Source: an uncultured virus (IMG/VR IMGVR_UViG_3300036832_000815) (taxonomy: Duplodnaviria; Heunggongvirae; Uroviricota; Caudoviricetes). Taken from it: 64,000 nt of DNA. Under the pieces are notes generated by a model. That model had not been told where the DNA came from, searched no databases, and worked only from the letters and a program-made list of their open reading frames with translations. The translations under genes and the position numbers were made by a program. This document shows positions 1-64,000 of this stretch, piece by piece. Within the stretch, counting starts at the first letter, position 1; every line of letters begins with the position of its first letter. The DNA lies in IMG/VR virus record IMGVR_UViG_3300036832_000815; one strand, written 5' to 3'.

Positions 1-3000
1 CAGGCCCAGGCCGACGAGATGTTCGGCGGCCGGGTCAAGGAGATCTCCCGCCAACCGGCCACCTTCGACCAGCCCGACGACGAGGGCCAGTTCAAGAAGG
101 TCTGGCAGTACGACCCCGACGACGAGAAGCGCAAGGAGTACGTCGAGCGGGACTGGCGCAAGGATCCCACCAAACGCTCCGGTAAGGCCCCCGAGTGGGT
201 CAAGCAATACGAGGGCAGCTTAAGGGTCATCGCCCAAGAGACCGAACAGGTCAAGGTCGGTGATGTGCAGCCGGGTGATCGGGTGCTTCTCACCGGATAT
301 GAGAAAGAAGGTCCGCACACTGTCAAGAGTGTTCGCGATGGAACACCAGCTAAGAGGATCGAGCCTTACGAGGATAAAAAAGAACGTACTCTGCGGGGGA
401 TCATAGAGCATGATGACCCAGATCATTATCCGCCGAAGGACTATGGGACTATTCCCATTCGGCATTTCGATCTAGCGGGAACATTCGATCACATCGCTCT
501 TCCACATCATGCACCGATCAAGCGCCTGACGGCTTCCTTGAGCTTCTCCGAGGAGCGGCCTATCGCCATGGAGGCTGAGGCCCGTCTGGAGGCCGGTGAG
601 AGCCCCCAGGCCGTCCTGAGCTACCTGCGGGCGGCCGATGCTCCTTGGCCCGAGTACATCCTCACTGAGGCCCTGCACAAGCCTTTCGTGGCCCGCGACC
701 CGGCCGATGAGCTACACACCATCGTCAGCCTCGAAGGGGAGCATGCGGTCACCGACAACGGGGATCTCATCCCGGCCGAGCATCTGACGCATCCCGACTT
801 CGACTGGCACAGCGGGCTGTCGTTCCAGGGACAAGCTCAGATGAACTCGGCGGAAGTCCAGCAGGACCCCGTCGAACACGTCAACGCGGATGGGTCCCCG
901 CACAACGGGGTCATGGTGGCCCTGGTACCGCCCGAGAAGGTGCGTGAGGGGCTGGCCGTCCAGGACGGCGAAGCCCCGGAAGACATGCATGTAACCGTCG
1001 GTTACCTGGGCAAGAAGGACAGCGTCGATCCGCAGGCTCTGCACCGGGCCATATCCTCCTTCGCCCAGCAGGTACCACCGCTGAAGGGCAAGATCAGTGG
1101 GTTCGGTAACTTTGAGGTCGATCCGCAGCGTAACGATGGCTTTTCCCATGCCCATGTGGGGCTGGTGGACATCCCCGGTATCTCCGACTTTCGCGCCAAG
1201 CTCGATGAGCATCTCGGGCGCGAGGGCCTGAAGATCGACAATGAACACGGTCTGCAGCCCCATCTCACTGTCGCCTACGGGCATGAGCCCGCTGAGTACG
1301 ACAGCATGCCCGATACCACCGACCATTTCGACCTCCCTCACATCACCGTAGCCCACGGTGGGACCTGGACCCACTATCCCCTCCAGGGCAGCCCGGAGGC
1401 CCAGAAGACCGGCATGCTGCGCTGGGCGGCCGGACCAGTGCATGGCCCCCTCCTGAACCCCCACTGGCAATCCCCCGAGGCTCCCCAGGGTCGCTCCAAG
1501 GGCCGGGCCGACGATCCCAACGCCACCAAGTTCTCCACCTACGATCCCAAGTTTCAGCAGAAGATCGCCAACCAGTTCCATGACAACGTCCCGAAGGAAC
1601 TCGGTGTAAACACCCATCGGGACATGGTCGAGAACATCAAGTCGATGTATCGAGAGGCCAAGGCCACCAATCCCAAGGCGGTCAGAGAAGGCAAGAAGTG
1701 GTACACAGATGCTCACAACTTCGCCAAGGGATTAGCCTCAAAATACAAAGACGGGAACCTGCGTAAAGGGCTGGGCATGACGGCGGCGTTATCGCCGCAA
1801 TGTCATTGGGAGGAGAACAAGACTCAAGCTGAGTACATCCACCATCACCTGAGCGCCGATCCCGACTCCGACGAGGGCAAGCTCCAGTTATCGCCCGAGC
1901 ATGTGCAAGAGGCGGAGGCCAAGCAGGCCGAGCAGGCCAGCGTGGTCAAGGGACACCGCCAGATCCAGCGGCTCACCCCCGGCAAGCGTTTTGCCGACAT
2001 GGACCCCACCGAAGCCGCCCACTCCCTCAAGGCCCAAGCCCAGTACACCCACGAACTGAAGGTGCCGGGACGGCTCAAGGCCGATGGCGATCCCTGGCGG
2101 GCCACCTTTGCCAATGGCACCGGCTCGATGGCCAAGGCGGTGCGGATTCATCGTGGTGAGGATCCTGACGACGTATTGCAGGGTCATAAGGTCCGTTCCT
2201 TTTTCAACAATATGGCGGATCATCTCAACCGCAAGAAGCGTGATGATGTCACCATCGATACGCACGCTGTCTCCCTGGCCACTGGAGGCAAGTTCGGGGC
2301 CAGTGCCACGCCACTCAAGAAGATGTTCGCCAACGGGGCCAACAAGAACAAGAACGTCACCGGCACCTACGGCTACATCGCAGATGCCTATCGCCAGGCC
2401 CACAAGGAGTTAGTGGACTCCGGGGAGATGGCCAAGAGCAGCGCTCCTCATCATCTCCAGGCCACCACCTGGCTGCACTGGCGGGACCTCAACGACGAGC
2501 CCGGCCCCATGAAGGAGGCCAACCGGGGTCGCTTCCCGGACTACTCCGGCACCAACCACGCCCGTGAGAAGGCGTTCAAGGATAGCCAGGCCCAGGCCCA
2601 TGAGGACGAGGACGAGTACTCCGGCGACGAGGACGAGGGCATGTCCAGCGCGGCCAGCTTGCGTTATGTGGCCGCCGATCGTGACCTCGATGACGCGGGC
2701 GAACTCCTCGACCCCTCCAACTACGACGATGATGCCATCGATCCTGACTTCGACCCTGACCTGGCCGACGACGCTGACCTGGCTGATTATGAGGCCGAGC
2801 CGGAGGAGATGATCCGGCGCTGGCGGGAGGGCAGCAAATCTCGTCAGCCCTATACCTCCATGCTGCACTGGGGCGCGGTGGAGACCGGCGGTGACTTCGA
2901 GGAGATGGATCCCGAGACTTCAGATGAAATGCAAGACGCCTCTGAAGTTCAGAAGAACTATGCCGATCAGGCTGACCAGGCCCAGGACGACTTCTATTTC

Positions 3001-4152
3001 AACTACCCCAAGGACCAGTCCAGCCCCTTCCCCAACGAGCCCTATCACGTCCCGCCCTACATGAGCGCCCTGCCCCATGGGGCAATGCTCCACTGGGCTC
3101 GTCCTCAACCCGAGCGGCTCTTTGATGTCAGTGATATCCCCACCAAGAAAGGGCCATATCAACCGCCCAGGCCCAATCCAAACTTCGAGCAACCGGACGA
3201 AGGTGAGATAGGCAAGTATCTCTATCATCACAGCCCGGCAGAGAATCGCGCTTCCATCATGGAGCATGGTTTGGAGCCGCGTGATCCTCAGGAAAGCTCC
3301 GCCAAAGGGATGGACCTTGATCCCGAGCAGACGCCCGAGGGTGTCTACTTTGGACCGCATACTCACATTGGTCCTCATAAGCGTCATGAGGATGTCTGGG
3401 CGGTAGACACCAACCAGGTATCACTGCAGCACGATCCTGATGATCAGAGCAACTATTACGGATTTCATTACTCGGAGGATCCGGTTCCATCCGAGGCCCT
3501 CAGGCTGGTGCATAAGCATCCCAGCGTAGCCATGCTCCATTGGTCCGCCGAGGCGGCCGAAGAGATGCTCCGCGATGAGCCTGAGGGGGCGTTGCCGTCC
3601 ACCGATGGTGGAGCGCCCTCAGAGCTTTGGGAAGGCCAGCACTCGGGTACCGCCTCCGATCCCATCAGCGCCGGTCCTGCGGGCTTCGGGGACCTCCTGG
3701 ACCCCAACAGCGGACATGAGGACATGGGCTACCCCGAGAAGGACGACGCCATGCTGCGTCCCTCCGGTGGGCCGGGCATGGGCAACCTCATCAACGACAC
3801 CGAGAACAAGTTCTACAGCCTTGACTCTCTCTCCTCCCTCCAGACTTCGGGGGCCGCGGGTCAAGACAGCCGAGCCTGGCTGCTACAAGCGGACCCTCCT
3901 CGAAGTGCAGGTGGTGACCAGGGCATACGGGACACCGATATAGCAGCCATGGCTCGGCAGTTTCTGCAGACCGGGCAGGTGCCCGGTGCCGCCAAGACGG
4001 CGGCCAAGGTGTTCACCCCGGCCGAGCAGGCCGAGTTGATCTCCGAGGGCGCAGGTGGGATGCGGGCCTCGAACCTGGATCGCCTGCAACTGGAGGGCAC
4101 CCATTATCTGGCCGGAGAGGATGAGGACGATCTCGATGGGCTGTTCGAGTGA
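1..4152 (+). CDS. Giant multidomain virion-associated protein, 5' truncated: 2H phosphoesterase, DUF7178-like domain, ART-like domain
   Basis: Frame is open from base 1. Two HxT motifs (HVT at 988, HLT at 1261). WY..SP..W..N / KVRSFFNN / VTIDTHA / QATTW domain at ~1620-2490. YLYHHS..SIMEHGL..GVYF at ~3215-3520. C-terminal FTPAEQAELISEG..NLDRLQLEGTHY recalls Bxz1-like phage proteins. Confidence 0.8.
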   Translation, partial: QAQADEMFGGRVKEISRQPATFDQPDDEGQFKKVWQYDPDDEKRKEYVERDWRKDPTKRSGKAPEWVKQYEGSLRVIAQETEQVKVGDVQPGDRVLLTGYEKEGPHTVKSVRDGTPAKRIEPYEDKKERTLRGIIEHDDPDHYPPKDYGTIPIRHFDLAGTFDHIALPHHAPIKRLTASLSFSEERPIAMEAEARLEAGESPQAVLSYLRAADAPWPEYILTEALHKPFVARDPADELHTIVSLEGEHAVTDNGDLIPAEHLTHPDFDWHSGLSFQGQAQMNSAEVQQDPVEHVNADGSPHNGVMVALVPPEKVREGLAVQDGEAPEDMHVTVGYLGKKDSVDPQALHRAISSFAQQVPPLKGKISGFGNFEVDPQRNDGFSHAHVGLVDIPGISDFRAKLDEHLGREGLKIDNEHGLQPHLTVAYGHEPAEYDSMPDTTDHFDLPHITVAHGGTWTHYPLQGSPEAQKTGMLRWAAGPVHGPLLNPHWQSPEAPQGRSKGRADDPNATKFSTYDPKFQQKIANQFHDNVPKELGVNTHRDMVENIKSMYREAKATNPKAVREGKKWYTDAHNFAKGLASKYKDGNLRKGLGMTAALSPQCHWEENKTQAEYIHHHLSADPDSDEGKLQLSPEHVQEAEAKQAEQASVVKGHRQIQRLTPGKRFADMDPTEAAHSLKAQAQYTHELKVPGRLKADGDPWRATFANGTGSMAKAVRIHRGEDPDDVLQGHKVRSFFNNMADHLNRKKRDDVTIDTHAVSLATGGKFGASATPLKKMFANGANKNKNVTGTYGYIADAYRQAHKELVDSGEMAKSSAPHHLQATTWLHWRDLNDEPGPMKEANRGRFPDYSGTNHAREKAFKDSQAQAHEDEDEYSGDEDEGMSSAASLRYVAADRDLDDAGELLDPSNYDDDAIDPDFDPDLADDADLADYEAEPEEMIRRWREGSKSRQPYTSMLHWGAVETGGDFEEMDPETSDEMQDASEVQKNYADQADQAQDDFYFNYPKDQSSPFPNEPYHVPPYMSALPHGAMLHWARPQPERLFDVSDIPTKKGPYQPPRPNPNFEQPDEGEIGKYLYHHSPAENRASIMEHGLEPRDPQESSAKGMDLDPEQTPEGVYFGPHTHIGPHKRHEDVWAVDTNQVSLQHDPDDQSNYYGFHYSEDPVPSEALRLVHKHPSVAMLHWSAEAAEEMLRDEPEGALPSTDGGAPSELWEGQHSGTASDPISAGPAGFGDLLDPNSGHEDMGYPEKDDAMLRPSGGPGMGNLINDTENKFYSLDSLSSLQTSGAAGQDSRAWLLQADPPRSAGGDQGIRDTDIAAMARQFLQTGQVPGAAKTAAKVFTPAEQAELISEGAGGMRASNLDRLQLEGTHYLAGEDEDDLDGLFE

Positions 4153-4508
4153 TGGCTGACCTGGAACGCTACTCCGACGGTGACATAGAAGCGGCCGGGC
4201 TCCTGGCCTATCGCCTGTTCCAGCCGGTGCTGCCGCACGTCCTGGTCGAGGAGTTAGAGGCCGAGGCCGGGACCCAGGCTCTACACCTGACCATCGAGGG
4301 TGACATCAACGCCGCCTCCAGGGATGAGCCGATCGTCATCTATGTGCCCGAGGCCATCCAAACCAAGCATCTCAGCCGCGTCTTGGACTCTCATGATCAC
4401 AATCCCCCACCTCATGCCATGGACGCCATCCGGGCGAAGCTGGGCCGTAATGAAGAGTTGACCATGGAGGAAGTCACCCAGGCGCTCAAGTTCTTGCTGG
4501 GGGTGTAG
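4149..4508 (+). CDS. Hypothetical protein
   Basis: 119 aa, start and stop overlap both neighbours. Confidence 0.7.
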   Translation: MMADLERYSDGDIEAAGLLAYRLFQPVLPHVLVEELEAEAGTQALHLTIEGDINAASRDEPIVIYVPEAIQTKHLSRVLDSHDHNPPPHAMDAIRAKLGRNEELTMEEVTQALKFLLGV

Positions 4509-5500
4509 TGGCGACTCCTATCGCGGCCCGGAACTTTTCGAATACCACTCTCCCCACCAGTCTGACCACCAACATCGACAACCTGTTGACCAGCACAAAC
4601 ATCCCGGTGCAGTCCACGGCGGGTTATCCGGTGGTCCCTTTTACTGGATGCTTCGAGCGCAATACCATCAATCAAGAGTTCTGTCTGGTCACAGCCATTC
4701 CAGATGCCAATCACTTCACGGTAGTGCGCGGCTATGACGGTACTCCTGCTCTGCCGCATTTGGCTCCGGCTACCTTTGAGCATTGTGTGGGAGCTATCGA
4801 TTATCGAGAGGCCAACTGGCACAACACCGACACCACGCGTGATGACCATCTTCAGTATCTGCTGACCAATGGGTCACGGGCCTCTACTGGTCTGCAAGCC
4901 TTCAATGCCGGGATCAGTACCCAGTTTGTGAACGTGGCCGGTTTCCCCAATGCCTATGTGCAGACCCGGTATGTGGGAGGCACGGCCGGTCCTGGCCCTC
5001 CTGGTGGCTCGTTACCCTTCCAGGCGGGGGACTGGGTTATCGACACTCTGGGTCATCGTTGGACCTGCATCACGGCGGGCTCACCCGGCACCTGGACGGT
5101 GGAGGCCGGACGCATGGTGGGCCATTACCAGAACACCGGTTCTTTGGCCGATGCTGCCAATAATACCATCACGATAACTACGGCCTCTTTTACCGCCGTC
5201 AAGGGTGTCTCTTACGTCGTTGATGCTGCTTATCAAGGGACCATCATCACGGCCGTGCCCACCTATGTGAATGCGGTGCTGTATAGCAATCCCAATATCT
5301 TCGCTTATAACAGCTACATCTTCACCATCGACAATGCGGCCTATGTCCTGGGCAATGTCATCCAGGGTTGTACCTGCGCGGGGACCAACGCCGTGGCTAC
5401 GACGCAGACCGTCAACATAATGGTGAACATTCAATCTGCTGGAAGTGGTGGGTTACGAACGACGGCCGGTGGCCTGGAAGTGATCGTGAGGACGGCCTGA
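4508..5500 (+). CDS. Minor tail/fibre-like protein, paralog 1
   Basis: T/A/G-rich; N-terminal ~125 aa nearly identical to the next two ORFs. Confidence 0.75.
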   Translation: MATPIAARNFSNTTLPTSLTTNIDNLLTSTNIPVQSTAGYPVVPFTGCFERNTINQEFCLVTAIPDANHFTVVRGYDGTPALPHLAPATFEHCVGAIDYREANWHNTDTTRDDHLQYLLTNGSRASTGLQAFNAGISTQFVNVAGFPNAYVQTRYVGGTAGPGPPGGSLPFQAGDWVIDTLGHRWTCITAGSPGTWTVEAGRMVGHYQNTGSLADAANNTITITTASFTAVKGVSYVVDAAYQGTIITAVPTYVNAVLYSNPNIFAYNSYIFTIDNAAYVLGNVIQGCTCAGTNAVATTQTVNIMVNIQSAGSGGLRTTAGGLEVIVRTA

Positions 5501-5501
5501 C

Positions 5502-6497
5502 ATGGCACCCATAACTGTACGCAACTTTTCGAATACCACTCCACCCACCAATCTCACCGCCAACATCGACAACTCCTTGACCACCACCAATATCCCGGTG
5601 GCCTCTACGGCAGGCTATCCTGTTGTCCCTTTCACCGGATGCTTCGAGCGCAATACCAACAACCAGGAGTTCGTGCTTTGCACCAACATCATTGATGCCA
5701 ATCACTTCAGCGTGGTGCGGGCCTACGACGGTACCCCGGCCGTGCAGCATCTGGCCCCGGCCACCTTCGAGCATTGCACCGGGGCCATCGACTTCAGAGA
5801 GGCCAACCAGCATCACACCGACACCACCAGGGATGACCATCTCCAGTACCTGCTGACCAACGGGTCGCGAGCCGTCACCGGGTTGCAGACCTTCAACGGT
5901 GGTATCAGTTCCACCACTCTGGCCCTGGCCGGTAACCCCGGCTCCAACATCGCCACCCGCTATGTGGGTGGGACTGGTCCCGGTAATGGGCCGCCAGGAG
6001 GGACCGGCACTCCCTTCTTAGTGGGCGACTGGTGCCTGGATCCTTCTGGCTGCCGCTGGTTCTGCGTGGCCGCCGGTACACCCGGTACTTGGGTGGCCGA
6101 GCCCGGTCACGTCTACGCCCGCGTCTACGGGCCTGCCAAGAGCCAGGACATCATCAACCGCCAGGTCCAGGTCCTCACCTACACCTGGACCGCCGTCAAG
6201 GGCATCACCTACGAGGTCGATGTCCGCTTCCAGGGCCTGATCATCACCGCCGATCCGGCCTGGGTGAACTCGGTGTTGACCTGTACCGGCGGCATGCTCC
6301 CGGCCACGGTCTACGTCATGAGCATCTCCGGGGCCGCCTTCGTGCCCGGCAACGTGGTGTCGGGCTCCTGCACGGTGTCGCTCACCCCGGTGGCCACCAC
6401 CGCCGCGCAGACCTTGCGGCTGTACGCCACCTCGGCCGGTCGAGGGGCCATGCGGATGACCGGCTACAACGCCGAGTTGATCATGCGAAGAGGGTGA
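5502..6497 (+). CDS. Minor tail/fibre-like protein, paralog 2
   Basis: Shares RNFSNTT...PFTGCFERNT...DDHLQY N-terminus. Confidence 0.75.
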   Translation: MAPITVRNFSNTTPPTNLTANIDNSLTTTNIPVASTAGYPVVPFTGCFERNTNNQEFVLCTNIIDANHFSVVRAYDGTPAVQHLAPATFEHCTGAIDFREANQHHTDTTRDDHLQYLLTNGSRAVTGLQTFNGGISSTTLALAGNPGSNIATRYVGGTGPGNGPPGGTGTPFLVGDWCLDPSGCRWFCVAAGTPGTWVAEPGHVYARVYGPAKSQDIINRQVQVLTYTWTAVKGITYEVDVRFQGLIITADPAWVNSVLTCTGGMLPATVYVMSISGAAFVPGNVVSGSCTVSLTPVATTAAQTLRLYATSAGRGAMRMTGYNAELIMRRG

Positions 6498-6500
6498 GCG

Positions 6501-7502
6501 ATGGCTACTCCCATCCTGGCTCGCAACTACTCGAACACGGCACTTCCCACCAACCTGACGGCCACGGTCGATAACCAGCTATCCACCACCAACATCCCGG
6601 TGGCCTCCACGGCCACCTATCCTCCGGCTCCCTTCACCGGTTGTTTCGAGCGCAATACCATCAACCAGGAGTTCGTCCTGGTGACGGCCATCCCTGATCT
6701 GAATCACTTCACCGTGGTGCGGGGCTATGACGGCACTCCCCCGGTGCAGCACCTGGCTCCGGCCACGTTCGAGCATGCGGTGGGCTCGATCGACTACCGC
6801 GACGCCAACTGGCACCACACCGACACCAGCCGTGACGATCACCTGCAATACCCCTTGACCAATGGCAGCCGGGCCTTCACCGGCCCGGTGAGCGCCCCGG
6901 CCTATGGGGCCACCATGACCGGCACCAGCGGCCGATACGTGGGCATCACCAATGGCGCGCCCACCGCCGGTACCTACCTGGCCAACGATTACGCCGCCGA
7001 TCCCACCAACCGTTGTTTCTGGTTCTGCATGGCTGGGGGAACGCCGGGGACATGGTCCTCATCACGCATCAAGCCATCGGCCCGAATAGCGGCTTCGGCT
7101 CAGACCGTCCTGTCGGCCAGTACCTGGACCCAGATCGCCTTGGCTGCTACCGATCATGCTGTGGGGGGTTGCACCATCGTCGCTCCCAGCAGTATTCGGC
7201 TGCCCATCTCCGGGATCTACCGGATGTCTTGCGCCATCATGTACCAGACCAACAACGGTGTGGCCGCATTTGGTCGCTATGTGGCCGCGGTGTATCGCAA
7301 TGGGGCCATGGTGCGCCAGTACAACGACTCCGGTGATACCAGTGCTTATTATCAGCCGGGTGGATCGGACACCGGACAGTTCGCAGCCGGGGATCTCGTC
7401 ACCCTGTGGGGTTGGCAGAACTCCAGTGGTCTGGAAGGATCCTACGGCAGCGGTGTTTACACCAATCTGGCCGTCGAGTTCGTCACCTATTTATCAACAT
7501 GA
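6501..7502 (+). CDS. Minor tail/fibre-like protein, paralog 3, C1q/TNF-like tip
   Basis: Shared N-terminus; C-terminal IRLPISGIYRMS...AAGDLVTLWGWQ beta-sandwich pattern. Confidence 0.7.
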   Translation: MATPILARNYSNTALPTNLTATVDNQLSTTNIPVASTATYPPAPFTGCFERNTINQEFVLVTAIPDLNHFTVVRGYDGTPPVQHLAPATFEHAVGSIDYRDANWHHTDTSRDDHLQYPLTNGSRAFTGPVSAPAYGATMTGTSGRYVGITNGAPTAGTYLANDYAADPTNRCFWFCMAGGTPGTWSSSRIKPSARIAASAQTVLSASTWTQIALAATDHAVGGCTIVAPSSIRLPISGIYRMSCAIMYQTNNGVAAFGRYVAAVYRNGAMVRQYNDSGDTSAYYQPGGSDTGQFAAGDLVTLWGWQNSSGLEGSYGSGVYTNLAVEFVTYLST

Positions 7503-7519
7503 TGCGAAAGGGTTAGCTA

Positions 7520-8362
7520 ATGCCGACGTATGTGCAGATGGATAACTCGGCTGCCGTCGAGCATTTCAAGGACCATCCCGACGCCGAGGAGATCAAGTCG
7601 CGTCCCCTCCCTGGCGAGCGCATCTTCGAGATCGTCTTCCCGGACAGCACCACCCTGCGGGAGATGATCATGACCACCATGGCCACCTACCGCAAGCACC
7701 AGCCCAGCGGCAACGCCCCTGACGATGCTCCGGTGGAACTGGTCAACCCCCGCTGGGTGCGCTCCAATGACGACCAGCTACAGGAGCAACTGGCCGTGGA
7801 GTACGGTCTGGTCGATCACAACGACATCCCGGCCGGGTTCGGGGCCGAGCATGACGCCTGGGAGCGCACCAGCATGCCTGCCCTGAAGGTGGCGGCGGCC
7901 ATCCGGGGTAGCACCAGTCTGCTCAGCCTGAGCCTCACCGTCCTGGCCGCCTGGAGCCTGTTCAAGCTCAGCCGACTCAACCTGCGGACCACGGCCGGGC
8001 GCGACTACCAGGCCGGGATCCTGGGCAACCCCTCTTCCACCGGCACCGGGGCCTTCGCCAGTGCCTCCTACATCGGCCTGAGCGCCGATCTGACCGCTCC
8101 GGCGGCGGCGGACACCACCCTGGTCGGGGAGGTCATCTCCGGCACCCTGGTCCGGGCTCAGGGCTCCTACGGCCATACCACCGGGGCGGCCAGCTACACC
8201 GTCTCGAAGCTGTTCGTGTCCGACCAGCACATCGTGGTCAACAAGATCGGGCTGTTCAATGGGGCCACCGGGGGCGCGCCGTTCATCGAGACGGTGCTAT
8301 CGGCCCAGGCCGTCCTCAACTCCGGGGACCAGCTACAGATCGTCTCCACCGTTACCCTTTGA
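7520..8362 (+). CDS. Putative virion structural protein
   Basis: C-terminal YIGLSAD..APAAADTTL.GE...KIGLFN..TGG pattern typical of phage tail proteins. Confidence 0.6.
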   Translation: MPTYVQMDNSAAVEHFKDHPDAEEIKSRPLPGERIFEIVFPDSTTLREMIMTTMATYRKHQPSGNAPDDAPVELVNPRWVRSNDDQLQEQLAVEYGLVDHNDIPAGFGAEHDAWERTSMPALKVAAAIRGSTSLLSLSLTVLAAWSLFKLSRLNLRTTAGRDYQAGILGNPSSTGTGAFASASYIGLSADLTAPAAADTTLVGEVISGTLVRAQGSYGHTTGAASYTVSKLFVSDQHIVVNKIGLFNGATGGAPFIETVLSAQAVLNSGDQLQIVSTVTL

Positions 8363-8419
8363 TCCTTGAGGTCTAGTAAGGTCGCTTGCGAGATAGTTAG
8401 GTAACGTGACCTGATTCGA

Positions 8420-9082
8420 ATGCGGAAGTCCCAAGAATACCAATGCTATGTATGCCGTCATCCATGGCGGAATATCATCGACTTAGAGATCCTCGAAGAT
8501 AAGCCCACTGGCACCATCTTCATGCATCTGCCGGTTACTCCCTCCATACCTATCCCCACCCAGGCCGAGATCAGCACCCACCGCCGTAAGGGTCACATGC
8601 GCCCTCGGGAGCAGATTCTCAAGGACCAGGCCGAGAAGCTCAAACTGCTCAACGCCATCATCGATGACCTGCCGCCACGGGACTTGCTCTACAACTCCCT
8701 GGCCCAGGATGTTCCACCTCCGTTGCCCGCCATCCCTCCGCCTGCGCCGGTCTGGAACCCCCACCTGCGGCTGTCCCAGAAGCCCCCAGAGGCGGCCTGG
8801 ACGCCCCATGTCCTGCGTAGCCGCCAGAGACGCACCGGCTGGACCCCGGAGGCCCAGATCGCCTTGCGGGACCACCAGGAGAACGCCTGCGCCATCTGCG
8901 GTAGCTCGAATCCCACCTGCATGGACGTGTTCACCGACGCCCTCTCCAGCGAGCGGGTGCTGGGCTACCTGTGCCAGCGCTGCAAGGGGGTCATGTCCAT
9001 GATGGGCCATGACCCGGAGTTGTTCTATCGAGCTTGTCGTTACCTGGATCGTCCCCCTTCTCAGGAGTTGATGCATGGTTGA
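8420..9082 (+). CDS. Endonuclease VII-like domain protein, probably degenerate
   Basis: QENACAICG...VLGYLCQRC...RACRYL matches Endo VII zinc layout; DH motif absent. Confidence 0.6.
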   Translation: MRKSQEYQCYVCRHPWRNIIDLEILEDKPTGTIFMHLPVTPSIPIPTQAEISTHRRKGHMRPREQILKDQAEKLKLLNAIIDDLPPRDLLYNSLAQDVPPPLPAIPPPAPVWNPHLRLSQKPPEAAWTPHVLRSRQRRTGWTPEAQIALRDHQENACAICGSSNPTCMDVFTDALSSERVLGYLCQRCKGVMSMMGHDPELFYRACRYLDRPPSQELMHG

Positions 9083-9365
9083 TGGCATATGCCCTAACTG
9101 CGGGCGTGACATCTATGACCATGACGCCAGCGAGCGCAAGGTGTGCCATGACGCCGTCAGTGGCTACCGCCGTCCATTATCGGAAAATCCCGATATAGCG
9201 GGAATCCTTATAGACGATTCATTAGCAAGCAATCCTATCTTATCGGAGATTCCCGAGATAGCGACAAACCCTATAGAGGGTGAGTATCGCTTTCTGCGGC
9301 CGGATCCAGACGACCCGAGCTACTACGCCGGGCGGGAGTTCGGGCTCCCGGACCCCTGGGACTGA
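9075..9365 (+). CDS. Hypothetical protein with CPNC
   Basis: 96 aa ORF overlapping the upstream stop. Confidence 0.55.
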   Translation: MVDGICPNCGRDIYDHDASERKVCHDAVSGYRRPLSENPDIAGILIDDSLASNPILSEIPEIATNPIEGEYRFLRPDPDDPSYYAGREFGLPDPWD

Positions 9366-9398
9366 CGCCAGCATGAGATGATATGAGATGAGCCCGAC

Positions 9399-9427
9399 TT
9401 GCGGGCTCTAAGGATCTTTGCTAGTAT
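9399..9427 (+). promoter_or_regulatory. Leaderless sigmaA-type promoter, variant copy
   Basis: TTGCGG-17-TAGTAT, CTCTAAG in spacer, ATG at 9434. Confidence 0.65.
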
Positions 9428-9433
9428 GGTGGG

Positions 9434-9469
9434 ATGACCACCAAACGGAATATCCAGGGAGGGGCCTGA
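9434..9469 (+). CDS. 11-aa leader peptide MTTKRNIQGGA
   Basis: ATG at leaderless position; TGATG overlap with next gene; contains GGAGG. Confidence 0.5.
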   Translation: MTTKRNIQGGA

Positions 9470-10137
9470 TGTACGGCCGCTCCACCACCAACGGCCAGGG
9501 CAACCGGGCGCGTGACACCCAGCGCGCCAAGCTCTACAAGGCCGAGGCCGTCCTGCACGGCCCGCCCGACTTCAAGACCATCCAGGAGTGCCAGGCATTC
9601 GTGGATGCCGTCATGGCCAGCCGCTGGGTGGCGGCCCGCTTTCGCCCACGGCGCATCGAGGTCACTCCCGGCTATGGCCGTACCAGTGCCTGCGCGGCCG
9701 GTGACGACGAGATCCGCCTGCCCATCTGGTCCCGGCAGAAGCCAATCATCCTGCATGAGATCGCCCACTGCCTGATCGACTACGGCTACACCCGCTACGC
9801 CTGGCATGGCCCGGAGTTCGCCGGGCTGTTCCTCAGCCTGGTCCACCACGTCATGGGCCAAGAGGCGGCAGCCAAGCTGCGAGTCAGCTTCAAAGCCCAC
9901 CGGGTTCGCAGCAATCTCAAGGCCGTGCCCTCCTCGCCGCGCTACACCGTGGTGCCCAAGGCCCAGGTCCAAGCTAAGGCCCGTCAGCGGGCCGCTACGC
10001 CCCTTACCGCCAACGAGCGGACCCAGGTGGCCGCCCTGCTGCGTCGGGCCGCTAAGGCCGGACAACTGGGTGCCGCCGATCGCAAACCTCGTCAGCACGC
10101 CCTGGCCACTGCTCGTCTCCTGGAAGGAACCAAATGA
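9469..10137 (+). CDS. HEXXH zinc metallohydrolase (TIGR04338/SprT-like)
   Basis: RDTQRAKLYKAE...IILHEIAH...HGPEF. Confidence 0.75.
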   Translation: MYGRSTTNGQGNRARDTQRAKLYKAEAVLHGPPDFKTIQECQAFVDAVMASRWVAARFRPRRIEVTPGYGRTSACAAGDDEIRLPIWSRQKPIILHEIAHCLIDYGYTRYAWHGPEFAGLFLSLVHHVMGQEAAAKLRVSFKAHRVRSNLKAVPSSPRYTVVPKAQVQAKARQRAATPLTANERTQVAALLRRAAKAGQLGAADRKPRQHALATARLLEGTK

Positions 10138-10574
10138 CCACCAGCGGCTATCTGAATCAGCCCGATCGCCTGCAAGCACTCGTTGCTCATGATCCGCAGT
10201 TGATCAAGATTATCAAGACCACTGAGGAGTGGGGCGGTGAAGAGACCGTAACCTACAACTTCAACAATGTGACCATCAACCGTAAGGCCGAGGAGTATCT
10301 AGGTAAGTTCTCCCTGGATCAGTTCGATGAGGATGAGGTGAAGGTTGCTGATCTGATCACTCATATCTTTGGTTACATCGATCCCTATGTGACCAGGAAG
10401 GTCATTTATGATCTCCTGCGTCCTACCAGCAGGTTCAATCAGGGACGTGATGATCTCTACATAAGCAGTATCGATGGATCGGCCGTTTACTCTGTGGAGC
10501 GGCGGATTGTCGAAAGCATCCTGCATTGGCATCGCATCGCAGAGCAGATGAAAGAGGAGAAGAACCACTCATGA
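10134..10574 (+). CDS. Hypothetical protein, lower GC
   Basis: ATGA overlaps at both ends. Confidence 0.65.
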   Translation: MTTSGYLNQPDRLQALVAHDPQLIKIIKTTEEWGGEETVTYNFNNVTINRKAEEYLGKFSLDQFDEDEVKVADLITHIFGYIDPYVTRKVIYDLLRPTSRFNQGRDDLYISSIDGSAVYSVERRIVESILHWHRIAEQMKEEKNHS

Positions 10575-11709
10575 AAGTCACCGACGCCATCGACGCCAAG
10601 CTGGCCACCCGCCAGACCTACGACTCAGCCAAGGCCACCGTGGACCTGCTCAGCGCCATCACTGATGATGAGACCAGCATCCCGTTCAGGATCCAGGAGA
10701 TCCTCGCCGTCGCCCAGGAGACCCTGCGGCTGGCCACCGAGGCCGACCAGGTGGTCTACGCCCGGCTGATCGAGGTGCTGCCGCACTCGGGCACCGACTA
10801 CGTCCAGCACCGACCATGAAGCTCATCGCCATCGAGTACGGCCATTACATCGACGGCTATGGCTTCGCCCGTGCCACCCGTGCCCACAACAATCGCAAGT
10901 TCCATCTCATCAACCTAAACACCTGGAGTACCACTGCTCTATGCGGCAAAGGCACCTATGGCGGCGTGGGCGATGTCACCGGCAAGCTGTGTGCCGAGTG
11001 CGCCGACGCGGTGGGCGTCCACAATGCCAGCGACCTCAGCCTGGACAAGGAGACCAATGACTGGTGGAAGGCCCAGAACAATGTCCAGTGATCAGACCAT
11101 TATCAAGCGCATCAAAACGCTCGGTATCGATGCCGATCGGCTGAAGGATGCCCTGGACTCCCGAGACAACTGGGGAGCCCTGGTGCATAGCTTTGAGTAC
11201 CTGACCGTACTGGGCGTGGTCTGTGACGCCATGCAGGCTGAGAAGTGAGCGACTTCACCAACCAGGAACCATTCGTGGTCACCGCTGAGGATCTCAAACG
11301 TCCCTGGAGTGGCTACAGAGATGGTCGCAAGTTCGGTTGTGGGATATGCCTGAGCCGCTTCGAGGAAGGTCAGACGGTTCGCTGGATACTCATGCGTGGA
11401 GCCCCGAACCTCTTTGTCTGTGCTGCATGTGACACCCCTGACATCAAAGAGAAATGGGTGGATCGCTGGCATAACGTGATCGTGCCCATACTCAAGCGCT
11501 GGGGCCATGATTACGATTGACGCCACATGAGCAAGGGCACCTGGCCGGAGTGGGCCGAGCGCTGGGACGGTCGCAAGCGTTGTCCTCGCTGTGGAGCCCG
11601 CCTGGTGCTGGTGGCCTGCATGATGCTGCACTACCACTCGGTGTGCGCCGCCTCGGGCTGGGCACCCGAGCAATGTGATGCCCAGCCCAAAGCGTCAGCT
11701 AGCAGTTAG
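10571..11709 (+). other. Run of small hypothetical CDS: 10571-10819, 10816-11091, 11081-11248, 11245-11520, 11527-11709
   Basis: Mostly overlapping stops/starts; several CxxC pairs. Confidence 0.6.
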
Positions 11710-12292
11710 CGATGGAGAAGGTGTGAGGAGTAGCGCTGACGCTGGCCGCGATGCTCTCATGGTTCACGAAGTGGAGGGTCAGGGTGCTGCCATCACTGCC
11801 CGTGCCATGGAAGGTGGTGGTGTCATGGTTGACGAAGTTGCGGTTGTTGAAGCTGCCGCCGAACCACTCGGTCAGATGACCGGTGAAGGTGGGAGCGCTG
11901 GGGTCAGGAGCGATGGGATTGCCCATGCTGTCCACCGTGAAAGGCACGATGGTCACGTCGCCCGTGAAGGTCGAGGTGAACCAGCCGTCCCCGGCGTTGT
12001 TGACGATGGAATGCTCGATGCCGTTGCCGGTGCCACTGATGACCGCGGCGTCGTTCTGGACGAAGGCGGGACAGTTGACGGCGGCCGGGTTAGGCGAGCC
12101 CACCGCGGGGCCGTCCCCGCCGGGCTGGGAGAAGTGGGCGGTCTGATTGCAGGCTGTGAACACCGTGATCCCGCAGGTGAAGTCCGACGGTGAGGTGGGT
12201 GCGGCGCTGGCCATGGCCGTGCCCGCCAGGCTCAGCCCGCCCAGTAGGGTCACCCCGGCCAGGGCGCGCCCCAGTAGTGCTGTCATACGCAT
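11699..12292 (-). CDS. Secreted protein with Sec-type signal peptide
   Basis: MRMTALLGRALAGVTLLGGLSLAGTAMASA then a beta-rich body; opposite strand to neighbours. Confidence 0.75.
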   Translation of the reverse strand: MRMTALLGRALAGVTLLGGLSLAGTAMASAAPTSPSDFTCGITVFTACNQTAHFSQPGGDGPAVGSPNPAAVNCPAFVQNDAAVISGTGNGIEHSIVNNAGDGWFTSTFTGDVTIVPFTVDSMGNPIAPDPSAPTFTGHLTEWFGGSFNNRNFVNHDTTTFHGTGSDGSTLTLHFVNHESIAASVSATPHTFSIANC

Positions 12293-12356
12293 GTCATTTG
12301 TCCCTTCGTTTGGTGGAGTACCGATGGTAGCCCGGTCCCTGCCCCCGATCCCGTCA

Positions 12357-12378
12357 CTCTAAGTTAACCTGCTAGAAT
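12357..12378 (+). promoter_or_regulatory. Promoter motif copy lacking -35
   Basis: CTCTAAG-TT-AACCTG-C-TAGAAT, ATG at 12385. Confidence 0.65.
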
Positions 12379-12384
12379 GTCGCC

Positions 12385-12990
12385 ATGACCGCCAGGAGAT
12401 CGAGAGTGAGCTATACCGCCCCGGACGTGGCCACCGTCGAGGCCGCCATCGGTTGCCCCCAGGAGGAGTGGGCGCTGCAGTGCCACGCCATGAGCCTCAA
12501 GCTGGTGCGATCGGGACTACTCCCGTCCGGTGCCCGCGTGGCCCGTGGTGGCACCCGCAAGGTGCGGGGCCAGCACTCCTGGGCCGTCCTGGGTGATCCC
12601 TATGACCCGGCGGCCACGGTGGTGGACATCACGCTGTGGAGCTACGATCCCACCGCTCCGATCGTCTACGTGGCCAAAGGGTCAGACCGCCCCCACGTCC
12701 CGCATGGCAGTGGCTCCATCTGGAAGTGGGGACGGCCCCCTGAGCCCGTCTCAGAGGTCCTAGAGCTTGACGGGGACCTGTCCCCCGTCGCCAGCGATTT
12801 CCTGCGCTTAGCCAGCCCCACAGGGCTCGATTACCGGGGCTGGATGTTCCTGGCCAACGCCCCGGTGGAGGGTTGGCCCGCTCGGGAGATCCTGACCGCT
12901 ATGAGCAAGAGCCCCCGTCTGGCCGCGGCCATCCCCATCGACATCCTGGGCATGGTCACCGACTGCAACCCCAACGAGTTGTACTTCTGA
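12385..12990 (+). CDS. Hypothetical protein, possibly papain/transglutaminase-like
   Basis: QCHAMS...QHSW...VVDIT gives Cys-His-Asp spacing. Confidence 0.5.
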   Translation: MTARRSRVSYTAPDVATVEAAIGCPQEEWALQCHAMSLKLVRSGLLPSGARVARGGTRKVRGQHSWAVLGDPYDPAATVVDITLWSYDPTAPIVYVAKGSDRPHVPHGSGSIWKWGRPPEPVSEVLELDGDLSPVASDFLRLASPTGLDYRGWMFLANAPVEGWPAREILTAMSKSPRLAAAIPIDILGMVTDCNPNELYF

Positions 12991-13288
12991 TGGCCAAGAA
13001 ACTGATTGGGACCAAAGAGCATCCTGGGTGCGTCACCGTGCGAGGGATCCCTCACTTCAGCGAGTGTCTGGTGGCGCAATGGCCCGAGCATCCTGACGAG
13101 GACTGCACCTGCCATGACGACAGCCCGGATTGGGATCGTGGATGATGGCCGAGACCAAGAAGAAGCCCACCAAGCGAGCCACCTGTCCGTATTGCGGCAA
13201 GCGGGTGGCGCTCACCAAGCTCGGCTACCTGCACGCCCATAACGACCCGGTCACCGACAAGCGCTGCGTGCGGAAGAGTACGAACTGA
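12990..13288 (+). other. Two Cys/His-rich micro-ORFs: 12990-13145 and 13142-13288
   Basis: Hand-translated; second is MMAETKKKPTKRATCPYCGKRV...HND...RC. Confidence 0.5.
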
Positions 13289-13351
13289 GTGAGCTAGGGT
13301 GGTGGCCGGTGCGCGGCTGGCGCATCGCGTTGACGCGGAAGCTCGGGTGAG

Positions 13352-13837
13352 GTGATGGGAAGCCGTCTCAAGCTGGTACGAGGTGATGGTCGGGTCTATC
13401 TCAAGCGCTGGGGATTGGCCTGTCGCTTCGGCGGTGTCTACGTCCATCACATCACCGCTCCCGACCCCGGCCCGGATCTGCATGACCATCCGTTCTGGTG
13501 GGGCTCGTTCATCCTGGCGGGCAGCTATGTGGAGTGCCGGGCCAAGACCGACAACGCCGTGGCCCGAGCCCACATGGCCACCATCCTGCCCGGCACCGGC
13601 ATGCGCCGGGGCGACAGCGTGTATCGCAACCGCTGGAGCTTCAAGCAGTTCAAACGAACTGAGTGCCACATGATCACTGCCTGCGATGCCGACACCTGGA
13701 CGGTGGTGGTGCGCGGCCCGAGACGACGTAAGCGGGAGATGGGCGAGCGCTGGGGCTTCTATACCCCGGAGCGCTATTACCCCGAGGGCGACTATGACCG
13801 ATTGGGAGCGAGGGATCTATGGAACGAAGTGGAATGA
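13352..13837 (+). CDS. Cupin-fold phage protein
   Basis: LHDHPF..SFILAGSYVE...H...WTVVVRGP...WGFY. Confidence 0.7.
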   Translation: MMGSRLKLVRGDGRVYLKRWGLACRFGGVYVHHITAPDPGPDLHDHPFWWGSFILAGSYVECRAKTDNAVARAHMATILPGTGMRRGDSVYRNRWSFKQFKRTECHMITACDADTWTVVVRGPRRRKREMGERWGFYTPERYYPEGDYDRLGARDLWNEVE

Positions 13838-14450
13838 TGGTCGATGAGAAAATGCAGGATCGGCTCAATCAGATTGTCGATCCTAAGCTCTATGGGTCCG
13901 ATACCGCCTATCACATGATGGTGACCTTGTTCCGGCAATGGCTCACCCAAGTGGAATGGGCCTGTAAGGATGAGGAGATACCTGACTCCACCATCGCCGC
14001 TATCCTCAATCGCCTGACCTATGGCCATCCCTATGGGGCCGACGCACTACTGCGAATGGAGATGGACACCACCAGGCTGGAGGAGATAAAGAAGAATCCC
14101 CTGCAGACCATGTTTGTCTGTCCTCGATGTCATGCGGCCAGCTATAACGCCAATGACATCAAGGAAGGCTATTGCGGTAACTGCCATGATTGGACCGACG
14201 GGTGACCATGGCCGAGGGCCTGCTGTGGCTGGACACCTACGAGTGCGGCCACACCCAGCGCGTCGAGTGCATGGTGCCCATCGACCGGGAGAGCCGGGTG
14301 GGAGAGCCCACTGTGTGCTTCACCTGCAAGGAGGCCGGGGAGTTCCACATCCGCCAACGAGTAGCCGTCCAGCTACTGGACCCCGACCTGGCCCTGCTGG
14401 ACGAGGACCCCGACGCTGACCTGGACCTCCCTCCTCCCGGAGGACCCTGA
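13834..14450 (+). other. Two zinc-ribbon hypothetical CDS: 13834-14205, 14202-14450
   Basis: CPRC...YCGNCH; CGH...CFTC. Confidence 0.55.
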
Positions 14451-14459
14451 CCACTTGAC

Positions 14460-14488
14460 TTGATCTCTCTAAGGGAACCTGCTAATGT
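14460..14488 (+). promoter_or_regulatory. Repeated leaderless promoter
   Basis: TTGATC-TCTCTAAGGGAACCTGC-TAATGT, ATG at 14495. Confidence 0.85.
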
Positions 14489-14494
14489 GTTCCC

Positions 14495-14779
14495 ATGACC
14501 ACCACTGAGACGCAAGTCACCCCCGAGCCCCAGACCGAGTGGCAGGCCGTCATGGCCCCCCTCCGCGACAACCCCCTGTGGCACCCGGTGCGGATCGCCG
14601 CCACCGAGGCCATCGAGGCCGATCTCATCCGCATGGCCGGACCCGACCATGGCCAGGGCATCGGCACCTCCGACATCAACCATCAGATCTTCGCCGTGGC
14701 CCGCCACCTGGATCCCGGCCTGCGCCTGTGGCCCCTGGCCTACGCCAAGGCCATCGTGGCCGCCCTGGAGACGTGGTGA
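14495..14779 (+). CDS. Hypothetical protein (MTTT start)
   Basis: Leaderless position after promoter. Confidence 0.7.
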   Translation: MTTTETQVTPEPQTEWQAVMAPLRDNPLWHPVRIAATEAIEADLIRMAGPDHGQGIGTSDINHQIFAVARHLDPGLRLWPLAYAKAIVAALETW

Positions 14780-15357
14780 GCGCCCCCGAGTTCGCCTGGG
14801 CGGCCAGCCCCACTCTGGGCGGCCCCTGGTACGGCTTCGCCACCAGCGTCGAGGCCCAGGCGTACTTTGCCGATCGCCCCAACGTCACTATCAGCCACGC
14901 CGACGTGGTCTCCCAGCGGCCCCTGCTGGTTCCCGAGGGGCGCTGCGTGGTTTGCCTGGTCGAGAGCCCCCAACTGCTGGCCCTGCGCGAGCAGAAGCTG
15001 TGGCCCGAGACCGAGGTGCTGGGCAAGACCGTCCACAAGGTGTGCGCCAGCCAGGCCACCCACCTGACCGACTTCGCAGAGAAGTCACACCTCGATGGGA
15101 AGGTGTACCGGTGGAACTCCAACGACCATTGCGTGCCCCACGATTGCCTGCAACTGGCCGTGGTGCTGGGCGTGGCCGACGAGGCTCACCTCTACACCAC
15201 CCGCAAGGCCGAGCGTGCTGAGACGGCGGCCTTCATAGCGCAGTACCGCGCCAACCAGGGACCCATGAGCGCCGAGGAGCGCGCCGAGGCCCGCGCCGCC
15301 TTCGGGCCGGGTGAGGTCATCGTGGATGTGATCACCGGAAGACGCACCCAGCTATGA
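14776..15357 (+). CDS. Hypothetical phage protein
   Basis: GTGA overlap; C-terminal EARAAFGPGEVIVDVITGR. Confidence 0.65.
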   Translation: MSAPEFAWAASPTLGGPWYGFATSVEAQAYFADRPNVTISHADVVSQRPLLVPEGRCVVCLVESPQLLALREQKLWPETEVLGKTVHKVCASQATHLTDFAEKSHLDGKVYRWNSNDHCVPHDCLQLAVVLGVADEAHLYTTRKAERAETAAFIAQYRANQGPMSAEERAEARAAFGPGEVIVDVITGRRTQL

Positions 15358-17414
15358 ACGGCGTTACGCCCGAGCCCTTCGAGAAGTTCTATCGGGCCAC
15401 TCCGGCCTACGGGGACATCCCCGAGTACATGGCCGAGGCCCTGTACAACTTCGTGGGCCGCTTTCGCCGGGACTGGCGGGGAGCCGACAGCTATTGGGAC
15501 ACCATGGACCTGGACGAGCAGGTCGAGTGCATCCTCGATGTCATCAAGGATCTGGGCGACGACCTGTCCGAACTGGATTACGTGGAGCAGTTCTTCTCCC
15601 GTTCTACCCCACCCAACGCGGCCTGGGAGGAGCTACCCGCCGACGCTCCCCTCGAAGACCGTGCCCTGCGGGTGGCGCTGTGCTTCAACCGGTCCCTAGA
15701 TGACAGCACCACCTATGAGAAAGAAGTCGATAAGCATGGTGTCGATGCCCTTGAGAGCATCGCCAAGAAGCTCAGGGCTTGGGAAGAGTATTGGCCCCTT
15801 GACCTGGAGGCTCAGACTACCCTGGTCCTCAAGCTGCTGACCGAGGCCGACAGTGAGACCATGCGGGAGTTCAAGCTGGTCGAAGGGCTGTTCCACTTCA
15901 CCGGGAATCCCAAGTACAAGCGCATGCACCATGCCGCTACTCGACGCGATCGCGCCCGGCGTATGGCCGCCTGCATGGAATGGGAGCGTCAGAAGTCCAG
16001 CGCCATCCAGGCCGACAAAGAGGGCCAGCAGATCCACTACGGGGAGCATTTCGCCACCCGACCCAACACCAACCTGAGGCGATGGATGAAGTCCGACAAC
16101 GACAACCTGATCCGGGCCAAGGGACCCGAGTACCGCTGCCCCCGCTGCGGCCACCACATCCCCGACGACGTTCACGTCAACGAGTGGGAGGGGGCCTGGA
16201 GCCGCACCGACCACCGCACCGAGATCTGCTCCCCCTGCGGCCGGGTGGAGTCCTGGGAGGAGCGCTCCGGCACCCTGACGCCCCAGAGCGCCTGGCCGGT
16301 GGAGCATCAGGAGCCGCCCACCGTCACCGGCTTCAGTGACGCCTGGGAGCATGTGCGGGCCTCGAACCGGGGAGCCGTGGCCCCTGCCCCCATGCCCCGT
16401 GAGGTGCCGGATCTGCGCCTGCACCTGCTGGAGAAGTGGATCCCCGGTGGCAGCTTCGAGAAGCACCTGGAGCTACGCAACACCATCGCCGGGTCCAACA
16501 CGGCCGAGTTCGAGCGGCGCACCCTGCGCCAGGCCAGCCTGTGGTGGGTGTCGGAGGAGATGATGAACATCACCCTGGCCGCGGCCACCAAGATGCCCGG
16601 CGACGTGCGGGCCGAGGAGATCACCCTGCCCGCCGAGCAGTCCCACGGCCTGGTGGTGCTGGCCAAGCCCTGGCTGGGCCTGGACTCCATGGACCCCACC
16701 CAGACGGTGCGGGTGGACGCCTTCACCTGGGCACCCTCCAACATCGACGGCGGCGACTGCCTGTCCATCACCATGTACCGCTACTTCGACTTCACCGGGG
16801 GCCTGGGACCGGCGGACCTGAAGGAGGCCATCGACACCGGGGCCATCATGGACGCCAGCGAGGACCTGGTCGGAAACGGCCCTGCAGACCAGCGCAGGGG
16901 CCGCCTGCGGGGCGGGGCCTGGATCTACCAGGGTCGCTCGGATTGGCCCCTACGGGAGACCCTGGAGGGCTTTGAGATCCTCGCGGCCGAGTTCCCCTCC
17001 GGCCACCCCTACACCGACAACCACAAGGCATCCCTGGCCGAGGATCGCCGCTTCTTCGCCTCCTTCGCCTTCCTGGTGGGCCAGAAGCTGCTGGCCGAGA
17101 CCGAGATGGTGTGGGCTCCCCGCGCCGTCCGCAAGCGGGCCGAGCGGGCCGGGGTGGACGCCAAGCGGGAGCCCTCCCATGTGCGCCTGATCAAGCTGCG
17201 CCAGATCCGGCGCAAGCACCATGAGACCGACGCCGACTACGAGAAGCGCAAGGTGGAGTACAGCCACCGCTGGATCGTCTCGGCCCACTGGGCCTGGCGG
17301 CGCTGTGGCCCCAAGGGCGTCAACCGGCGGCGGGTGTACATCGCCCCCTACCCCAAGGGACCGGAGGACAAGCCTCTGGTCATCAAAGATGACGTGAGAG
17401 TGTGGACGCGATGA
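15354..17414 (+). CDS. 686-aa composite protein with central zinc ribbon
   Basis: CPRCG...SRTD..TEICSPCG; C-terminal HRWIVSAHW...IAPYPKGP. Confidence 0.75.
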   Translation: MNGVTPEPFEKFYRATPAYGDIPEYMAEALYNFVGRFRRDWRGADSYWDTMDLDEQVECILDVIKDLGDDLSELDYVEQFFSRSTPPNAAWEELPADAPLEDRALRVALCFNRSLDDSTTYEKEVDKHGVDALESIAKKLRAWEEYWPLDLEAQTTLVLKLLTEADSETMREFKLVEGLFHFTGNPKYKRMHHAATRRDRARRMAACMEWERQKSSAIQADKEGQQIHYGEHFATRPNTNLRRWMKSDNDNLIRAKGPEYRCPRCGHHIPDDVHVNEWEGAWSRTDHRTEICSPCGRVESWEERSGTLTPQSAWPVEHQEPPTVTGFSDAWEHVRASNRGAVAPAPMPREVPDLRLHLLEKWIPGGSFEKHLELRNTIAGSNTAEFERRTLRQASLWWVSEEMMNITLAAATKMPGDVRAEEITLPAEQSHGLVVLAKPWLGLDSMDPTQTVRVDAFTWAPSNIDGGDCLSITMYRYFDFTGGLGPADLKEAIDTGAIMDASEDLVGNGPADQRRGRLRGGAWIYQGRSDWPLRETLEGFEILAAEFPSGHPYTDNHKASLAEDRRFFASFAFLVGQKLLAETEMVWAPRAVRKRAERAGVDAKREPSHVRLIKLRQIRRKHHETDADYEKRKVEYSHRWIVSAHWAWRRCGPKGVNRRRVYIAPYPKGPEDKPLVIKDDVRVWTR

Positions 17415-17517
17415 CCTAGACAATCCGCTATACTCTCATCGGTTGTACCTGCAGTAATGGCTACCGCACTCTCCGGCTGGAACCTGGAGTTAAACCAAAT
17501 AGAGAAAGCGGTTTGTC

Positions 17518-17973
17518 ATGAATGGTTCGCGTCTTAGTGCCAACGAGCGTAATGCTCATATCATCGAGTTGTATCAGGACGGGTTCTCCGTCTCTGATCT
17601 GGCTGAGGGATATCACCTCAGCCCCAGCCGGGTCTACGAGATCCTGAGGCAGGCCAAGGTGATGCTCAGGGGTCAACCTAAACCCGAGCCCAAGCCGGTC
17701 ACCGTAGACCCGGAGGATCCCAAGGTCATCGTGACCGACGAGGAGAGCGCCAAGGTCCAGCAGGAGCCGATGACCTACGGGCTCAACAGCCTGCAGGTGG
17801 GCGGCTCCGCCCAGGGGCTGGTCCTGTTCAAGGCCGGTCCCAGCTACACCCAGTACACCGACACCCTGGACCGCAAGGCCAACGAGACCGGCATCAAGCT
17901 CATCGTCAAGAACGAGTGGCTGCCCAAGCCACCACCGAAAGTGCTACGTCACATCCTTATGTGGGATGATTGA
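17518..17973 (+). CDS. HTH DNA-binding protein (Mor-like)
   Basis: RNAHIIELYQDGFSVSDLAEGYHLSPSRVYEILRQ. Confidence 0.75.
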   Translation: MNGSRLSANERNAHIIELYQDGFSVSDLAEGYHLSPSRVYEILRQAKVMLRGQPKPEPKPVTVDPEDPKVIVTDEESAKVQQEPMTYGLNSLQVGGSAQGLVLFKAGPSYTQYTDTLDRKANETGIKLIVKNEWLPKPPPKVLRHILMWDD

Positions 17974-17982
17974 GAGGATAAA

Positions 17983-19317
17983 ATGACTGAAGAGGAGCCC
18001 GAGAATGCCCGTGGTTGGCGAGAGGGGCTCGAAGCCATCGGTAATATGGCCGAGAAGATCCTCGAAGCCTTAGGCGATGACACCACCGTGCTGAGTGAGC
18101 CCCATGGGCTGTTGCACGATCTGGCCAGGGACCTGCAGGCTCAGGTCAGCCGGGGCCTGTTCGCGGTGGACATGCGCCATTACGAGATCTGGGAGGAGTT
18201 CACCGTCGGCTGGCGGCAGCTTCTGGCCTCCGACCTCCGCCGTCACCTGGAGCAGTGGTCCGACGATCGCCTGATCGGCATCATGCTGGGGCTGCTGACC
18301 ACGGTGGAGACCGAGGCCCTGCCCGACCTGGAGGAGTACCTGCGTCACCCCAAGGTCATCGACGCCGACATCCCCACCCCCGAGGCCCGCAAGGTGCTGA
18401 CCCGCATGCGGGCGCTGTCCACCGAGACCTCGGGCATCCTGTCCCTGATGTCCCGGCTGACCCCCAAGACCGAGGCTGAGTCCCTGGACATGGAGCGCAG
18501 CCTGCTGACCCTGACCCAGCAGCACCGGTTCTTCATGAGCATCGCCGCCCAGTGCGCCGAGCTACTGGCCAACCGGGGCGAGCGGGTGCCCCGCTGGAAG
18601 GTGCCCCATGCCTTCTGAGCCCTACGACTCCGAGGAGACCTTCACCCTGACCTTGACGGCCAAGGAGATGGGCCTGCTGAAGGTGATCATCCGGGCTTAT
18701 CGCAAGCACCTGGCCAAGAACCGCATCAGGATGGTGAACAAGTTCGGGGACGAGGCCGACATGACCAAGTCCACCGAGATGACCACCGTGCTATTGGCCA
18801 TGACCCGCAAGATCGATGACACCGGCTATGGCAGCTAAGCCCAAGGCCAAGCCTGCCCACCTACGCGGTGGGGGCTCGGCTCGGGCCTGGGGTCGCGAGC
18901 CCAAGGTCCACTACGCCCGTGACGCCTACGAGGGGGACGAGTCCTCGCTGTGTGAGCGCTCTGGCCATGGCACCCCCACCGACGACCCGGTGGACTGCCG
19001 GTTCTGCCTGAGGATGGCCAGTGGCGGTCGCTGAGCCCCTGGAGGAGCCCGTCTGGTGGCAGCGTCAGGGCTACGCGGCCGGACGCCAGCTAGACCAGGC
19101 CCACTGGGTGTGCGTCCACAAGATGATCTTCACCTGGCGGCTCATGCTCTGCACCGAGCGTGAGGTGCTGGATTTCGCCTGCTACCACACGCCGGGAGAG
19201 GCCCTGCTGGCCTTTACCACATGGAATGGTAAGACCGTTCCACCTGGTGATTGGATCCGCCATCACGGCTCTGGCCAGCGCCGTTTGGACGACGGGTCCA
19301 TTGTCATTGCGTCATAG
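17983..19317 (+). other. Hypothetical CDS: 17983-18618, 18608-18838, 18828-19034, 19021-19317
   Basis: Overlapping plus-strand ORFs with GC-rich third positions. Confidence 0.6.
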
Positions 19318-19358
19318 ATCCAGGGTTTGGACTATGGCCATAGGGGTATTACCGGGGC

Positions 19359-19571
19359 ATGACCGCTGCTCAACCGGCTCGAACTTACCGCTGGGGTCAA
19401 CCGGGATACTGGTCACCACTCCGATTGCTGGCGGTGGTGGCCACTATCGCCACTCTTGTCATCGGCTTTGTCATCGCCTTTGGCAACCTCTCTGGCACCA
19501 GCTTCAAGGACTGGGTCGCATCCGGCATCATCGCCGCGGGCGTGGCCCTGGGCTGCGTCATCATCCTGTAG
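19359..19571 (+). CDS. Small two-TM membrane protein
   Basis: Two hydrophobic stretches in 70 aa. Confidence 0.65.
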   Translation: MTAAQPARTYRWGQPGYWSPLRLLAVVATIATLVIGFVIAFGNLSGTSFKDWVASGIIAAGVALGCVIIL

Positions 19572-19588
19572 GTAGGTCCCACCTGCAA

Positions 19589-19636
19589 CCCACCCGCTCG
19601 GTGTCGGGAAGGCCAGCCCGGCACCGAGTGGGGTGG
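19589..19636 (+). terminator. Long GC hairpin, putative terminator
   Basis: CCACCCGCTCGGTGTCGGG pairs with CCCGGCACCGAGTGGGGTGG; no T tract. Confidence 0.55.
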
Positions 19637-19647
19637 CCAGCCCCGAC

Positions 19648-19676
19648 TTGACTAGCAAGGATCCTTATAGTAGGGT
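19648..19676 (+). promoter_or_regulatory. Leaderless promoter with a different, palindromic spacer
   Basis: TTGACT-17-TAGGGT; spacer contains AAGGATCCTT; ATG at 19685. Confidence 0.65.
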
Positions 19677-19684
19677 CCTTGCCT

Positions 19685-20130
19685 ATGACCACCACCGAGA
19701 AGGACTTCTTCGACGCCTGGACCGGCTTCGCCGTCAAGGCGGCCGAGGGCCTCGACCTCAACGACGCCGATGACCGGGCCATCTTCCGCTCGCGCTTCGC
19801 GGAGCGTACCCGGAACCTGCGGGTCAGCGCCCTCATCCTCCTGGCCGCCGAGTGGGGCTCGCCCCAGCCCGGTAACGCCAGCCGCTCCGACGCCTGCCGG
19901 GCCGTGGCCGACGCCTGGATCGCCAGGTCGCAGTCATGACCGCCTTCCGGGTCTCCCAATCCTCCTGGGACCAGAGCGGCTGTCGCACCGATGTCGCCGT
20001 CACCGGTCCTGTGGCCGACGCCCTGGCCGACATCGCCGCTCAGGCCCTGACCCTGTCCCCGGCCATCGGCTCGGTGGTCTTCGAGGCCCCCGACCATCAC
20101 TCTCGCATCACCGTCTTCCGGGCGACTTGA
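19685..20130 (+). other. Two small CDS: 19685-19939 (MTTT start), 19936-20130
   Basis: ATGA coupling. Confidence 0.6.
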
Positions 20131-20155
20131 TCTCTCTAAGAAAACCTGCTAACGT
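20127..20155 (+). promoter_or_regulatory. Repeated leaderless promoter
   Basis: TTGATC-TCTCTAAGAAAACCTGC-TAACGT, ATG at 20163. Confidence 0.85.
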
Positions 20156-20162
20156 GCTTGCC

Positions 20163-20429
20163 ATGACCACCACTCTCACCGAACGTCAGCAGTACTACCT
20201 GGATCGCCTCGACGCCAACGTCTGCTCCGCTCAGAGCCGCCTGGATGTCGCCACCGTCAAGGTAGAGGCGGCGCGGGCCGCGGGCGTGGACACCTCCACC
20301 TTCGATCCTCGCACCTCGGCCTGCTCGGCCGACTTCTCTCTCCGCAAGCTCCAGGGTGGCGTAGACCAGGCCATCAAGAACTACGAGGCCTACGTGGCCC
20401 AGCTTGCCGCCAAGGGGGTCGAGGTTTGA
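20163..20429 (+). CDS. Hypothetical helical protein (MTTT start)
   Basis: Start reassigned from 19770 to the promoter-proximal ATG. Confidence 0.7.
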   Translation: MTTTLTERQQYYLDRLDANVCSAQSRLDVATVKVEAARAAGVDTSTFDPRTSACSADFSLRKLQGGVDQAIKNYEAYVAQLAAKGVEV

Positions 20430-22386
20430 TGCCCGGCCCTCGCGGCACCTTCACCGAGGAGGAGGCCTGGGAGCGCTCCGCTCACTTCGCCGCTCCCCAT
20501 TGCCGTCGCTGTCACGGCCAGGGCACCTACTGGATCTACATGGGCGGGGAGCAGTCCGCCATCCATCTCTGCCATTGCGTCCGCAACAAGGCCGGGTTTG
20601 TGCCCGGCATCATCTACAGCCGGGAGCGGGCCAATGGCTAGGGGCGGCGGCAAGCGCTTCGAGGTCTGCCCCAAGTGCGGCAAGAAGGGCTTCTACGTGG
20701 AGCATGGCTGGTCCATGAACCCTGCCGGGTCCATGCGTTGTCGCTACTGCTACCACACCCAGCTACCGGACCAGGTCTCCATCTTGGAGGTCCCCGATGT
20801 GCCCGACACCTACTTCGACCGCCTGGACGCCGCCCTGGACACCTTCCAGTGGGCCTACCAGGACCGCGAACACAACCGGGGCGAGATCCACCTCGATCGA
20901 GAGGCCCGTGACGGGGCCGGAGAGCTTGTCATGTCCATCTTCGTGGCCGACACCGCCGATGAGTCCTACGACCCCCAGGAGACCCCTCTGGTGCCTCTGG
21001 TGGGCCGCTACCCGGTCGATACCTACAAGGACCCTCAGGCCATGATCCGGGAGGCCATCCACGCCTACGTGTGCCATGAGGCCGACGAGCAGATGTGGTT
21101 CGACAACGAGCGCATCTTCGATCCTCACCGGGAATCCGCATGAGCGATTTCAATGAGGGGAATGCTCCTCGCGATGATGAGCAGGATCGTTTTAAGCGAT
21201 TTTCCGATGAGATCGATCGGATGTCCCACTATGGCGAGATTGCTGATCAGCTAGCGCAAATAGGCTATTCTCCTGCTCAGTTAGTCCAGTTGTTTTCTCT
21301 TTCGCATACCTTATTAGGACAGATCCACCATTTGGCCGAAGTGGAACTGGCAGACTATACCGGCATTGAGATCACCGATCCTGGCTTTGGAACGCTACAG
21401 CGGATTCGGGATATCTTGAACTGGGTCGTAGATCCTCAAGATGATAACCTGACGATACAACAGGATTATATGCGTGCTTGGTGGGAGATCTTCGGTCCCC
21501 CGGAGCAATATCCAGGAGATATCTTCCATTGAGGAGATCTGATGCCTAAGCCCAAGACCCTACGCATCGTCATGGCCTGCACCGAGCCCGACCACAAGGC
21601 CCACTGGCACGTCACCCAGCGCAAGTGCAACTACTCGGCCTTCAACGGCTACCACTACACGCGCAGCGACTACAGTCAGGTGCGCTGCCCCATCGATGGT
21701 AAGACGTGGCGCTCGAAGGGTGCTTACGTCGATGCCCTGCCTGATGCTCCGGCTGATTGGAGCCGAGGTGCCTAGACCGGGACCTAGACCCCAGAAGGGC
21801 ACGCCCGAGTACAAGCTGTGGATCGAGGCCATCGAGGTGGCCCTGGCCGCTCCCATGCATCAGAACGAGAACGCCTACGCGGCCAAGATCCCCTGGTCGC
21901 GCATCCACAAGCTGCGGGCCGCCCTGGAGGGGGTGGGCATCGACTGGAAGGCGGCCAAGGAGGTCCAAGACGGCCCCAAGCCCGAGCGCAGCTACCAGCG
22001 CCATGAGCCCTCCGGCCAGCGTGAGTACGAGCCCGACGGTGACTACCTCTGCACCTGCGGGGCGCGCCAGTCCTTCTTGATCCCCATGCAAGCCTGGATG
22101 TGTTCGGCCCTGGGCCGACCCACGGCCGCCTTCGACAAGATTCCTCCGCCCGAGGAGCATGCGACAATGGACCATGGCGCAGAACCCTGACCTCATGTCC
22201 GCCATCGGCGGTGCCCTGCCCGGAGCCTGCAGCGCGGCCGGGTCCTCCGGCGACTGGACCGGGGCGGCGGCCCAGACCTTCCTGACCGGCCTGGAGAACC
22301 GCGGCTACACGGTGGTGCCCATGGTCACCACGCCGGTCAGCTACCAGGATCCGGGCATCCAGAACTACACCCCGACCACGGGTTGA
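20429..22386 (+). other. Small hypothetical CDS: 20429-20641, 20634-21143, 21140-21532, 21542-21775, 21768-22190, 22174-22386
   Basis: Mostly overlapping ORFs, several with CxxC; 21140-21532 is lower GC. Confidence 0.6.
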
Positions 22387-22411
22387 TCTCTCTAAGCAAA
22401 CCTGCTAACGT
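22383..22411 (+). promoter_or_regulatory. Repeated leaderless promoter
   Basis: TTGATC-TCTCTAAGCAAACCTGC-TAACGT, ATG at 22418. Confidence 0.85.
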
Positions 22412-22417
22412 GCGGCC

Positions 22418-22672
22418 ATGTTCACGGCCGACAAGCGGTGGTTCATCTGCAGCCACGCCCTGGAGCGCATGATCGAGTTCGGCCTCGATCGGGCCACCGT
22501 GGTGGACATCTGCGACGACCCCGAGGTCAGCTACCCGCCCTACCTGAACCGCAACGAGCGGCGCATCTACGTCAAGGGGGAGTTCGCGGTGGTGGCCCAC
22601 CCGGCCGACAAGGTCATCATCACTGTGTTGCGGAACCTGCCCGAGTGGTGGCACCGCATCCTGCCCGCCTGA
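22418..22672 (+). CDS. DUF4258-like (RelE-related) small protein
   Basis: SHALERM..GL..ATV..I..DP...RRIY...VIITVL. Confidence 0.6.
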   Translation: MFTADKRWFICSHALERMIEFGLDRATVVDICDDPEVSYPPYLNRNERRIYVKGEFAVVAHPADKVIITVLRNLPEWWHRILPA

Positions 22673-22673
22673 C

Positions 22674-22702
22674 TTGACTCCTCTAAGCAAACCTGCTAAC
22701 GT
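22674..22702 (+). promoter_or_regulatory. Repeated leaderless promoter
   Basis: TTGACT-CCTCTAAGCAAACCTGC-TAACGT, ATG at 22710. Confidence 0.85.
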
Positions 22703-22709
22703 TCCTGCC

Positions 22710-24137
22710 ATGACCACCACCGAAGTACCCATCAACGTGCAAGACCTGCACATCGTGGTCGCCGCCTTAGGCGGTCTGACCAACAAAGCCTTCATCGGCT
22801 ACACCGCCGTGACCGGCCCCATGTCCTACGACGAGGCCCTCAAGGTCTGGGAGGACCGGGAGCGGCTGCGCTCCGACCACTCTCGCAGGCGCAACAGCCA
22901 CATCCTGCACTACGCCGTGCGCTCGATCGATGACCCCCGCTTCGCTCCCCTGATCGGTCGGGGCTACGCCGATGGTCGCACCCGCGACGGCCTGCGTGGC
23001 AACGGCGACTACGGCCGGGTCAAGGCCGCTCGGGCCTGGGCCAAGCTGTACGGCTACAAGGGCGCAGGCGGCGGCTGGATCTACGACACCAAGGGCCGCA
23101 CCGTCTGCCAGGGCTGGCAGAGCTTCGCGGAGTACCTGCGCCGCAACGGCAAGATCGTCAGGGGCTCCGATGACCTCTGGTACGTCATCGACCGGGAACT
23201 GGTGGCCTGACATGACCAAGCTCACCACCCGCCAGCGTGACAAGCTGATCGAGGCGGCCCAGACCGCCATCGAGTTCACCGTCCTCGGCACCGGGGAGTT
23301 CCCCTTCGACATGCTGCGCCATGACCGGGCCTGGCCTGCCACCGAGTCCGACGCCCGCAAGCTGGAGTCCCCAGGCTACGGCCGAGAGGCCATCAACTAC
23401 CGCAACGTCGAGCGGGCCATCAAGCTGCGCGGCCTGGTCGGTCCCACCGTGGCCCGTTGGGCCAGCTTCGGCTGGACGGCGGTGCCCTCATGACCGCCAC
23501 CCAGACCCCCGTCATCGACCGCATCAACGCCAGCCCCGAGCCTGAGGTCCTGGCTCCTATCACCCTCGACGCCGCCACCTACGTTCACGCCGACTCCCGC
23601 CACCTCTCCCGCATCTTGAAAACCGCCGGTCTGCCCCGCGCCAACAACGACCGGGGCGGTCACAGCGGCTTCGGCTTCTACGTCACCGAGTCCAGCGTCA
23701 GCGTCCACACCAACTGGTTGGGTGGCAGCGAAGAGGAGCGGGCCAAGATCCTCATGGACCAGATAGTGGCCATCCTGCGCGAGCGGGGCTTCGTGGTCAC
23801 CGGCCTGGGCACCTACAGCCGATACGTCTTTAAGGCCGAACCCGATCACGCCTGGTACAACCTGCACCCGGTCTACGTGGACGCCGGGGACGGCTCCCTG
23901 GTCAACGCCCACCGGGTCCCGGCCTTCGTGGCCGAGCAGAAGGCACGGGCCGATCGCGACCAGAAGGCCCGCAAAGAGGCTCAGGCGGCTGCTCAGGCCC
24001 GTCAGGACCGCCGGGACGAACTCATCAAGGATCTGGCCAAGCAGGGCCTGGCCGTCGATCGCTGCGCCTCCTACCAGATCACCATCGACGCCGACGCCTT
24101 CATCACCTGGTTAGGACGGGAGCCCGAGACTGATTGA
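22710..24137 (+). other. Three CDS: 22710-23210 (MTTT start), 23212-23493, 23490-24137
   Basis: Closely packed ORFs after the promoter. Confidence 0.65.
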
Positions 24138-24163
24138 CTTCCTCTAACCTAACCTGTTAGGCT
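24134..24163 (+). promoter_or_regulatory. Promoter copy not followed by an ATG
   Basis: TTGACT-18-TAGGCT with CTCTAAC-CT-AACCTG spacer. Confidence 0.7.
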
Positions 24164-24169
24164 GACCAC

Positions 24170-24375
24170 CTGACTGATCCTTCTCACTGATCCTCCGAGG
24201 CCGGGTGCAGCGGCCACACCCGCCAGGCCCGGCGAAGCGAGGCCCGCCCCTCCGCTTTGCCCCTCGGCCTCGGGGGAACCTTCGCCTCGACGGTGCTTAG
24301 TACTGTGGTGGTCATAGCACCGTCTGAGGCCGCCAACACCGCCGCCATCCCTCACCGGGTGGCGGCGGTGTTTTT
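24170..24375 (+). ncRNA. Candidate ~200-nt structured small RNA
   Basis: Between promoter and terminator; stems 24192-24205/24263-24276, 24231-24239/24253-24261, 24284-24297/24316-24330. Confidence 0.6.
24335..24375 (+). terminator. Intrinsic terminator
   Basis: AACACCGCCGCCATCC / GGGTGGCGGCGGTGTT stem ending in a T5 run. Confidence 0.8.
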
Positions 24376-24377
24376 CG

Positions 24378-24878
24378 TCAGGGCACCGATTGGGCCTGAG
24401 TGGCGGTTTTGGAGTTGGCCAGCAGGCTCTTGGCCAGGTTCATGGAGTTGGTCATCTGCTGGGCGGCGAAGCTCAGCACCGTCTTGATCTGGGCGTCGGC
24501 GGCCGGGTCATGACCGCGCAGGGCCGGGTCGATCTCCAGGCCGGTGTCCCGCAGGAAGCGCTGGAAGGCGTCCCAGGTGATCCAGTTGGCGTGGTCCCGG
24601 TGGTTCTTCTCGATCAGGTTCGGGTGGCTGCCGGGCTTGGCCATGATCTTCCAGCGGGCGATGCGGCCGTAGCCCTCGCAGGCGATGGTGTAGCGGGTCT
24701 GCCGCCGGGAGGAGCCCTGGATGCGGCGGTAGTCCTGCAGCCACATGCTCATCTCGTCCACGGTGATATGCATCAGGGCGGCCAGGGTGGCGGCCCGTAC
24801 CCCGCCGGGGTCGATGCCCTTGCGACCGGCCATGGACACGATGTAACGATCGAGGGCATCCTCCACGATATGGCTCAT
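24378..24878 (-). CDS. Hypothetical protein, possible winged HTH
   Basis: ATGA overlap with upstream minus gene; RAATLAALMHITVDEMSMWL. Confidence 0.65.
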   Translation of the reverse strand: MSHIVEDALDRYIVSMAGRKGIDPGGVRAATLAALMHITVDEMSMWLQDYRRIQGSSRRQTRYTIACEGYGRIARWKIMAKPGSHPNLIEKNHRDHANWITWDAFQRFLRDTGLEIDPALRGHDPAADAQIKTVLSFAAQQMTNSMNLAKSLLANSKTATQAQSVP

Positions 24879-25750
24879 GATCCGATCCCCATCTCGGCCA
24901 TCCAGGTCAGGTCGTCCTGGGTGAGTTCACCGTGGGTCTTGAACATGGCGATGTAATGCTCCAGGCGGACCAGTTCGCCGTCCACCTCGGCCTGCTCTTC
25001 GGGGGTGTCCAGGCCGTACTCCTCCTGGCACAGGATGGCCTCGGCCATGGCGGAGGTGGCGTTGCGGATGGCCGCCGCGATGAGCGAGGTCCGTAGGGTC
25101 TTGGCCGTGCGGGTGGCGTGACGGCGGGTCTGCTTGCGGGTCTCCTCCTCGTCGTAGGGCTCGGCCTCGACGCGGGCCTCGATGGCCGCCTCCTCCACCA
25201 TCTCGATGGCCACCGGGTTGGAGGCGATGGCGGCGGCCACGGCCTCGGTGACGCTGTGGGCCACCATCTCGGGATGGTCCTCGGCCAGCCGTCCCAGGAC
25301 GATCTCGGCCGTGCGCTCGTCCAGGTTTGAGGCCAGCACCTCAGCGTCGAGGTCCTGACGGTCCAGGCTGCGGGCCACCGTCTTCTCGTCTTTGCGGATG
25401 TAGCGGGTAGGGTCCCGATCGGCCAGTTCGGCCCAGGAGGCGGAGGGAAGCTCGACCCGGTCACCCGGCGCGGCCTCGACGGCCAGGCCCTCGTTGATGG
25501 CGTTCTGCCAGGAGTTGCGGTAGCGGCGCACGGTGTCCTGGGCGCGCAGCCCGCCGATGCCTAGCTGGGCGAAGTCCCGGATGGTAGATCGCACTGAATG
25601 TCGTGCGATCTGGGGGCCGGGCTTGCCCTCGTAGGTGAAGGCGAACACGATGACGCTGCGTTCCCATTCCTTGGCCGTCAACAGCCCCTCGATGCCTTCG
25701 AGGGCAGCTATAGCCTCACGAAGAGTTCCTGGTATTTTTATGGTCGTCAA
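24875..25750 (-). CDS. Hypothetical protein, possible DNA-binding
   Basis: TTG start with AAGGAG upstream; TIRDFAQLGIGGLRAQDTVRRY HTH-like segment. Confidence 0.7.
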   Translation of the reverse strand: MTTIKIPGTLREAIAALEGIEGLLTAKEWERSVIVFAFTYEGKPGPQIARHSVRSTIRDFAQLGIGGLRAQDTVRRYRNSWQNAINEGLAVEAAPGDRVELPSASWAELADRDPTRYIRKDEKTVARSLDRQDLDAEVLASNLDERTAEIVLGRLAEDHPEMVAHSVTEAVAAAIASNPVAIEMVEEAAIEARVEAEPYDEEETRKQTRRHATRTAKTLRTSLIAAAIRNATSAMAEAILCQEEYGLDTPEEQAEVDGELVRLEHYIAMFKTHGELTQDDLTWMAEMGIGS

Positions 25751-25871
25751 CGCACTCTCCTTGTCTCAGGCCACCCTGCCCCTTGGGAAAGCACATCCAT
25801 GCATAGCGGTGGTCTGGCAAGGATACCTGTGAACTCCCACCACATCAAGCGTTAAATGCCAACGATGACAT

Positions 25872-25907
25872 TTATCGACGGTGAGGGGGAGTTATCGACG
25901 GTGAGGG
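25872..25907. repeat. 16-bp direct repeat TTATCGACGGTGAGGG x2
   Basis: Copies at 25872-25887 and 25892-25907. Confidence 0.85.
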
Positions 25908-25913
25908 TGAGAG

Positions 25914-26222
25914 ATGACCAGAGTTACATCAACGGAGCGAGCCGAGATCATGGCCCAGGCCCTGGCCGCCAAGTTCTTCGATGATGAGCATTGGGAGTGG
26001 AACCAGGTGGCCGACTGGCTGCTGGACACCTACCTGCCCCTCGAAGCCCGCCTGCGCCGTCTGAGAGCCCTCCTGGACCTGCAGGGGGTCACCTACGTGA
26101 CCTGGGAGGAGCCCGAGCCCGACGAGACCGCCCAGGTCATCTTGGACGGCTTGGGCATGCGGCTGGGCGTGCGTCGAGAGCGCGGCCGCAATCTACGGGT
26201 GCTGCTCCTGGGGGTGACTTGA
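25914..26222 (+). CDS. Hypothetical protein
   Basis: 102 aa; stop lies in the next promoter's TTGA. Confidence 0.6.
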   Translation: MTRVTSTERAEIMAQALAAKFFDDEHWEWNQVADWLLDTYLPLEARLRRLRALLDLQGVTYVTWEEPEPDETAQVILDGLGMRLGVRRERGRNLRVLLLGVT

Positions 26223-26247
26223 CCGCTCTAAGGAAACCTGCTAACTT
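26219..26247 (+). promoter_or_regulatory. Repeated leaderless promoter
   Basis: TTGACC-GCTCTAAGGAAACCTGC-TAACTT, ATG at 26256. Confidence 0.85.
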
Positions 26248-26255
26248 GGGTCCTG

Positions 26256-27083
26256 ATGAGCAACCACCACAGTGAGGACATCCAAGTGACCGCCACCGTC
26301 AACATCTCCCGCGACGACCTGATCGCCGCCATGAACGCCAACAAGCCCGCCCCCCGGCCCCTGACCACCACCGAGCAGTCCGCCGCCGCGGGCTCCAAGT
26401 TCGCCCGCCCTGACACCGCCCGCCAGCAGGCCGCCGTGGCCCCCCAGTCCAAGCCCGAGCCCAAGGCCGCCCAGCCCGCCACCGAGCCCCAGTACAGCTA
26501 CCTCCGCAAGCTGCTGGCCGAGCGGGTGGGCATCACCGAGGCCGAGGACATCCGCAACGCCCTCAACCAGGCCCGCACCAACAAGACCCTGGATCGGGGC
26601 ATGGCCTCAGAGTTCATCACCCGCCTGCTGGCCATCCGGCCCAACCCGGTCGCTGCCCCTGCGCCTGCTGCTCCGGCCCCCAAGTCCGACGACGCCTGGA
26701 AGCGCCCGGACTGCGTGCCCGACGGCAACTACGCCCTGACCGCCGAGGACGGCCTGGTCAAGTTCTACGAGGTCAACACCAACCAGGGCGTGTGCTGGGT
26801 CAGCGTGCATGCCTCCGACGAGCGCTACAACCTCAAGGGCCGGGCGCGCCACCAGGTCCTCGACGCCATCGCCGCCGATCCCGTGGCGGCCCAGCGCCTG
26901 TACGGCTACAAGAGCCTGCGCTGCGGGCGCTGCGGCCGGGAGCTTTCCCTGGTCCAGAGTCGGGCCACCGGCTTCGGCCGCACCTGCGCTGGCAAGCTTG
27001 GGGTGGAATACCTGGGCGAGGCCGATGCCCGTGCCCTGCTGGCCGAGGGCAACATCTCGACCGAAGGGCTGAGTGACCTGTGA
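26256..27083 (+). CDS. DUF6011-like zinc-ribbon phage protein
   Basis: CGRCGRELS..QSRATGFGRTCA. Confidence 0.7.
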   Translation: MSNHHSEDIQVTATVNISRDDLIAAMNANKPAPRPLTTTEQSAAAGSKFARPDTARQQAAVAPQSKPEPKAAQPATEPQYSYLRKLLAERVGITEAEDIRNALNQARTNKTLDRGMASEFITRLLAIRPNPVAAPAPAAPAPKSDDAWKRPDCVPDGNYALTAEDGLVKFYEVNTNQGVCWVSVHASDERYNLKGRARHQVLDAIAADPVAAQRLYGYKSLRCGRCGRELSLVQSRATGFGRTCAGKLGVEYLGEADARALLAEGNISTEGLSDL

Positions 27084-27499
27084 TGGCCGTCGTCCTGATC
27101 CTGGTGGTGTTCCCCCTGCTCTGCGGGGGGATCGTCACCTACTTCACCCAGGCCCGGATCAACCGGGAGCGGCGGGCAGCCTCCGAGACCACCCCGGTTG
27201 TTGATAATGGCCTGCGGGTCCTGGACGGCGTCACCTACTGGCGTCACCCGGATGGCGTCTTCCGGGCCTATGCACCGGTCAGCCAGCCCGGCTGGCGGCC
27301 CACGCCGGGACAAGTCCTCGGGGCCGGAGCCATCGGCTTCGCGGCCGGGGTCGCCTGGGAGCATCACCACCAGCAGATGGATGATCTCCGGGCGGCCGAG
27401 TCGGCCAACTACGAGACCACCATGAACCACCTCCTGCACCATCCGCCCGGCTGGCAATACCCCGAGGCCCAGGCCCATCACCATCATCACGGCTGGTGA
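27080..27499 (+). CDS. Membrane-anchored His-rich protein
   Basis: N-terminal TM segment; ends AHHHHHGW. Confidence 0.65.
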   Translation: MMAVVLILVVFPLLCGGIVTYFTQARINRERRAASETTPVVDNGLRVLDGVTYWRHPDGVFRAYAPVSQPGWRPTPGQVLGAGAIGFAAGVAWEHHHQQMDDLRAAESANYETTMNHLLHHPPGWQYPEAQAHHHHHGW

Positions 27500-27645
27500 T
27501 CATGGCCCATCACCGCAGGTCCGACACCCAGTACTTCGGGCCGTTCAAGACCGTGTAAGAGGCCAACGCCTGGTGTTTGTCCCATCCTGACGTTCGAGGT
27601 ATCATCCTGCCCATGTGGCTCACCGTGGATTGGAACCGGCGCTAG
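27496..27645 (+). pseudogene. Small ORF interrupted by in-frame TAA
   Basis: YFGPFKTV*EANAWCLSH...; TAA at 27556. Confidence 0.4.
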
Positions 27646-27753
27646 TTCCTCTGAAGTGTAGTGGCGGCACCACAAAGAGTTGCGCTTGACTTAGGAAGAG
27701 GATTACGCTCGTATTTTATAGGTCATTTTGAAGAAAGGACCTGGCATCGTCTA

Positions 27754-29591
27754 ATGCCTACTGCGGCCAAGAAACCTCGTCGGGACCGCTACACCGGTCC
27801 CATCAAGCTCGAAGACACAAAGATGGAGACGATTGAGCGGAAAACGAACGTGCCCAAGGTCGATCTGCGTGACTACATCGAGGGGCTGAAGGCGTCCAAG
27901 ACCTCCGGGCAATCGGTGGGGCATACCATCGTGGAAGCGAGCGTCAACATCCTCAAGAGCCGGTACCGCCAGGCGGCCGGGCAACTGGGCTACGGGGTCA
28001 GCTTCACCCTCATCCCGGCCGGGTCCGAGCTAGCCCAGGAGCGGGGCTATGACCTGGGCGACGGAGACGCCCGCCTGCTGGTCACAGCCGGTGAGAAGCA
28101 GGTCCGGGCACCCAAGCCGCCCGAGGCCGCCAACGGGGCTCCTGGAGGCGCTGAGGGGTCCCAGGACGGCTCTCAGGCCCCGAGTCCTCCCACGGCCGAG
28201 GAACTGGCCGAGACGGCCGAAGTGGTGGCCGCTCAACCGGCTAGCTGAGCCTGCTGGCTGACCATATCCCCCTACCATCGAGGAGCGATGCCCTCGAAGT
28301 TCTATCGTCCACGGGGCGAGACTCCCATCCCGGAGATCAGTCCCGACGAGGCCACTCAGCGCGTCGATCGACTGAACACCCTCCAGACCATGATCACCAA
28401 CGGCATGTGCGCCTCGGCGCACTATCTGGCCCGTCAGTACGGGATCCAGTTCAAGCCCGAGACCCTCAAGTCTTGGGCGCGTGATCCCCACGCCGGGCCG
28501 TACTACGACCATCGCCGCACCTACGCCGTCCTGGTCCGCCTGGCCGAGGTCGAGCATCAGCCTATCTCGGTGCAGCCGGTGCGACGGCACATGCGAAGGT
28601 TTGTGAGAAGCTCGGCGCTAGTGGCCTAGCCAACTAAGCTGAGTTAGCGTGAAGATTCGGATGCTTTTCTCGTTGCGACCTATGTGGCAACGAGATGATA
28701 TCTACACCACCGACGAACAAGGCCGCTTTACAGATCGCCAGGGCTACGTGATGAGTATCAGCACCTTGGCCAAAGACACGGTGTACGTCATCTTGGAAGA
28801 TGACTAACATCATATATCTTTGACATCATCGGGGGGAAGCTCCCTTGTAGTAGGTGATGATCAAAAACCTCAACATCGGGGACATCGTGCGAGTGCGGGC
28901 CAGAGACGCCCAGCCCCAACTCGTCGCCTTATGGGACGTGTCCCGACCCAAGTACGTGCAGGGCATCCTCATCCACACCAGCCCGGAGATGGCCACCGAC
29001 GAGGACGTGGTGCTGGCCCGTAAGACCACCGAGCCCATCGAGGTGCCCGCCTTCCTGCGCCAGCAGTACCCCGACCTGCCCGAGCAGTGGACCGAGGAGC
29101 GCCTGGTGGGCACCGTCACCCCCTACCCGCTGGTGCTGTGCTGCGACCTCTACGGCCAGTTCCTTCGCACCCAGGTGGACGCCCGCGTTGCCAACGTGGG
29201 GGCCTTCCCGGTGGGCCACCCCCTGCTGCGCCCGGCCGAGATCGCCACTGCCCTGGGCGGCTACCGGGGTCTGCCCATCTGGCACAACAGCCCCCGCTGG
29301 AACGAGAAGGTCCGCCTCCTGGAGGAGGACCTGCGCCCCCTCACCTATCCCTTCTGGCAGGGCTTCCGCTGGTAGCTAAAGTAAGCTGGGATGGCCGATC
29401 GTAAGCGCTATGCAGACTTCATAGAACGGCTCGGTATCTTGGAGGATATCAAGATGCCTGCATCTCAGAAGTTTTTGCTCCATCTCCAGCTAGGGGCGTA
29501 TTACGACGAGACGGTGAGTGATGCTCAGCTTGCTGAGGTCTTCGAGAACGTCGATCGAGCCATAGCCAGGTTCAAGGGTGGCCCGACTTGA
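27754..29591 (+). other. Hypothetical CDS: 27754-28248, 28288-28629, 28649-28807, 28854-29375, 29391-29591
   Basis: ORFs with plausible starts; 28649-28807 hand-translated (52 aa). Confidence 0.55.
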
Positions 29592-29616
29592 CGCCTCTAA
29601 GATAACCTGATAATGT
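29588..29616 (+). promoter_or_regulatory. Repeated leaderless promoter
   Basis: TTGACG-CCTCTAAGATAACCTGA-TAATGT, ATG at 29624. Confidence 0.85.
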
Positions 29617-29623
29617 GCCTGCC

Positions 29624-32467
29624 ATGACCACCACCCATGCGCTTTACCCCGATCGGGTCGTCCTGCGCTCCGGCCGCCTGGCTGATGTCGATGAGCGGGG
29701 CCGGGCCGAACTCGTCACCTGCCCCTGGCTGGTCCAGGTGCCCTCGAATCATCCCGAGCCCGACTCCGAGGCCGACTGCTGGGTCACCCGTGATTGCGGG
29801 GCTCCAGCCTTCGCCATCGACGGTGACGCTGACGCCGGTTGGCGCTGCTCGAACGGCCATCATCACTACACCTACGGCTCCCCCCGCTGGGCCGCCGAGG
29901 ATCAGGCTGAGGCCGCCGTCGAGTACGCCGCCTCTTACGACCCCGATATCGCCCGCCGCCTGGACGCCGGGGAGTCCTGGCAGGCCATCGCCGGGTACGA
30001 CGACGAGGACGGGGATGCCGACGACTATTGGGAGCGCCAGGCCGAGGCCCGCCAAGAGGCCCGCATGGACGCCCGCGACGACGCCCGTGAGTGGGGCGGA
30101 GAGGACATCCCGTCATGACCACCGAACTGCCCAAGCTGGTCCACAAGGCCGAGGCCCATCCCACCTTCGCCGGGGATGGGGCCTCGACCTGTGTGGTCTG
30201 CCACCGGGGCATCCACAAGGTGCCCGGTGGGAGCGGCCCGGTGTGGGTCCATGATGACGGCTACGTGACCGGCCCCGGCTCACCCCCCGAACCCGCCGAG
30301 ACGGCCATCGTCATCACCGTGCCCGACACCGATGGCATCCAGGTGCTGGTGCGGATCTCCGGCCACCTCGACAAGGACACCGTGGCCGTGGACTTCCGCC
30401 CTCACCACCAGGCGTCCTGGACCCCGTCCGACTTCTTCCCCAACAGCGTAGGAGTGCATCACCAATGACCACCAAAACGCGTCTACCCAAGCCCGTCACC
30501 ATGAGCGAGCGGGAAGGCTGGGGCAACCGCCCCGACGCCTTCCGGCCCTTCTTCTGCAACGGCCGCCCGGACGGCACCACCTACACCCTGACCATGCTGG
30601 ACGCCATGATCCACGCCTGCCAGTTCGCCACCGCCGTGGACCGCGAGGGCCAGGACCCCGAGTGGCAGCAGCTTTACGACTGGGCCGAGCTATGGGAGCC
30701 CAAGCTGCAAGCGGCCAAGGCGGCCCCGCCCTGCGATGAGGCCCTGGTCCCCGACGTGCCCTGGATCCCTGCCGATCGCACCGCCCGCATGGGCCTCTTC
30801 GAGGTGTGCCAGGACTTCGTGGAGTACGAGCATGCCCAGGCCGTGGTGGTCCGTAATGAGTTCGGCCATCCCACCGGAGCCTACGAGTACGACGACAACG
30901 AGACCTACTGGCTTGTTACCCTTCTCGAAGGCTCTGACATTGTCCTAGATCCCGACTCTTTCAAGGAGCTAACCACCACATGACCACCACACCCGAGACC
31001 ACCCCTAAAGAGCGCCAGAACTTTGGCTTCGACGTAGGCCCCATGCACTTCGGCCGGGCCGGTATCATCGCTCGTCCCACCGAGCGTTCCATGACCGGCA
31101 ACTTCATCCTCGAAGCCGGACCAGCTTTGCGTAATGGCGGTTGGACCAAGAGCCTGCACATCGTGCTGACCCCTGACGAGGCCCGTGAGTTCCACGCCGC
31201 CCTGGGCCAGCTACTGGAGACCCAACCATGACCATCAACGAGACCCCCATCCCCCACATCCCCAAGACCTACCACCGCTACGCCATGACGCCCGAGGAGC
31301 GCATCAACAGCTTCGCGGACATGGCCCAAGCCATCCTGGAGAACCTGGATGAGCAGCAGCGCCGGGCGGCAGCGGGTGTTGAGGGCGAGGAGGAGCATCC
31401 CGTTGCCATGATCTGCCTGTCCTTGGCTGCCGCCTACGTGGAGGGAGCCCATGATGGTCGCAGCCATGGTTACGCCGATGGCTTCCTGCGTGGGAAGGGC
31501 GGTCCCACGCCATGAGAATCGAAGGCCCCATCGTCAACAAGACCGTCCACATTCCGGCCCATGACATCGAGGTGCTGGACGTGGACGCCTACTGGAACCT
31601 GGACTATTACGGCGACTACGCCCCCAACGAGGAGCCCATGAACCTGTACGCCAAGGTGGCCTGGCCCACCGTCGCCGCGGCCCAGGCTCAGTTCCGCACC
31701 GAGAAGCTGGCCCGTGAGGCTGAGACCCAGCAGGCCCGCCAGGGCACCCAGGAGGCCCGTAGAGCGGCCCTACGGGCTCGCAAGGCGCAAGGCCGGGCCT
31801 ATGCGGCCCAGAAGGCCCAGGAGACTGCTCAGTGACCCTCAAGGGCCAGAGGGAGATCCCCGCCATCGAGATCGAGATCGGGGACCTGCTGTGGCTGGCC
31901 GACTCCTGGGCCAAGGTCACCGGCTGGTACCTGGGGGCCAAGGGCAAGGTCCGCATCGAGGTCAACGACACCTGGATCGAGCGCTCCAAGACCCAGCACG
32001 TCTGGGTCCAGCGCGCCCCTCTGCTGTGTCAGACCTGCGGCCAGCCGCCCGAGGACCACGCCGACTCCGACGCCGGACCCATGACCGTCTGCCCCCGTGC
32101 CTGACACTCGCAGCCCCGAGGAGCAGGCCGCCGACGCCATCGGCTTCGGCTTGCACCTCTGCGGCCTGCCCTTGATGGTGCTGACCCGCCAGTCAAACGG
32201 CATCCGTTATGACTACCTGTGGTGCCCGAACTGCGAGGAGGAGGCGTGAGCGGCCCACTGGCCCAGCATCACCTCTTCACCAACCCGGCCAGCGTCGGGA
32301 CGGTCACCTGCCTGGCCTGTGGCCGTCGCTATGACCTGGACAATGGCTGGCAGGCCCTGATTGACCCCTGCATCGACGGGGTGTCCACCGGGCTGTCCGA
32401 GGCCGAGGCCAAGCGCCAGTGGCTGGTCAGCTTCTTCGACCTGCTCGGGCGGGCCATCGAGCTATGA
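29624..32467 (+). other. Operon of small CDS: 29624-30118, 30115-30468, 30465-30983, 30980-31231, 31228-31515, 31512-31835, 31832-32104, 32097-32249, 32246-32467
   Basis: Near-continuous ATGA/GTGA coupling. Confidence 0.7.
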
Positions 32468-32838
32468 GCCACACTCCCTGGGTGCCTGACCTCGACCTCG
32501 GGGACGGTCATTCCCTGATCTGGACCGACTGGGATCCCGACCCGGTCTTGAACCCTCAGTGGGCTCACCTGCCCCCAGATGGGCCTGGAGAGCATCACGG
32601 GGCCATCGTGCGCCATCCCATAGGTCCCAACCCCCAGGAGTGGGCCAAGGATGCTCTACCGCCCAATCTGTGCGAGTCCGCCATCACCTTCGACACTGCC
32701 CGCAACCGGGCCGGAAGCTGGGCCGACAAGGCCATCTGGCAGGTGCAGTCCTGGAGCCCGTTCACCATCTCCCCTTCGCTGCTCTGCTCCTGTGGTGACC
32801 ACGGCTTCATCCGGGAGGGCCGGTGGGTCCGAGCATGA
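32464..32838 (+). CDS. DUF6527-like protein
   Basis: W..Q...PFTISPSLLCSCGDHGFIREGRW. Confidence 0.55.
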   Translation: MSHTPWVPDLDLGDGHSLIWTDWDPDPVLNPQWAHLPPDGPGEHHGAIVRHPIGPNPQEWAKDALPPNLCESAITFDTARNRAGSWADKAIWQVQSWSPFTISPSLLCSCGDHGFIREGRWVRA

Positions 32839-33416
32839 GTTGTCCGGTCTGTGATCAGCCGCCGCTCACCGAGTGGCGCTGCTGGCACTGGTACACCCTG
32901 CTCGGGGTCCGCCACGCCTGCCGCCTGCGGGCTAACCACCCCAAGTCCCATCATGGCGACGGGCTGCGTTGGTGGACCTACGGCAATGGCCGCACCGCCA
33001 AGGTGCGCTGCGCTCAGGCTCTGCCTCGGTGAGCGGTCGCTGCCCCAACTGCGGGGGCCAGTATCCCTTCCGGTACGGTCCTCATCCCACCTGGATCCCC
33101 TGCGAGCGCTACCTGACCAGCCCCTGCCGGGACGGTGACCATGAGGAGTGCCGGGACCGGCTCAGTTGCCAGTGCGACTGCCACGCCCACGATCCCCTGA
33201 GCTATCGTAAGCAAGTTAGCTTGATAGAGGAGGATCCTGATGGAACCGCTTGAATGGCACCGGTACAAGCACATGCGCCGGGGCAAGGCCCGCAGGGCGG
33301 CGGCCGCCATGGATAACGCCCTGCTGCGCCGCTACGGCACCGAGTGGACGGGCCGGGTGCCCTGGGTCTGCACCCAGGAGTTCGTCCGCGAGTGCCAGCA
33401 CCGAGGGCTGATCTGA
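32835..33416 (+). other. Micro-ORFs: 32835-33032, 33029-33253, 33240-33416
   Basis: Overlapping starts/stops; first two Cys/His-rich. Confidence 0.5.
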
Positions 33417-33763
33417 GCGCTGCTCCCTGCCCGACCTGCCCCTGGCGCAAGAGCAGCACCGTGGGCGGCTTCGACATACCGGGCTTCTCCCTGGAGAAGA
33501 TGAGAGGGCTCTCCAACACCGTCCCTGGGCCTGGCTGCCCCGGAGACGCCTTCCGGCCCATGATGGCCTGTCACGGCTCCCAGGAGGGCGCTGAGGGCGT
33601 GTGCCGGGGCTATGCCTACGTGGAGGGCTGGAGCAATCTGGCCTTCCGGCTGGTGGCCATGCGGGGCGAGATCGACCTGGACCAGCTTGACCGGGCCTGT
33701 GAGGGTCTGGACCTGTGGGGCAGCTTCTCCGAGATGCTGGCCGCCTACGAAGAGGCCCAGTGA
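33392..33763 (+). CDS. DUF6283-like protein
   Basis: PCPTCPWRK...MACH...VCRGY...NLAFRL. Confidence 0.6.
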   Translation: MPAPRADLSAAPCPTCPWRKSSTVGGFDIPGFSLEKMRGLSNTVPGPGCPGDAFRPMMACHGSQEGAEGVCRGYAYVEGWSNLAFRLVAMRGEIDLDQLDRACEGLDLWGSFSEMLAAYEEAQ

Positions 33764-33768
33764 GACAT

Positions 33769-33800
33769 CGGCCGCCCCCGATCTGAGGGCGGCCGTTTTT
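33769..33800 (+). terminator. Intrinsic terminator ending the accessory array
   Basis: CGGCCGCCC / GGGCGGCCG stem then TTTTT. Confidence 0.8.
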
Positions 33801-33845
33801 CGGGTGGACTCCAACCATCAGGCTGGAAGGACGTTTCACCTCCTT

Positions 33846-33881
33846 CCACCCCTTCGAGGCGCTCAGTCACCCGGTCACAGG
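33846..33881 (-). promoter_or_regulatory. Putative late promoter motif, minus-strand copy
   Basis: CCTGTG-N12-AGCGC-N3-GAAGGGGTGG. Confidence 0.55.
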
Positions 33882-33904
33882 GCTTACGAGCGCCTCATGT
33901 CATC

Positions 33905-34669
33905 TCATGTGATTGGTGCGGTCCAGGTGACAGCCCATGTCTGTGGTCCTACGAGGCCATCGACTGTCAGGTGTTTTTCTGCCTGAAACTGCCTGCAGAT
34001 GTTGTACGAGTCATTTCCGTATATTTGATCCACGGCAATGCCCCATCCCCTGCTCCGCATCTTGTTCTGCCAGGTCCGCACATCGGCCACGGTGTGGTTG
34101 TGGCCGTAGGCCGGGCCGAAGTAGTCCACATGCATGGCGGGCACCACGGTGGGCTTGTTGGGGACCGGCGGGGGCTTGGCCGGAGGCGTGCCCCCGATGG
34201 AGTTCAGGATGGTCTGGCGGCGGTTCTTCCGCAGATCCCCAGGACAGCCCCCATGACCACCCCAGGCCGCTCCGCCCATGCCGTGCCAGCCGAAGCCGGG
34301 CTGACCGGGGGCCTCGGAGGTCACCTTGGACCAGCGGTAGGTGCCGATGCCCCAGTTGTACAGCCGGGCCAGCATGGCCTCCTGGGCCGCCGTCAACGGC
34401 TCGGTCACAAACCCCTCGGTCTCGACCGAGTTATAGGTGCTGTTCCCGGCCGACTGCGCCCAGGCGCAAATGTCCGCATCGACGTATTGTTCCAGAATGC
34501 CCGATTTGGACACCCACCAGGTCGAAGAGGCCCCGGCGGTGGGATTGTTGAACCAGCCGCTGAGCCCGTTGTTGCCCTCCTGCACATGGAGGACGAGTCC
34601 CAGATGCGAGCCCATCCGGCCGCCATGGTTGCGGACGGGTTTCCACACTGCGAACGGGCAGACGGTCAT
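33905..34669 (-). CDS. Endolysin: Amidase_2 plus peptidoglycan-binding domain
   Basis: LVLHVQEG...QYVD....AWAQ...SVETEG...GWH...CPG; C-terminal FQAEKHLTVDGLVGPQTW. Confidence 0.88.
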   Translation of the reverse strand: MTVCPFAVWKPVRNHGGRMGSHLGLVLHVQEGNNGLSGWFNNPTAGASSTWWVSKSGILEQYVDADICAWAQSAGNSTYNSVETEGFVTEPLTAAQEAMLARLYNWGIGTYRWSKVTSEAPGQPGFGWHGMGGAAWGGHGGCPGDLRKNRRQTILNSIGGTPPAKPPPVPNKPTVVPAMHVDYFGPAYGHNHTVADVRTWQNKMRSRGWGIAVDQIYGNDSYNICRQFQAEKHLTVDGLVGPQTWAVTWTAPIT

Positions 34670-34788
34670 GCTTCCTCCACCGGGGGCTGGTCGGGATGGG
34701 GCTCTTCGGGCACGTCGGGCTCGTCGGGATGCTCACCGGCAGGCTTGTCGCCGCCCAGGTCATCCTGCGTGGGTGGGGTGTCGCTCAT
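34666..34788 (-). CDS. 40-aa acidic Pro-rich peptide
   Basis: MSDTPPTQDD...EEA; ATGA overlaps on both sides. Confidence 0.6.
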   Translation of the reverse strand: MSDTPPTQDDLGGDKPAGEHPDEPDVPEEPHPDQPPVEEA

Positions 34789-35051
34789 GCTGGCTCCTCG
34801 GGCGTGGGCTCGGTGGTCGGTGCGGGCGCGGGTCCGGCCGGGGTGGGCTCTTCGGCTCTGGCCTCGGTCCTGGCATCGACGCCGTACTTGGGCTCCTCCA
34901 TGGCTGCCGGGTTGGCCTCGGGCACCGGTCGGGCTCCGGGCGGCTCGTTCTCCAGGTTGACCGGGGGCATGCCGGGCTCGGCTTCTACCACCTCGGGCTC
35001 TTCCTCGGATGGGGCGGGTACGGGCTCTGGCTCTGGGGTGGTATCGGTCAT
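34785..35051 (-). CDS. 88-aa acidic Pro/Glu-rich protein
   Basis: Start at MTDTTPEPE. Confidence 0.6.
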   Translation of the reverse strand: MTDTTPEPEPVPAPSEEEPEVVEAEPGMPPVNLENEPPGARPVPEANPAAMEEPKYGVDARTEARAEEPTPAGPAPAPTTEPTPEEPA

Positions 35052-35085
35052 AGGGTTATCTTGATGCTTTGGCTGGAGGTCCGCA

Positions 35086-35274
35086 ATGACCAAATGGCTT
35101 ATCCACAACGAAGGCACCGGCACTGTAGATGTGCTGAAGGATCGCAAGAGCTTTGCTTACGATCTGGATGACGTAGACGAGGCTCTTTATCGAATCAAGC
35201 GCCATCGCCAATATGACAAGAGCGATACGATCGAGGTCGTAGACCCGGATGGCTATCGGCATCGTCTGACCTAG
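35086..35274 (+). CDS. Small hypothetical protein
   Basis: GGAGG upstream; 62 aa. Confidence 0.6.
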   Translation: MTKWLIHNEGTGTVDVLKDRKSFAYDLDDVDEALYRIKRHRQYDKSDTIEVVDPDGYRHRLT

Positions 35275-35276
35275 CT

Positions 35277-35312
35277 CCTGTCCGCGCCAGGACGAGAGCC
35301 GTGAAGGGGTGA
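35277..35312 (+). promoter_or_regulatory. Putative late promoter motif
   Basis: CCTGTC-N12-AGAGC-N3-GAAGGGGTGA. Confidence 0.7.
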
Positions 35313-35321
35313 GGTGCGCCC

Positions 35322-37802
35322 GTGATCAAGTACGCCAGCCTGGAGATCCTCTCCTTCGAGTACGGCGATGACGGTCCCATTCGTCGCCAAGCTCACCGGG
35401 CCGACTTTCGCTACGATCCGAGGCCCGGCTTTCTGTATGTTCGATCACGGGCCATCTCATCCCGCTGCAACGACAACTACGATGACTTCCCGGCCAGTGA
35501 GATCATCAAGGGCTATCGCAGCTTCTTAGGCAAGCCGGTCTTCGTCAATCACGTCAACGACGACCATCGTCGGGCCAGGGGCGTGGTCATCGACGCCGCC
35601 TTGCATCACGATGTCAACCCCAATGGCACCCCCGACGTGTGGTGCGAAGTGCTGATGGAAGTGGACGCCCATCGCTTTCCCAAGCTGGCTCAGGCCATCG
35701 TCTTGGGCCATATCGACAAGACCTCCATGGGTGTCGATGTGGAGTACTCCATCTGCAGTGCTTGTGGGAACAAGGCTACAAATCCGGCTGAGTATTGCCG
35801 TCATATCCCCCAGATGAAGGGCTCCAAGATCGTCCGGCGCAATGCCAAGACCGGTAGACCAGAGGAGCATTTGATCTTTGAGACCTGCTATGGCCTGAGC
35901 TTCTTCGAGAACTCGTTGCTGGTGGAGGATCCTGCTGATCCCACCGCCTACTTCCTGGGCGTGGACACCCGAGGCTTGCATCGCACGGCCGCGGCCCGGT
36001 GGCGCTACGACGAGCGCGACACCAAGCAGCAGCGAGCCATCCTGCGCTCGAACCGCTCGGCCCAGAAGGCCCGTGAGCTATTCCCGCCCGGCACCAGGGT
36101 CAAGCCCCGGCCCTCCAAGGACGAGGAGCCCACGGCCCGCGGCACCGTCAACCGCCATGTGCCCGGCTCTGACGCACAGGGCGGCACCCTGGTCATCGAC
36201 TGGGACTCCGGGGTCACCGGCCGTCACGGTCCCATCTCCATCCTGCGTGACGACGCGCCACCGCCCAAGACCGGGCTGCGAGCCTTCGCCAGTTCAGATG
36301 AAGAAGGCCCTCGTACCGGCGAGTTCGGGGATGAACACGTCATGGTGCATGTCCACCAGTTCAAGCCGGGCCAGTACTACCTCCGCAACCTGTCGGTCCA
36401 CCCCAACTATCGGGGCGAGGGTATCGGGCGACGGTTTATGAAGTCCATCACCGACGAGCATGACCGCAACGGCTCCAAGCTGGTGCTGCACACGGCCCAG
36501 CCCGGCCTGGTCGATTGGTACAAGACCATGGGCTTCAAGCCCACCGAGTACGACGACTTCTTCAAAGCCCAACGCATGGAAAGAGAGCCACAGAAGCCCA
36601 TGCAAAGCTCGGTGACAAGTGGCCTGTTAAGATTCATAGCCGTGGCTGAGGAAGAGAATGATGACCTGAGCAGTTTGAGCCCCATGGAGATCGACCAGCG
36701 TCTGGGCGATCACCATGACAAGCTGTCCACCCATCTGGGCCGTCAGCACTCGGCCCTGCGGGAGATGCACTACGCCGTGGGCGACTCCGAGAGCGGCCGG
36801 GGCCGATCCAAGTCCTGGCGTAAGACCCACGCCGAAGTCCTGGGCACCGACACCACCGGCATGAACCCCCGGCGGGCGCGGGACTACGAGCGGGCGCGCA
36901 ACGCCTACGACTCGGCCGGTCAAGACGCCTCCACCGAGATGGGCCACATCGGCCGCCATGAGGACGAGTTCCGCAAGCGGGGCGGCTGGTCGCGGTTTTT
37001 CTTAGTCCCGGATGGACATATTCACTCGTCCATGCAATGCCACTCCTGCCACCCCACCACCCAGTTCTCCTGGCTGCCGCACCTGTCCGGCAAGACCGAG
37101 GGCGAGGCCGTCGAGGCCCACGGCCCCCACCTCTGCACCCACTGCTTCAAGTCCGCCCCCACCGAGTGGAAGCGCAACCCGGCCGAGACCCGCGCCGAGG
37201 AGAAGAAGCAGTCCGGCGAGTACTGCGAAGGCGGCAAGGCCAGCAGCTACCCTGACAGCGAGGAGCGCCAGCGCCGGGCCGCCGAGCATCCCAAGGGCCT
37301 GATCCGCCTGGACCCCGGTGAGGCCATGTTCTCCCCGCGCAAGCGCAGCTACGTGGGCCGCTGCCCCACCTGCAAGACCATGCAGAAGGTCAAGAACGAC
37401 GGCGAGTTCTACCAGCACAAGCCGCCCGAGCCCACCGAGGAGAAGCCCCAGCCCAAGCCGGAGCCACCGGCCACCACGGTCATGACCCCGCCGCGGGAGG
37501 AGCCCAAGCCTGCTGCCCCGGCCCCTGGTCCCAGCGACTTCGGGCCGCACACCGTGCCCCAGCTACCCCACCCCGACGAGAAGAAGGTCAAGTCCCATCT
37601 GAGGAAGGACCACGGGCTGCCTTACGCCGGGATCAAGAACATCGAGACCCGCAAGACCCTGATGGACGCCCATGAGGACATGCACGCCAACCCCAACTCC
37701 TGGGTCATCAACGGCCACACCCACCCCGAGGCCAAGGAGGGCTCCAGGAAGGGCCTGAGCGGCTTCGCGGCGGGCGGAGGTGGTGATGGTTGGGGTCATT
37801 AG
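35322..37802 (+). CDS. Capsid maturation protease (Bxz1-like) fused to GNAT and other modules
   Basis: YVRSRAISSR.NDNYD.FP...GKPVFVNH...TSMG.DV..S.CS.CGN...FFENSLLVEDPADPTA in the first ~220 aa; GNAT LSVHPNYRGEGIG...WYKTMGF. Confidence 0.8.
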   Translation: MIKYASLEILSFEYGDDGPIRRQAHRADFRYDPRPGFLYVRSRAISSRCNDNYDDFPASEIIKGYRSFLGKPVFVNHVNDDHRRARGVVIDAALHHDVNPNGTPDVWCEVLMEVDAHRFPKLAQAIVLGHIDKTSMGVDVEYSICSACGNKATNPAEYCRHIPQMKGSKIVRRNAKTGRPEEHLIFETCYGLSFFENSLLVEDPADPTAYFLGVDTRGLHRTAAARWRYDERDTKQQRAILRSNRSAQKARELFPPGTRVKPRPSKDEEPTARGTVNRHVPGSDAQGGTLVIDWDSGVTGRHGPISILRDDAPPPKTGLRAFASSDEEGPRTGEFGDEHVMVHVHQFKPGQYYLRNLSVHPNYRGEGIGRRFMKSITDEHDRNGSKLVLHTAQPGLVDWYKTMGFKPTEYDDFFKAQRMEREPQKPMQSSVTSGLLRFIAVAEEENDDLSSLSPMEIDQRLGDHHDKLSTHLGRQHSALREMHYAVGDSESGRGRSKSWRKTHAEVLGTDTTGMNPRRARDYERARNAYDSAGQDASTEMGHIGRHEDEFRKRGGWSRFFLVPDGHIHSSMQCHSCHPTTQFSWLPHLSGKTEGEAVEAHGPHLCTHCFKSAPTEWKRNPAETRAEEKKQSGEYCEGGKASSYPDSEERQRRAAEHPKGLIRLDPGEAMFSPRKRSYVGRCPTCKTMQKVKNDGEFYQHKPPEPTEEKPQPKPEPPATTVMTPPREEPKPAAPAPGPSDFGPHTVPQLPHPDEKKVKSHLRKDHGLPYAGIKNIETRKTLMDAHEDMHANPNSWVINGHTHPEAKEGSRKGLSGFAAGGGGDGWGH

Positions 37803-40800
37803 CCCCACGGGCTTACAGGACTTCGTAGCGGCCCTGGGGGCCAAGACCGACGAGATCTCGGTGGCGGGCCTGGCCGTGGTGGCCCGCGACACCGGCCGGG
37901 TGCTGATGCTGCAGCGCCTGCTCGATGGTAAGGATCCGGCCGGAGGCACCTGGGAGTTTCCAGGCGGGCACATCGATCCTGGTGAATCACCCATCGAGGG
38001 TGGTATCCGGGAGTGGAAAGAGGAGCTTGGCTGTCCACTGCCACCTGGCAAGGTGGGCGGCTCCTGGACCTCCAAGAAGATCTATCAGGGCTTCGTCTAC
38101 GTGGTCGATCGGGAGGACATGGTCGAGATCAACGACGACCATGAGGACCGTCACGTCCTGAACCCCGACGATCCCGACGGCGACGGCATCGAGGTGGCGG
38201 CCTGGTGGGATCCCGCTGACCTGCCCGACATGCCCGCCCTGCGCCCGGAGTGCAAGACCACCGATTGGTCGCTGTTTAGACCCAGTGCCATCAAGAAGGT
38301 AGCCAAAGAGAGTCTCGAATCCTGGTATCAGAACGTTGAGAACTACCAGGGCACGGTCGGTAACAAAGGCCATATCACCCGCAACGCCCAGATGCTGTTG
38401 CCCACGCATCTGGTGGCGAACATGCCCGGCAATGTGGACGAGCGGCCCGGTGAGCATCGCACTCGTCAGGGCCAGGACTGGGAGGACTTCAAGGATGACA
38501 TCGCTACCCACGGCATCAAAGACCCCCTCTTCGTCACCGTGCAGCATGGTCAGCAACCACGGCTGTCTGAGGGCAACCACCGTCGCGACGCCGCGGTTGA
38601 GCTAGGGCTCAAGCACGTCCCGGCCTTCGTCCGCTACTACGGCCACGCCGAGCAGACCAGCGACCTGGAGGACCAGGCCCGCAAGTGGTGGACCTACAAT
38701 CCCCAGCACCTGCCCAAGGAGGCCGCCTATGACCTGCTGGGACCGGGCAAGGGCCATTACTTCGAGCCGGAGGAGGAGGGCAGCGACTGGTGCGCCGTGT
38801 GTGGTCATCACCAGAGCGTCACCCGGCATCCGCCCAAGGAGGGCCTGCGGGCTTTCGTAGCTGTCAACCATCAATATCTTTTTCACACTTCCCCACCTCA
38901 TAATCGAGAAAGTATTACCGAGAAGGGTTTACTTCCTCATACGCCATTTGCGCATGATGTAAATCAACCTGACCTTCCTCATGGGGTTTATCTTGATTCT
39001 GATGAAAAGATGGCTCTTGATACTGGAAACGATTATGGAGAAGATGTATGGAAGGCGGATGTCACTGGGTTGAAAACTCATGTTGATCCGTGGTGGGAGG
39101 GGGTTACTCATAGGTCCAACACAAGTCATTATGTCGAGGAAGCGATTCCGCCTCATCGTTTAACTTTGCATCGGCCTGCACCATCTCACCATCATGAAGC
39201 TGGTTTAGCGGCCTTTGTGGCCGTCAACAGTTCAGATGAAGTACCACCGCCGATGGGGGAGTCACCCATCCCCGAGGGCCATGTGCGGCTGTTCCATCAG
39301 ACTTCGGTGAAACAGGCCGAGTCGGTGCGCCAGCACGGTCTGACCATGGAGCATGCCCGTGATATCAGCGGGCCGCGTGGCATTTGGGCCAGTCACGGCA
39401 CCCGTTTCTACGGCGAAGGCGATGAGCATGCCACGGTGGAGTTTCACGTCCCTTACGACGAGCTACGCGATACCGCTGGAGGTCAGTCTCCCCATCGAGG
39501 TCAGCCCCAGGAGGACTGGGAGAAAAGCACCCACCACACCCTGATCATCCCCCGCAGTATCAAGCCGCATGAGATCTCGGCTATCCATCTGCCCTGGCAC
39601 AATCGTTATCACTACTTCCATGATAATGGCATGACCGATGAGGTGAAGAAGGGTGAGTTCGACAACCTGGCCGACATGAAGGACTACGGCCCGGCCATCG
39701 ACAAGATCAAGCGGGAGGGCATGCGCCATCTGGCCATGAACGCCGAGGACGAGGTGCCGCCTCGATTGGGGACCGCGCCCATCCCCGAGGACCACGTCCG
39801 GCTCTACCATCACACCTGGAGCCGCAATGTCCCCAGCATCCGGGAGCATGGCCTGCTGGCCGAGATGGGCCAGGGTGACAGCGGTAAGGGCTATGGTAAC
39901 GAGGCTTCAGCCGGAGTGTGGGCGGCCAGCCAGCATCCCGAGCCGGATCCCCAGAGCGACCGGCATGTGATCGAGTTCCACGCCCATCCCAGAGATATCG
40001 ATGTCAACGGGCCTTCCCCTGGATCCGATATCCACAAGTGGAACCAGGGCGATCACAACGTCCTGATGCGGGGCAGTGTCAAGCCCGAGAACATCCTGGC
40101 TATCCATGCTCCCTGGCATACCGCTTATCATCAGATCAACAATGATGCCCGCGACCGGGAGGATGTGAAAAACGGCAAGCTGGACTGGGTCCATAACGAT
40201 CCCAGCATGAAAGAGGTCAGCAAGGCCGTCCACAAGATCCAGTCCGAGGGCAAGAAGACCCGCAACACCGAGAAGCCCCAGCAATGCAAGTGGTGCAAGC
40301 AGCCCGCCACCAAGTCCATGCTCTGGGCCGAGGGTATGGCTTACATCCCCACCTGTGACCAGCATGAAGCAAAGACCCGTGATCACATTGAGGACAAGGA
40401 GAATGACGAGGTCGTCGCGGTCCATCAGATCAAGCATGGGGCCAAGCAGCCTTACATCGGCAAGGGCTGGTGGCTGACGCCCGAGGGCAAGAGGATCGGC
40501 GTCTACGATCACTACGAGACCACCCCTGGCATGGCTCGGCAGATGATCCGCCCGCACATGGCCGAGAGTGGACAAGTAAGGGTCCGTAGCTTCAACAATC
40601 AACTCAACGTGCAAACGTCGAGACCGTTCACCGATGCCCAACGCCAGTCTTTGCTGCTCGATGCCGACAAGCATTCCCGCATGTTCGTGGACGTGCTGCA
40701 CCCCGACACCGAGGAGTCCATCCACTCCGAGTCCGGTGGTCCCGAGGACGCCGATCGCCTGCTGGCCCGAGCCCACCGGGCCGCCATCCCCAAGACGGCC

Positions 40801-43539
40801 GGGCTCCAGGACTTCGTGGCTGCCTTTCGCAAGCAGGCCGATCAGCCCTACGCCGGAGGCCACACCTTCAAGTTCGTGAAGGCCAATCCCAGGGAGATGG
40901 GTGGTAGCTCCCTGCACGAACTGCGCGCCTATCCCGAAGACCAGCCTGACTACAACTCGGGGTCTATCCGCTGGAGCTACAAGAGCGGTGAGATCGCCGG
41001 GGTCGATGTGCAGCCCCAGTACCGTCGCCAGGGCTTGGCCACCGAGCTATTGGACCAGGCCCGCCAGGTGGCGGCCACCACCCGAGGGGTCACCGCCCCC
41101 CGGCATTCCGAGCAGCGCACCAACGAGGGCGAAGCCTGGGCGCGCTCGACCGGCGATAGATTGCCCCGGCGTTTGAACGGGCTGGGAGAGTTCGTGAGTG
41201 TCTTTGGGCAACCCCGGCTATTCGATCCCGGTAGTCTCGGTCATATGCATCTGCCCAATCCTCGGGGTGGACATGATTGGTTCCATGGCACGCCGCATCA
41301 CTTCGAGAGCTTCGGAGAGGAGCGCCCGGAGGAGGACGACCCTTACGGTGGCTATGACTTCGAGACCGGCGAGAAGTTCAAGCAGCCCCACTGGAACACC
41401 CACCTGGGCCAGCACTGGACCTCGCTGCGGGGTGTGGCCGAGCATTTCGCCAAAGGCCAATACGGTCAAGTCGGTGAAGGCAAGGGTCATGTCATCACCG
41501 CCCGCCTGGGCATACAGCACCCCAAGGACTACAAGCTCGAATCCGACATGGACAAAGAAGCCTTCGAGCATGCCTGGGACGGGCACGATCCTCATGATTA
41601 CCACGATGAGTTCTGCCATAACCCGGCCCATCGAGACGACCCCGACGGGGAATACCTCGATGACGAGCCCTACCACTACAACGACGAGCATGAGCGCGGC
41701 GACGAGGTGGACCGCCAGGTCAAGCAGCGCTACATCGACCGTGACCACCAGGGTGAATGGCTGAGCCAGCACCCCGACTCGGCCTCGATCGCGGAGAGCT
41801 TCAAGGACAAGCTGCGCGGCGAGGGCCATGACGGCATCACCTACGGCAACGAGCTAGAGGGGCCGCACGGCCACCAGTGCGCCATTACCTTCGATGACCA
41901 TCAGATCCACCACTCCCACCGCCAGTCCTTGGGCAAGCTGGCGGCCGAGGCTCAGGGCTACGACACCTACTATCACATCACCGATCAGCACCACTTCGCC
42001 CTGGACCCCGAGCATGCTCCCGCCGACAACGCCTTCGCCATCCAGGACCGCTCCCACTACCGGGGCCTGTACGTGACCAAGGACCCCGACACCTGGCGGG
42101 CGCAGGGCTACCATCGGCCTTACGTGGCCGAACTGCACGTCCCCCATGAGCTAGCCCGGCAGGAGCGCTGGCACGGGGAGAGCTTCATCCCGGCCGAACA
42201 CTTCGACAAGGTCAAGGTCAACCGGGTCATCCCCTTTGATGCTCACCAGCGTGAGAAGTGGGGTGAGCCCGGCACCATAGAGAGCTATCACGGCACGCAT
42301 TACCAGACCAATAAGCCGCTCAAGAAGAAGCCGGGCTGGGAGTCATCGGACTATTACGTCCAGGATGAGAAGGAGCCTGCCACCAAGGACGTGCGGGACT
42401 TTACTCCGAAGGAACACACCCGTCATCTCAAGCGGCTGCGTGAGTATCTGCACCACGTCCAGGGTTGGGGCTGGAACGAGTTCAATGAGAAGCATGAGCA
42501 TGTTGGCATAGGTGAGGACGAGCTAGACGAAGAGGGCATGCCCATCCGGCGGGATAAGAATGGCCAGCCCATGACCCGCGACCGCTATGCCAGCCTCGCT
42601 ATGACTGCCGAGGACGAGGAGTGGCGGGGCTTGCACCAGCCCTCCTCCGGTCCACCCATCCACAACCTGACCGAGCCTGAGAACGAGCATCATGATTGGA
42701 CCGCCCCCGACGACATCTACACCCACATGCACTACTACGGCGACGGCGAGGACGCCTGGGACCGGGAGAGCCAGTCGGCCATCAAGGCCGCCCACAAGGA
42801 TCGGGGCCTGCCGGGCACCCCGTTGCACCAGCAACTGACCGACAAGTACGGCCAGGACTACGCCGATCGCAAGAACGCCCGCCGCCAGAACGGCGATCAC
42901 CTGGTCACCATCTACCGGGCCGCCCCCAAGGGCCTCACCTCGATCGGCACCGGGGACTGGGTCAGCCCCTCGGGCAGCTACGCCCGCCAGCACGGGGTGC
43001 ATGCCACCGACCCCCACAAGGACTGGCCGGTCTATCGGGCCAAGGTCCCGGCCAAGCATGTGCGCTGGGCCGGGGACTCGCTCAACGAGTTTGGATATTA
43101 CGGCCCGCCGGTCAAGCCCACCCTGCACTACCGGGGCGGATCACAAGCTGAGAGATTAGCCTCAAACATAGGTGGATCCAAGACGGCCGCCGCGGAGTTC
43201 TCCCACCAGGAGCCGTTCGGGAACTTCATCCTGAAGTACCGCCATCCCGACGAGGATGTGCCCCGGCACCGCATCGTGGCCACTACCCCCACCGGCTACC
43301 CGGTCGGGCATCTGACCTGGCATCCCGAGACCCATGAGATCACCGGTCTCAACGTGGATGCCACCGAGCAGCGCAAGGGCCTCGCCAGAGCCATGTGGGA
43401 CCTGGGTCAGAAGATCGATCCCAAGCCGGTGCATTCCGCTGATCGCACCAAGGCCGGGGAAGCCTGGGCCAGGTCGGTGGGCGGACCTCGGCCCAAGCGC
43501 AAGCCGGTCCTGGACCCCTTCACCAAGCGGCCGGTATAA
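37786..43539 (+). CDS. ~1917-aa polyvalent protein: NUDIX, ParB-like, several ART-like, two GNAT-like domains
   Basis: GGAGG 5 nt before ATG 37786. Nudix box GHIDPGESPIEGGIREWKEELG; ParB-like GIKDPL...EGNHRRDAA; repeated YH/FH-x-T/S..GL modules; VQPQYRRQGLA and EQRKGLA. Confidence 0.82.
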   Translation: MVGVISPTGLQDFVAALGAKTDEISVAGLAVVARDTGRVLMLQRLLDGKDPAGGTWEFPGGHIDPGESPIEGGIREWKEELGCPLPPGKVGGSWTSKKIYQGFVYVVDREDMVEINDDHEDRHVLNPDDPDGDGIEVAAWWDPADLPDMPALRPECKTTDWSLFRPSAIKKVAKESLESWYQNVENYQGTVGNKGHITRNAQMLLPTHLVANMPGNVDERPGEHRTRQGQDWEDFKDDIATHGIKDPLFVTVQHGQQPRLSEGNHRRDAAVELGLKHVPAFVRYYGHAEQTSDLEDQARKWWTYNPQHLPKEAAYDLLGPGKGHYFEPEEEGSDWCAVCGHHQSVTRHPPKEGLRAFVAVNHQYLFHTSPPHNRESITEKGLLPHTPFAHDVNQPDLPHGVYLDSDEKMALDTGNDYGEDVWKADVTGLKTHVDPWWEGVTHRSNTSHYVEEAIPPHRLTLHRPAPSHHHEAGLAAFVAVNSSDEVPPPMGESPIPEGHVRLFHQTSVKQAESVRQHGLTMEHARDISGPRGIWASHGTRFYGEGDEHATVEFHVPYDELRDTAGGQSPHRGQPQEDWEKSTHHTLIIPRSIKPHEISAIHLPWHNRYHYFHDNGMTDEVKKGEFDNLADMKDYGPAIDKIKREGMRHLAMNAEDEVPPRLGTAPIPEDHVRLYHHTWSRNVPSIREHGLLAEMGQGDSGKGYGNEASAGVWAASQHPEPDPQSDRHVIEFHAHPRDIDVNGPSPGSDIHKWNQGDHNVLMRGSVKPENILAIHAPWHTAYHQINNDARDREDVKNGKLDWVHNDPSMKEVSKAVHKIQSEGKKTRNTEKPQQCKWCKQPATKSMLWAEGMAYIPTCDQHEAKTRDHIEDKENDEVVAVHQIKHGAKQPYIGKGWWLTPEGKRIGVYDHYETTPGMARQMIRPHMAESGQVRVRSFNNQLNVQTSRPFTDAQRQSLLLDADKHSRMFVDVLHPDTEESIHSESGGPEDADRLLARAHRAAIPKTAGLQDFVAAFRKQADQPYAGGHTFKFVKANPREMGGSSLHELRAYPEDQPDYNSGSIRWSYKSGEIAGVDVQPQYRRQGLATELLDQARQVAATTRGVTAPRHSEQRTNEGEAWARSTGDRLPRRLNGLGEFVSVFGQPRLFDPGSLGHMHLPNPRGGHDWFHGTPHHFESFGEERPEEDDPYGGYDFETGEKFKQPHWNTHLGQHWTSLRGVAEHFAKGQYGQVGEGKGHVITARLGIQHPKDYKLESDMDKEAFEHAWDGHDPHDYHDEFCHNPAHRDDPDGEYLDDEPYHYNDEHERGDEVDRQVKQRYIDRDHQGEWLSQHPDSASIAESFKDKLRGEGHDGITYGNELEGPHGHQCAITFDDHQIHHSHRQSLGKLAAEAQGYDTYYHITDQHHFALDPEHAPADNAFAIQDRSHYRGLYVTKDPDTWRAQGYHRPYVAELHVPHELARQERWHGESFIPAEHFDKVKVNRVIPFDAHQREKWGEPGTIESYHGTHYQTNKPLKKKPGWESSDYYVQDEKEPATKDVRDFTPKEHTRHLKRLREYLHHVQGWGWNEFNEKHEHVGIGEDELDEEGMPIRRDKNGQPMTRDRYASLAMTAEDEEWRGLHQPSSGPPIHNLTEPENEHHDWTAPDDIYTHMHYYGDGEDAWDRESQSAIKAAHKDRGLPGTPLHQQLTDKYGQDYADRKNARRQNGDHLVTIYRAAPKGLTSIGTGDWVSPSGSYARQHGVHATDPHKDWPVYRAKVPAKHVRWAGDSLNEFGYYGPPVKPTLHYRGGSQAERLASNIGGSKTAAAEFSHQEPFGNFILKYRHPDEDVPRHRIVATTPTGYPVGHLTWHPETHEITGLNVDATEQRKGLARAMWDLGQKIDPKPVHSADRTKAGEAWARSVGGPRPKRKPVLDPFTKRPV

Positions 43540-43546
43540 GCCCAAG

Positions 43547-43582
43547 CCTGTCCCTGACGCTCTGAGCGCCCCTAAGGGATGA
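43547..43582 (+). promoter_or_regulatory. Putative late promoter motif
   Basis: CCTGTC-N12-AGCGC-N3-TAAGGGATGA. Confidence 0.65.
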
Positions 43583-43583
43583 G

Positions 43584-45776
43584 ATGTCCTGGAGCGTGCT
43601 GGCCAAGGAGCAGACCACGGTGCCGCCCGAGGTGGACACCATGCGGGAGGAGATCTGCCCGGTCTGCGGCTCCGACGACAGCTACGTGGGCGACAAATGC
43701 TCGGTGTGCGGCTTCGAGAAGCCTCCCAGCCTGTTCATGGACCCCGACACCTCCCTGGCCCAGAACGTCAACCTGCGCCAGCAGGACCAGGAGGACGCCA
43801 ACGACGACGGCATGGGGGACCTGCAGTGCCCCGAGTGCGGGGAGACCTTCTCCAGTGCTGAGGCCCTGAACACCGCCGGGGATCCCCACCTGGCTCCGGC
43901 CGCGGAGACTATTCCGGCCGAGCAGGACCTGGAGGCTCCCACCGATGAGGAGATCCCTCCCGACGAGGAGGAGCCGGAGGGGCCGCTCGAAGCTCCAGAA
44001 GAGGATGAGGAGGCCCCAGCAGGCCCGGAGCCCGACGCTGAGAATCAGATGGCCCCAGGGCCGCCCGTCAGCGACCAGGAGGCTCCTGAGCCGCCTGAGG
44101 AGGCCGAGGAGGAAGAGGGGCTTCCGCCTGGCGCGGAGGCCGACGAGGAAGCGCCCGAAGAGGCCGAGGAGATCCCCGAGGGAGCCGAAGAAGGACAGGT
44201 CCCCGAGCAGGAACCCGAGGTCAGCCCGGAGCAGATGGCCGAACAGCAATACGAGACCGACCAGGCGGCCATGCAGCAGACCGGCTACGAGGAGGGCGAC
44301 ATCTGCCCCAACTGCGGCCAGGGCCTCCTGCAGGAAGTCGGCCCGGAAGGCCCGGTGGTGCCACCCGAGACCACCAGCCCCCGCACCGCCCCCGACTCCG
44401 GCAATGCCGGTGGGTCACCGTTCCCGCCCAGCGACGAGGACGAAGAAGACCAGGGTGACGGCGAAGAAGCACCCGGCGCAGAGGAGACCGAAGAGTCCGG
44501 TGGTCAGTCCGACATAGCCCCCGAAGACGAGGGTGAAGAGGACGAGGACCAGGAGCCAGACGATGAGGACGGGGATGAGGATGAGGACGAGGATGGCATC
44601 CCTCCCTGGGTCAAGAAATCAAGTTCACATGAACTACCAGCCATAGGAAGGAGCCCCAGTACCATGGCCAACCGCACCCGTAATGGTCGCGTCACGCCCC
44701 GACAGTCCCTGCCCAACCGTACCGCCAACACCGCCACCGAGCCCACGCCCCGTTCCTCGGTGCGTACCGCCCTGCACACCGCTCTCAACACCCAGGCCGG
44801 GGTGCTGCGCCAGATGACCGCCGCCTGCCAGCAGGAGCGCATCTTGCGCCTGGCCGCCGAGGCCCGCATCACCACCCTGGAGCGCCAGATGCTGCGCTTC
44901 GCCCAACTGGCCGGAGCCGACGCCGATGCTGAGCTTCGCCAACTCAACGAGGACGGCTACCGCGCCCACACCGCTCTCATGGCCCGCGCCGCCTCCCTGC
45001 ACACCGCCGATCAGCGCGACCCCGGCCAGCCGGTGCCCGAGCCCGCCCCGGCTCCTCCGGTGGTGACCGAGCAGGAGGCGGCCCAGCCCGCCGGGCGCGA
45101 TGACGTGACCCAACTGGGGGCCACCCCGGTGGCCGACGTGTCCGCCGATGCCACCCTGGCCGTGGACGAGCCCTACGGCACGGCCGCCTTCGAGCCCCTC
45201 AACCTGAACCAGGTGGACGTGACCGCCCCGGTCCAGAACACCCAGGGCCATCTGCCGCCCGAGCAGACCATCATCCCCGTCGAGGTGCGCGTCGGTGACC
45301 CCGACGATCCCCAGCCCGCTTTCGGCTGGACCATGGACGGTGGTAACCCGGCCGGTCAGACCGGGGGCTCGGTGGGCTCAGGAGGTCCGGGCGCGCCGGG
45401 CGTGCAGACCAACGCGGCCCGCACCGCGGCCCGCGTGGACGGCCAGGTCTCGCTGGGCGCGCTGCGCCTCGCTCGTCTACGGATGCAGGCGGGTATAGCT
45501 CCGGCCAATCAGGATGACCTGTCCATCGCCGCCGCCATCCAGGATAACCCGGCCTTGTCCACCGAGGCCGTCAATACCGAGATCCGCACCCTGACCCAGG
45601 TGCTGTCGGCCCAGCCGCAGGGACAAGTCCGCACGGCCGCCGCCAGCCGTCGCCTGGTGCCTCGCGCTGCGCCGGGCGTCGAGCCTCTGCCGTCCCTGGC
45701 CCCGAGCGGGGAAGGCCCCATCCGTTCCCACGCCTCTACCGGGCAAGTTACGGCCGATGAGATGCTATTCGAGTAG
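43584..45776 (+). CDS. Scaffold/prohead-core-like protein
   Basis: PPEVDTMREEICPVCG zinc ribbons, long acidic tract, coiled-coil; lies just before the capsid genes. Confidence 0.65.
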   Translation: MSWSVLAKEQTTVPPEVDTMREEICPVCGSDDSYVGDKCSVCGFEKPPSLFMDPDTSLAQNVNLRQQDQEDANDDGMGDLQCPECGETFSSAEALNTAGDPHLAPAAETIPAEQDLEAPTDEEIPPDEEEPEGPLEAPEEDEEAPAGPEPDAENQMAPGPPVSDQEAPEPPEEAEEEEGLPPGAEADEEAPEEAEEIPEGAEEGQVPEQEPEVSPEQMAEQQYETDQAAMQQTGYEEGDICPNCGQGLLQEVGPEGPVVPPETTSPRTAPDSGNAGGSPFPPSDEDEEDQGDGEEAPGAEETEESGGQSDIAPEDEGEEDEDQEPDDEDGDEDEDEDGIPPWVKKSSSHELPAIGRSPSTMANRTRNGRVTPRQSLPNRTANTATEPTPRSSVRTALHTALNTQAGVLRQMTAACQQERILRLAAEARITTLERQMLRFAQLAGADADAELRQLNEDGYRAHTALMARAASLHTADQRDPGQPVPEPAPAPPVVTEQEAAQPAGRDDVTQLGATPVADVSADATLAVDEPYGTAAFEPLNLNQVDVTAPVQNTQGHLPPEQTIIPVEVRVGDPDDPQPAFGWTMDGGNPAGQTGGSVGSGGPGAPGVQTNAARTAARVDGQVSLGALRLARLRMQAGIAPANQDDLSIAAAIQDNPALSTEAVNTEIRTLTQVLSAQPQGQVRTAAASRRLVPRAAPGVEPLPSLAPSGEGPIRSHASTGQVTADEMLFE

Positions 45777-45781
45777 TCCTT

Positions 45782-46000
45782 GGGGTTTGTCTACGAACTG
45801 GACCTGTAGATAATCGACAGTTTCAGGCAGCATTAGGAGAAACATGCGTAGTTCGCTACGGCGTATACGCACGGTAATAAGTGCTGGTTGATCAGGATTC
45901 GGTAGCTCAGGATCAGGACCAGTAACAGGCGGCAGCGAAGTCATATTGCGATTGTATTTACCCAGGAACTCCGGTCCTTTGATCGGGGTTCCTGTCTGTC
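45782..46000 (+). ncRNA. Possible structured non-coding RNA
   Basis: Lower-GC gap with no substantial ORF and several hairpins, ending in a 14-bp stem at 45963-45994. Confidence 0.4.
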
Positions 46001-46013
46001 CGGGAGGTCTCAG

Positions 46014-46049
46014 CCTGTCCTGGAAACCCTCAGAGCTACGAAGTGGTGA
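46014..46049 (+). promoter_or_regulatory. Putative late promoter motif
   Basis: CCTGTC-N12-AGAGC-N3-GAAGTGGTGA. Confidence 0.7.
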
Positions 46050-46076
46050 AAGCCACTCACAGGAGGCTGATCGCCC

Positions 46077-46712
46077 GTGATTCGTGTCCCCATCTCTCGG
46101 TCGTACATCAAGCGCACGATCCGGGTCAACTACGGTTGGACCCAGGCCACACCCAAGAGTGGCTTCCTGGATCCCAACTGGAACCGCTCCGTGCCCATCT
46201 GGCCCGGCATGGTCTTTATGAAGACCCTGGGCGCGTCCGGTTACACCAGCCCCTATCAGAGCTATGGAGCCACTTCAGGTGGTCCCAACTACACCCTCAT
46301 CAACGCCACCGGGGTACCGGCCGGGTTCGTCGGCAACTACATCGGCGGCGAGGGCATCGATGAACTTCTCGATGTCGGCCTGTCCGCGCTGGCCATCTGG
46401 GTCCTCGACCCCGACGCCGAGTTCGAGATCCTGGCCCCGGCCTTCGACGCCAACCTGTCCTGGTCCGAACTGGGCAACGGCACCGACACCCTGGTCTACG
46501 CCCGCACCGCCAACCTGGCCGGAGCGGTGGGCCTCAACGGCCTCGGTGGGGCCATCGCCTCAGGCTCCTACACCGGCACCTACGGCCTGCAGGGTCAGCT
46601 TGTCCTGGCTTCGGATGCCAACAAGTCCACCCAGCCGGTGGCTCGTCTCATCGCCGTCAACTCCAACCTGTCCATCACCATCGGCGGCCTGGCCGTCCGC
46701 TCGGGCTTCTGA
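46077..46712 (+). CDS. Capsid decoration protein (Bxz1-like)
   Basis: AGGAGG SD; KRTIR..Y..TQATP..GFLDP.W...I.PGMV; directly upstream of MCP. Confidence 0.7.
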   Translation: MIRVPISRSYIKRTIRVNYGWTQATPKSGFLDPNWNRSVPIWPGMVFMKTLGASGYTSPYQSYGATSGGPNYTLINATGVPAGFVGNYIGGEGIDELLDVGLSALAIWVLDPDAEFEILAPAFDANLSWSELGNGTDTLVYARTANLAGAVGLNGLGGAIASGSYTGTYGLQGQLVLASDANKSTQPVARLIAVNSNLSITIGGLAVRSGF

Positions 46713-46755
46713 TCCCGCTTCGCTTCAGTCCTCGTCTCACAAGGAGCAAATCGAC

Positions 46756-47748
46756 ATGACTCTGGTTGCCAACGTTGCGGGGCTAGCTCCAAAGCGGGCC
46801 AAGAAGTCCGACGACTACGTCGCTGAGATCCTCAAGCGGCGCGGCGGGGATGGCAACGTCCCGTCGCTGACCCATGAGGCCAAGGTCCGCAAGCTGAGTC
46901 TGATCCTCCAGGACGAGATCAACGGCATTCGCCGTCTGGGCGTGGGCATGGTCGGACCCATCCAGCTAAAGCTGCGCTACCAGGGCATCGTCCGCAACGT
47001 GCTGATCGAGGACCCGGTCACCCCCGGCACCCCGGTCGAGTACGACGTGTGGGACGACCTGGGCCAGGCGTACCTCATGTCCGGCACCGAAGGCGAGGTC
47101 CGGGTCACCCCCTTCGAAGGCAAGCGCCTGCCCATCCGGTTCTGGCGTATCGCCTCCCGTCCGGCCATCCGCAAGGAGGACCTGTTCTACCTCCGCATCA
47201 ACGCCGTGGAGCAGGCCCAGGACGAGACCAAGCAGGCCATCATGAAGCAGGAGGACTCCCGCCTCCTGGTCATCATCCAGGCCGCCCTGACCGACTACGC
47301 CTCCCGGCCCGACCATGTGGTCACCCCCAACCACACCGTCTACGAGGCCAGCGGCTACTTCACCCCGCAGTCCATGTACACGGCGGTGGCCCAGTCGGAC
47401 ATGCACGAACTCCCGGCCGGGCGCATGCTGGTCAACCCCTTCGACTACCGGGACTTCTTCCGCTGGGACATCAACACCACCGGCTGGGCCTTCAAGGACC
47501 GGGTGGTGGCCGGGGAGCAGATCCAGACCTTCGGGGAGTTCAACTTCCAGCGCTCCATCATGGTGCCCCAGGGCCAGATGTTCCTGCTGCCCAACCCGGA
47601 CTTCCTGGGCGTCTTCCCGGTGCTGTACTCCCTCGATGTGGAGGAGAACCACAACGTCGAGGCGTTCTGGAAGGGCTGGGTCTTCGATGAGATGGTCTCC
47701 ATGGCCATCCTCAACCCCAGGGGCATTACCACCGTCCTCAAGGGCTAG
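46756..47748 (+). CDS. Major capsid protein (Bxz1/cluster C-like)
   Basis: AAGGAG SD; GPIQLKLRYQGIVRNVL...PFEGKR...RWDINTTGWAFKD...GVFPVLYSLDVEE...ILNPRG match the recalled Bxz1 MCP. Confidence 0.9.
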   Translation: MTLVANVAGLAPKRAKKSDDYVAEILKRRGGDGNVPSLTHEAKVRKLSLILQDEINGIRRLGVGMVGPIQLKLRYQGIVRNVLIEDPVTPGTPVEYDVWDDLGQAYLMSGTEGEVRVTPFEGKRLPIRFWRIASRPAIRKEDLFYLRINAVEQAQDETKQAIMKQEDSRLLVIIQAALTDYASRPDHVVTPNHTVYEASGYFTPQSMYTAVAQSDMHELPAGRMLVNPFDYRDFFRWDINTTGWAFKDRVVAGEQIQTFGEFNFQRSIMVPQGQMFLLPNPDFLGVFPVLYSLDVEENHNVEAFWKGWVFDEMVSMAILNPRGITTVLKG

Positions 47749-47775
47749 TCGCCCGGCCCCCGAGGGGGCGCGCTG

Positions 47776-48015
47776 ATGGCTGACCGGGCAGTCGAACGCG
47801 ACGAGGAGCCGCTGGAGCCCACCTGGTACCGCACCGGCTTCCCCATGATCCGGCGCGTGGTCATCTTCCTGCTGGGGGTGGCCGTCATGATCGACGCCCT
47901 GTGGGACCGTCAATACGTGGTCCCGGAGTTGATCGTGGGCATGATCATGGTCGGTGTACTTCCGATCGATGAAGTCCTAAAGTCCATGATGGCCAGACGA
48001 CGTAAGGGTGGCTGA
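47776..48015 (+). CDS. Two-TM membrane protein, holin candidate
   Basis: Two hydrophobic segments and a basic C-terminus. Confidence 0.5.
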   Translation: MADRAVERDEEPLEPTWYRTGFPMIRRVVIFLLGVAVMIDALWDRQYVVPELIVGMIMVGVLPIDEVLKSMMARRRKGG

Positions 48016-48250
48016 CGGCACCGCGATCGCCGCCGTGCTGACCGGCACCGCCGCCGTATTGACGGCCTGGGCCGCGGTCAAACGAGCCAAATCCCACGGT
48101 ACTGAGGAATGCGAGGAGAACCTGGCTGAAGCCCGGAAGGAAGCTGAAGCTCAGGCTGTCGAGGTACATCGGCTTCGAATGGCGCATCCAGAGGACTATA
48201 AGGAGCCGGATCACAAAGAAGAAATAGAAGATGAGGACCAGGACAAATAG
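48008..48250 (+). CDS. TM plus coiled-coil protein
   Basis: Hydrophobic N-terminus then charged heptads. Confidence 0.55.
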   Translation: MADGTAIAAVLTGTAAVLTAWAAVKRAKSHGTEECEENLAEARKEAEAQAVEVHRLRMAHPEDYKEPDHKEEIEDEDQDK

Positions 48251-48830
48251 AGGAGCCATCTCCTCGAATATGCTCCTGATCTTATCGGTACTCTTTATTG
48301 TCTTGGCCGTGATATTCGCCTTGTTGACCGGTCATAAGAGAGGGGTACAAGGCCATCCTGGATCGCCGGGTACACCAGGTCCACCAGGATCTACCGGGCC
48401 AGCCGGGCCGCCGGGCAGTACCGGGCCTGCGGGGCCAGCCGGGATGACCGCCACCACCCTGATCACCCAGGGCGGGCGCATCGTTGCCGTCACTGTTCCC
48501 GGCGCAGCCGGATCAGTAGGTAGCTCAGGAGTGCCAGGAGCGACAGGACAAACAGGAGCCCGAGGAGCGGGTGGAGCAGCAGGAGTAGCAGGCAATACTG
48601 GAGCCACGGGGGCACCAGGTGTCCCAGGCCCGCCTGGCCCAGCAGGGCAGCGCGGTGCCACGGGTAGTCCGGGATCATCAGGTCAGCGCGGAGCCACCGG
48701 GCCGCCAGGACCACGGGGGCCGCCGGGAGTGGCCGGGACGTTCGCCTGTCCATCCGGGTCCAAGCTGGAAGAGATCACCTTAAATGGCAAGGGTGGACAG
48801 ACCAACCTCTGGGCATGTGTGATCGGATGA
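48231..48830 (+). CDS. Membrane-anchored collagen-like protein
   Basis: TM helix then two Gly-X-Y runs. Confidence 0.8.
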   Translation: MRTRTNRGAISSNMLLILSVLFIVLAVIFALLTGHKRGVQGHPGSPGTPGPPGSTGPAGPPGSTGPAGPAGMTATTLITQGGRIVAVTVPGAAGSVGSSGVPGATGQTGARGAGGAAGVAGNTGATGAPGVPGPPGPAGQRGATGSPGSSGQRGATGPPGPRGPPGVAGTFACPSGSKLEEITLNGKGGQTNLWACVIG

Positions 48831-48843
48831 TCTACACTCAATC

Positions 48844-50309
48844 ATGGCTACCGTAACCGGAACTATCGCTATGTCCGCCACCGCCGGACTCACGGTGGTG
48901 GCCACCCGGACCAACATGACCACCACAGGTGGCCAGCTTACGCAGATCGGTATCGATCCCATCTCCGGTCTGCGGCATGTGGTGGGCACCTGTCCATGGT
49001 GTGGGCAAACCAACGTGTCATTGCATTCGCACATGGATTCCGGTGGTAATACTCGCTTTTCCTGCACCTCTCCCACCGCCGGTCCTTTCATGGATCCCAA
49101 CCAGTCCCCTCTGCCTGCCAATCAAAAGGGCGCGGCGGCCTATAAGCACCGATGACCACCGGAGCCACCTACTCGCTCAAGAACGGCATCCTGGTCCAGG
49201 ACGGTTTGGACCCGCTGGCCGGGATCAAGCCCCCTGGTCCCGGTACCTGCATCAACTGCGGGCAGTACCTGCCCCATCTGGACCTGCATTACTCCCACTA
49301 CTTCGGTTACTTTTGCCTGCCGCCTTTTCTGCCTAATGGCACTGATCCCCGACCACTGCTGCGTACCTTCGGTGAAGGTCAGTTTGGATCCGGCAAGTTC
49401 GGGAGCCCATTGTGACCCTTCGCACCGATCTCGCTGACAGCTTCGATCAGCAGGGCGTGCATGCCGATCAGCACAACCAGGTCAACGCCGCCGTGCTGAC
49501 CCTACAGGGCGCGCCGCCCGTGGGCCTGCAGCTACAGGGCGATGGTTCGGCATATGCGGCCAATCGTCCCTTGCCCCTCAACGCGGCCCAAACCATCAAC
49601 TTCTCACCGCCTTTTCAACCGTCTGTTTCATGGTTGGATGCCAACGGGAGGATCATTCATCCGGGGCTCTACGCCTTACGGACTCAGTTCTTTGCGGCCA
49701 GTGGCTCTGTTGCACCCAGTCAATCGGGTCTGAAGTTGTTTGTCATGGCTGGATATACGATAGAGGTCAGGATCTATAACGTGGACGACCTGTTCTCGCC
49801 TGTGACCAACAGCGGCTCCTGGCGTCCCTCCATGGTCGAGGTGTTCCCTATCACCACGGCGGCACTCAACCAATACGGCGGTGCTTTCCAACCGGTCACC
49901 TACACCACCATGCAGACCTACGACGCTACCGGGGTCCTGCGAACCAGCCAGTTGCTTTTGCGGTATGCAGCCTAAGTAAGGAGATCCAATGGCAACCGGT
50001 CAAGCCCAGCGGGCCTATCACAGCGCTTTGGTGGCCTCCACCGTGGATACGGTGACCATAAACCACGGCTTCGAGTTCGTGGAGATCATCAACCGCAACG
50101 GCACCGCGGAGATCTTTTTCACCCTGGATGGCACCACCAATCCCACCGTCGCCGGGGCCGACTGCTACATCATCCCCGGTGCCATAACCTCCCGCATCCG
50201 GGCCAATCCCCTGGGCAGTCGTAACACCACGGTGGTCAAGCTCATCTCCTCCGGCACCCCCAACTACACCGTCCAGGGGGCCGACAACACCATGGTGCCG
50301 TCCGGCTGA
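48844..50309 (+). other. Putative small virion CDS: 48844-49155, 49152-49415, 49412-49975, 49989-50309
   Basis: Closely packed ORFs in the structural region. Confidence 0.6.
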
Positions 50310-50310
50310 G

Positions 50311-50346
50311 CCTGTCACCGTAGAATCCAGAGCGACGAAGAGATGA
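50311..50346 (+). promoter_or_regulatory. Putative late promoter motif
   Basis: CCTGTC-N12-AGAGC-GAC-GAAGAGATGA. Confidence 0.7.
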
Positions 50347-50374
50347 GAACCTCGCGTCGAGGGAGGAATGCCCT

Positions 50375-50536
50375 ATGCCACATCAAGTCACGGTCGTCAA
50401 GGCCAACACCACCCTGCCCAACGGGTTCACCTATCCGGTGGGGTCGGTGGTCATCCTGTCCAACGAGCAGTTCTCCCGGCTTCAGGCGGGCATCTTCACC
50501 AGGGGCAACCTGACCGACGGCGGGAACGTCCCCTAA
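50375..50536 (+). CDS. 53-aa protein, paralog of next gene
   Basis: MPHQVTVVKANTTLPNGFTYPVGSVVILS...RGNLTDGGNVP; GGAGG SD; absent from the ORF track. Confidence 0.75.
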   Translation: MPHQVTVVKANTTLPNGFTYPVGSVVILSNEQFSRLQAGIFTRGNLTDGGNVP

Positions 50537-50538
50537 CC

Positions 50539-50712
50539 ATGGCCCGTCAGGTCACCATCGTCAGGGCCGGTACCACCCTGCCCAATGGAATCTCTTATCC
50601 CGTGGGGGCGGTGGTCGTCCTCACCGACCAGCAGTGGAACATGATCAACCCCGGCATGGTCACCCGCGGCAACTTGACCGACGGCGGCAACATCCCCACC
50701 ACCTCCCAGTAG
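50539..50712 (+). CDS. 57-aa protein, paralog of previous gene
   Basis: MARQVTIVRAGTTLPNGISYPVGAVVVLT...RGNLTDGGNIP. Confidence 0.75.
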   Translation: MARQVTIVRAGTTLPNGISYPVGAVVVLTDQQWNMINPGMVTRGNLTDGGNIPTTSQ

Positions 50713-50770
50713 GTCTCCCCTCAAGCTGGTCGAAGGCCGCCCCAGGACTCCGGGGTGGCCTTCGCCGCGT

Positions 50771-50806
50771 CCTGTCACCCCTTCGATCAGAGCGACGAAG
50801 GGATGA
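50771..50806 (+). promoter_or_regulatory. Putative late promoter motif
   Basis: CCTGTC-N12-AGAGC-GAC-GAAGGGATGA. Confidence 0.7.
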
Positions 50807-50841
50807 AAGCCGTCCAAACTCATCTCATGGAGGATCACATC

Positions 50842-51384
50842 ATGTCTGGTTCGGGTGTTCTCATCGTCCGCAATATGCACGGCGGACCTACCACGTTTAC
50901 CTTTGAACACGATGGGATGAAGACACCCTATGAATGGTTCGGCGCGGGCGATGTGGATGAGCGGGACATCCTCGAAGTACCCGAGTCCATGGCCCTCAAC
51001 CCCCACTTTCGCAAGGCCGTAGCACGGGGCATCTTCAAGGTCGAGGAGGGCGACGAGGACGTGGTGGCCTCCATCACCAGGGCCGGGCAGCGCTGGCAGG
51101 AGCGCCAGACCCAACGCCGCAGTGAGATCGAAGCCCAGATGGACCGTCAGGAGGACAAGTCCATGGTGGTGGTGGCCTGCGTGGGACCGGGGCCGCGGGG
51201 CTCGACGTGTGGGGCCAGCGTGTTCGAGCGGGTCAAGACCCAGGGTGGCAAGCCCCCGCTGTGCCCCAACCATGAGCATCTCTCCACCAACTTCGTGCAG
51301 GTGGAGACCAACGAGATCCGCGACGGCAAGGCCGTCATGACCTGGGTGCAGGCGGCCAAGACGGCCCCCAACGCCATCGACTGA
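50842..51384 (+). CDS. Hypothetical phage protein with C-terminal Cys/His cluster
   Basis: GGAGGA SD; W.GAGD..E.DI.EVP; C...C...PPLCPNH. Confidence 0.7.
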   Translation: MSGSGVLIVRNMHGGPTTFTFEHDGMKTPYEWFGAGDVDERDILEVPESMALNPHFRKAVARGIFKVEEGDEDVVASITRAGQRWQERQTQRRSEIEAQMDRQEDKSMVVVACVGPGPRGSTCGASVFERVKTQGGKPPLCPNHEHLSTNFVQVETNEIRDGKAVMTWVQAAKTAPNAID

Positions 51385-52152
51385 TGTCCGACACCTCCGA
51401 CGACTACGAGTACGAGACCACCGACGAGCCCGACCCTTACCCGGTCGAGGACCCGGCCACCCAGGTGCTGGCCGACGATTCCATCCTGTACCCCGGCACT
51501 TTCTAAGGAGCCCCCTATGTCCGAGCAAACCGACCAGCCCGTGGCGGAGACCGAGGAGGCCCCGCCCGAGGACGCCGAAGTCACCCCGGCCGACACCGGT
51601 CCTGACCCCAACCTGGAGAGTCAGTTCGCCCGCGCCCGTGACATGGGCATCACCGGGGACCCCGACGCCGAGCCCGGCTACGTGGTCGATCCCGACTTCG
51701 TGCCCAACCCCCTGGACGTGGGCACCCTTCGCACCGACGAGATCCACGGCATCTCCGCCTACGACATCACCCGCCACGCCGGGGTCTTCGATCCCACCTT
51801 TGTCACCGAGTCACCTTTCCAGGCCGAGGTGGTGCCCCAGGCTGTCGCCACCGACTACGACCCGTCCGCCGCGGCCGGGGTGCTGGCCGAGGTCAGCCCT
51901 CAGGAGTCCCCCCAGGCCGCCACCACCCGCCAGGCCGAGGTAGCCGCGGCGGGAACCGGGGCCAGCGGCACCGCCACCGAGGTCGAGGCCGCCCCCCAGC
52001 AGCCTGCCGTGGTGGAGGAGGAGGCTCCTCCTGAGGCCGCAGCCACCACCAGGCGGGCCTCCAGGGCCACCAAGGGGGCTCCGGCCCCATCTCCTGCCGA
52101 CACCCGTGACAGCACCTTAGAGCCCCCTCCAGAGGCCCCTCAGACCCCCTGA
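51384..52152 (+). other. Acidic low-complexity CDS: 51384-51506, 51517-52152
   Basis: D/E/P/A-rich; AAGGAG before 51517. Confidence 0.6.
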
Positions 52153-52155
52153 CCC

Positions 52156-52812
52156 ATGCCCTCCCCGTCGCCCAAGCTGGGGTTGAACATCTTCGCCCTG
52201 GCGGACACCTTCTCCACCGCCCAGTACAACGCCAACTGGAACGCGCTCGACGCCTCTCCCGGCATCCTGGTCTGCACCTCGACCACCCGGCCTACCTGGG
52301 GGGCCAACCAGACGGGCATGCGGATCTCCGAGACCGACACCGGGCTGCTGTGGACCTGGAACGGCTCGGCCTTTGCGCGATCGCATGGGGTGGGCAACCT
52401 GGGCCGGGTGACCCGGACCTCCAACATCTCCACCACCGCCCAGTGGACTCCGCCCTCGACCGGCACCTTGATCACGGCCCTGACCGAGACGGTGCATCCG
52501 CCGCCCGGCAACCGCATGCTCATGGTGGTGGCCGAGGTGCCCGAGGTCCAGAACGCCAACGGGCTCAGCTACCTGGTCCTCCAGCGTGACGCCGTCATCC
52601 TGACCTCCTGGCCGGTGTGGACCTCCCAGGAGACCGGCTCCGGCAACTCCGGGAATGCCGGGTCCAAGGGTGACTACGTCACCTTCGACCAGCCCAATGA
52701 AGCCTCGCCGGTCTACACCCTGGCCTTCGCCGCGGCCACCGTCACCCAGGGCACCACCACCCTGATCGGGGTGGCCTCCCGGCCCATCGCCCTGACCGTG
52801 ATCGAGACCTGA
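52156..52812 (+). CDS. Minor tail protein
   Basis: SPKLGL...YNANWNALD...TSTTRP...G.RISETDTG...WNG pattern. Confidence 0.65.
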   Translation: MPSPSPKLGLNIFALADTFSTAQYNANWNALDASPGILVCTSTTRPTWGANQTGMRISETDTGLLWTWNGSAFARSHGVGNLGRVTRTSNISTTAQWTPPSTGTLITALTETVHPPPGNRMLMVVAEVPEVQNANGLSYLVLQRDAVILTSWPVWTSQETGSGNSGNAGSKGDYVTFDQPNEASPVYTLAFAAATVTQGTTTLIGVASRPIALTVIET

Positions 52813-55800
52813 TGGCCCAGGTGACCATCATCGGGGACGGCACCGACATCCCCGTCGGAGATTCCCAGGATCCGCTCAGCGACGGTCATGTGACGGCCCA
52901 TGACATGATCGCTGAGTACATTGTTGACTTGGAGGCTAAAGCCTCGGTGCCAGTGCTGGCTTTTCCGCTCATTGATACCAGCCAGACCACTCAGTTCGTC
53001 ACCGAGTATTCCACCAGTGTTAAAGGGGATGTCTACCCTAGATTCCAGATCACTGTGGATGGAACTCAGTCCTGGGGACCAGGTACGACAACTTTCGACA
53101 CAACCTTTTCCCGTACTAATGCTGGCGCTCTGACCTTGAAGCGAGTATCGGGAGCGGCCGGTCTGTATGTCGATGCTTCCACGAATGCGAGTGTTAACTG
53201 GTTTCGTAGTGGAACTCAGAAGTACGCCCTCTACACCTACTCGGCTACGGACAAGCTAGCCCTCTTCGACGGCAGCACTCTGAACGATGACATCATGTCC
53301 TGGTACCAGGGTGTGATCGCTTGGAAGGCTCCGGTTCAGGCTCTCAACACTCAGCCTGCCCAGGTGGCGTTTCGATTGCAACTAGCGGCCAGTCAGACCG
53401 CTGATGCTCTGGAGATCTTGAACTCCGGTGGCACCAAGATCTCTTGGATTGACCCTACAGGTTGGTACTGGCAACCCGCCGACACCGGTCTTACCATCGG
53501 TCATCTCCAGTTCGGTGACAGCACCACTTACGGCTGGGGATCCATCGCCACCACTGACAACCGTCGCATCGTGGTCACCAACATCAGTGCCCTTCAGATC
53601 TACGCCCCGGCCAGCGTCTTCAACAACAACGCCGCGGCCAACGCTCTTTTGGTGCAAGGAGCCGCCAGTCAGGGTGGCAACCTGCTGGCCCTGCAAACCA
53701 ACGCCAGCGTCAACGTCTTCACCGTTGGACCGACCGGTGCAATGACCGCTTCAAGTGCCATTCTTACCGCGCCCGCATCAACGATTGTTCCGCTCCGTAT
53801 CAACGGGGCTGCCTCGCAGACCGCCAACCTGCAGGAGTGGTGGAATAGCACCCCCCAACTCATGCTCAAGGTCACGCCTGCGGGTGATCTGGCCTATCAC
53901 ACCCTGAACAACCTGAGCTTCGTAGGCCCCAGCGGCCAGAACTTGCTGAAGCTGGCGGACTGGTCACTGTCCGGTGGCGCATGGACCGATAATCAGCACG
54001 CCGTCACCATGCAGACGGGCCTGGCCGCCAGCGGGTACGCCTGGATCATCGGCACGGGTGGCACCAACCTGGCTCGCCTGGGCATCAACGCCAACGTGGT
54101 GCATATCACCACCACGCAGTATCCCAGCGCCGCTCCTCCTATCGCCGGGAACATGCTGCAAGTGGATGGCAATGTCCAGGCGCGAGGTCTCACCGTCGGA
54201 CAGCAGGCTGTGGCTGACTCCAGGATCACCATGAACAGCCCTGGCTACAACGGAGACAACTTCTTCACCATGAACCGGGGTGGGGCCAATAACGAGTGGA
54301 TGAGGATCGTGGCGGCCGCAGGCGGCAGCAGTGGCCTGAACAACACCTACGTCATTGATCGGGTCGGGACCAGTGCGCCTGTCTTGCGTGATCTGGCCTT
54401 CAGGATCTCCACCAATGGTGGGTCTTCCTATAACACCGTCCTGGATCTGACGCCTAATGGTGGCGTCGTCCTGACTGATCCCACTGCTGGTGATGTGCCC
54501 TTTACGATCAGTCTGACCACCGCGGGCGCACTTCAGAACGTCATCCACATCACTGATCAGCTAGCCCGCAAGTGGCTCGACCTGTGGATCTCCAACACCG
54601 CCGTAGGCATCGACTTCTCCTTCGCCGGATCTTCATCCATCGCAGAGATTGGTGTGTCCAATGGTGCGTCGATCATGCCCGATGCCGTGGCCAATGACTT
54701 CGTGGTGCGGGCGGCGACGGGCACTGGCATCCGGTTCGGCATCAACGGTCAGTCCGCCAGCGCCGTGGTCATCGGCTCGACGGGTGGCGTGATCATGACG
54801 GCTCAAGCCGCCACCGCCATACCGCTGACCATCAAGGAGGCCGCCAGCCAGAGCGCCGTTCCCTTCCAGATCCAGAACAGCGCAGGTGCGGCCCTTTTCT
54901 CGGTGAATCCCCTGGGCTATCTGATCCTCACCGGTACACCAACCAGTCAGGTCTCGATTGTTCCAAACGGTGGCGGACAATGCATCCTCGACATCAACAA
55001 CGGGACCAACGAGTGGTGGATCTACCAGAACGTCAGCGACGGCTCGCTGTACTTCCGGGACATGAAGAACGCCAAGATGCAGATGAGCTTCTACCCCGGC
55101 GCGTCAGCGGCCCTGGCGGTCACCGAGTTCGTCTCCACCGTCCAGGTCGATGGTTATTTCACGGTAGGCACAGCGGGCAGCTACGGGGGCGGCACAGGCT
55201 CGATGATGTTCCTCGGCAACGACACCGCCGATCCCAGCACCAACCCCACGGGCGGCACCATCCTCTTTTCATCGGCGGGCGTCCTCAAGGCCCGCACCCC
55301 CAATGGCGCGGTCACCCAGATTGCCCCCGCCAATCCGGCCATCGTGGCCGCCGCCAACCCGTATGTGCCGTGGAATATCAACATCGATTATTCCAGCAAT
55401 ATCGCCACCGGGCACAACCAGTATGCATCGGGGAATGGCACCCTGATTACCAGCTATCCCTGGTTCAGCGGTCCGACTGCCATCACCATCAGCCAGATCA
55501 GCACCTATGTCGGCACGGCCTTTGTGGCCGGAACAGTGATCCGGGTGGGTGTCTACACCATCACGAACCAGGCCAGTCCCTTCCAGGTCACCTGGGACAC
55601 TCCTTATGCCACGCTGACTTCGGAGTTGGGCACCATGCTCATCGACTCCACGGGCAACAAAACACTGGCCGTCAATCTTACCATCCCGGCCAACACCTGG
55701 TTTTTCCTGGCCGCGGTGGAGCAGGGCGACACTGGCAACACCGGCAAGCGCTGGGTGGGCGTCAATACCGCGGGCAGCCCATCCGCCTATGGATCGAACA

Positions 55801-55943
55801 ACTCACCTGGTGCGTACTGGAGCTATCAAGCCACCGGGCTCAGCACAACCGGCGGCTCTGTTCTCGGCGTGCTGCCCACCACCTATACCCCTCACGGCAC
55901 CACGGCCACTGATGCTGGCATTTCCTTCCACCGGAGTGCCTAG
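52812..55943 (+). CDS. Tail fibre-like protein (1043 aa)
   Basis: G/A/T/S-rich modular repeats shared with 56962-63159. Confidence 0.75.
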   Translation: MAQVTIIGDGTDIPVGDSQDPLSDGHVTAHDMIAEYIVDLEAKASVPVLAFPLIDTSQTTQFVTEYSTSVKGDVYPRFQITVDGTQSWGPGTTTFDTTFSRTNAGALTLKRVSGAAGLYVDASTNASVNWFRSGTQKYALYTYSATDKLALFDGSTLNDDIMSWYQGVIAWKAPVQALNTQPAQVAFRLQLAASQTADALEILNSGGTKISWIDPTGWYWQPADTGLTIGHLQFGDSTTYGWGSIATTDNRRIVVTNISALQIYAPASVFNNNAAANALLVQGAASQGGNLLALQTNASVNVFTVGPTGAMTASSAILTAPASTIVPLRINGAASQTANLQEWWNSTPQLMLKVTPAGDLAYHTLNNLSFVGPSGQNLLKLADWSLSGGAWTDNQHAVTMQTGLAASGYAWIIGTGGTNLARLGINANVVHITTTQYPSAAPPIAGNMLQVDGNVQARGLTVGQQAVADSRITMNSPGYNGDNFFTMNRGGANNEWMRIVAAAGGSSGLNNTYVIDRVGTSAPVLRDLAFRISTNGGSSYNTVLDLTPNGGVVLTDPTAGDVPFTISLTTAGALQNVIHITDQLARKWLDLWISNTAVGIDFSFAGSSSIAEIGVSNGASIMPDAVANDFVVRAATGTGIRFGINGQSASAVVIGSTGGVIMTAQAATAIPLTIKEAASQSAVPFQIQNSAGAALFSVNPLGYLILTGTPTSQVSIVPNGGGQCILDINNGTNEWWIYQNVSDGSLYFRDMKNAKMQMSFYPGASAALAVTEFVSTVQVDGYFTVGTAGSYGGGTGSMMFLGNDTADPSTNPTGGTILFSSAGVLKARTPNGAVTQIAPANPAIVAAANPYVPWNINIDYSSNIATGHNQYASGNGTLITSYPWFSGPTAITISQISTYVGTAFVAGTVIRVGVYTITNQASPFQVTWDTPYATLTSELGTMLIDSTGNKTLAVNLTIPANTWFFLAAVEQGDTGNTGKRWVGVNTAGSPSAYGSNNSPGAYWSYQATGLSTTGGSVLGVLPTTYTPHGTTATDAGISFHRSA

Positions 55944-55945
55944 AG

Positions 55946-56566
55946 ATGAGCGCCGCCACTTGGGCAGATCCCAGCGTCACCTGGGGCGACGGGTTTACTA
56001 CATGGGGCGGAACGTCACCGGTATTTCCTGTCGTTCGACCAGGTGCCCCGCTTTACCCTGCTCCTATAGCCGGAGCCCCGGATGTCGTCACCGTTATCGA
56101 TCCCGATCTATTGCGTCCCGGATCTCCTCTTTACGCATTTCCTATTGTCGATGCCCCGGTAGTGGAGAACACGGTAGGAGCATTCATCATCTATCCCACA
56201 GTCGCTTGATCAGAACAGGATCGTGATATGACTGATACACCGCCAGAACTCGTCACCCGTACCTGTGACAAATGTGGGCAGACCGACAGTGATCCACATC
56301 ATGTTCAATACGTCGCCTTCAATCACCCGGTGACCGGCGAGCCCACCGACCTTTCTGTATCCAAGCATGTCGATTGTTGCGCTGAGGATGGTTGCCCCAT
56401 TTGCAGCCTGGATATGGCGAATGCTCCCCAGGGAGCGCATGCCGAGACCATGCGGGAGTTTCTTCAGAATCGTCCGACTGAACTCAACCAGCAACAGTTC
56501 GAACAGAACGCCATCGAGTCACCGGAGTTTTCCATCCCTGCTACTGGTGAGGAGCCCACCGCCTAA
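55946..56566 (+). other. Two small CDS: 55946-56209, 56228-56566
   Basis: TWAD..TWG repeats; CDKC...H..CC...CPIC. Confidence 0.55.
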
Positions 56567-56952
56567 TGGCCAACCTTGTCACTACTGAAGCCAATGCCAT
56601 CCTGAACGCCACCTCGGGTCAGGCCGCCTATCCAGCCGTTACCACCCCGGTCAAGGTGGCCCTGGTCACCGTCACCGGCACCGCGGCGGCAGCCGGTTCC
56701 GAGGTGAACGGGGCCGGGTACGCCCGCCAGACCATCACCTTCGCGGCCGCTTCGGCCGGATCCATCGCCTCCAACGTGGCCCTGACCTACACCAACATGC
56801 CCGGCCCCATCACAGTGACCGGCGTGGACGAGTGGGACAGTGCCGGTACCCCGGTGCGGCGCTGGTTCGGTAATCTAAGTGCATCAAAAGCGGTCAATGC
56901 AGGTGACACGTTCTCGATTGCATCAGGATCATATACAAAGACGCTCAGCTAG
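56566..56952 (+). CDS. Small tail-associated structural protein
   Basis: VKVALVT...GSEVNGAGYARQTITFAAAS...SKAVNAGDTF. Confidence 0.7.
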   Translation: MANLVTTEANAILNATSGQAAYPAVTTPVKVALVTVTGTAAAAGSEVNGAGYARQTITFAAASAGSIASNVALTYTNMPGPITVTGVDEWDSAGTPVRRWFGNLSASKAVNAGDTFSIASGSYTKTLS

Positions 56953-56961
56953 GTCCATCCC

Positions 56962-59900
56962 ATGACGGCGGTGGACCTGTTCTCCGAGTACTACCGGTGG
57001 ACGGTCACCTCCGGTGGCACTACCGCCCCCGTGGCCGGGACGGTCGAGACCTGGACGGTGGCCTCCTCCAACGGCGCGCCCCCGGCCTCGAACGGCTCCA
57101 CGCCCACCACCCAGTTCCGGGTGGTCGATGCCGCCGATCCCAACGCCCCGCCCGAGATCATGCTGGTCTCCAACGTCTCGGCCACCACCTGGACCGTTAC
57201 TAGGGGAGCCGAGGGAGCCGCCCCCTGGGCGCACGTCGCAGGCTGGACGGCCATACCGGTCCTGACCGCCCAGGCGCTCGGTCAGTTCCCCCGCTTCCCG
57301 CTGACCAACACCGCGGCCACGGCCGCCACGATCGAGTACCGCACCAACGTCACCGCCGATACCCAGTACCGCTTCACCATCACCGCCGACGGCACCCAGT
57401 CCTGGGGCTCGGGCGCGGCGGTGGCCAAGTATGGGCTGGGTGGGGCCGAGCAGAACGTCAGCGGCTACGTCGGCCTACCCATCTTGATGCCCAACGCCTC
57501 CAACGTGGCCACCCTGGCGGGGGTGATGTTCAACGGCAGCCAGGGATCCGGCATGGGCCTGGGCTTCGTGTCCGGCAGCCACGCCGCCTTTGTCACCCCA
57601 TCCGGGTACACCCTCTTCCTCAACAACGTCTCCCTCACCAGCACCCACACGGGCGTCCCAGGGATCAAGATCATCCTGGCCGCCAGCCAGGGCTCCCCTG
57701 CCCTTCAGATCAACAACAGCGGTGGCTCGCTGCTGAGCTTCTTCGACCCCAACGGCAACCTGGGCATCAATGGGCCTGGGATTGGGAATCTCTCCTACAA
57801 CGTGCAGGTGGGGACGGCCAGTACCGGCTCGATCGGCATCGGTGGGGGCTCCATCAGTGAGGCCGGGGGCTACACCAAGTTCTACCGGGCCAGCGGCAAC
57901 TTCGACTTCGAGTGGGGCACGGTAGCCTCGACGTTCTTTGGCGGTGGCCTGAACATTGCCGGTTCTGGGACGGCCACGATACCGGCTCTACAAACGCAGG
58001 TCGGGAATCCTGCTTATCCAGCCCTGTCGGTTTTTGGGGCTGGTGGCCAAACCGGCAACATCATGCAGGTAGGCACGGCCAGTGGCAATGGCGTCTTTGC
58101 AGTGGGACCGAAGCTGGCCCTGACGCTAGGTGCCTTTGATGCTACTACCATCCCACTTACTATCAGTGGTTACAGTGCCCAGACCGCTGACTTGTTGGAT
58201 CTTAAAAACTACGGTGGCACCGTAGTTACATCATTTGATAGTGGTGGTGGTCTTCATTTCAGCACCGATACAGCACTCTATCGTTCCAGCCCACAACAGC
58301 TAACTATCGGCTCTGGCAGCAACTCTTGGGACGTTGGCATACAGAACGGTGCTTCACTGACGTACCACGGCAATGCTATGAGTACTGGTTATGCGCTTTC
58401 CCAAGATGCTAACAGTACCTATCTGAACGCCACGTCAGGTGGTTATGTCTTTTGCCGGAGTGGCAATGTCAATGACATCTGGACCACCAATAACACAGGC
58501 ATGACGCTCAACCGGCCCATAGGCATTGGTCGCATCGGCCAGCCCATGGCCGGAGTCTGGGTTTGGTCTGCGGCCACGGCTGCCACCGACATCCCGTTAG
58601 TTCTCCAGGCCGGTAACGGCCAAACCGCCGACACCTTCGAGATCAGATCGTATGGCAACTCGATTATCTCTGGGTTTGACGCAACCGGTCGATTGTACCT
58701 CGGTCCTACGCCATCCTTCGGTGCAGGTACTGGCCCCATGCTTTTCCTGGGTAATGACACCGCCGATCCCACCGCCAATCCCACAGGCGGTGTCATACTC
58801 TATTCCTCGGCTGGAGTTCTCAAGGCCCGCACCCCCAGCGGGGCCATCGTCCAGTTAGCCCCCAGCACAGGAGTGGCCGCACCTCTCGTCTTGACCGCCC
58901 CTACGGCCACCACCGTGCCCTTGACCCTGGTCGGAGCAGCCAGCCAGAGCAGCGACCTGCTGGATGTCCAAAGCAGCGGCGGCTCCACTCTGGCGGCCAT
59001 CGACGCTACCGGTGCGCTCTATGGCCCCTCGGTGGGTGGTTTCAACGGCAACGACCGGGTCTACTTCCCGGCCGGTAACTACGTGTCGGTGCCCCAGTAC
59101 CTCAGCGTGGGCACCTCGGCGGCCACCAACAGCGGCCAACTCACGGTCTATCCCACCACCACCGGGACGACCGCTATCGCCGTCAGCCTCAAGGCCAGCC
59201 AGACCGGTGACGCCCTCACCATCTACAACTCGGGCGGCTCAGCCGTCCTGGGCATCAATGCCACCGGCCAGTTGTACATGGGCTCTTCTCAGTCCTTCGG
59301 CGGTGGCACCGGACCCATGCTGTTCCTCAACAATGACACCGCCGATCCGGGCTCGAACCCGTTCGGCGGGGTCGTCATCTTCTCGTCGGCGGGGGTACTC
59401 AAGGCCCGTACCCCTTCGGGCGCGATCGTGCAGCTAGCCCCTCAACCCGCTCCGGCCGGGGCCGCCTCGGGTGATCTGTCCGGCACCTATCCCGGCCCCA
59501 CCGTAGCCCGGATCAATGGCACCAGCGTCCCGGCCACCCCGACCTCGGGCCAGGTCCTCACGGCCACCTCCGGCACGGCGGCCACCTGGCAGACCCCCGC
59601 TACAGGTGTCTCCTTCCCCCTGAGCAACACCGCCGCCGCCGCTACCACCATCGAGTACCAGACTCAGGTCACCGCCGACACTTTCTACCGCTTCACCATC
59701 AACGCCCGAGGCGATCACGCCTGGGGCAATGGGGCGGGAGCCACCGACACCAACCTGGCCCGTACCGGCAACGGCATCCTGGCTCTGACCGCCACGGCCA
59801 GAGCCGTCCTCAGCGTGCAGGGTGGCGTCGGCATCACCGAGCAGTCCGCTTCCGCCACCCCGCTGAACATCCAGGCTGCGGCCAGCCAGACTGGTCCACT

Positions 59901-62900
59901 CACCTCCTGGGCCAACTCCTCCGGCCAGGTCATCACCTGGATCGACTCCGCTGGCACCTTCAACACCTGGGTGGCGGCCGACACCGTGGCCCGCTTCAAC
60001 CTCAACGCCAACGGGTCCATGTCCTGGGGCCTGGGCAATGCCGGGCGCGACACCGGCCTCTTTCGCCAGGCAGCAGGACTGTTGGCCGTCGGTGGTAGCG
60101 CATCTGCGGCCAACGGCTGGGATGTCGGCAATACCGGCCTGGGTGGCTCCCTGGCCGGTCTGGTGGCTCACGGGATGAGCGGCACCACGGCCTACGCCCT
60201 GGCCAGCGATGGTACCCAGACCATCCTCAACGCCCCCACGGCCATCTACTGCAAGATCGGGGCCTCCACCGGCATCTGGAGCGTCACCTCGGCGGGCACC
60301 CTGTTCAACAGCCCCACGGCCTGGGCCACTGCCACCCTCTCCTCCACCGTCCTGGCCGGTATCGGCATCAACGCCAGCAATGTCGTCGGACTGCAAGTCA
60401 CCGCCAACTCCACCCAGACCGCCGATCTCCTGCAATGGCGCAGCAGCACCCCCACGGTGCTGGGCGGCGTCAATGGGGCAGGCCAGTTCTATGTGGGGAC
60501 CAGCCCCAGCTTCGCAGGTGGCACCGGCCCCACCATCTACCTCGCCCCTAACACCGCGGACCCGTCCACCAATCCCACCACCGGGATCGTCCTGTACTAC
60601 TCGGCCAATGCGCTCAAGGCCCGCGACGCCAACGGTGTCATCACCCAGATAGCCCCGGCCCTGACCTCGGGACCAGCCACGGCGGTGATGGGACCGGATG
60701 CTTTCGGGGCGGGCTCCACGGTGGGAGTCAGCACTCTCTTCGCTCGGCAGGATCACCGTCATGGCCTGCCTACCGCTCCAGTGGTGCCTACAGCCGCCAC
60801 CACCGTCACAGGACCGGACGCCTTCGGTGCAGCCTCAGCGGTGGGAGTTAGCACCTTCTACGCCCGCCAGGACCACGATCACGGGCTCCCAGCCGCACCA
60901 ACGACGAGCTTCCCACTCACTGACAGCACTCAGGCTGCTTCGGCCAACACTGAATACCAGACCCGCGTGTCAGGCGACACCTCATATCGCTTCGTCATGT
61001 CCACGGGGGGATACTTGCAATGGGGCGTGGGCAGCGCCCCAGCAGACGCTTTCCTGCAACGAACGGGTGTCGGTGCGTTGCAGATCAACAGTTCGCTCAC
61101 GATCTCGACCAGCGCCGCGGGCACCACCCCCTTGTATGTCATCGGCACCTCGGGCCAGACTGCTGATCTGGTCCGCGTCACCAGCGGCACTGGCGTGCTG
61201 ACACTTCAGCACACCGCCTCGGGTCAGACCACCATCACCGCCGCCACGGCGGCCGCGATCCCTCTCACACTGAAAGGGGCGGCCAGCCAGAGCGGGGATT
61301 TCCTGCAGATCCAGAACTCCGCTGGCACCATCCTGGCCAACTGGGTCGTTGCTTCGGCCGCTGTGGCCACCCTGAGGCTCAACGGCGGAGTCAACTCTGA
61401 TCCCCTGCTGGAGAGCCTGGTCTCGGGCAATGCCTGGCAGCGGTTCCGTATAACAGCCGACGGCACCATGAGATGGGGGCCGGGCACGGCTGCCCCCGGC
61501 GCTTCCGGGACCACCGGCATCACGCTGGACTTCCCCTCGGCCAACTCCTTCAGGATCACCAACGGCACATCGCACGCGGCTTTCGCCAACACCGGCCTCT
61601 CCGGTGACATGGCCCTCTACAACGACGTTGGCTGGCTGTCCATCTCCGGCACCACTGGGGTCAACTACGGGGAAACCGGCGTCCTCATCGGTGAACTGAA
61701 TCAGACAGCTTCAGAGTTCAACAACGATCATGTAGCTCTTTCCAGGCGCACCTCCATCGGCGTGGCTCCCGGCAATAACGCTCCGGCCGGTGTTTATGGA
61801 TCAGGCACCGGGCCAATGCTGTTCCTGGCTAATGACACCGCTGATCCCACCGCCAATCCCACAGGCGGTGTGATCATTTATTCATCAGGCGGAGTCCTAA
61901 AGCTGCGCGCCCCCACTACTTCTACTACTTTCTCTACACCCGGTACTGAGCTAGTTCTGGAGCAGACCGGTGATGCCGGGGGTGCCAGCCGTCTGCACAT
62001 GCAAAACCGGGGTGGTTTGGCCGGGGCGTTGTTGGAAAGCACCGGCAATCCCATCACCGACCTGGGCTTCAAGGCCGCGGGCCTCAACCAGGCCCTCGTT
62101 CGCCTCGAAGGTCGCGCCGCCTACATCGGTGACGTAGGCAACGGCACCACCAACGGTGACCTCCAGATGCAGCCCAATCAGCAGCAGGCAGCCTGGTTCG
62201 GGATGGTCGGATCCGGCGTTACCGGCCGGTTCAGTTTGGGCGTCAATCCTCAAGCGGCCACCTGGGGCGGCGGCTCGGGCGGGATGCTGTACATCGGCAA
62301 TGACACCGTCGATCCCAGTAGCAGCGTTACCGGCGGAACCCTCCTCTTCTCCTCGGCTGGGGTCCTGAAAGCCAAGACCCCGGATGGCACCGTCACCCCC
62401 CTCGCGCCCGGAGGAGCCTACGCCCCGGTCAGCAATGGTGTGGCCCCCAACGCCAGTCTTCCGGGGGCGGTGCCGCCTGCGGGGCTGCTCTGGGTGGACA
62501 CCAGCGTGGCGGCTGCATCCTTCATCGGGCCACCGGGCCAGCCGGACCTGGGTGTCAACTCGGCTACCCCGGATTTGAATACCTTCCAGACCAGCGGGAA
62601 CACAGTCTTCACCGGATCGCCCACCAATGCCCCACCCATACCTCCCGGTGCCTTTATCCTGACCGTGTTCACGATCGGCAATGGCACTTACATCCAGCAG
62701 CGAGCTACGTCTGTCGCCCTGCCGCAATACGTCGCCCATCGGGTGTACTCCGGTGGGGCCTGGGGCACCTGGAGGTCCCCGGCGGCCGGGCTCGTAACCT
62801 CTGTCCTCGGCCCCGCCTCAGTCTTGAACACGGCATCCAACACCGTTTGCACTATCACCTACTCAGTGATCGCTAATCGTCGTTACCGTATCACAGCCTT

Positions 62901-63159
62901 TGGGAGTGGATCTCAGCAGACCAGTACCGGTGAAGTGCGGATATCTCTCAGTCAACCTACCGATACTGCACAGGGTCGTTTTGCCGATCTCTACAGCATC
63001 GTTGCCGGGGCCTTTGTAGCCGCAACCGGTGTCTATGTGTACTCACCCGGTGCCAGTGGATCTCAAACGTGGATCCTGATAGTTGGTACCACGGCAGGCA
63101 CGATCAGTTGTGCGGCCAATCAGAGTTCCCTGTTTCTTGAAGATATAGGTACCAGCTAA
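56962..63159 (+). CDS. Long tail fibre-like protein (2065 aa)
   Basis: Five NDTADP..NP.GG-type repeats and other internal repeats. Confidence 0.78.
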   Translation: MTAVDLFSEYYRWTVTSGGTTAPVAGTVETWTVASSNGAPPASNGSTPTTQFRVVDAADPNAPPEIMLVSNVSATTWTVTRGAEGAAPWAHVAGWTAIPVLTAQALGQFPRFPLTNTAATAATIEYRTNVTADTQYRFTITADGTQSWGSGAAVAKYGLGGAEQNVSGYVGLPILMPNASNVATLAGVMFNGSQGSGMGLGFVSGSHAAFVTPSGYTLFLNNVSLTSTHTGVPGIKIILAASQGSPALQINNSGGSLLSFFDPNGNLGINGPGIGNLSYNVQVGTASTGSIGIGGGSISEAGGYTKFYRASGNFDFEWGTVASTFFGGGLNIAGSGTATIPALQTQVGNPAYPALSVFGAGGQTGNIMQVGTASGNGVFAVGPKLALTLGAFDATTIPLTISGYSAQTADLLDLKNYGGTVVTSFDSGGGLHFSTDTALYRSSPQQLTIGSGSNSWDVGIQNGASLTYHGNAMSTGYALSQDANSTYLNATSGGYVFCRSGNVNDIWTTNNTGMTLNRPIGIGRIGQPMAGVWVWSAATAATDIPLVLQAGNGQTADTFEIRSYGNSIISGFDATGRLYLGPTPSFGAGTGPMLFLGNDTADPTANPTGGVILYSSAGVLKARTPSGAIVQLAPSTGVAAPLVLTAPTATTVPLTLVGAASQSSDLLDVQSSGGSTLAAIDATGALYGPSVGGFNGNDRVYFPAGNYVSVPQYLSVGTSAATNSGQLTVYPTTTGTTAIAVSLKASQTGDALTIYNSGGSAVLGINATGQLYMGSSQSFGGGTGPMLFLNNDTADPGSNPFGGVVIFSSAGVLKARTPSGAIVQLAPQPAPAGAASGDLSGTYPGPTVARINGTSVPATPTSGQVLTATSGTAATWQTPATGVSFPLSNTAAAATTIEYQTQVTADTFYRFTINARGDHAWGNGAGATDTNLARTGNGILALTATARAVLSVQGGVGITEQSASATPLNIQAAASQTGPLTSWANSSGQVITWIDSAGTFNTWVAADTVARFNLNANGSMSWGLGNAGRDTGLFRQAAGLLAVGGSASAANGWDVGNTGLGGSLAGLVAHGMSGTTAYALASDGTQTILNAPTAIYCKIGASTGIWSVTSAGTLFNSPTAWATATLSSTVLAGIGINASNVVGLQVTANSTQTADLLQWRSSTPTVLGGVNGAGQFYVGTSPSFAGGTGPTIYLAPNTADPSTNPTTGIVLYYSANALKARDANGVITQIAPALTSGPATAVMGPDAFGAGSTVGVSTLFARQDHRHGLPTAPVVPTAATTVTGPDAFGAASAVGVSTFYARQDHDHGLPAAPTTSFPLTDSTQAASANTEYQTRVSGDTSYRFVMSTGGYLQWGVGSAPADAFLQRTGVGALQINSSLTISTSAAGTTPLYVIGTSGQTADLVRVTSGTGVLTLQHTASGQTTITAATAAAIPLTLKGAASQSGDFLQIQNSAGTILANWVVASAAVATLRLNGGVNSDPLLESLVSGNAWQRFRITADGTMRWGPGTAAPGASGTTGITLDFPSANSFRITNGTSHAAFANTGLSGDMALYNDVGWLSISGTTGVNYGETGVLIGELNQTASEFNNDHVALSRRTSIGVAPGNNAPAGVYGSGTGPMLFLANDTADPTANPTGGVIIYSSGGVLKLRAPTTSTTFSTPGTELVLEQTGDAGGASRLHMQNRGGLAGALLESTGNPITDLGFKAAGLNQALVRLEGRAAYIGDVGNGTTNGDLQMQPNQQQAAWFGMVGSGVTGRFSLGVNPQAATWGGGSGGMLYIGNDTVDPSSSVTGGTLLFSSAGVLKAKTPDGTVTPLAPGGAYAPVSNGVAPNASLPGAVPPAGLLWVDTSVAAASFIGPPGQPDLGVNSATPDLNTFQTSGNTVFTGSPTNAPPIPPGAFILTVFTIGNGTYIQQRATSVALPQYVAHRVYSGGAWGTWRSPAAGLVTSVLGPASVLNTASNTVCTITYSVIANRRYRITAFGSGSQQTSTGEVRISLSQPTDTAQGRFADLYSIVAGAFVAATGVYVYSPGASGSQTWILIVGTTAGTISCAANQSSLFLEDIGTS

Positions 63160-64000
63160 TGCCTGCTCTCAAGTACTGGGATGCCGGGAGCAGTCAGTAC
63201 GTCCTGCTCATGCCGGGGACACCGACCACCTTCCCGCTTATCTACACCCAGACTTTGACCGCTCCTACGGTGGTCTCGTCGCCGTATCAGGTCAACCACA
63301 ACCTCGGTACCACCACCCCACTCGTACAAGTTTATGATGCCGTAACCGGCCAGCTTGTCATGGTCGGTATCACGGTGGCCAACAGCAACTCCATCCAGGT
63401 CAGCGTGTCGGCCAACATGCCGAACAACGTCAACGTGGTGGTGGTCGGGACAGCCCAGTCACCGATACCGATCAACCCCGCGGACCAGGCCAGCAAGTCC
63501 TACGTCGATGCCCGTACTCCCAACCTGCCTGCCCCCATTACCTCAGGTAGCGGTGTGCAGAGCTTCACCGATGTCCTGGGCGATGTATGGGTGGCCGCCA
63601 ACGGCGTGAACTCGGGCGCGTGGAAGCGGGCACGGGATGTCATTCGCGCTCGGGTCTATCGTAATGCCGCTTACACCGTACCGGGGATAAACACCGCCAC
63701 CGGCATGCCTTTTGACAGCACTAATGATGATGCTTACAGCGGATGGTCGGCGTTGAACACCACTTCGGCTATCTACACTTGTCCAATAGCGGGTCGTTAT
63801 CTGGTGATGACCAGGTGTGACCTACTAGGTACCAGTGTGGCTGCTCGGCTTTTTAGCTCTGTGTATAGAGGAGCTAATCTTGCAGGTGTAGTTGAATCAA
63901 TGCGAGGTGTTGATCTTACTCAGAACTCAAACACTCCTCTGACTTCAACTAATGCTGGGACGATGTTTTGCAATGTCCAAGACGTGGTGCAGATGAGGTT
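63159..64000 (+). CDS. Tail fibre-like protein, 3' truncated
   Basis: TAATG overlap; MPALKYWD...VNHNLGT...ASKSYVD...YTCPIAGRYLV; no stop seen before the window end. Confidence 0.7.
   Translation, partial: MPALKYWDAGSSQYVLLMPGTPTTFPLIYTQTLTAPTVVSSPYQVNHNLGTTTPLVQVYDAVTGQLVMVGITVANSNSIQVSVSANMPNNVNVVVVGTAQSPIPINPADQASKSYVDARTPNLPAPITSGSGVQSFTDVLGDVWVAANGVNSGAWKRARDVIRARVYRNAAYTVPGINTATGMPFDSTNDDAYSGWSALNTTSAIYTCPIAGRYLVMTRCDLLGTSVAARLFSSVYRGANLAGVVESMRGVDLTQNSNTPLTSTNAGTMFCNVQDVVQMR

Follow-up and report, generated by a model that had tools for sequence, protein, structure and literature searches.

The window analyzed here, a stretch of 64,000 nucleotides, comes from a contig of a novel, actinophage-like, uncultured soil phage, whose lineage has hardly any annotated genes. 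At positions 24134–24375 of its plus strand, between convergent genes, a divergent copy of a repeated early promoter is followed by approximately 205 nt that are predicted to form stems and to end in an intrinsic terminator, without a start codon. The first-pass annotation had described a promoter copy followed by about 200 nt of stems and a terminator in place of an ATG, and this arrangement was seen in the sequence, in the predicted fold and in a terminator search. The promoter-like site (24134–24163, plus strand) overlaps the stop codon of the gene at 23457–24137 and consists of a −35 hexamer TTGACT (24134–24139), an 18-nt spacer and an extended −10 element TGtTAGGCT (24155–24163), in which the TG occupies 24155–24156 and the −10 hexamer TAGGCT occupies 24158–24163. 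Judged by its motif, it is a divergent member of the phage's repeated early-promoter family (GACTTGAy..CTCTAAGnnAACCTGCTAAnGT), which has eight other sites found with a position weight matrix (PWM) and one more at 19648 in the window. All nine of these other promoters are followed by an ATG 6–8 nt beyond the −10; the 24134 copy is alone among the ten in lacking ATG, GTG or TTG at the expected start. Its PWM score of 13 is the weakest in the family, typical copies scoring 48–55, and with its divergent motif, 18-nt spacer and absent start codon it falls outside the definition of the leaderless early-promoter cassette. A scan for the sigma-70 consensus gave no promoters in 22300–26400 and detected no member of this family. 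If the other copies are a guide, transcription would start 6–8 nt past the −10, and we placed a predicted noncoding RNA of about 205 nt at 24171–24375 on the plus strand.

Using the 291-aa neighboring protein as query, we recovered one relative, an IMG/VR contig with about 76% DNA identity in the vicinity, which retains the entire RNA module, including the TTGAyT, TG and TAnGCT of the promoter-like site. Homology to it detected by blastn has its left edge at 24125, which is 9 nt upstream of the −35; the genes upstream of the RNA are unrelated in the two phages, the immediately upstream gene being a different one in the relative, and tblastx of window positions 1–24200 against the relative gave only low-complexity noise. 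The start of the relative's upstream operon falls off its contig. Other searches for related loci were negative: megablast and blastn of 23400–25800 against 50,697 phage records gave no match; blastn of the RNA alone against the same records gave only two 28-nt chance matches (E = 0.8); the 166-aa and 215-aa neighbors used as queries led to no related loci in viral, metagenome or genome contigs; and DNA-pattern scans of viral contigs with the promoter motif and a 21-mer gave no match. A 19-mer loop-pattern scan returned the relative together with L010 and L011, both unrelated chance matches, and a scan with the domain 1 stem pattern returned the relative together with L013 and L015, which were chance matches in coding sequence. 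The product of the 166-aa gene has three protein relatives (P0002–P0004); its AlphaFold model was unusable (pLDDT 39), and its structure neighbors in the Atlas gave weak winged-helix leads, every one below the bar.

Fold, strand and conservation of the predicted RNA

Folding of 24165–24376 gave −117.1 kcal/mol (z = −7.7), and none of 200 shuffled sequences folded as well; the module of the relative gave z = −7.2. The predicted RNA begins with a Y-shaped domain 1 (24191–24277), in which a long closing stem carries two short hairpins with C-rich apical loops. It is followed by domain 2 (24284–24330), a 14-pair hairpin presenting an 18-nt loop, and by the intrinsic terminator (24335–24375), a 16-pair G+C-rich stem at 24335–24372 followed by U5, with T5 at 24371–24375 in the DNA, on which the fold and the terminator search agree. 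A gap of 3 nt separates this terminator from the stop codon of the gene that converges on it (24378–24878), and it is the only terminator-like site within 22300–26400.

All 60 predicted pairs hold in both the window and the relative, with five compensatory changes, three single changes compatible with G-U pairing and no broken pairs, whereas control alignments that had been slid out of register gave 42–52% paired and 0–1 compensatory changes. The changes were distributed over the stems: helices 1–3 of domain 1 (30 pairs) had two compensatory changes and one G-U change, helix 4 of domain 2 had two compensatory and two one-sided G-U-compatible changes with no broken pair, and in helix 5, the terminator, a single C-G pair is replaced in compensatory fashion by U-A in the relative. 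When the pairing positions of both sequences were read as plus strand, 120 of 120 could pair, versus 111 of 120 read as minus strand, where nine became A·C mismatches; because the G-U pairs fit the plus strand only, we assigned the RNA to that strand. The module was 82.9% identical to that of the relative compared with 75.8% for the adjoining block, and fourfold-degenerate sites of two neighboring genes were 70–71% identical. Thus a conserved, structured RNA on the plus strand, as first proposed from the sequence, agrees with the fold energy, the retained pairs and the G-U pattern, and we consider it very likely to be real. It resembles no RNA in Rfam 15 (which includes c4, 6C, tRNA and tmRNA), since there were no matches at gathering score over the whole window and the best subthreshold match reached 20 bits against a cutoff of 60; ARAGORN found no genes.

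Inverted repeats can resemble RNA stems when they in fact act as DNA, for example as an origin, a recombination or packaging site, or a cluster of operators. The position of the module at a mosaic boundary between the two phages and the operator-like promoter copy inside it would suit such an element; however, nine G-U positions, three of them created by substitution, are tolerated on the plus strand and would be mismatches in DNA or on the other strand, and the T-run follows the last stem on the plus strand only. We therefore regard a DNA-level function as quite improbable.

The opposite strand contains an open reading frame of 43 or 54 aa (MTTTVLSTVEAK...), which the first-pass annotation had raised as a caveat. 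The frame exists, it begins with ATGACCACCAC in both phages, and its GC3 is 0.80–0.82, properties that would favor a small minus-strand protein. Nevertheless, it failed every coding test applied, including those of codon score, substitutions, frame and homologues. Its codon score was −0.09 to −0.11 per codon versus +0.54 to +0.89 for real small genes, and relative to the other phage it showed 12 nonsynonymous and three synonymous changes, two frameshifting indels and loss of the stop codon. The 54-aa form had no homologue among 5.8 billion protein clusters, and a second minus-strand frame matched only an overlapping ORF of the relative. Neither a family promoter nor a ribosome-binding site was found upstream, the ATG sits in a hairpin beside the terminator stem, and the G-U pattern points to RNA of the plus strand. 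The minus-strand ORF is not coding, and a small protein as the product of this region is the least probable of the explanations considered.

The exposed loop and the leaderless gene starts

The hairpin at 24284–24330 presents its 18-nt loop UAGUACUGUGGUGGUCAU at 24298–24315, and the loop contains the 11-mer GTGGTGGTCAT at 24305–24315, exactly complementary to AUGACCACCAC; this part of the first-pass annotation was confirmed in full. The predicted cost of opening the loop was 3.3 kcal/mol in the window and 5.3 kcal/mol in the relative, indicating by prediction that the loop is largely open, as the earlier proposal would demand. Nor was it unconserved: the loop is identical to that of the relative at 17 of 18 positions versus 48 of 81 (59%) for the remaining unpaired columns (binomial p = 0.001, or p = 0.046 when the regional identity of 75.8% is used), although against the fourfold-site baseline of 70% this conservation is only modestly unusual (about p = 0.014).

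The sequence ATGACCACCAC occurs seven times on the plus strand of the window (14495, 19685, 20163, 22710, 29624, 30980 and 48916) and once on the minus strand, that one being the loop, for a total of eight copies versus 0.05 expected, and it shares first place among the window's 11-mers by frequency. Six of the full matches had been listed before and are present, the seventh at 48916 having been overlooked; the 10-nt matches reported at 9434, 10134 and 30465 are also real. This 11-mer begins five of the nine promoter-proximal leaderless genes versus one of 82 others (Fisher p = 1.6e-5), and the five genes, all starting MTTT, are mutually unrelated. In the relative, an unrelated 674-aa gene has the same promoter followed by ATGACCACCACC. 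Part of this frequency is nevertheless ordinary coding bias, because M-T-T starts are common in the phage, in nonleaderless genes too (10 of 91), and ACC accounts for 74% of its Thr codons; the first-pass annotation had cautioned that MTTT starts are common in actinobacteria. The 5′ end might also be shared because the promoter or leaderless translation needs it, with no RNA partner involved.

The predicted duplex with the loop reached −17 kcal/mol or better at eight of the nine leaderless 5′ ends, compared with a median of −10.7 kcal/mol for other gene starts (Mann-Whitney p = 6e-5). Five leaderless genes offered 11 contiguous Watson-Crick pairs at +1 to +11, and two more offered 10–11; the leaderless gene at 22418 had no complementarity to the loop. 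The target 5′ ends cost only 0.1–1.0 kcal/mol to open, leaving a net pairing energy of −14 to −15 kcal/mol once opening costs are counted. The genome is rich in G+C, and −19 kcal/mol was reached by 0.7% of 20-nt windows drawn at random and −21 to −23 kcal/mol by many nonstart sites, so that genome-wide duplex energies by themselves fail to single out the targets.

The candidate targets, all on the plus strand, are the first 11 nt of the leaderless genes at 14495–14505 (94 aa, with a family promoter and a net energy of −14.7 kcal/mol), 19685–19695 (84 aa), 20163–20173 (88 aa) and 29624–29634 (164 aa), whose homologue in the relative starts with GTGACCACCACC, and of the leaderless operon 22710–24137 (22710–22720). 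In addition, the leaderless DUF6011 gene (MSNHHS...) carries ACCACCACAGT in another reading frame at its nucleotides 8–18 (26263–26273), giving 11 contiguous Watson-Crick pairs with the loop and −21.2 kcal/mol, and the relative carries GACCACCACAG at the matching position. A further candidate, with 10 of 11 nt complementary, is the 5′ AUG of a leaderless transcript at 9434–9443; this AUG opens only an 11-codon mini-ORF, the frame having stops, and the mini-ORF overlaps the start of the gene at 9469–10137.

The target at 22710 deserves separate consideration, as its duplex is the best of all (−23.5 kcal/mol) and includes extra GUAC pairing. Since no terminator-like site was found between the operon 22710–24137 and the RNA, the operon transcript is expected to enter the RNA region, and because the operon's only terminator-like site lies there, that region is in any case a 3′ UTR. 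The loop might act in cis, the 3′ UTR of the 22710 mRNA pairing with its own 5′-terminal AUGACCACCACC to circularize the message, so that translation of its first gene would be blocked or its 5′ end protected from 5′-dependent RNases. The strength of this duplex and the lack of a terminator-like site between 22710 and 24335 are in keeping with such an arrangement, but it would leave unexplained both the conserved promoter-like site just before the RNA and the occurrence of this 11-mer on four or more further transcripts, which end elsewhere; moreover, the relative has another upstream gene there and an operon start beyond its contig. We consider action in cis improbable.

A weightier alternative, though still an unlikely one, is that the RNA is real and structured and has a role other than antisense, either as a protective, terminating 3′ module of both convergent operons or as a protein-binding or decoy RNA with the loop as the protein site, the complementarity being a relic, for example of an inverted copy of a gene start. 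The presence of the upstream operon's sole terminator-like site within the RNA region would fit this role, and the conserved C-rich loops of domain 1 hint at different partners; as far as published accounts of them extend, actinophage noncoding RNAs need not act as antisense regulators. The loop and its targets are both unchanged in the sole relative, and therefore no covariation links them. In contrast, a relic would not be expected to remain identical at all but one position while the other unpaired columns diverged so far, chance could hardly have put the complement of the most repeated 11-mer into an exposed loop, and the conserved promoter-like site at the left edge of the block common to both phages is not accounted for by such a role.

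Proposed role and known regulatory RNAs

The exposed loop mirrors the first 11 nt that many of the phage's leaderless messages share, and therefore the RNA may silence them jointly. We propose, from complementarity and predicted structure, that the element is a stand-alone, phage-encoded, structured noncoding RNA of about 205 nt on the plus strand that blocks leaderless 5′ AUGs by antisense pairing, a plausible reading to which we would assign a probability of roughly 0.45. The RNA would probably be made in two ways, by transcription from its own early-promoter variant and as the tail of the mRNA of the leaderless operon upstream, with both routes stopping at the intrinsic terminator at 24335–24375. 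Its 18-nt loop would then pair with +1 to +11 at the extreme 5′ end of leaderless early mRNAs, and with a shifted ACCACCACAGU site in one more mRNA, hiding the 5′-terminal start codon from ribosomes so that a set of unrelated early genes is damped together. Because the RNA and its targets share a promoter type, it may serve as a delayed brake on early expression. Within this scheme, use of the 24134 promoter, the position where transcription begins, base pairing inside the cell, and the sign and timing of the effect are inferences.

Actinobacteria and the phages that infect them make leaderless mRNAs in abundance, and the regulation of their translation is an open question. According to a 2022 review, no sRNA or protein had been reported to regulate leaderless mRNAs by binding, and its table gives the sRNA effect on leaderless mRNAs as “Unknown” (PMC9031893). 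In the literature we found no published report of sRNA regulation through pairing with a leaderless 5′ AUG. Somewhat more tentatively than the blocking action itself, we suggest that this may be the first sRNA to control a leaderless-mRNA regulon by pairing with the 5′-terminal start codon; a gene would belong to the regulon by virtue of its first 11 nucleotides (AUGACCACCAC), both transcribed and translated, which would travel together with the promoter cassette to unrelated genes and between mosaic phage genomes, and the shared promoter type would give delayed early shut-off. If so, the phage co-regulates unrelated genes without any 5′ UTR, and the compact candidate, a 243-bp module with an 11-nt target, would offer a portable tag with which to repress leaderless expression in actinobacteria. 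Should the antisense reading prove false, the module would still be a new conserved structured RNA in a sparsely annotated phage lineage.

Among known systems, the c4 immunity RNA of the enterobacterial phages P1 and P7 is a structured, trans-acting antisense RNA processed from the same operon, and it uses exposed loops to base-pair with short sites repeated in the phage's early transcript, blocking translation initiation. The action proposed here is similar in that a phage RNA would direct an exposed loop against a short sequence recurring in early messages of the same phage; c4, however, masks the Shine-Dalgarno region of a leadered mRNA, whereas the site here is the 5′-terminal AUG plus 8 nt on several leaderless transcripts. 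The CI RNA of satellite phage P4, the main regulator of that phage, is likewise small and has a loop able to pair with repeats in early transcripts, but it causes premature transcription termination and its targets lie within leaders, in contrast to the candidate targets at start codons described here. Rfam searches detected no similarity of the RNA to c4 or to P4 CI. The 6C sRNA uses hairpin loops as seeds, with C-rich loops facing G-rich ribosome-binding sites of leadered mRNAs; domain 1 of the phage RNA also has C-rich apical loops, whereas the main loop conserved in it is rich in G and U and is directed at AUGACCACCAC. 6C was absent from the Rfam matches of the RNA even at E values up to 10. 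The account in PMC10470900 treats 6C/B11 as an actinobacterial sRNA. A further comparison is with the abundant early noncoding RNAs encoded at the right end of the genomes of mycobacteriophages L5, D29 and StarStuff (PMC5712189). They carry no assigned function or target and are about 500 nt long, compared with about 205 nt for the RNA described here; nevertheless, they resemble it as noncoding actinophage RNAs that lack a conserved ORF, and they are made from an early promoter, as is predicted for the RNA described here (PMC5712189).

The phage and its start-less promoter copy

The 64-kb window (63.5% G+C) reads as an uncultured tailed phage whose major head protein is 56–57% identical to Gordonia and Mycobacterium phage counterparts. 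It encodes an amidase endolysin, a cement protein and very large ORFs at 19–4152, 37786–43539 and 56962–63159; one, of 1377 aa, has LigT/2′-5′ RNA ligase and DUF7178 domains, another, of 1917 aa, has NUDIX and GNAT domains, and the third is 2065 aa long. Most window genes had no Pfam or PHROG family, and comparison with phage records gave no DNA-level match. A single sequencing run contains the sequence, a soil metagenome which is its probable source. By a rough codon-based gene call there are 91 genes, almost all on the plus strand. Three genes in tandem at 4508–7502 (330–333 aa) have similar N-termini (VATPIAARNF, MAPITVRNFS, MATPILARNY) and look like paralogues.

The early-promoter motif GACTTGAy..CTCTAAGnnAACCTGCTAAnGT has, besides the copy considered here, eight PWM sites in the window and a degenerate copy at 19648. 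These nine plus-strand copies (9394, 12345, 14455, 19648, 20122, 22378, 22669, 26214 and 29583) each lead directly onto an ATG, 6–8 nt past the −10 in 9/9 cases, and the downstream genes are therefore leaderless by position; the related contig described below has copies at its positions 2445, 4911 and 74859. The extended −10 is TGnTAAnGT, and the spacer CTCTAAGnnAACCTG is unusually conserved and resembles a phage regulator's operator or a dedicated recognition element. Owing to their TAnnnT-type −10 hexamers, the family sites all escaped a generic sigma-70 scan, so that what identifies them as promoters is their repetition, their position and the TGn extended −10. A divergent copy of the motif on the plus strand at 24134–24163 (TTGACT, 18 nt, then TGtTAGGCT) is the only family member lacking a start codon at the expected place. 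Two convergent genes, 23457..24137 (plus strand) and 24378..24878 (minus strand), flank the 240-bp gap in which it lies. The first-pass annotation had described a promoter copy followed by stems and a terminator rather than an ATG, and the sequence, fold and terminator scan of 24134–24375 bore this out.

A predicted plus-strand RNA with conserved structure

The plus strand from 24165 to 24376 folds with −117.1 kcal/mol (z = −7.7), and none of 200 shuffles was equally stable. The predicted fold consists of a Y-shaped domain (24191–24277), a 14-pair hairpin with an 18-nt loop (24284–24330) and a 16-pair terminator stem followed by T5, the last also found by terminator search. Most scans for relatives of the element gave no match; one relative, IMG/VR contig L001/G001 (77,232 bp), was reached through the 291-aa leftward neighbour gene. 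Folded by itself, the sequence of the relative adopts the same layout (z = −7.2). Covariation in relatives had been proposed as a check, and in this single relative all 60 pairs were kept: 120/120 cells were paired by both RNAalifold and direct count, with five two-sided changes still paired, three one-sided changes that gained or lost a G-U, and no pair disrupted. When the partners were slid by one to three columns, only 42–52% of cells were paired, with 0–1 compensatory pairs; the shuffle control, which for two sequences has a floor of about 1 in 32, gave 17/500. Nine cells are G-U, three of them arisen by substitution, and read as minus-strand pairs these become A.C mismatches, leaving 111/120 paired; minimum free energy alone did not separate the strands (−117.1 for plus vs −113.4 kcal/mol for minus). 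The module is 82.9% identical between the phages, compared with 75.8% for the adjoining 2.9 kb and 70–71% at fourfold-degenerate sites of two neighbouring genes; identical columns number 107/120 among paired positions, 48/81 among other unpaired positions and 7/20 in the 5′ tail. The apical loops of the first domain (24212–24217 and 24240–24247) are C-rich in both phages, recalling the loops that serve 6C-type actinobacterial sRNAs as C-rich seeds, and by that analogy could be a second targeting surface.

A minus-strand ORF (54 or 43 aa), raised earlier as a possible gene, did not survive scrutiny: it scored −0.11 or −0.09 codon log-odds per codon, compared with +0.54 to +0.89 for seven accepted small genes, and differed from the relative by 12 nonsynonymous and 3 synonymous codons, two frame-shifting indels and a lost stop. 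It had no homologue in 5.8 billion protein clusters, and the sole match of an overlapping 68-aa frame was the overlapping ORF of the relative. Plus-strand ORFs of the region also had negative codon scores. Rfam gave no family at gathering score (best weak match 20 bits, cut-off 60), and ARAGORN found nothing. We put the probability that the element is a real, conserved, non-coding plus-strand RNA at about nine in ten.

Similarity to the relative by blastn sets in at 24125, which is nine bases ahead of the −35, and extends rightwards to about 63.6 kb; window 1–24124 has no counterpart in the relative. The boundary is sharp (window 24125, relative 336), with some 40 kb collinear rightwards from the promoter of the RNA. 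As the upstream genes are also unrelated (215 aa in the window, 71 aa in the relative; BLASTP E = 0.17), the promoter-RNA-terminator module with two leftward genes bounds the shared block on the left. These two genes (24378–25750, minus strand; 166 and 291 aa) belong to no known family and are conserved alongside the RNA. For the 166-aa protein, whose models are of poor quality, a helix-helix-helix-hairpin pattern and weak winged-helix structural neighbours hint at a possible DNA-binding regulator. Elsewhere in the shared block, internal repeats at 52812–63159 cross-match several sites of the relative, and two adjacent paralogous small genes at 50375–50712 (53 and 57 aa; MPHQVTVVKA, MARQVTIVRA) each cross-match both relative copies.

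The loop and leaderless 5′ ends

The loop (24298–24315) contains GTGGTGGTCAT at 24305–24315. The claim that this is the exact reverse complement of a gene-start 11-mer proved correct: of the complement, ATGACCACCAC, there are seven copies on the plus strand and one, the loop, on the minus strand (0.05 expected), and it ties for the commonest 11-mer of the window. A paired or unconserved loop had been named in the first-pass annotation as evidence against its proposal. In the folded ensemble the loop was mostly unpaired, with an opening cost for the 11-mer of 3.3 kcal/mol (window) or 5.3 kcal/mol (relative), and 17 of its 18 positions were identical between the phages, the sole change lying outside the 11-mer. 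The binomial p for at least 17/18 identity is 0.001, 0.046 or about 0.014 against baselines of 59%, 75.8% or 70% (fourfold sites), and the one relative showed no covariation between loop and targets.

The exact 11-mer starts five of the nine leaderless genes (14495, 19685, 20163, 22710 and 29624) and 1/82 others (Fisher p = 1.6e-5). Among the other plus-strand leaderless ends, 9434 matches at 10/11 positions; ACCACCACAGT at 26263–26273 can form 11 contiguous pairs, with its register shifted and its reading frame different (protein MSNHHS); 12385 reaches −17.0 kcal/mol including G-U pairs; and 22418 has no match to the loop. Within 9434–9471, the leaderless ATG (9434) begins a mini-ORF of just 11 codons (MTTKRNIQGGA), which contains the ribosome-binding site GGGAGGGG and whose stop overlaps the ATG of gene 9469..10137 (cTGATG); it is possibly a leaderless upstream ORF coupled to that gene. 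The 11-bp duplex has −18.4 kcal/mol and opening of target 5′ ends costs 0.1–1.0, for a net −14.2 to −15.1 kcal/mol. Median duplex energies were −19.6 for the nine leaderless starts vs −10.7 kcal/mol for the other 82 gene starts (Mann-Whitney p = 6e-5).

The five proteins whose genes start with the 11-mer (MTTT starts) showed no homology among them. In the relative, an unrelated 674-aa helicase-like protein has the same promoter and the start ATGACCACCACC, and the homologue of gene 29624 (relative 4911–4985) has a rearranged promoter and the GTG start GTGACCACCACC, which still pairs with the loop, its first base as G-U. What these starts share is therefore tied to the promoter cassette at the nucleotide level and is not inherited protein sequence; such a conserved 5′ end might alternatively help promoter escape or the binding of ribosomes to leaderless mRNA. 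Ordinary coding bias also contributes to the 11-mer frequency, since ACC makes up 74% of Thr codons and M-T-T starts are common in this phage (10/91 genes, half of these not leaderless). Of random 20-nt windows in this G+C-rich genome, 0.7% pair with the loop at −19 kcal/mol or lower, and several internal sites reach −21 to −24, among which 48916, inside a structural-region gene, has 13 contiguous pairs. The putative regulon is defined by 5′-terminal position, not by energy alone.

Possible antisense control and related systems

No terminator-like site lies between 22710, where the upstream operon begins leaderless, and 24335, so this operon alone should yield plus-strand RNA spanning the element. 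A further, short primary transcript with its start near 24171 is suggested by the conserved promoter-like site. We propose that a stable RNA would accumulate in early transcription and that its loop would bind the 5′-terminal AUGACCACCAC of leaderless early mRNAs, occluding the start codon which 70S ribosomes must locate at the 5′ end; the dependence of leaderless initiation on a 5′-terminal AUG is established, as summarised in PMC9031893. With the same promoter type for RNA and targets, the RNA would be a delayed brake. Possibly the loop acts in cis, as part of a 3′ UTR that pairs with the start of the very operon mRNA to which it belongs, and the best duplex is that with the 22710 end (−23.5 kcal/mol); pairing may also stabilise leaderless mRNAs rather than repress them. 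Antisense control of leaderless 5′ ends is a tentative proposal to which we give slightly less than an even chance.

Actinophage non-coding RNAs are described from L5, D29 and StarStuff, with function unassigned in that account (PMC5712189). The authors of a 2022 review knew of no report of leaderless mRNAs being regulated by small RNAs or proteins that bind them (PMC9031893). Our literature search, mostly of titles and abstracts, likewise gave no described case of a small RNA regulating leaderless mRNAs by binding. The c4 RNAs of P1/P7 and the CI RNA of P4 are phage immunity RNAs with loops that base-pair to sites repeated in early transcripts. These would be the closest systems to the element; neither has sequence or model similarity to it, and the type of target differs.
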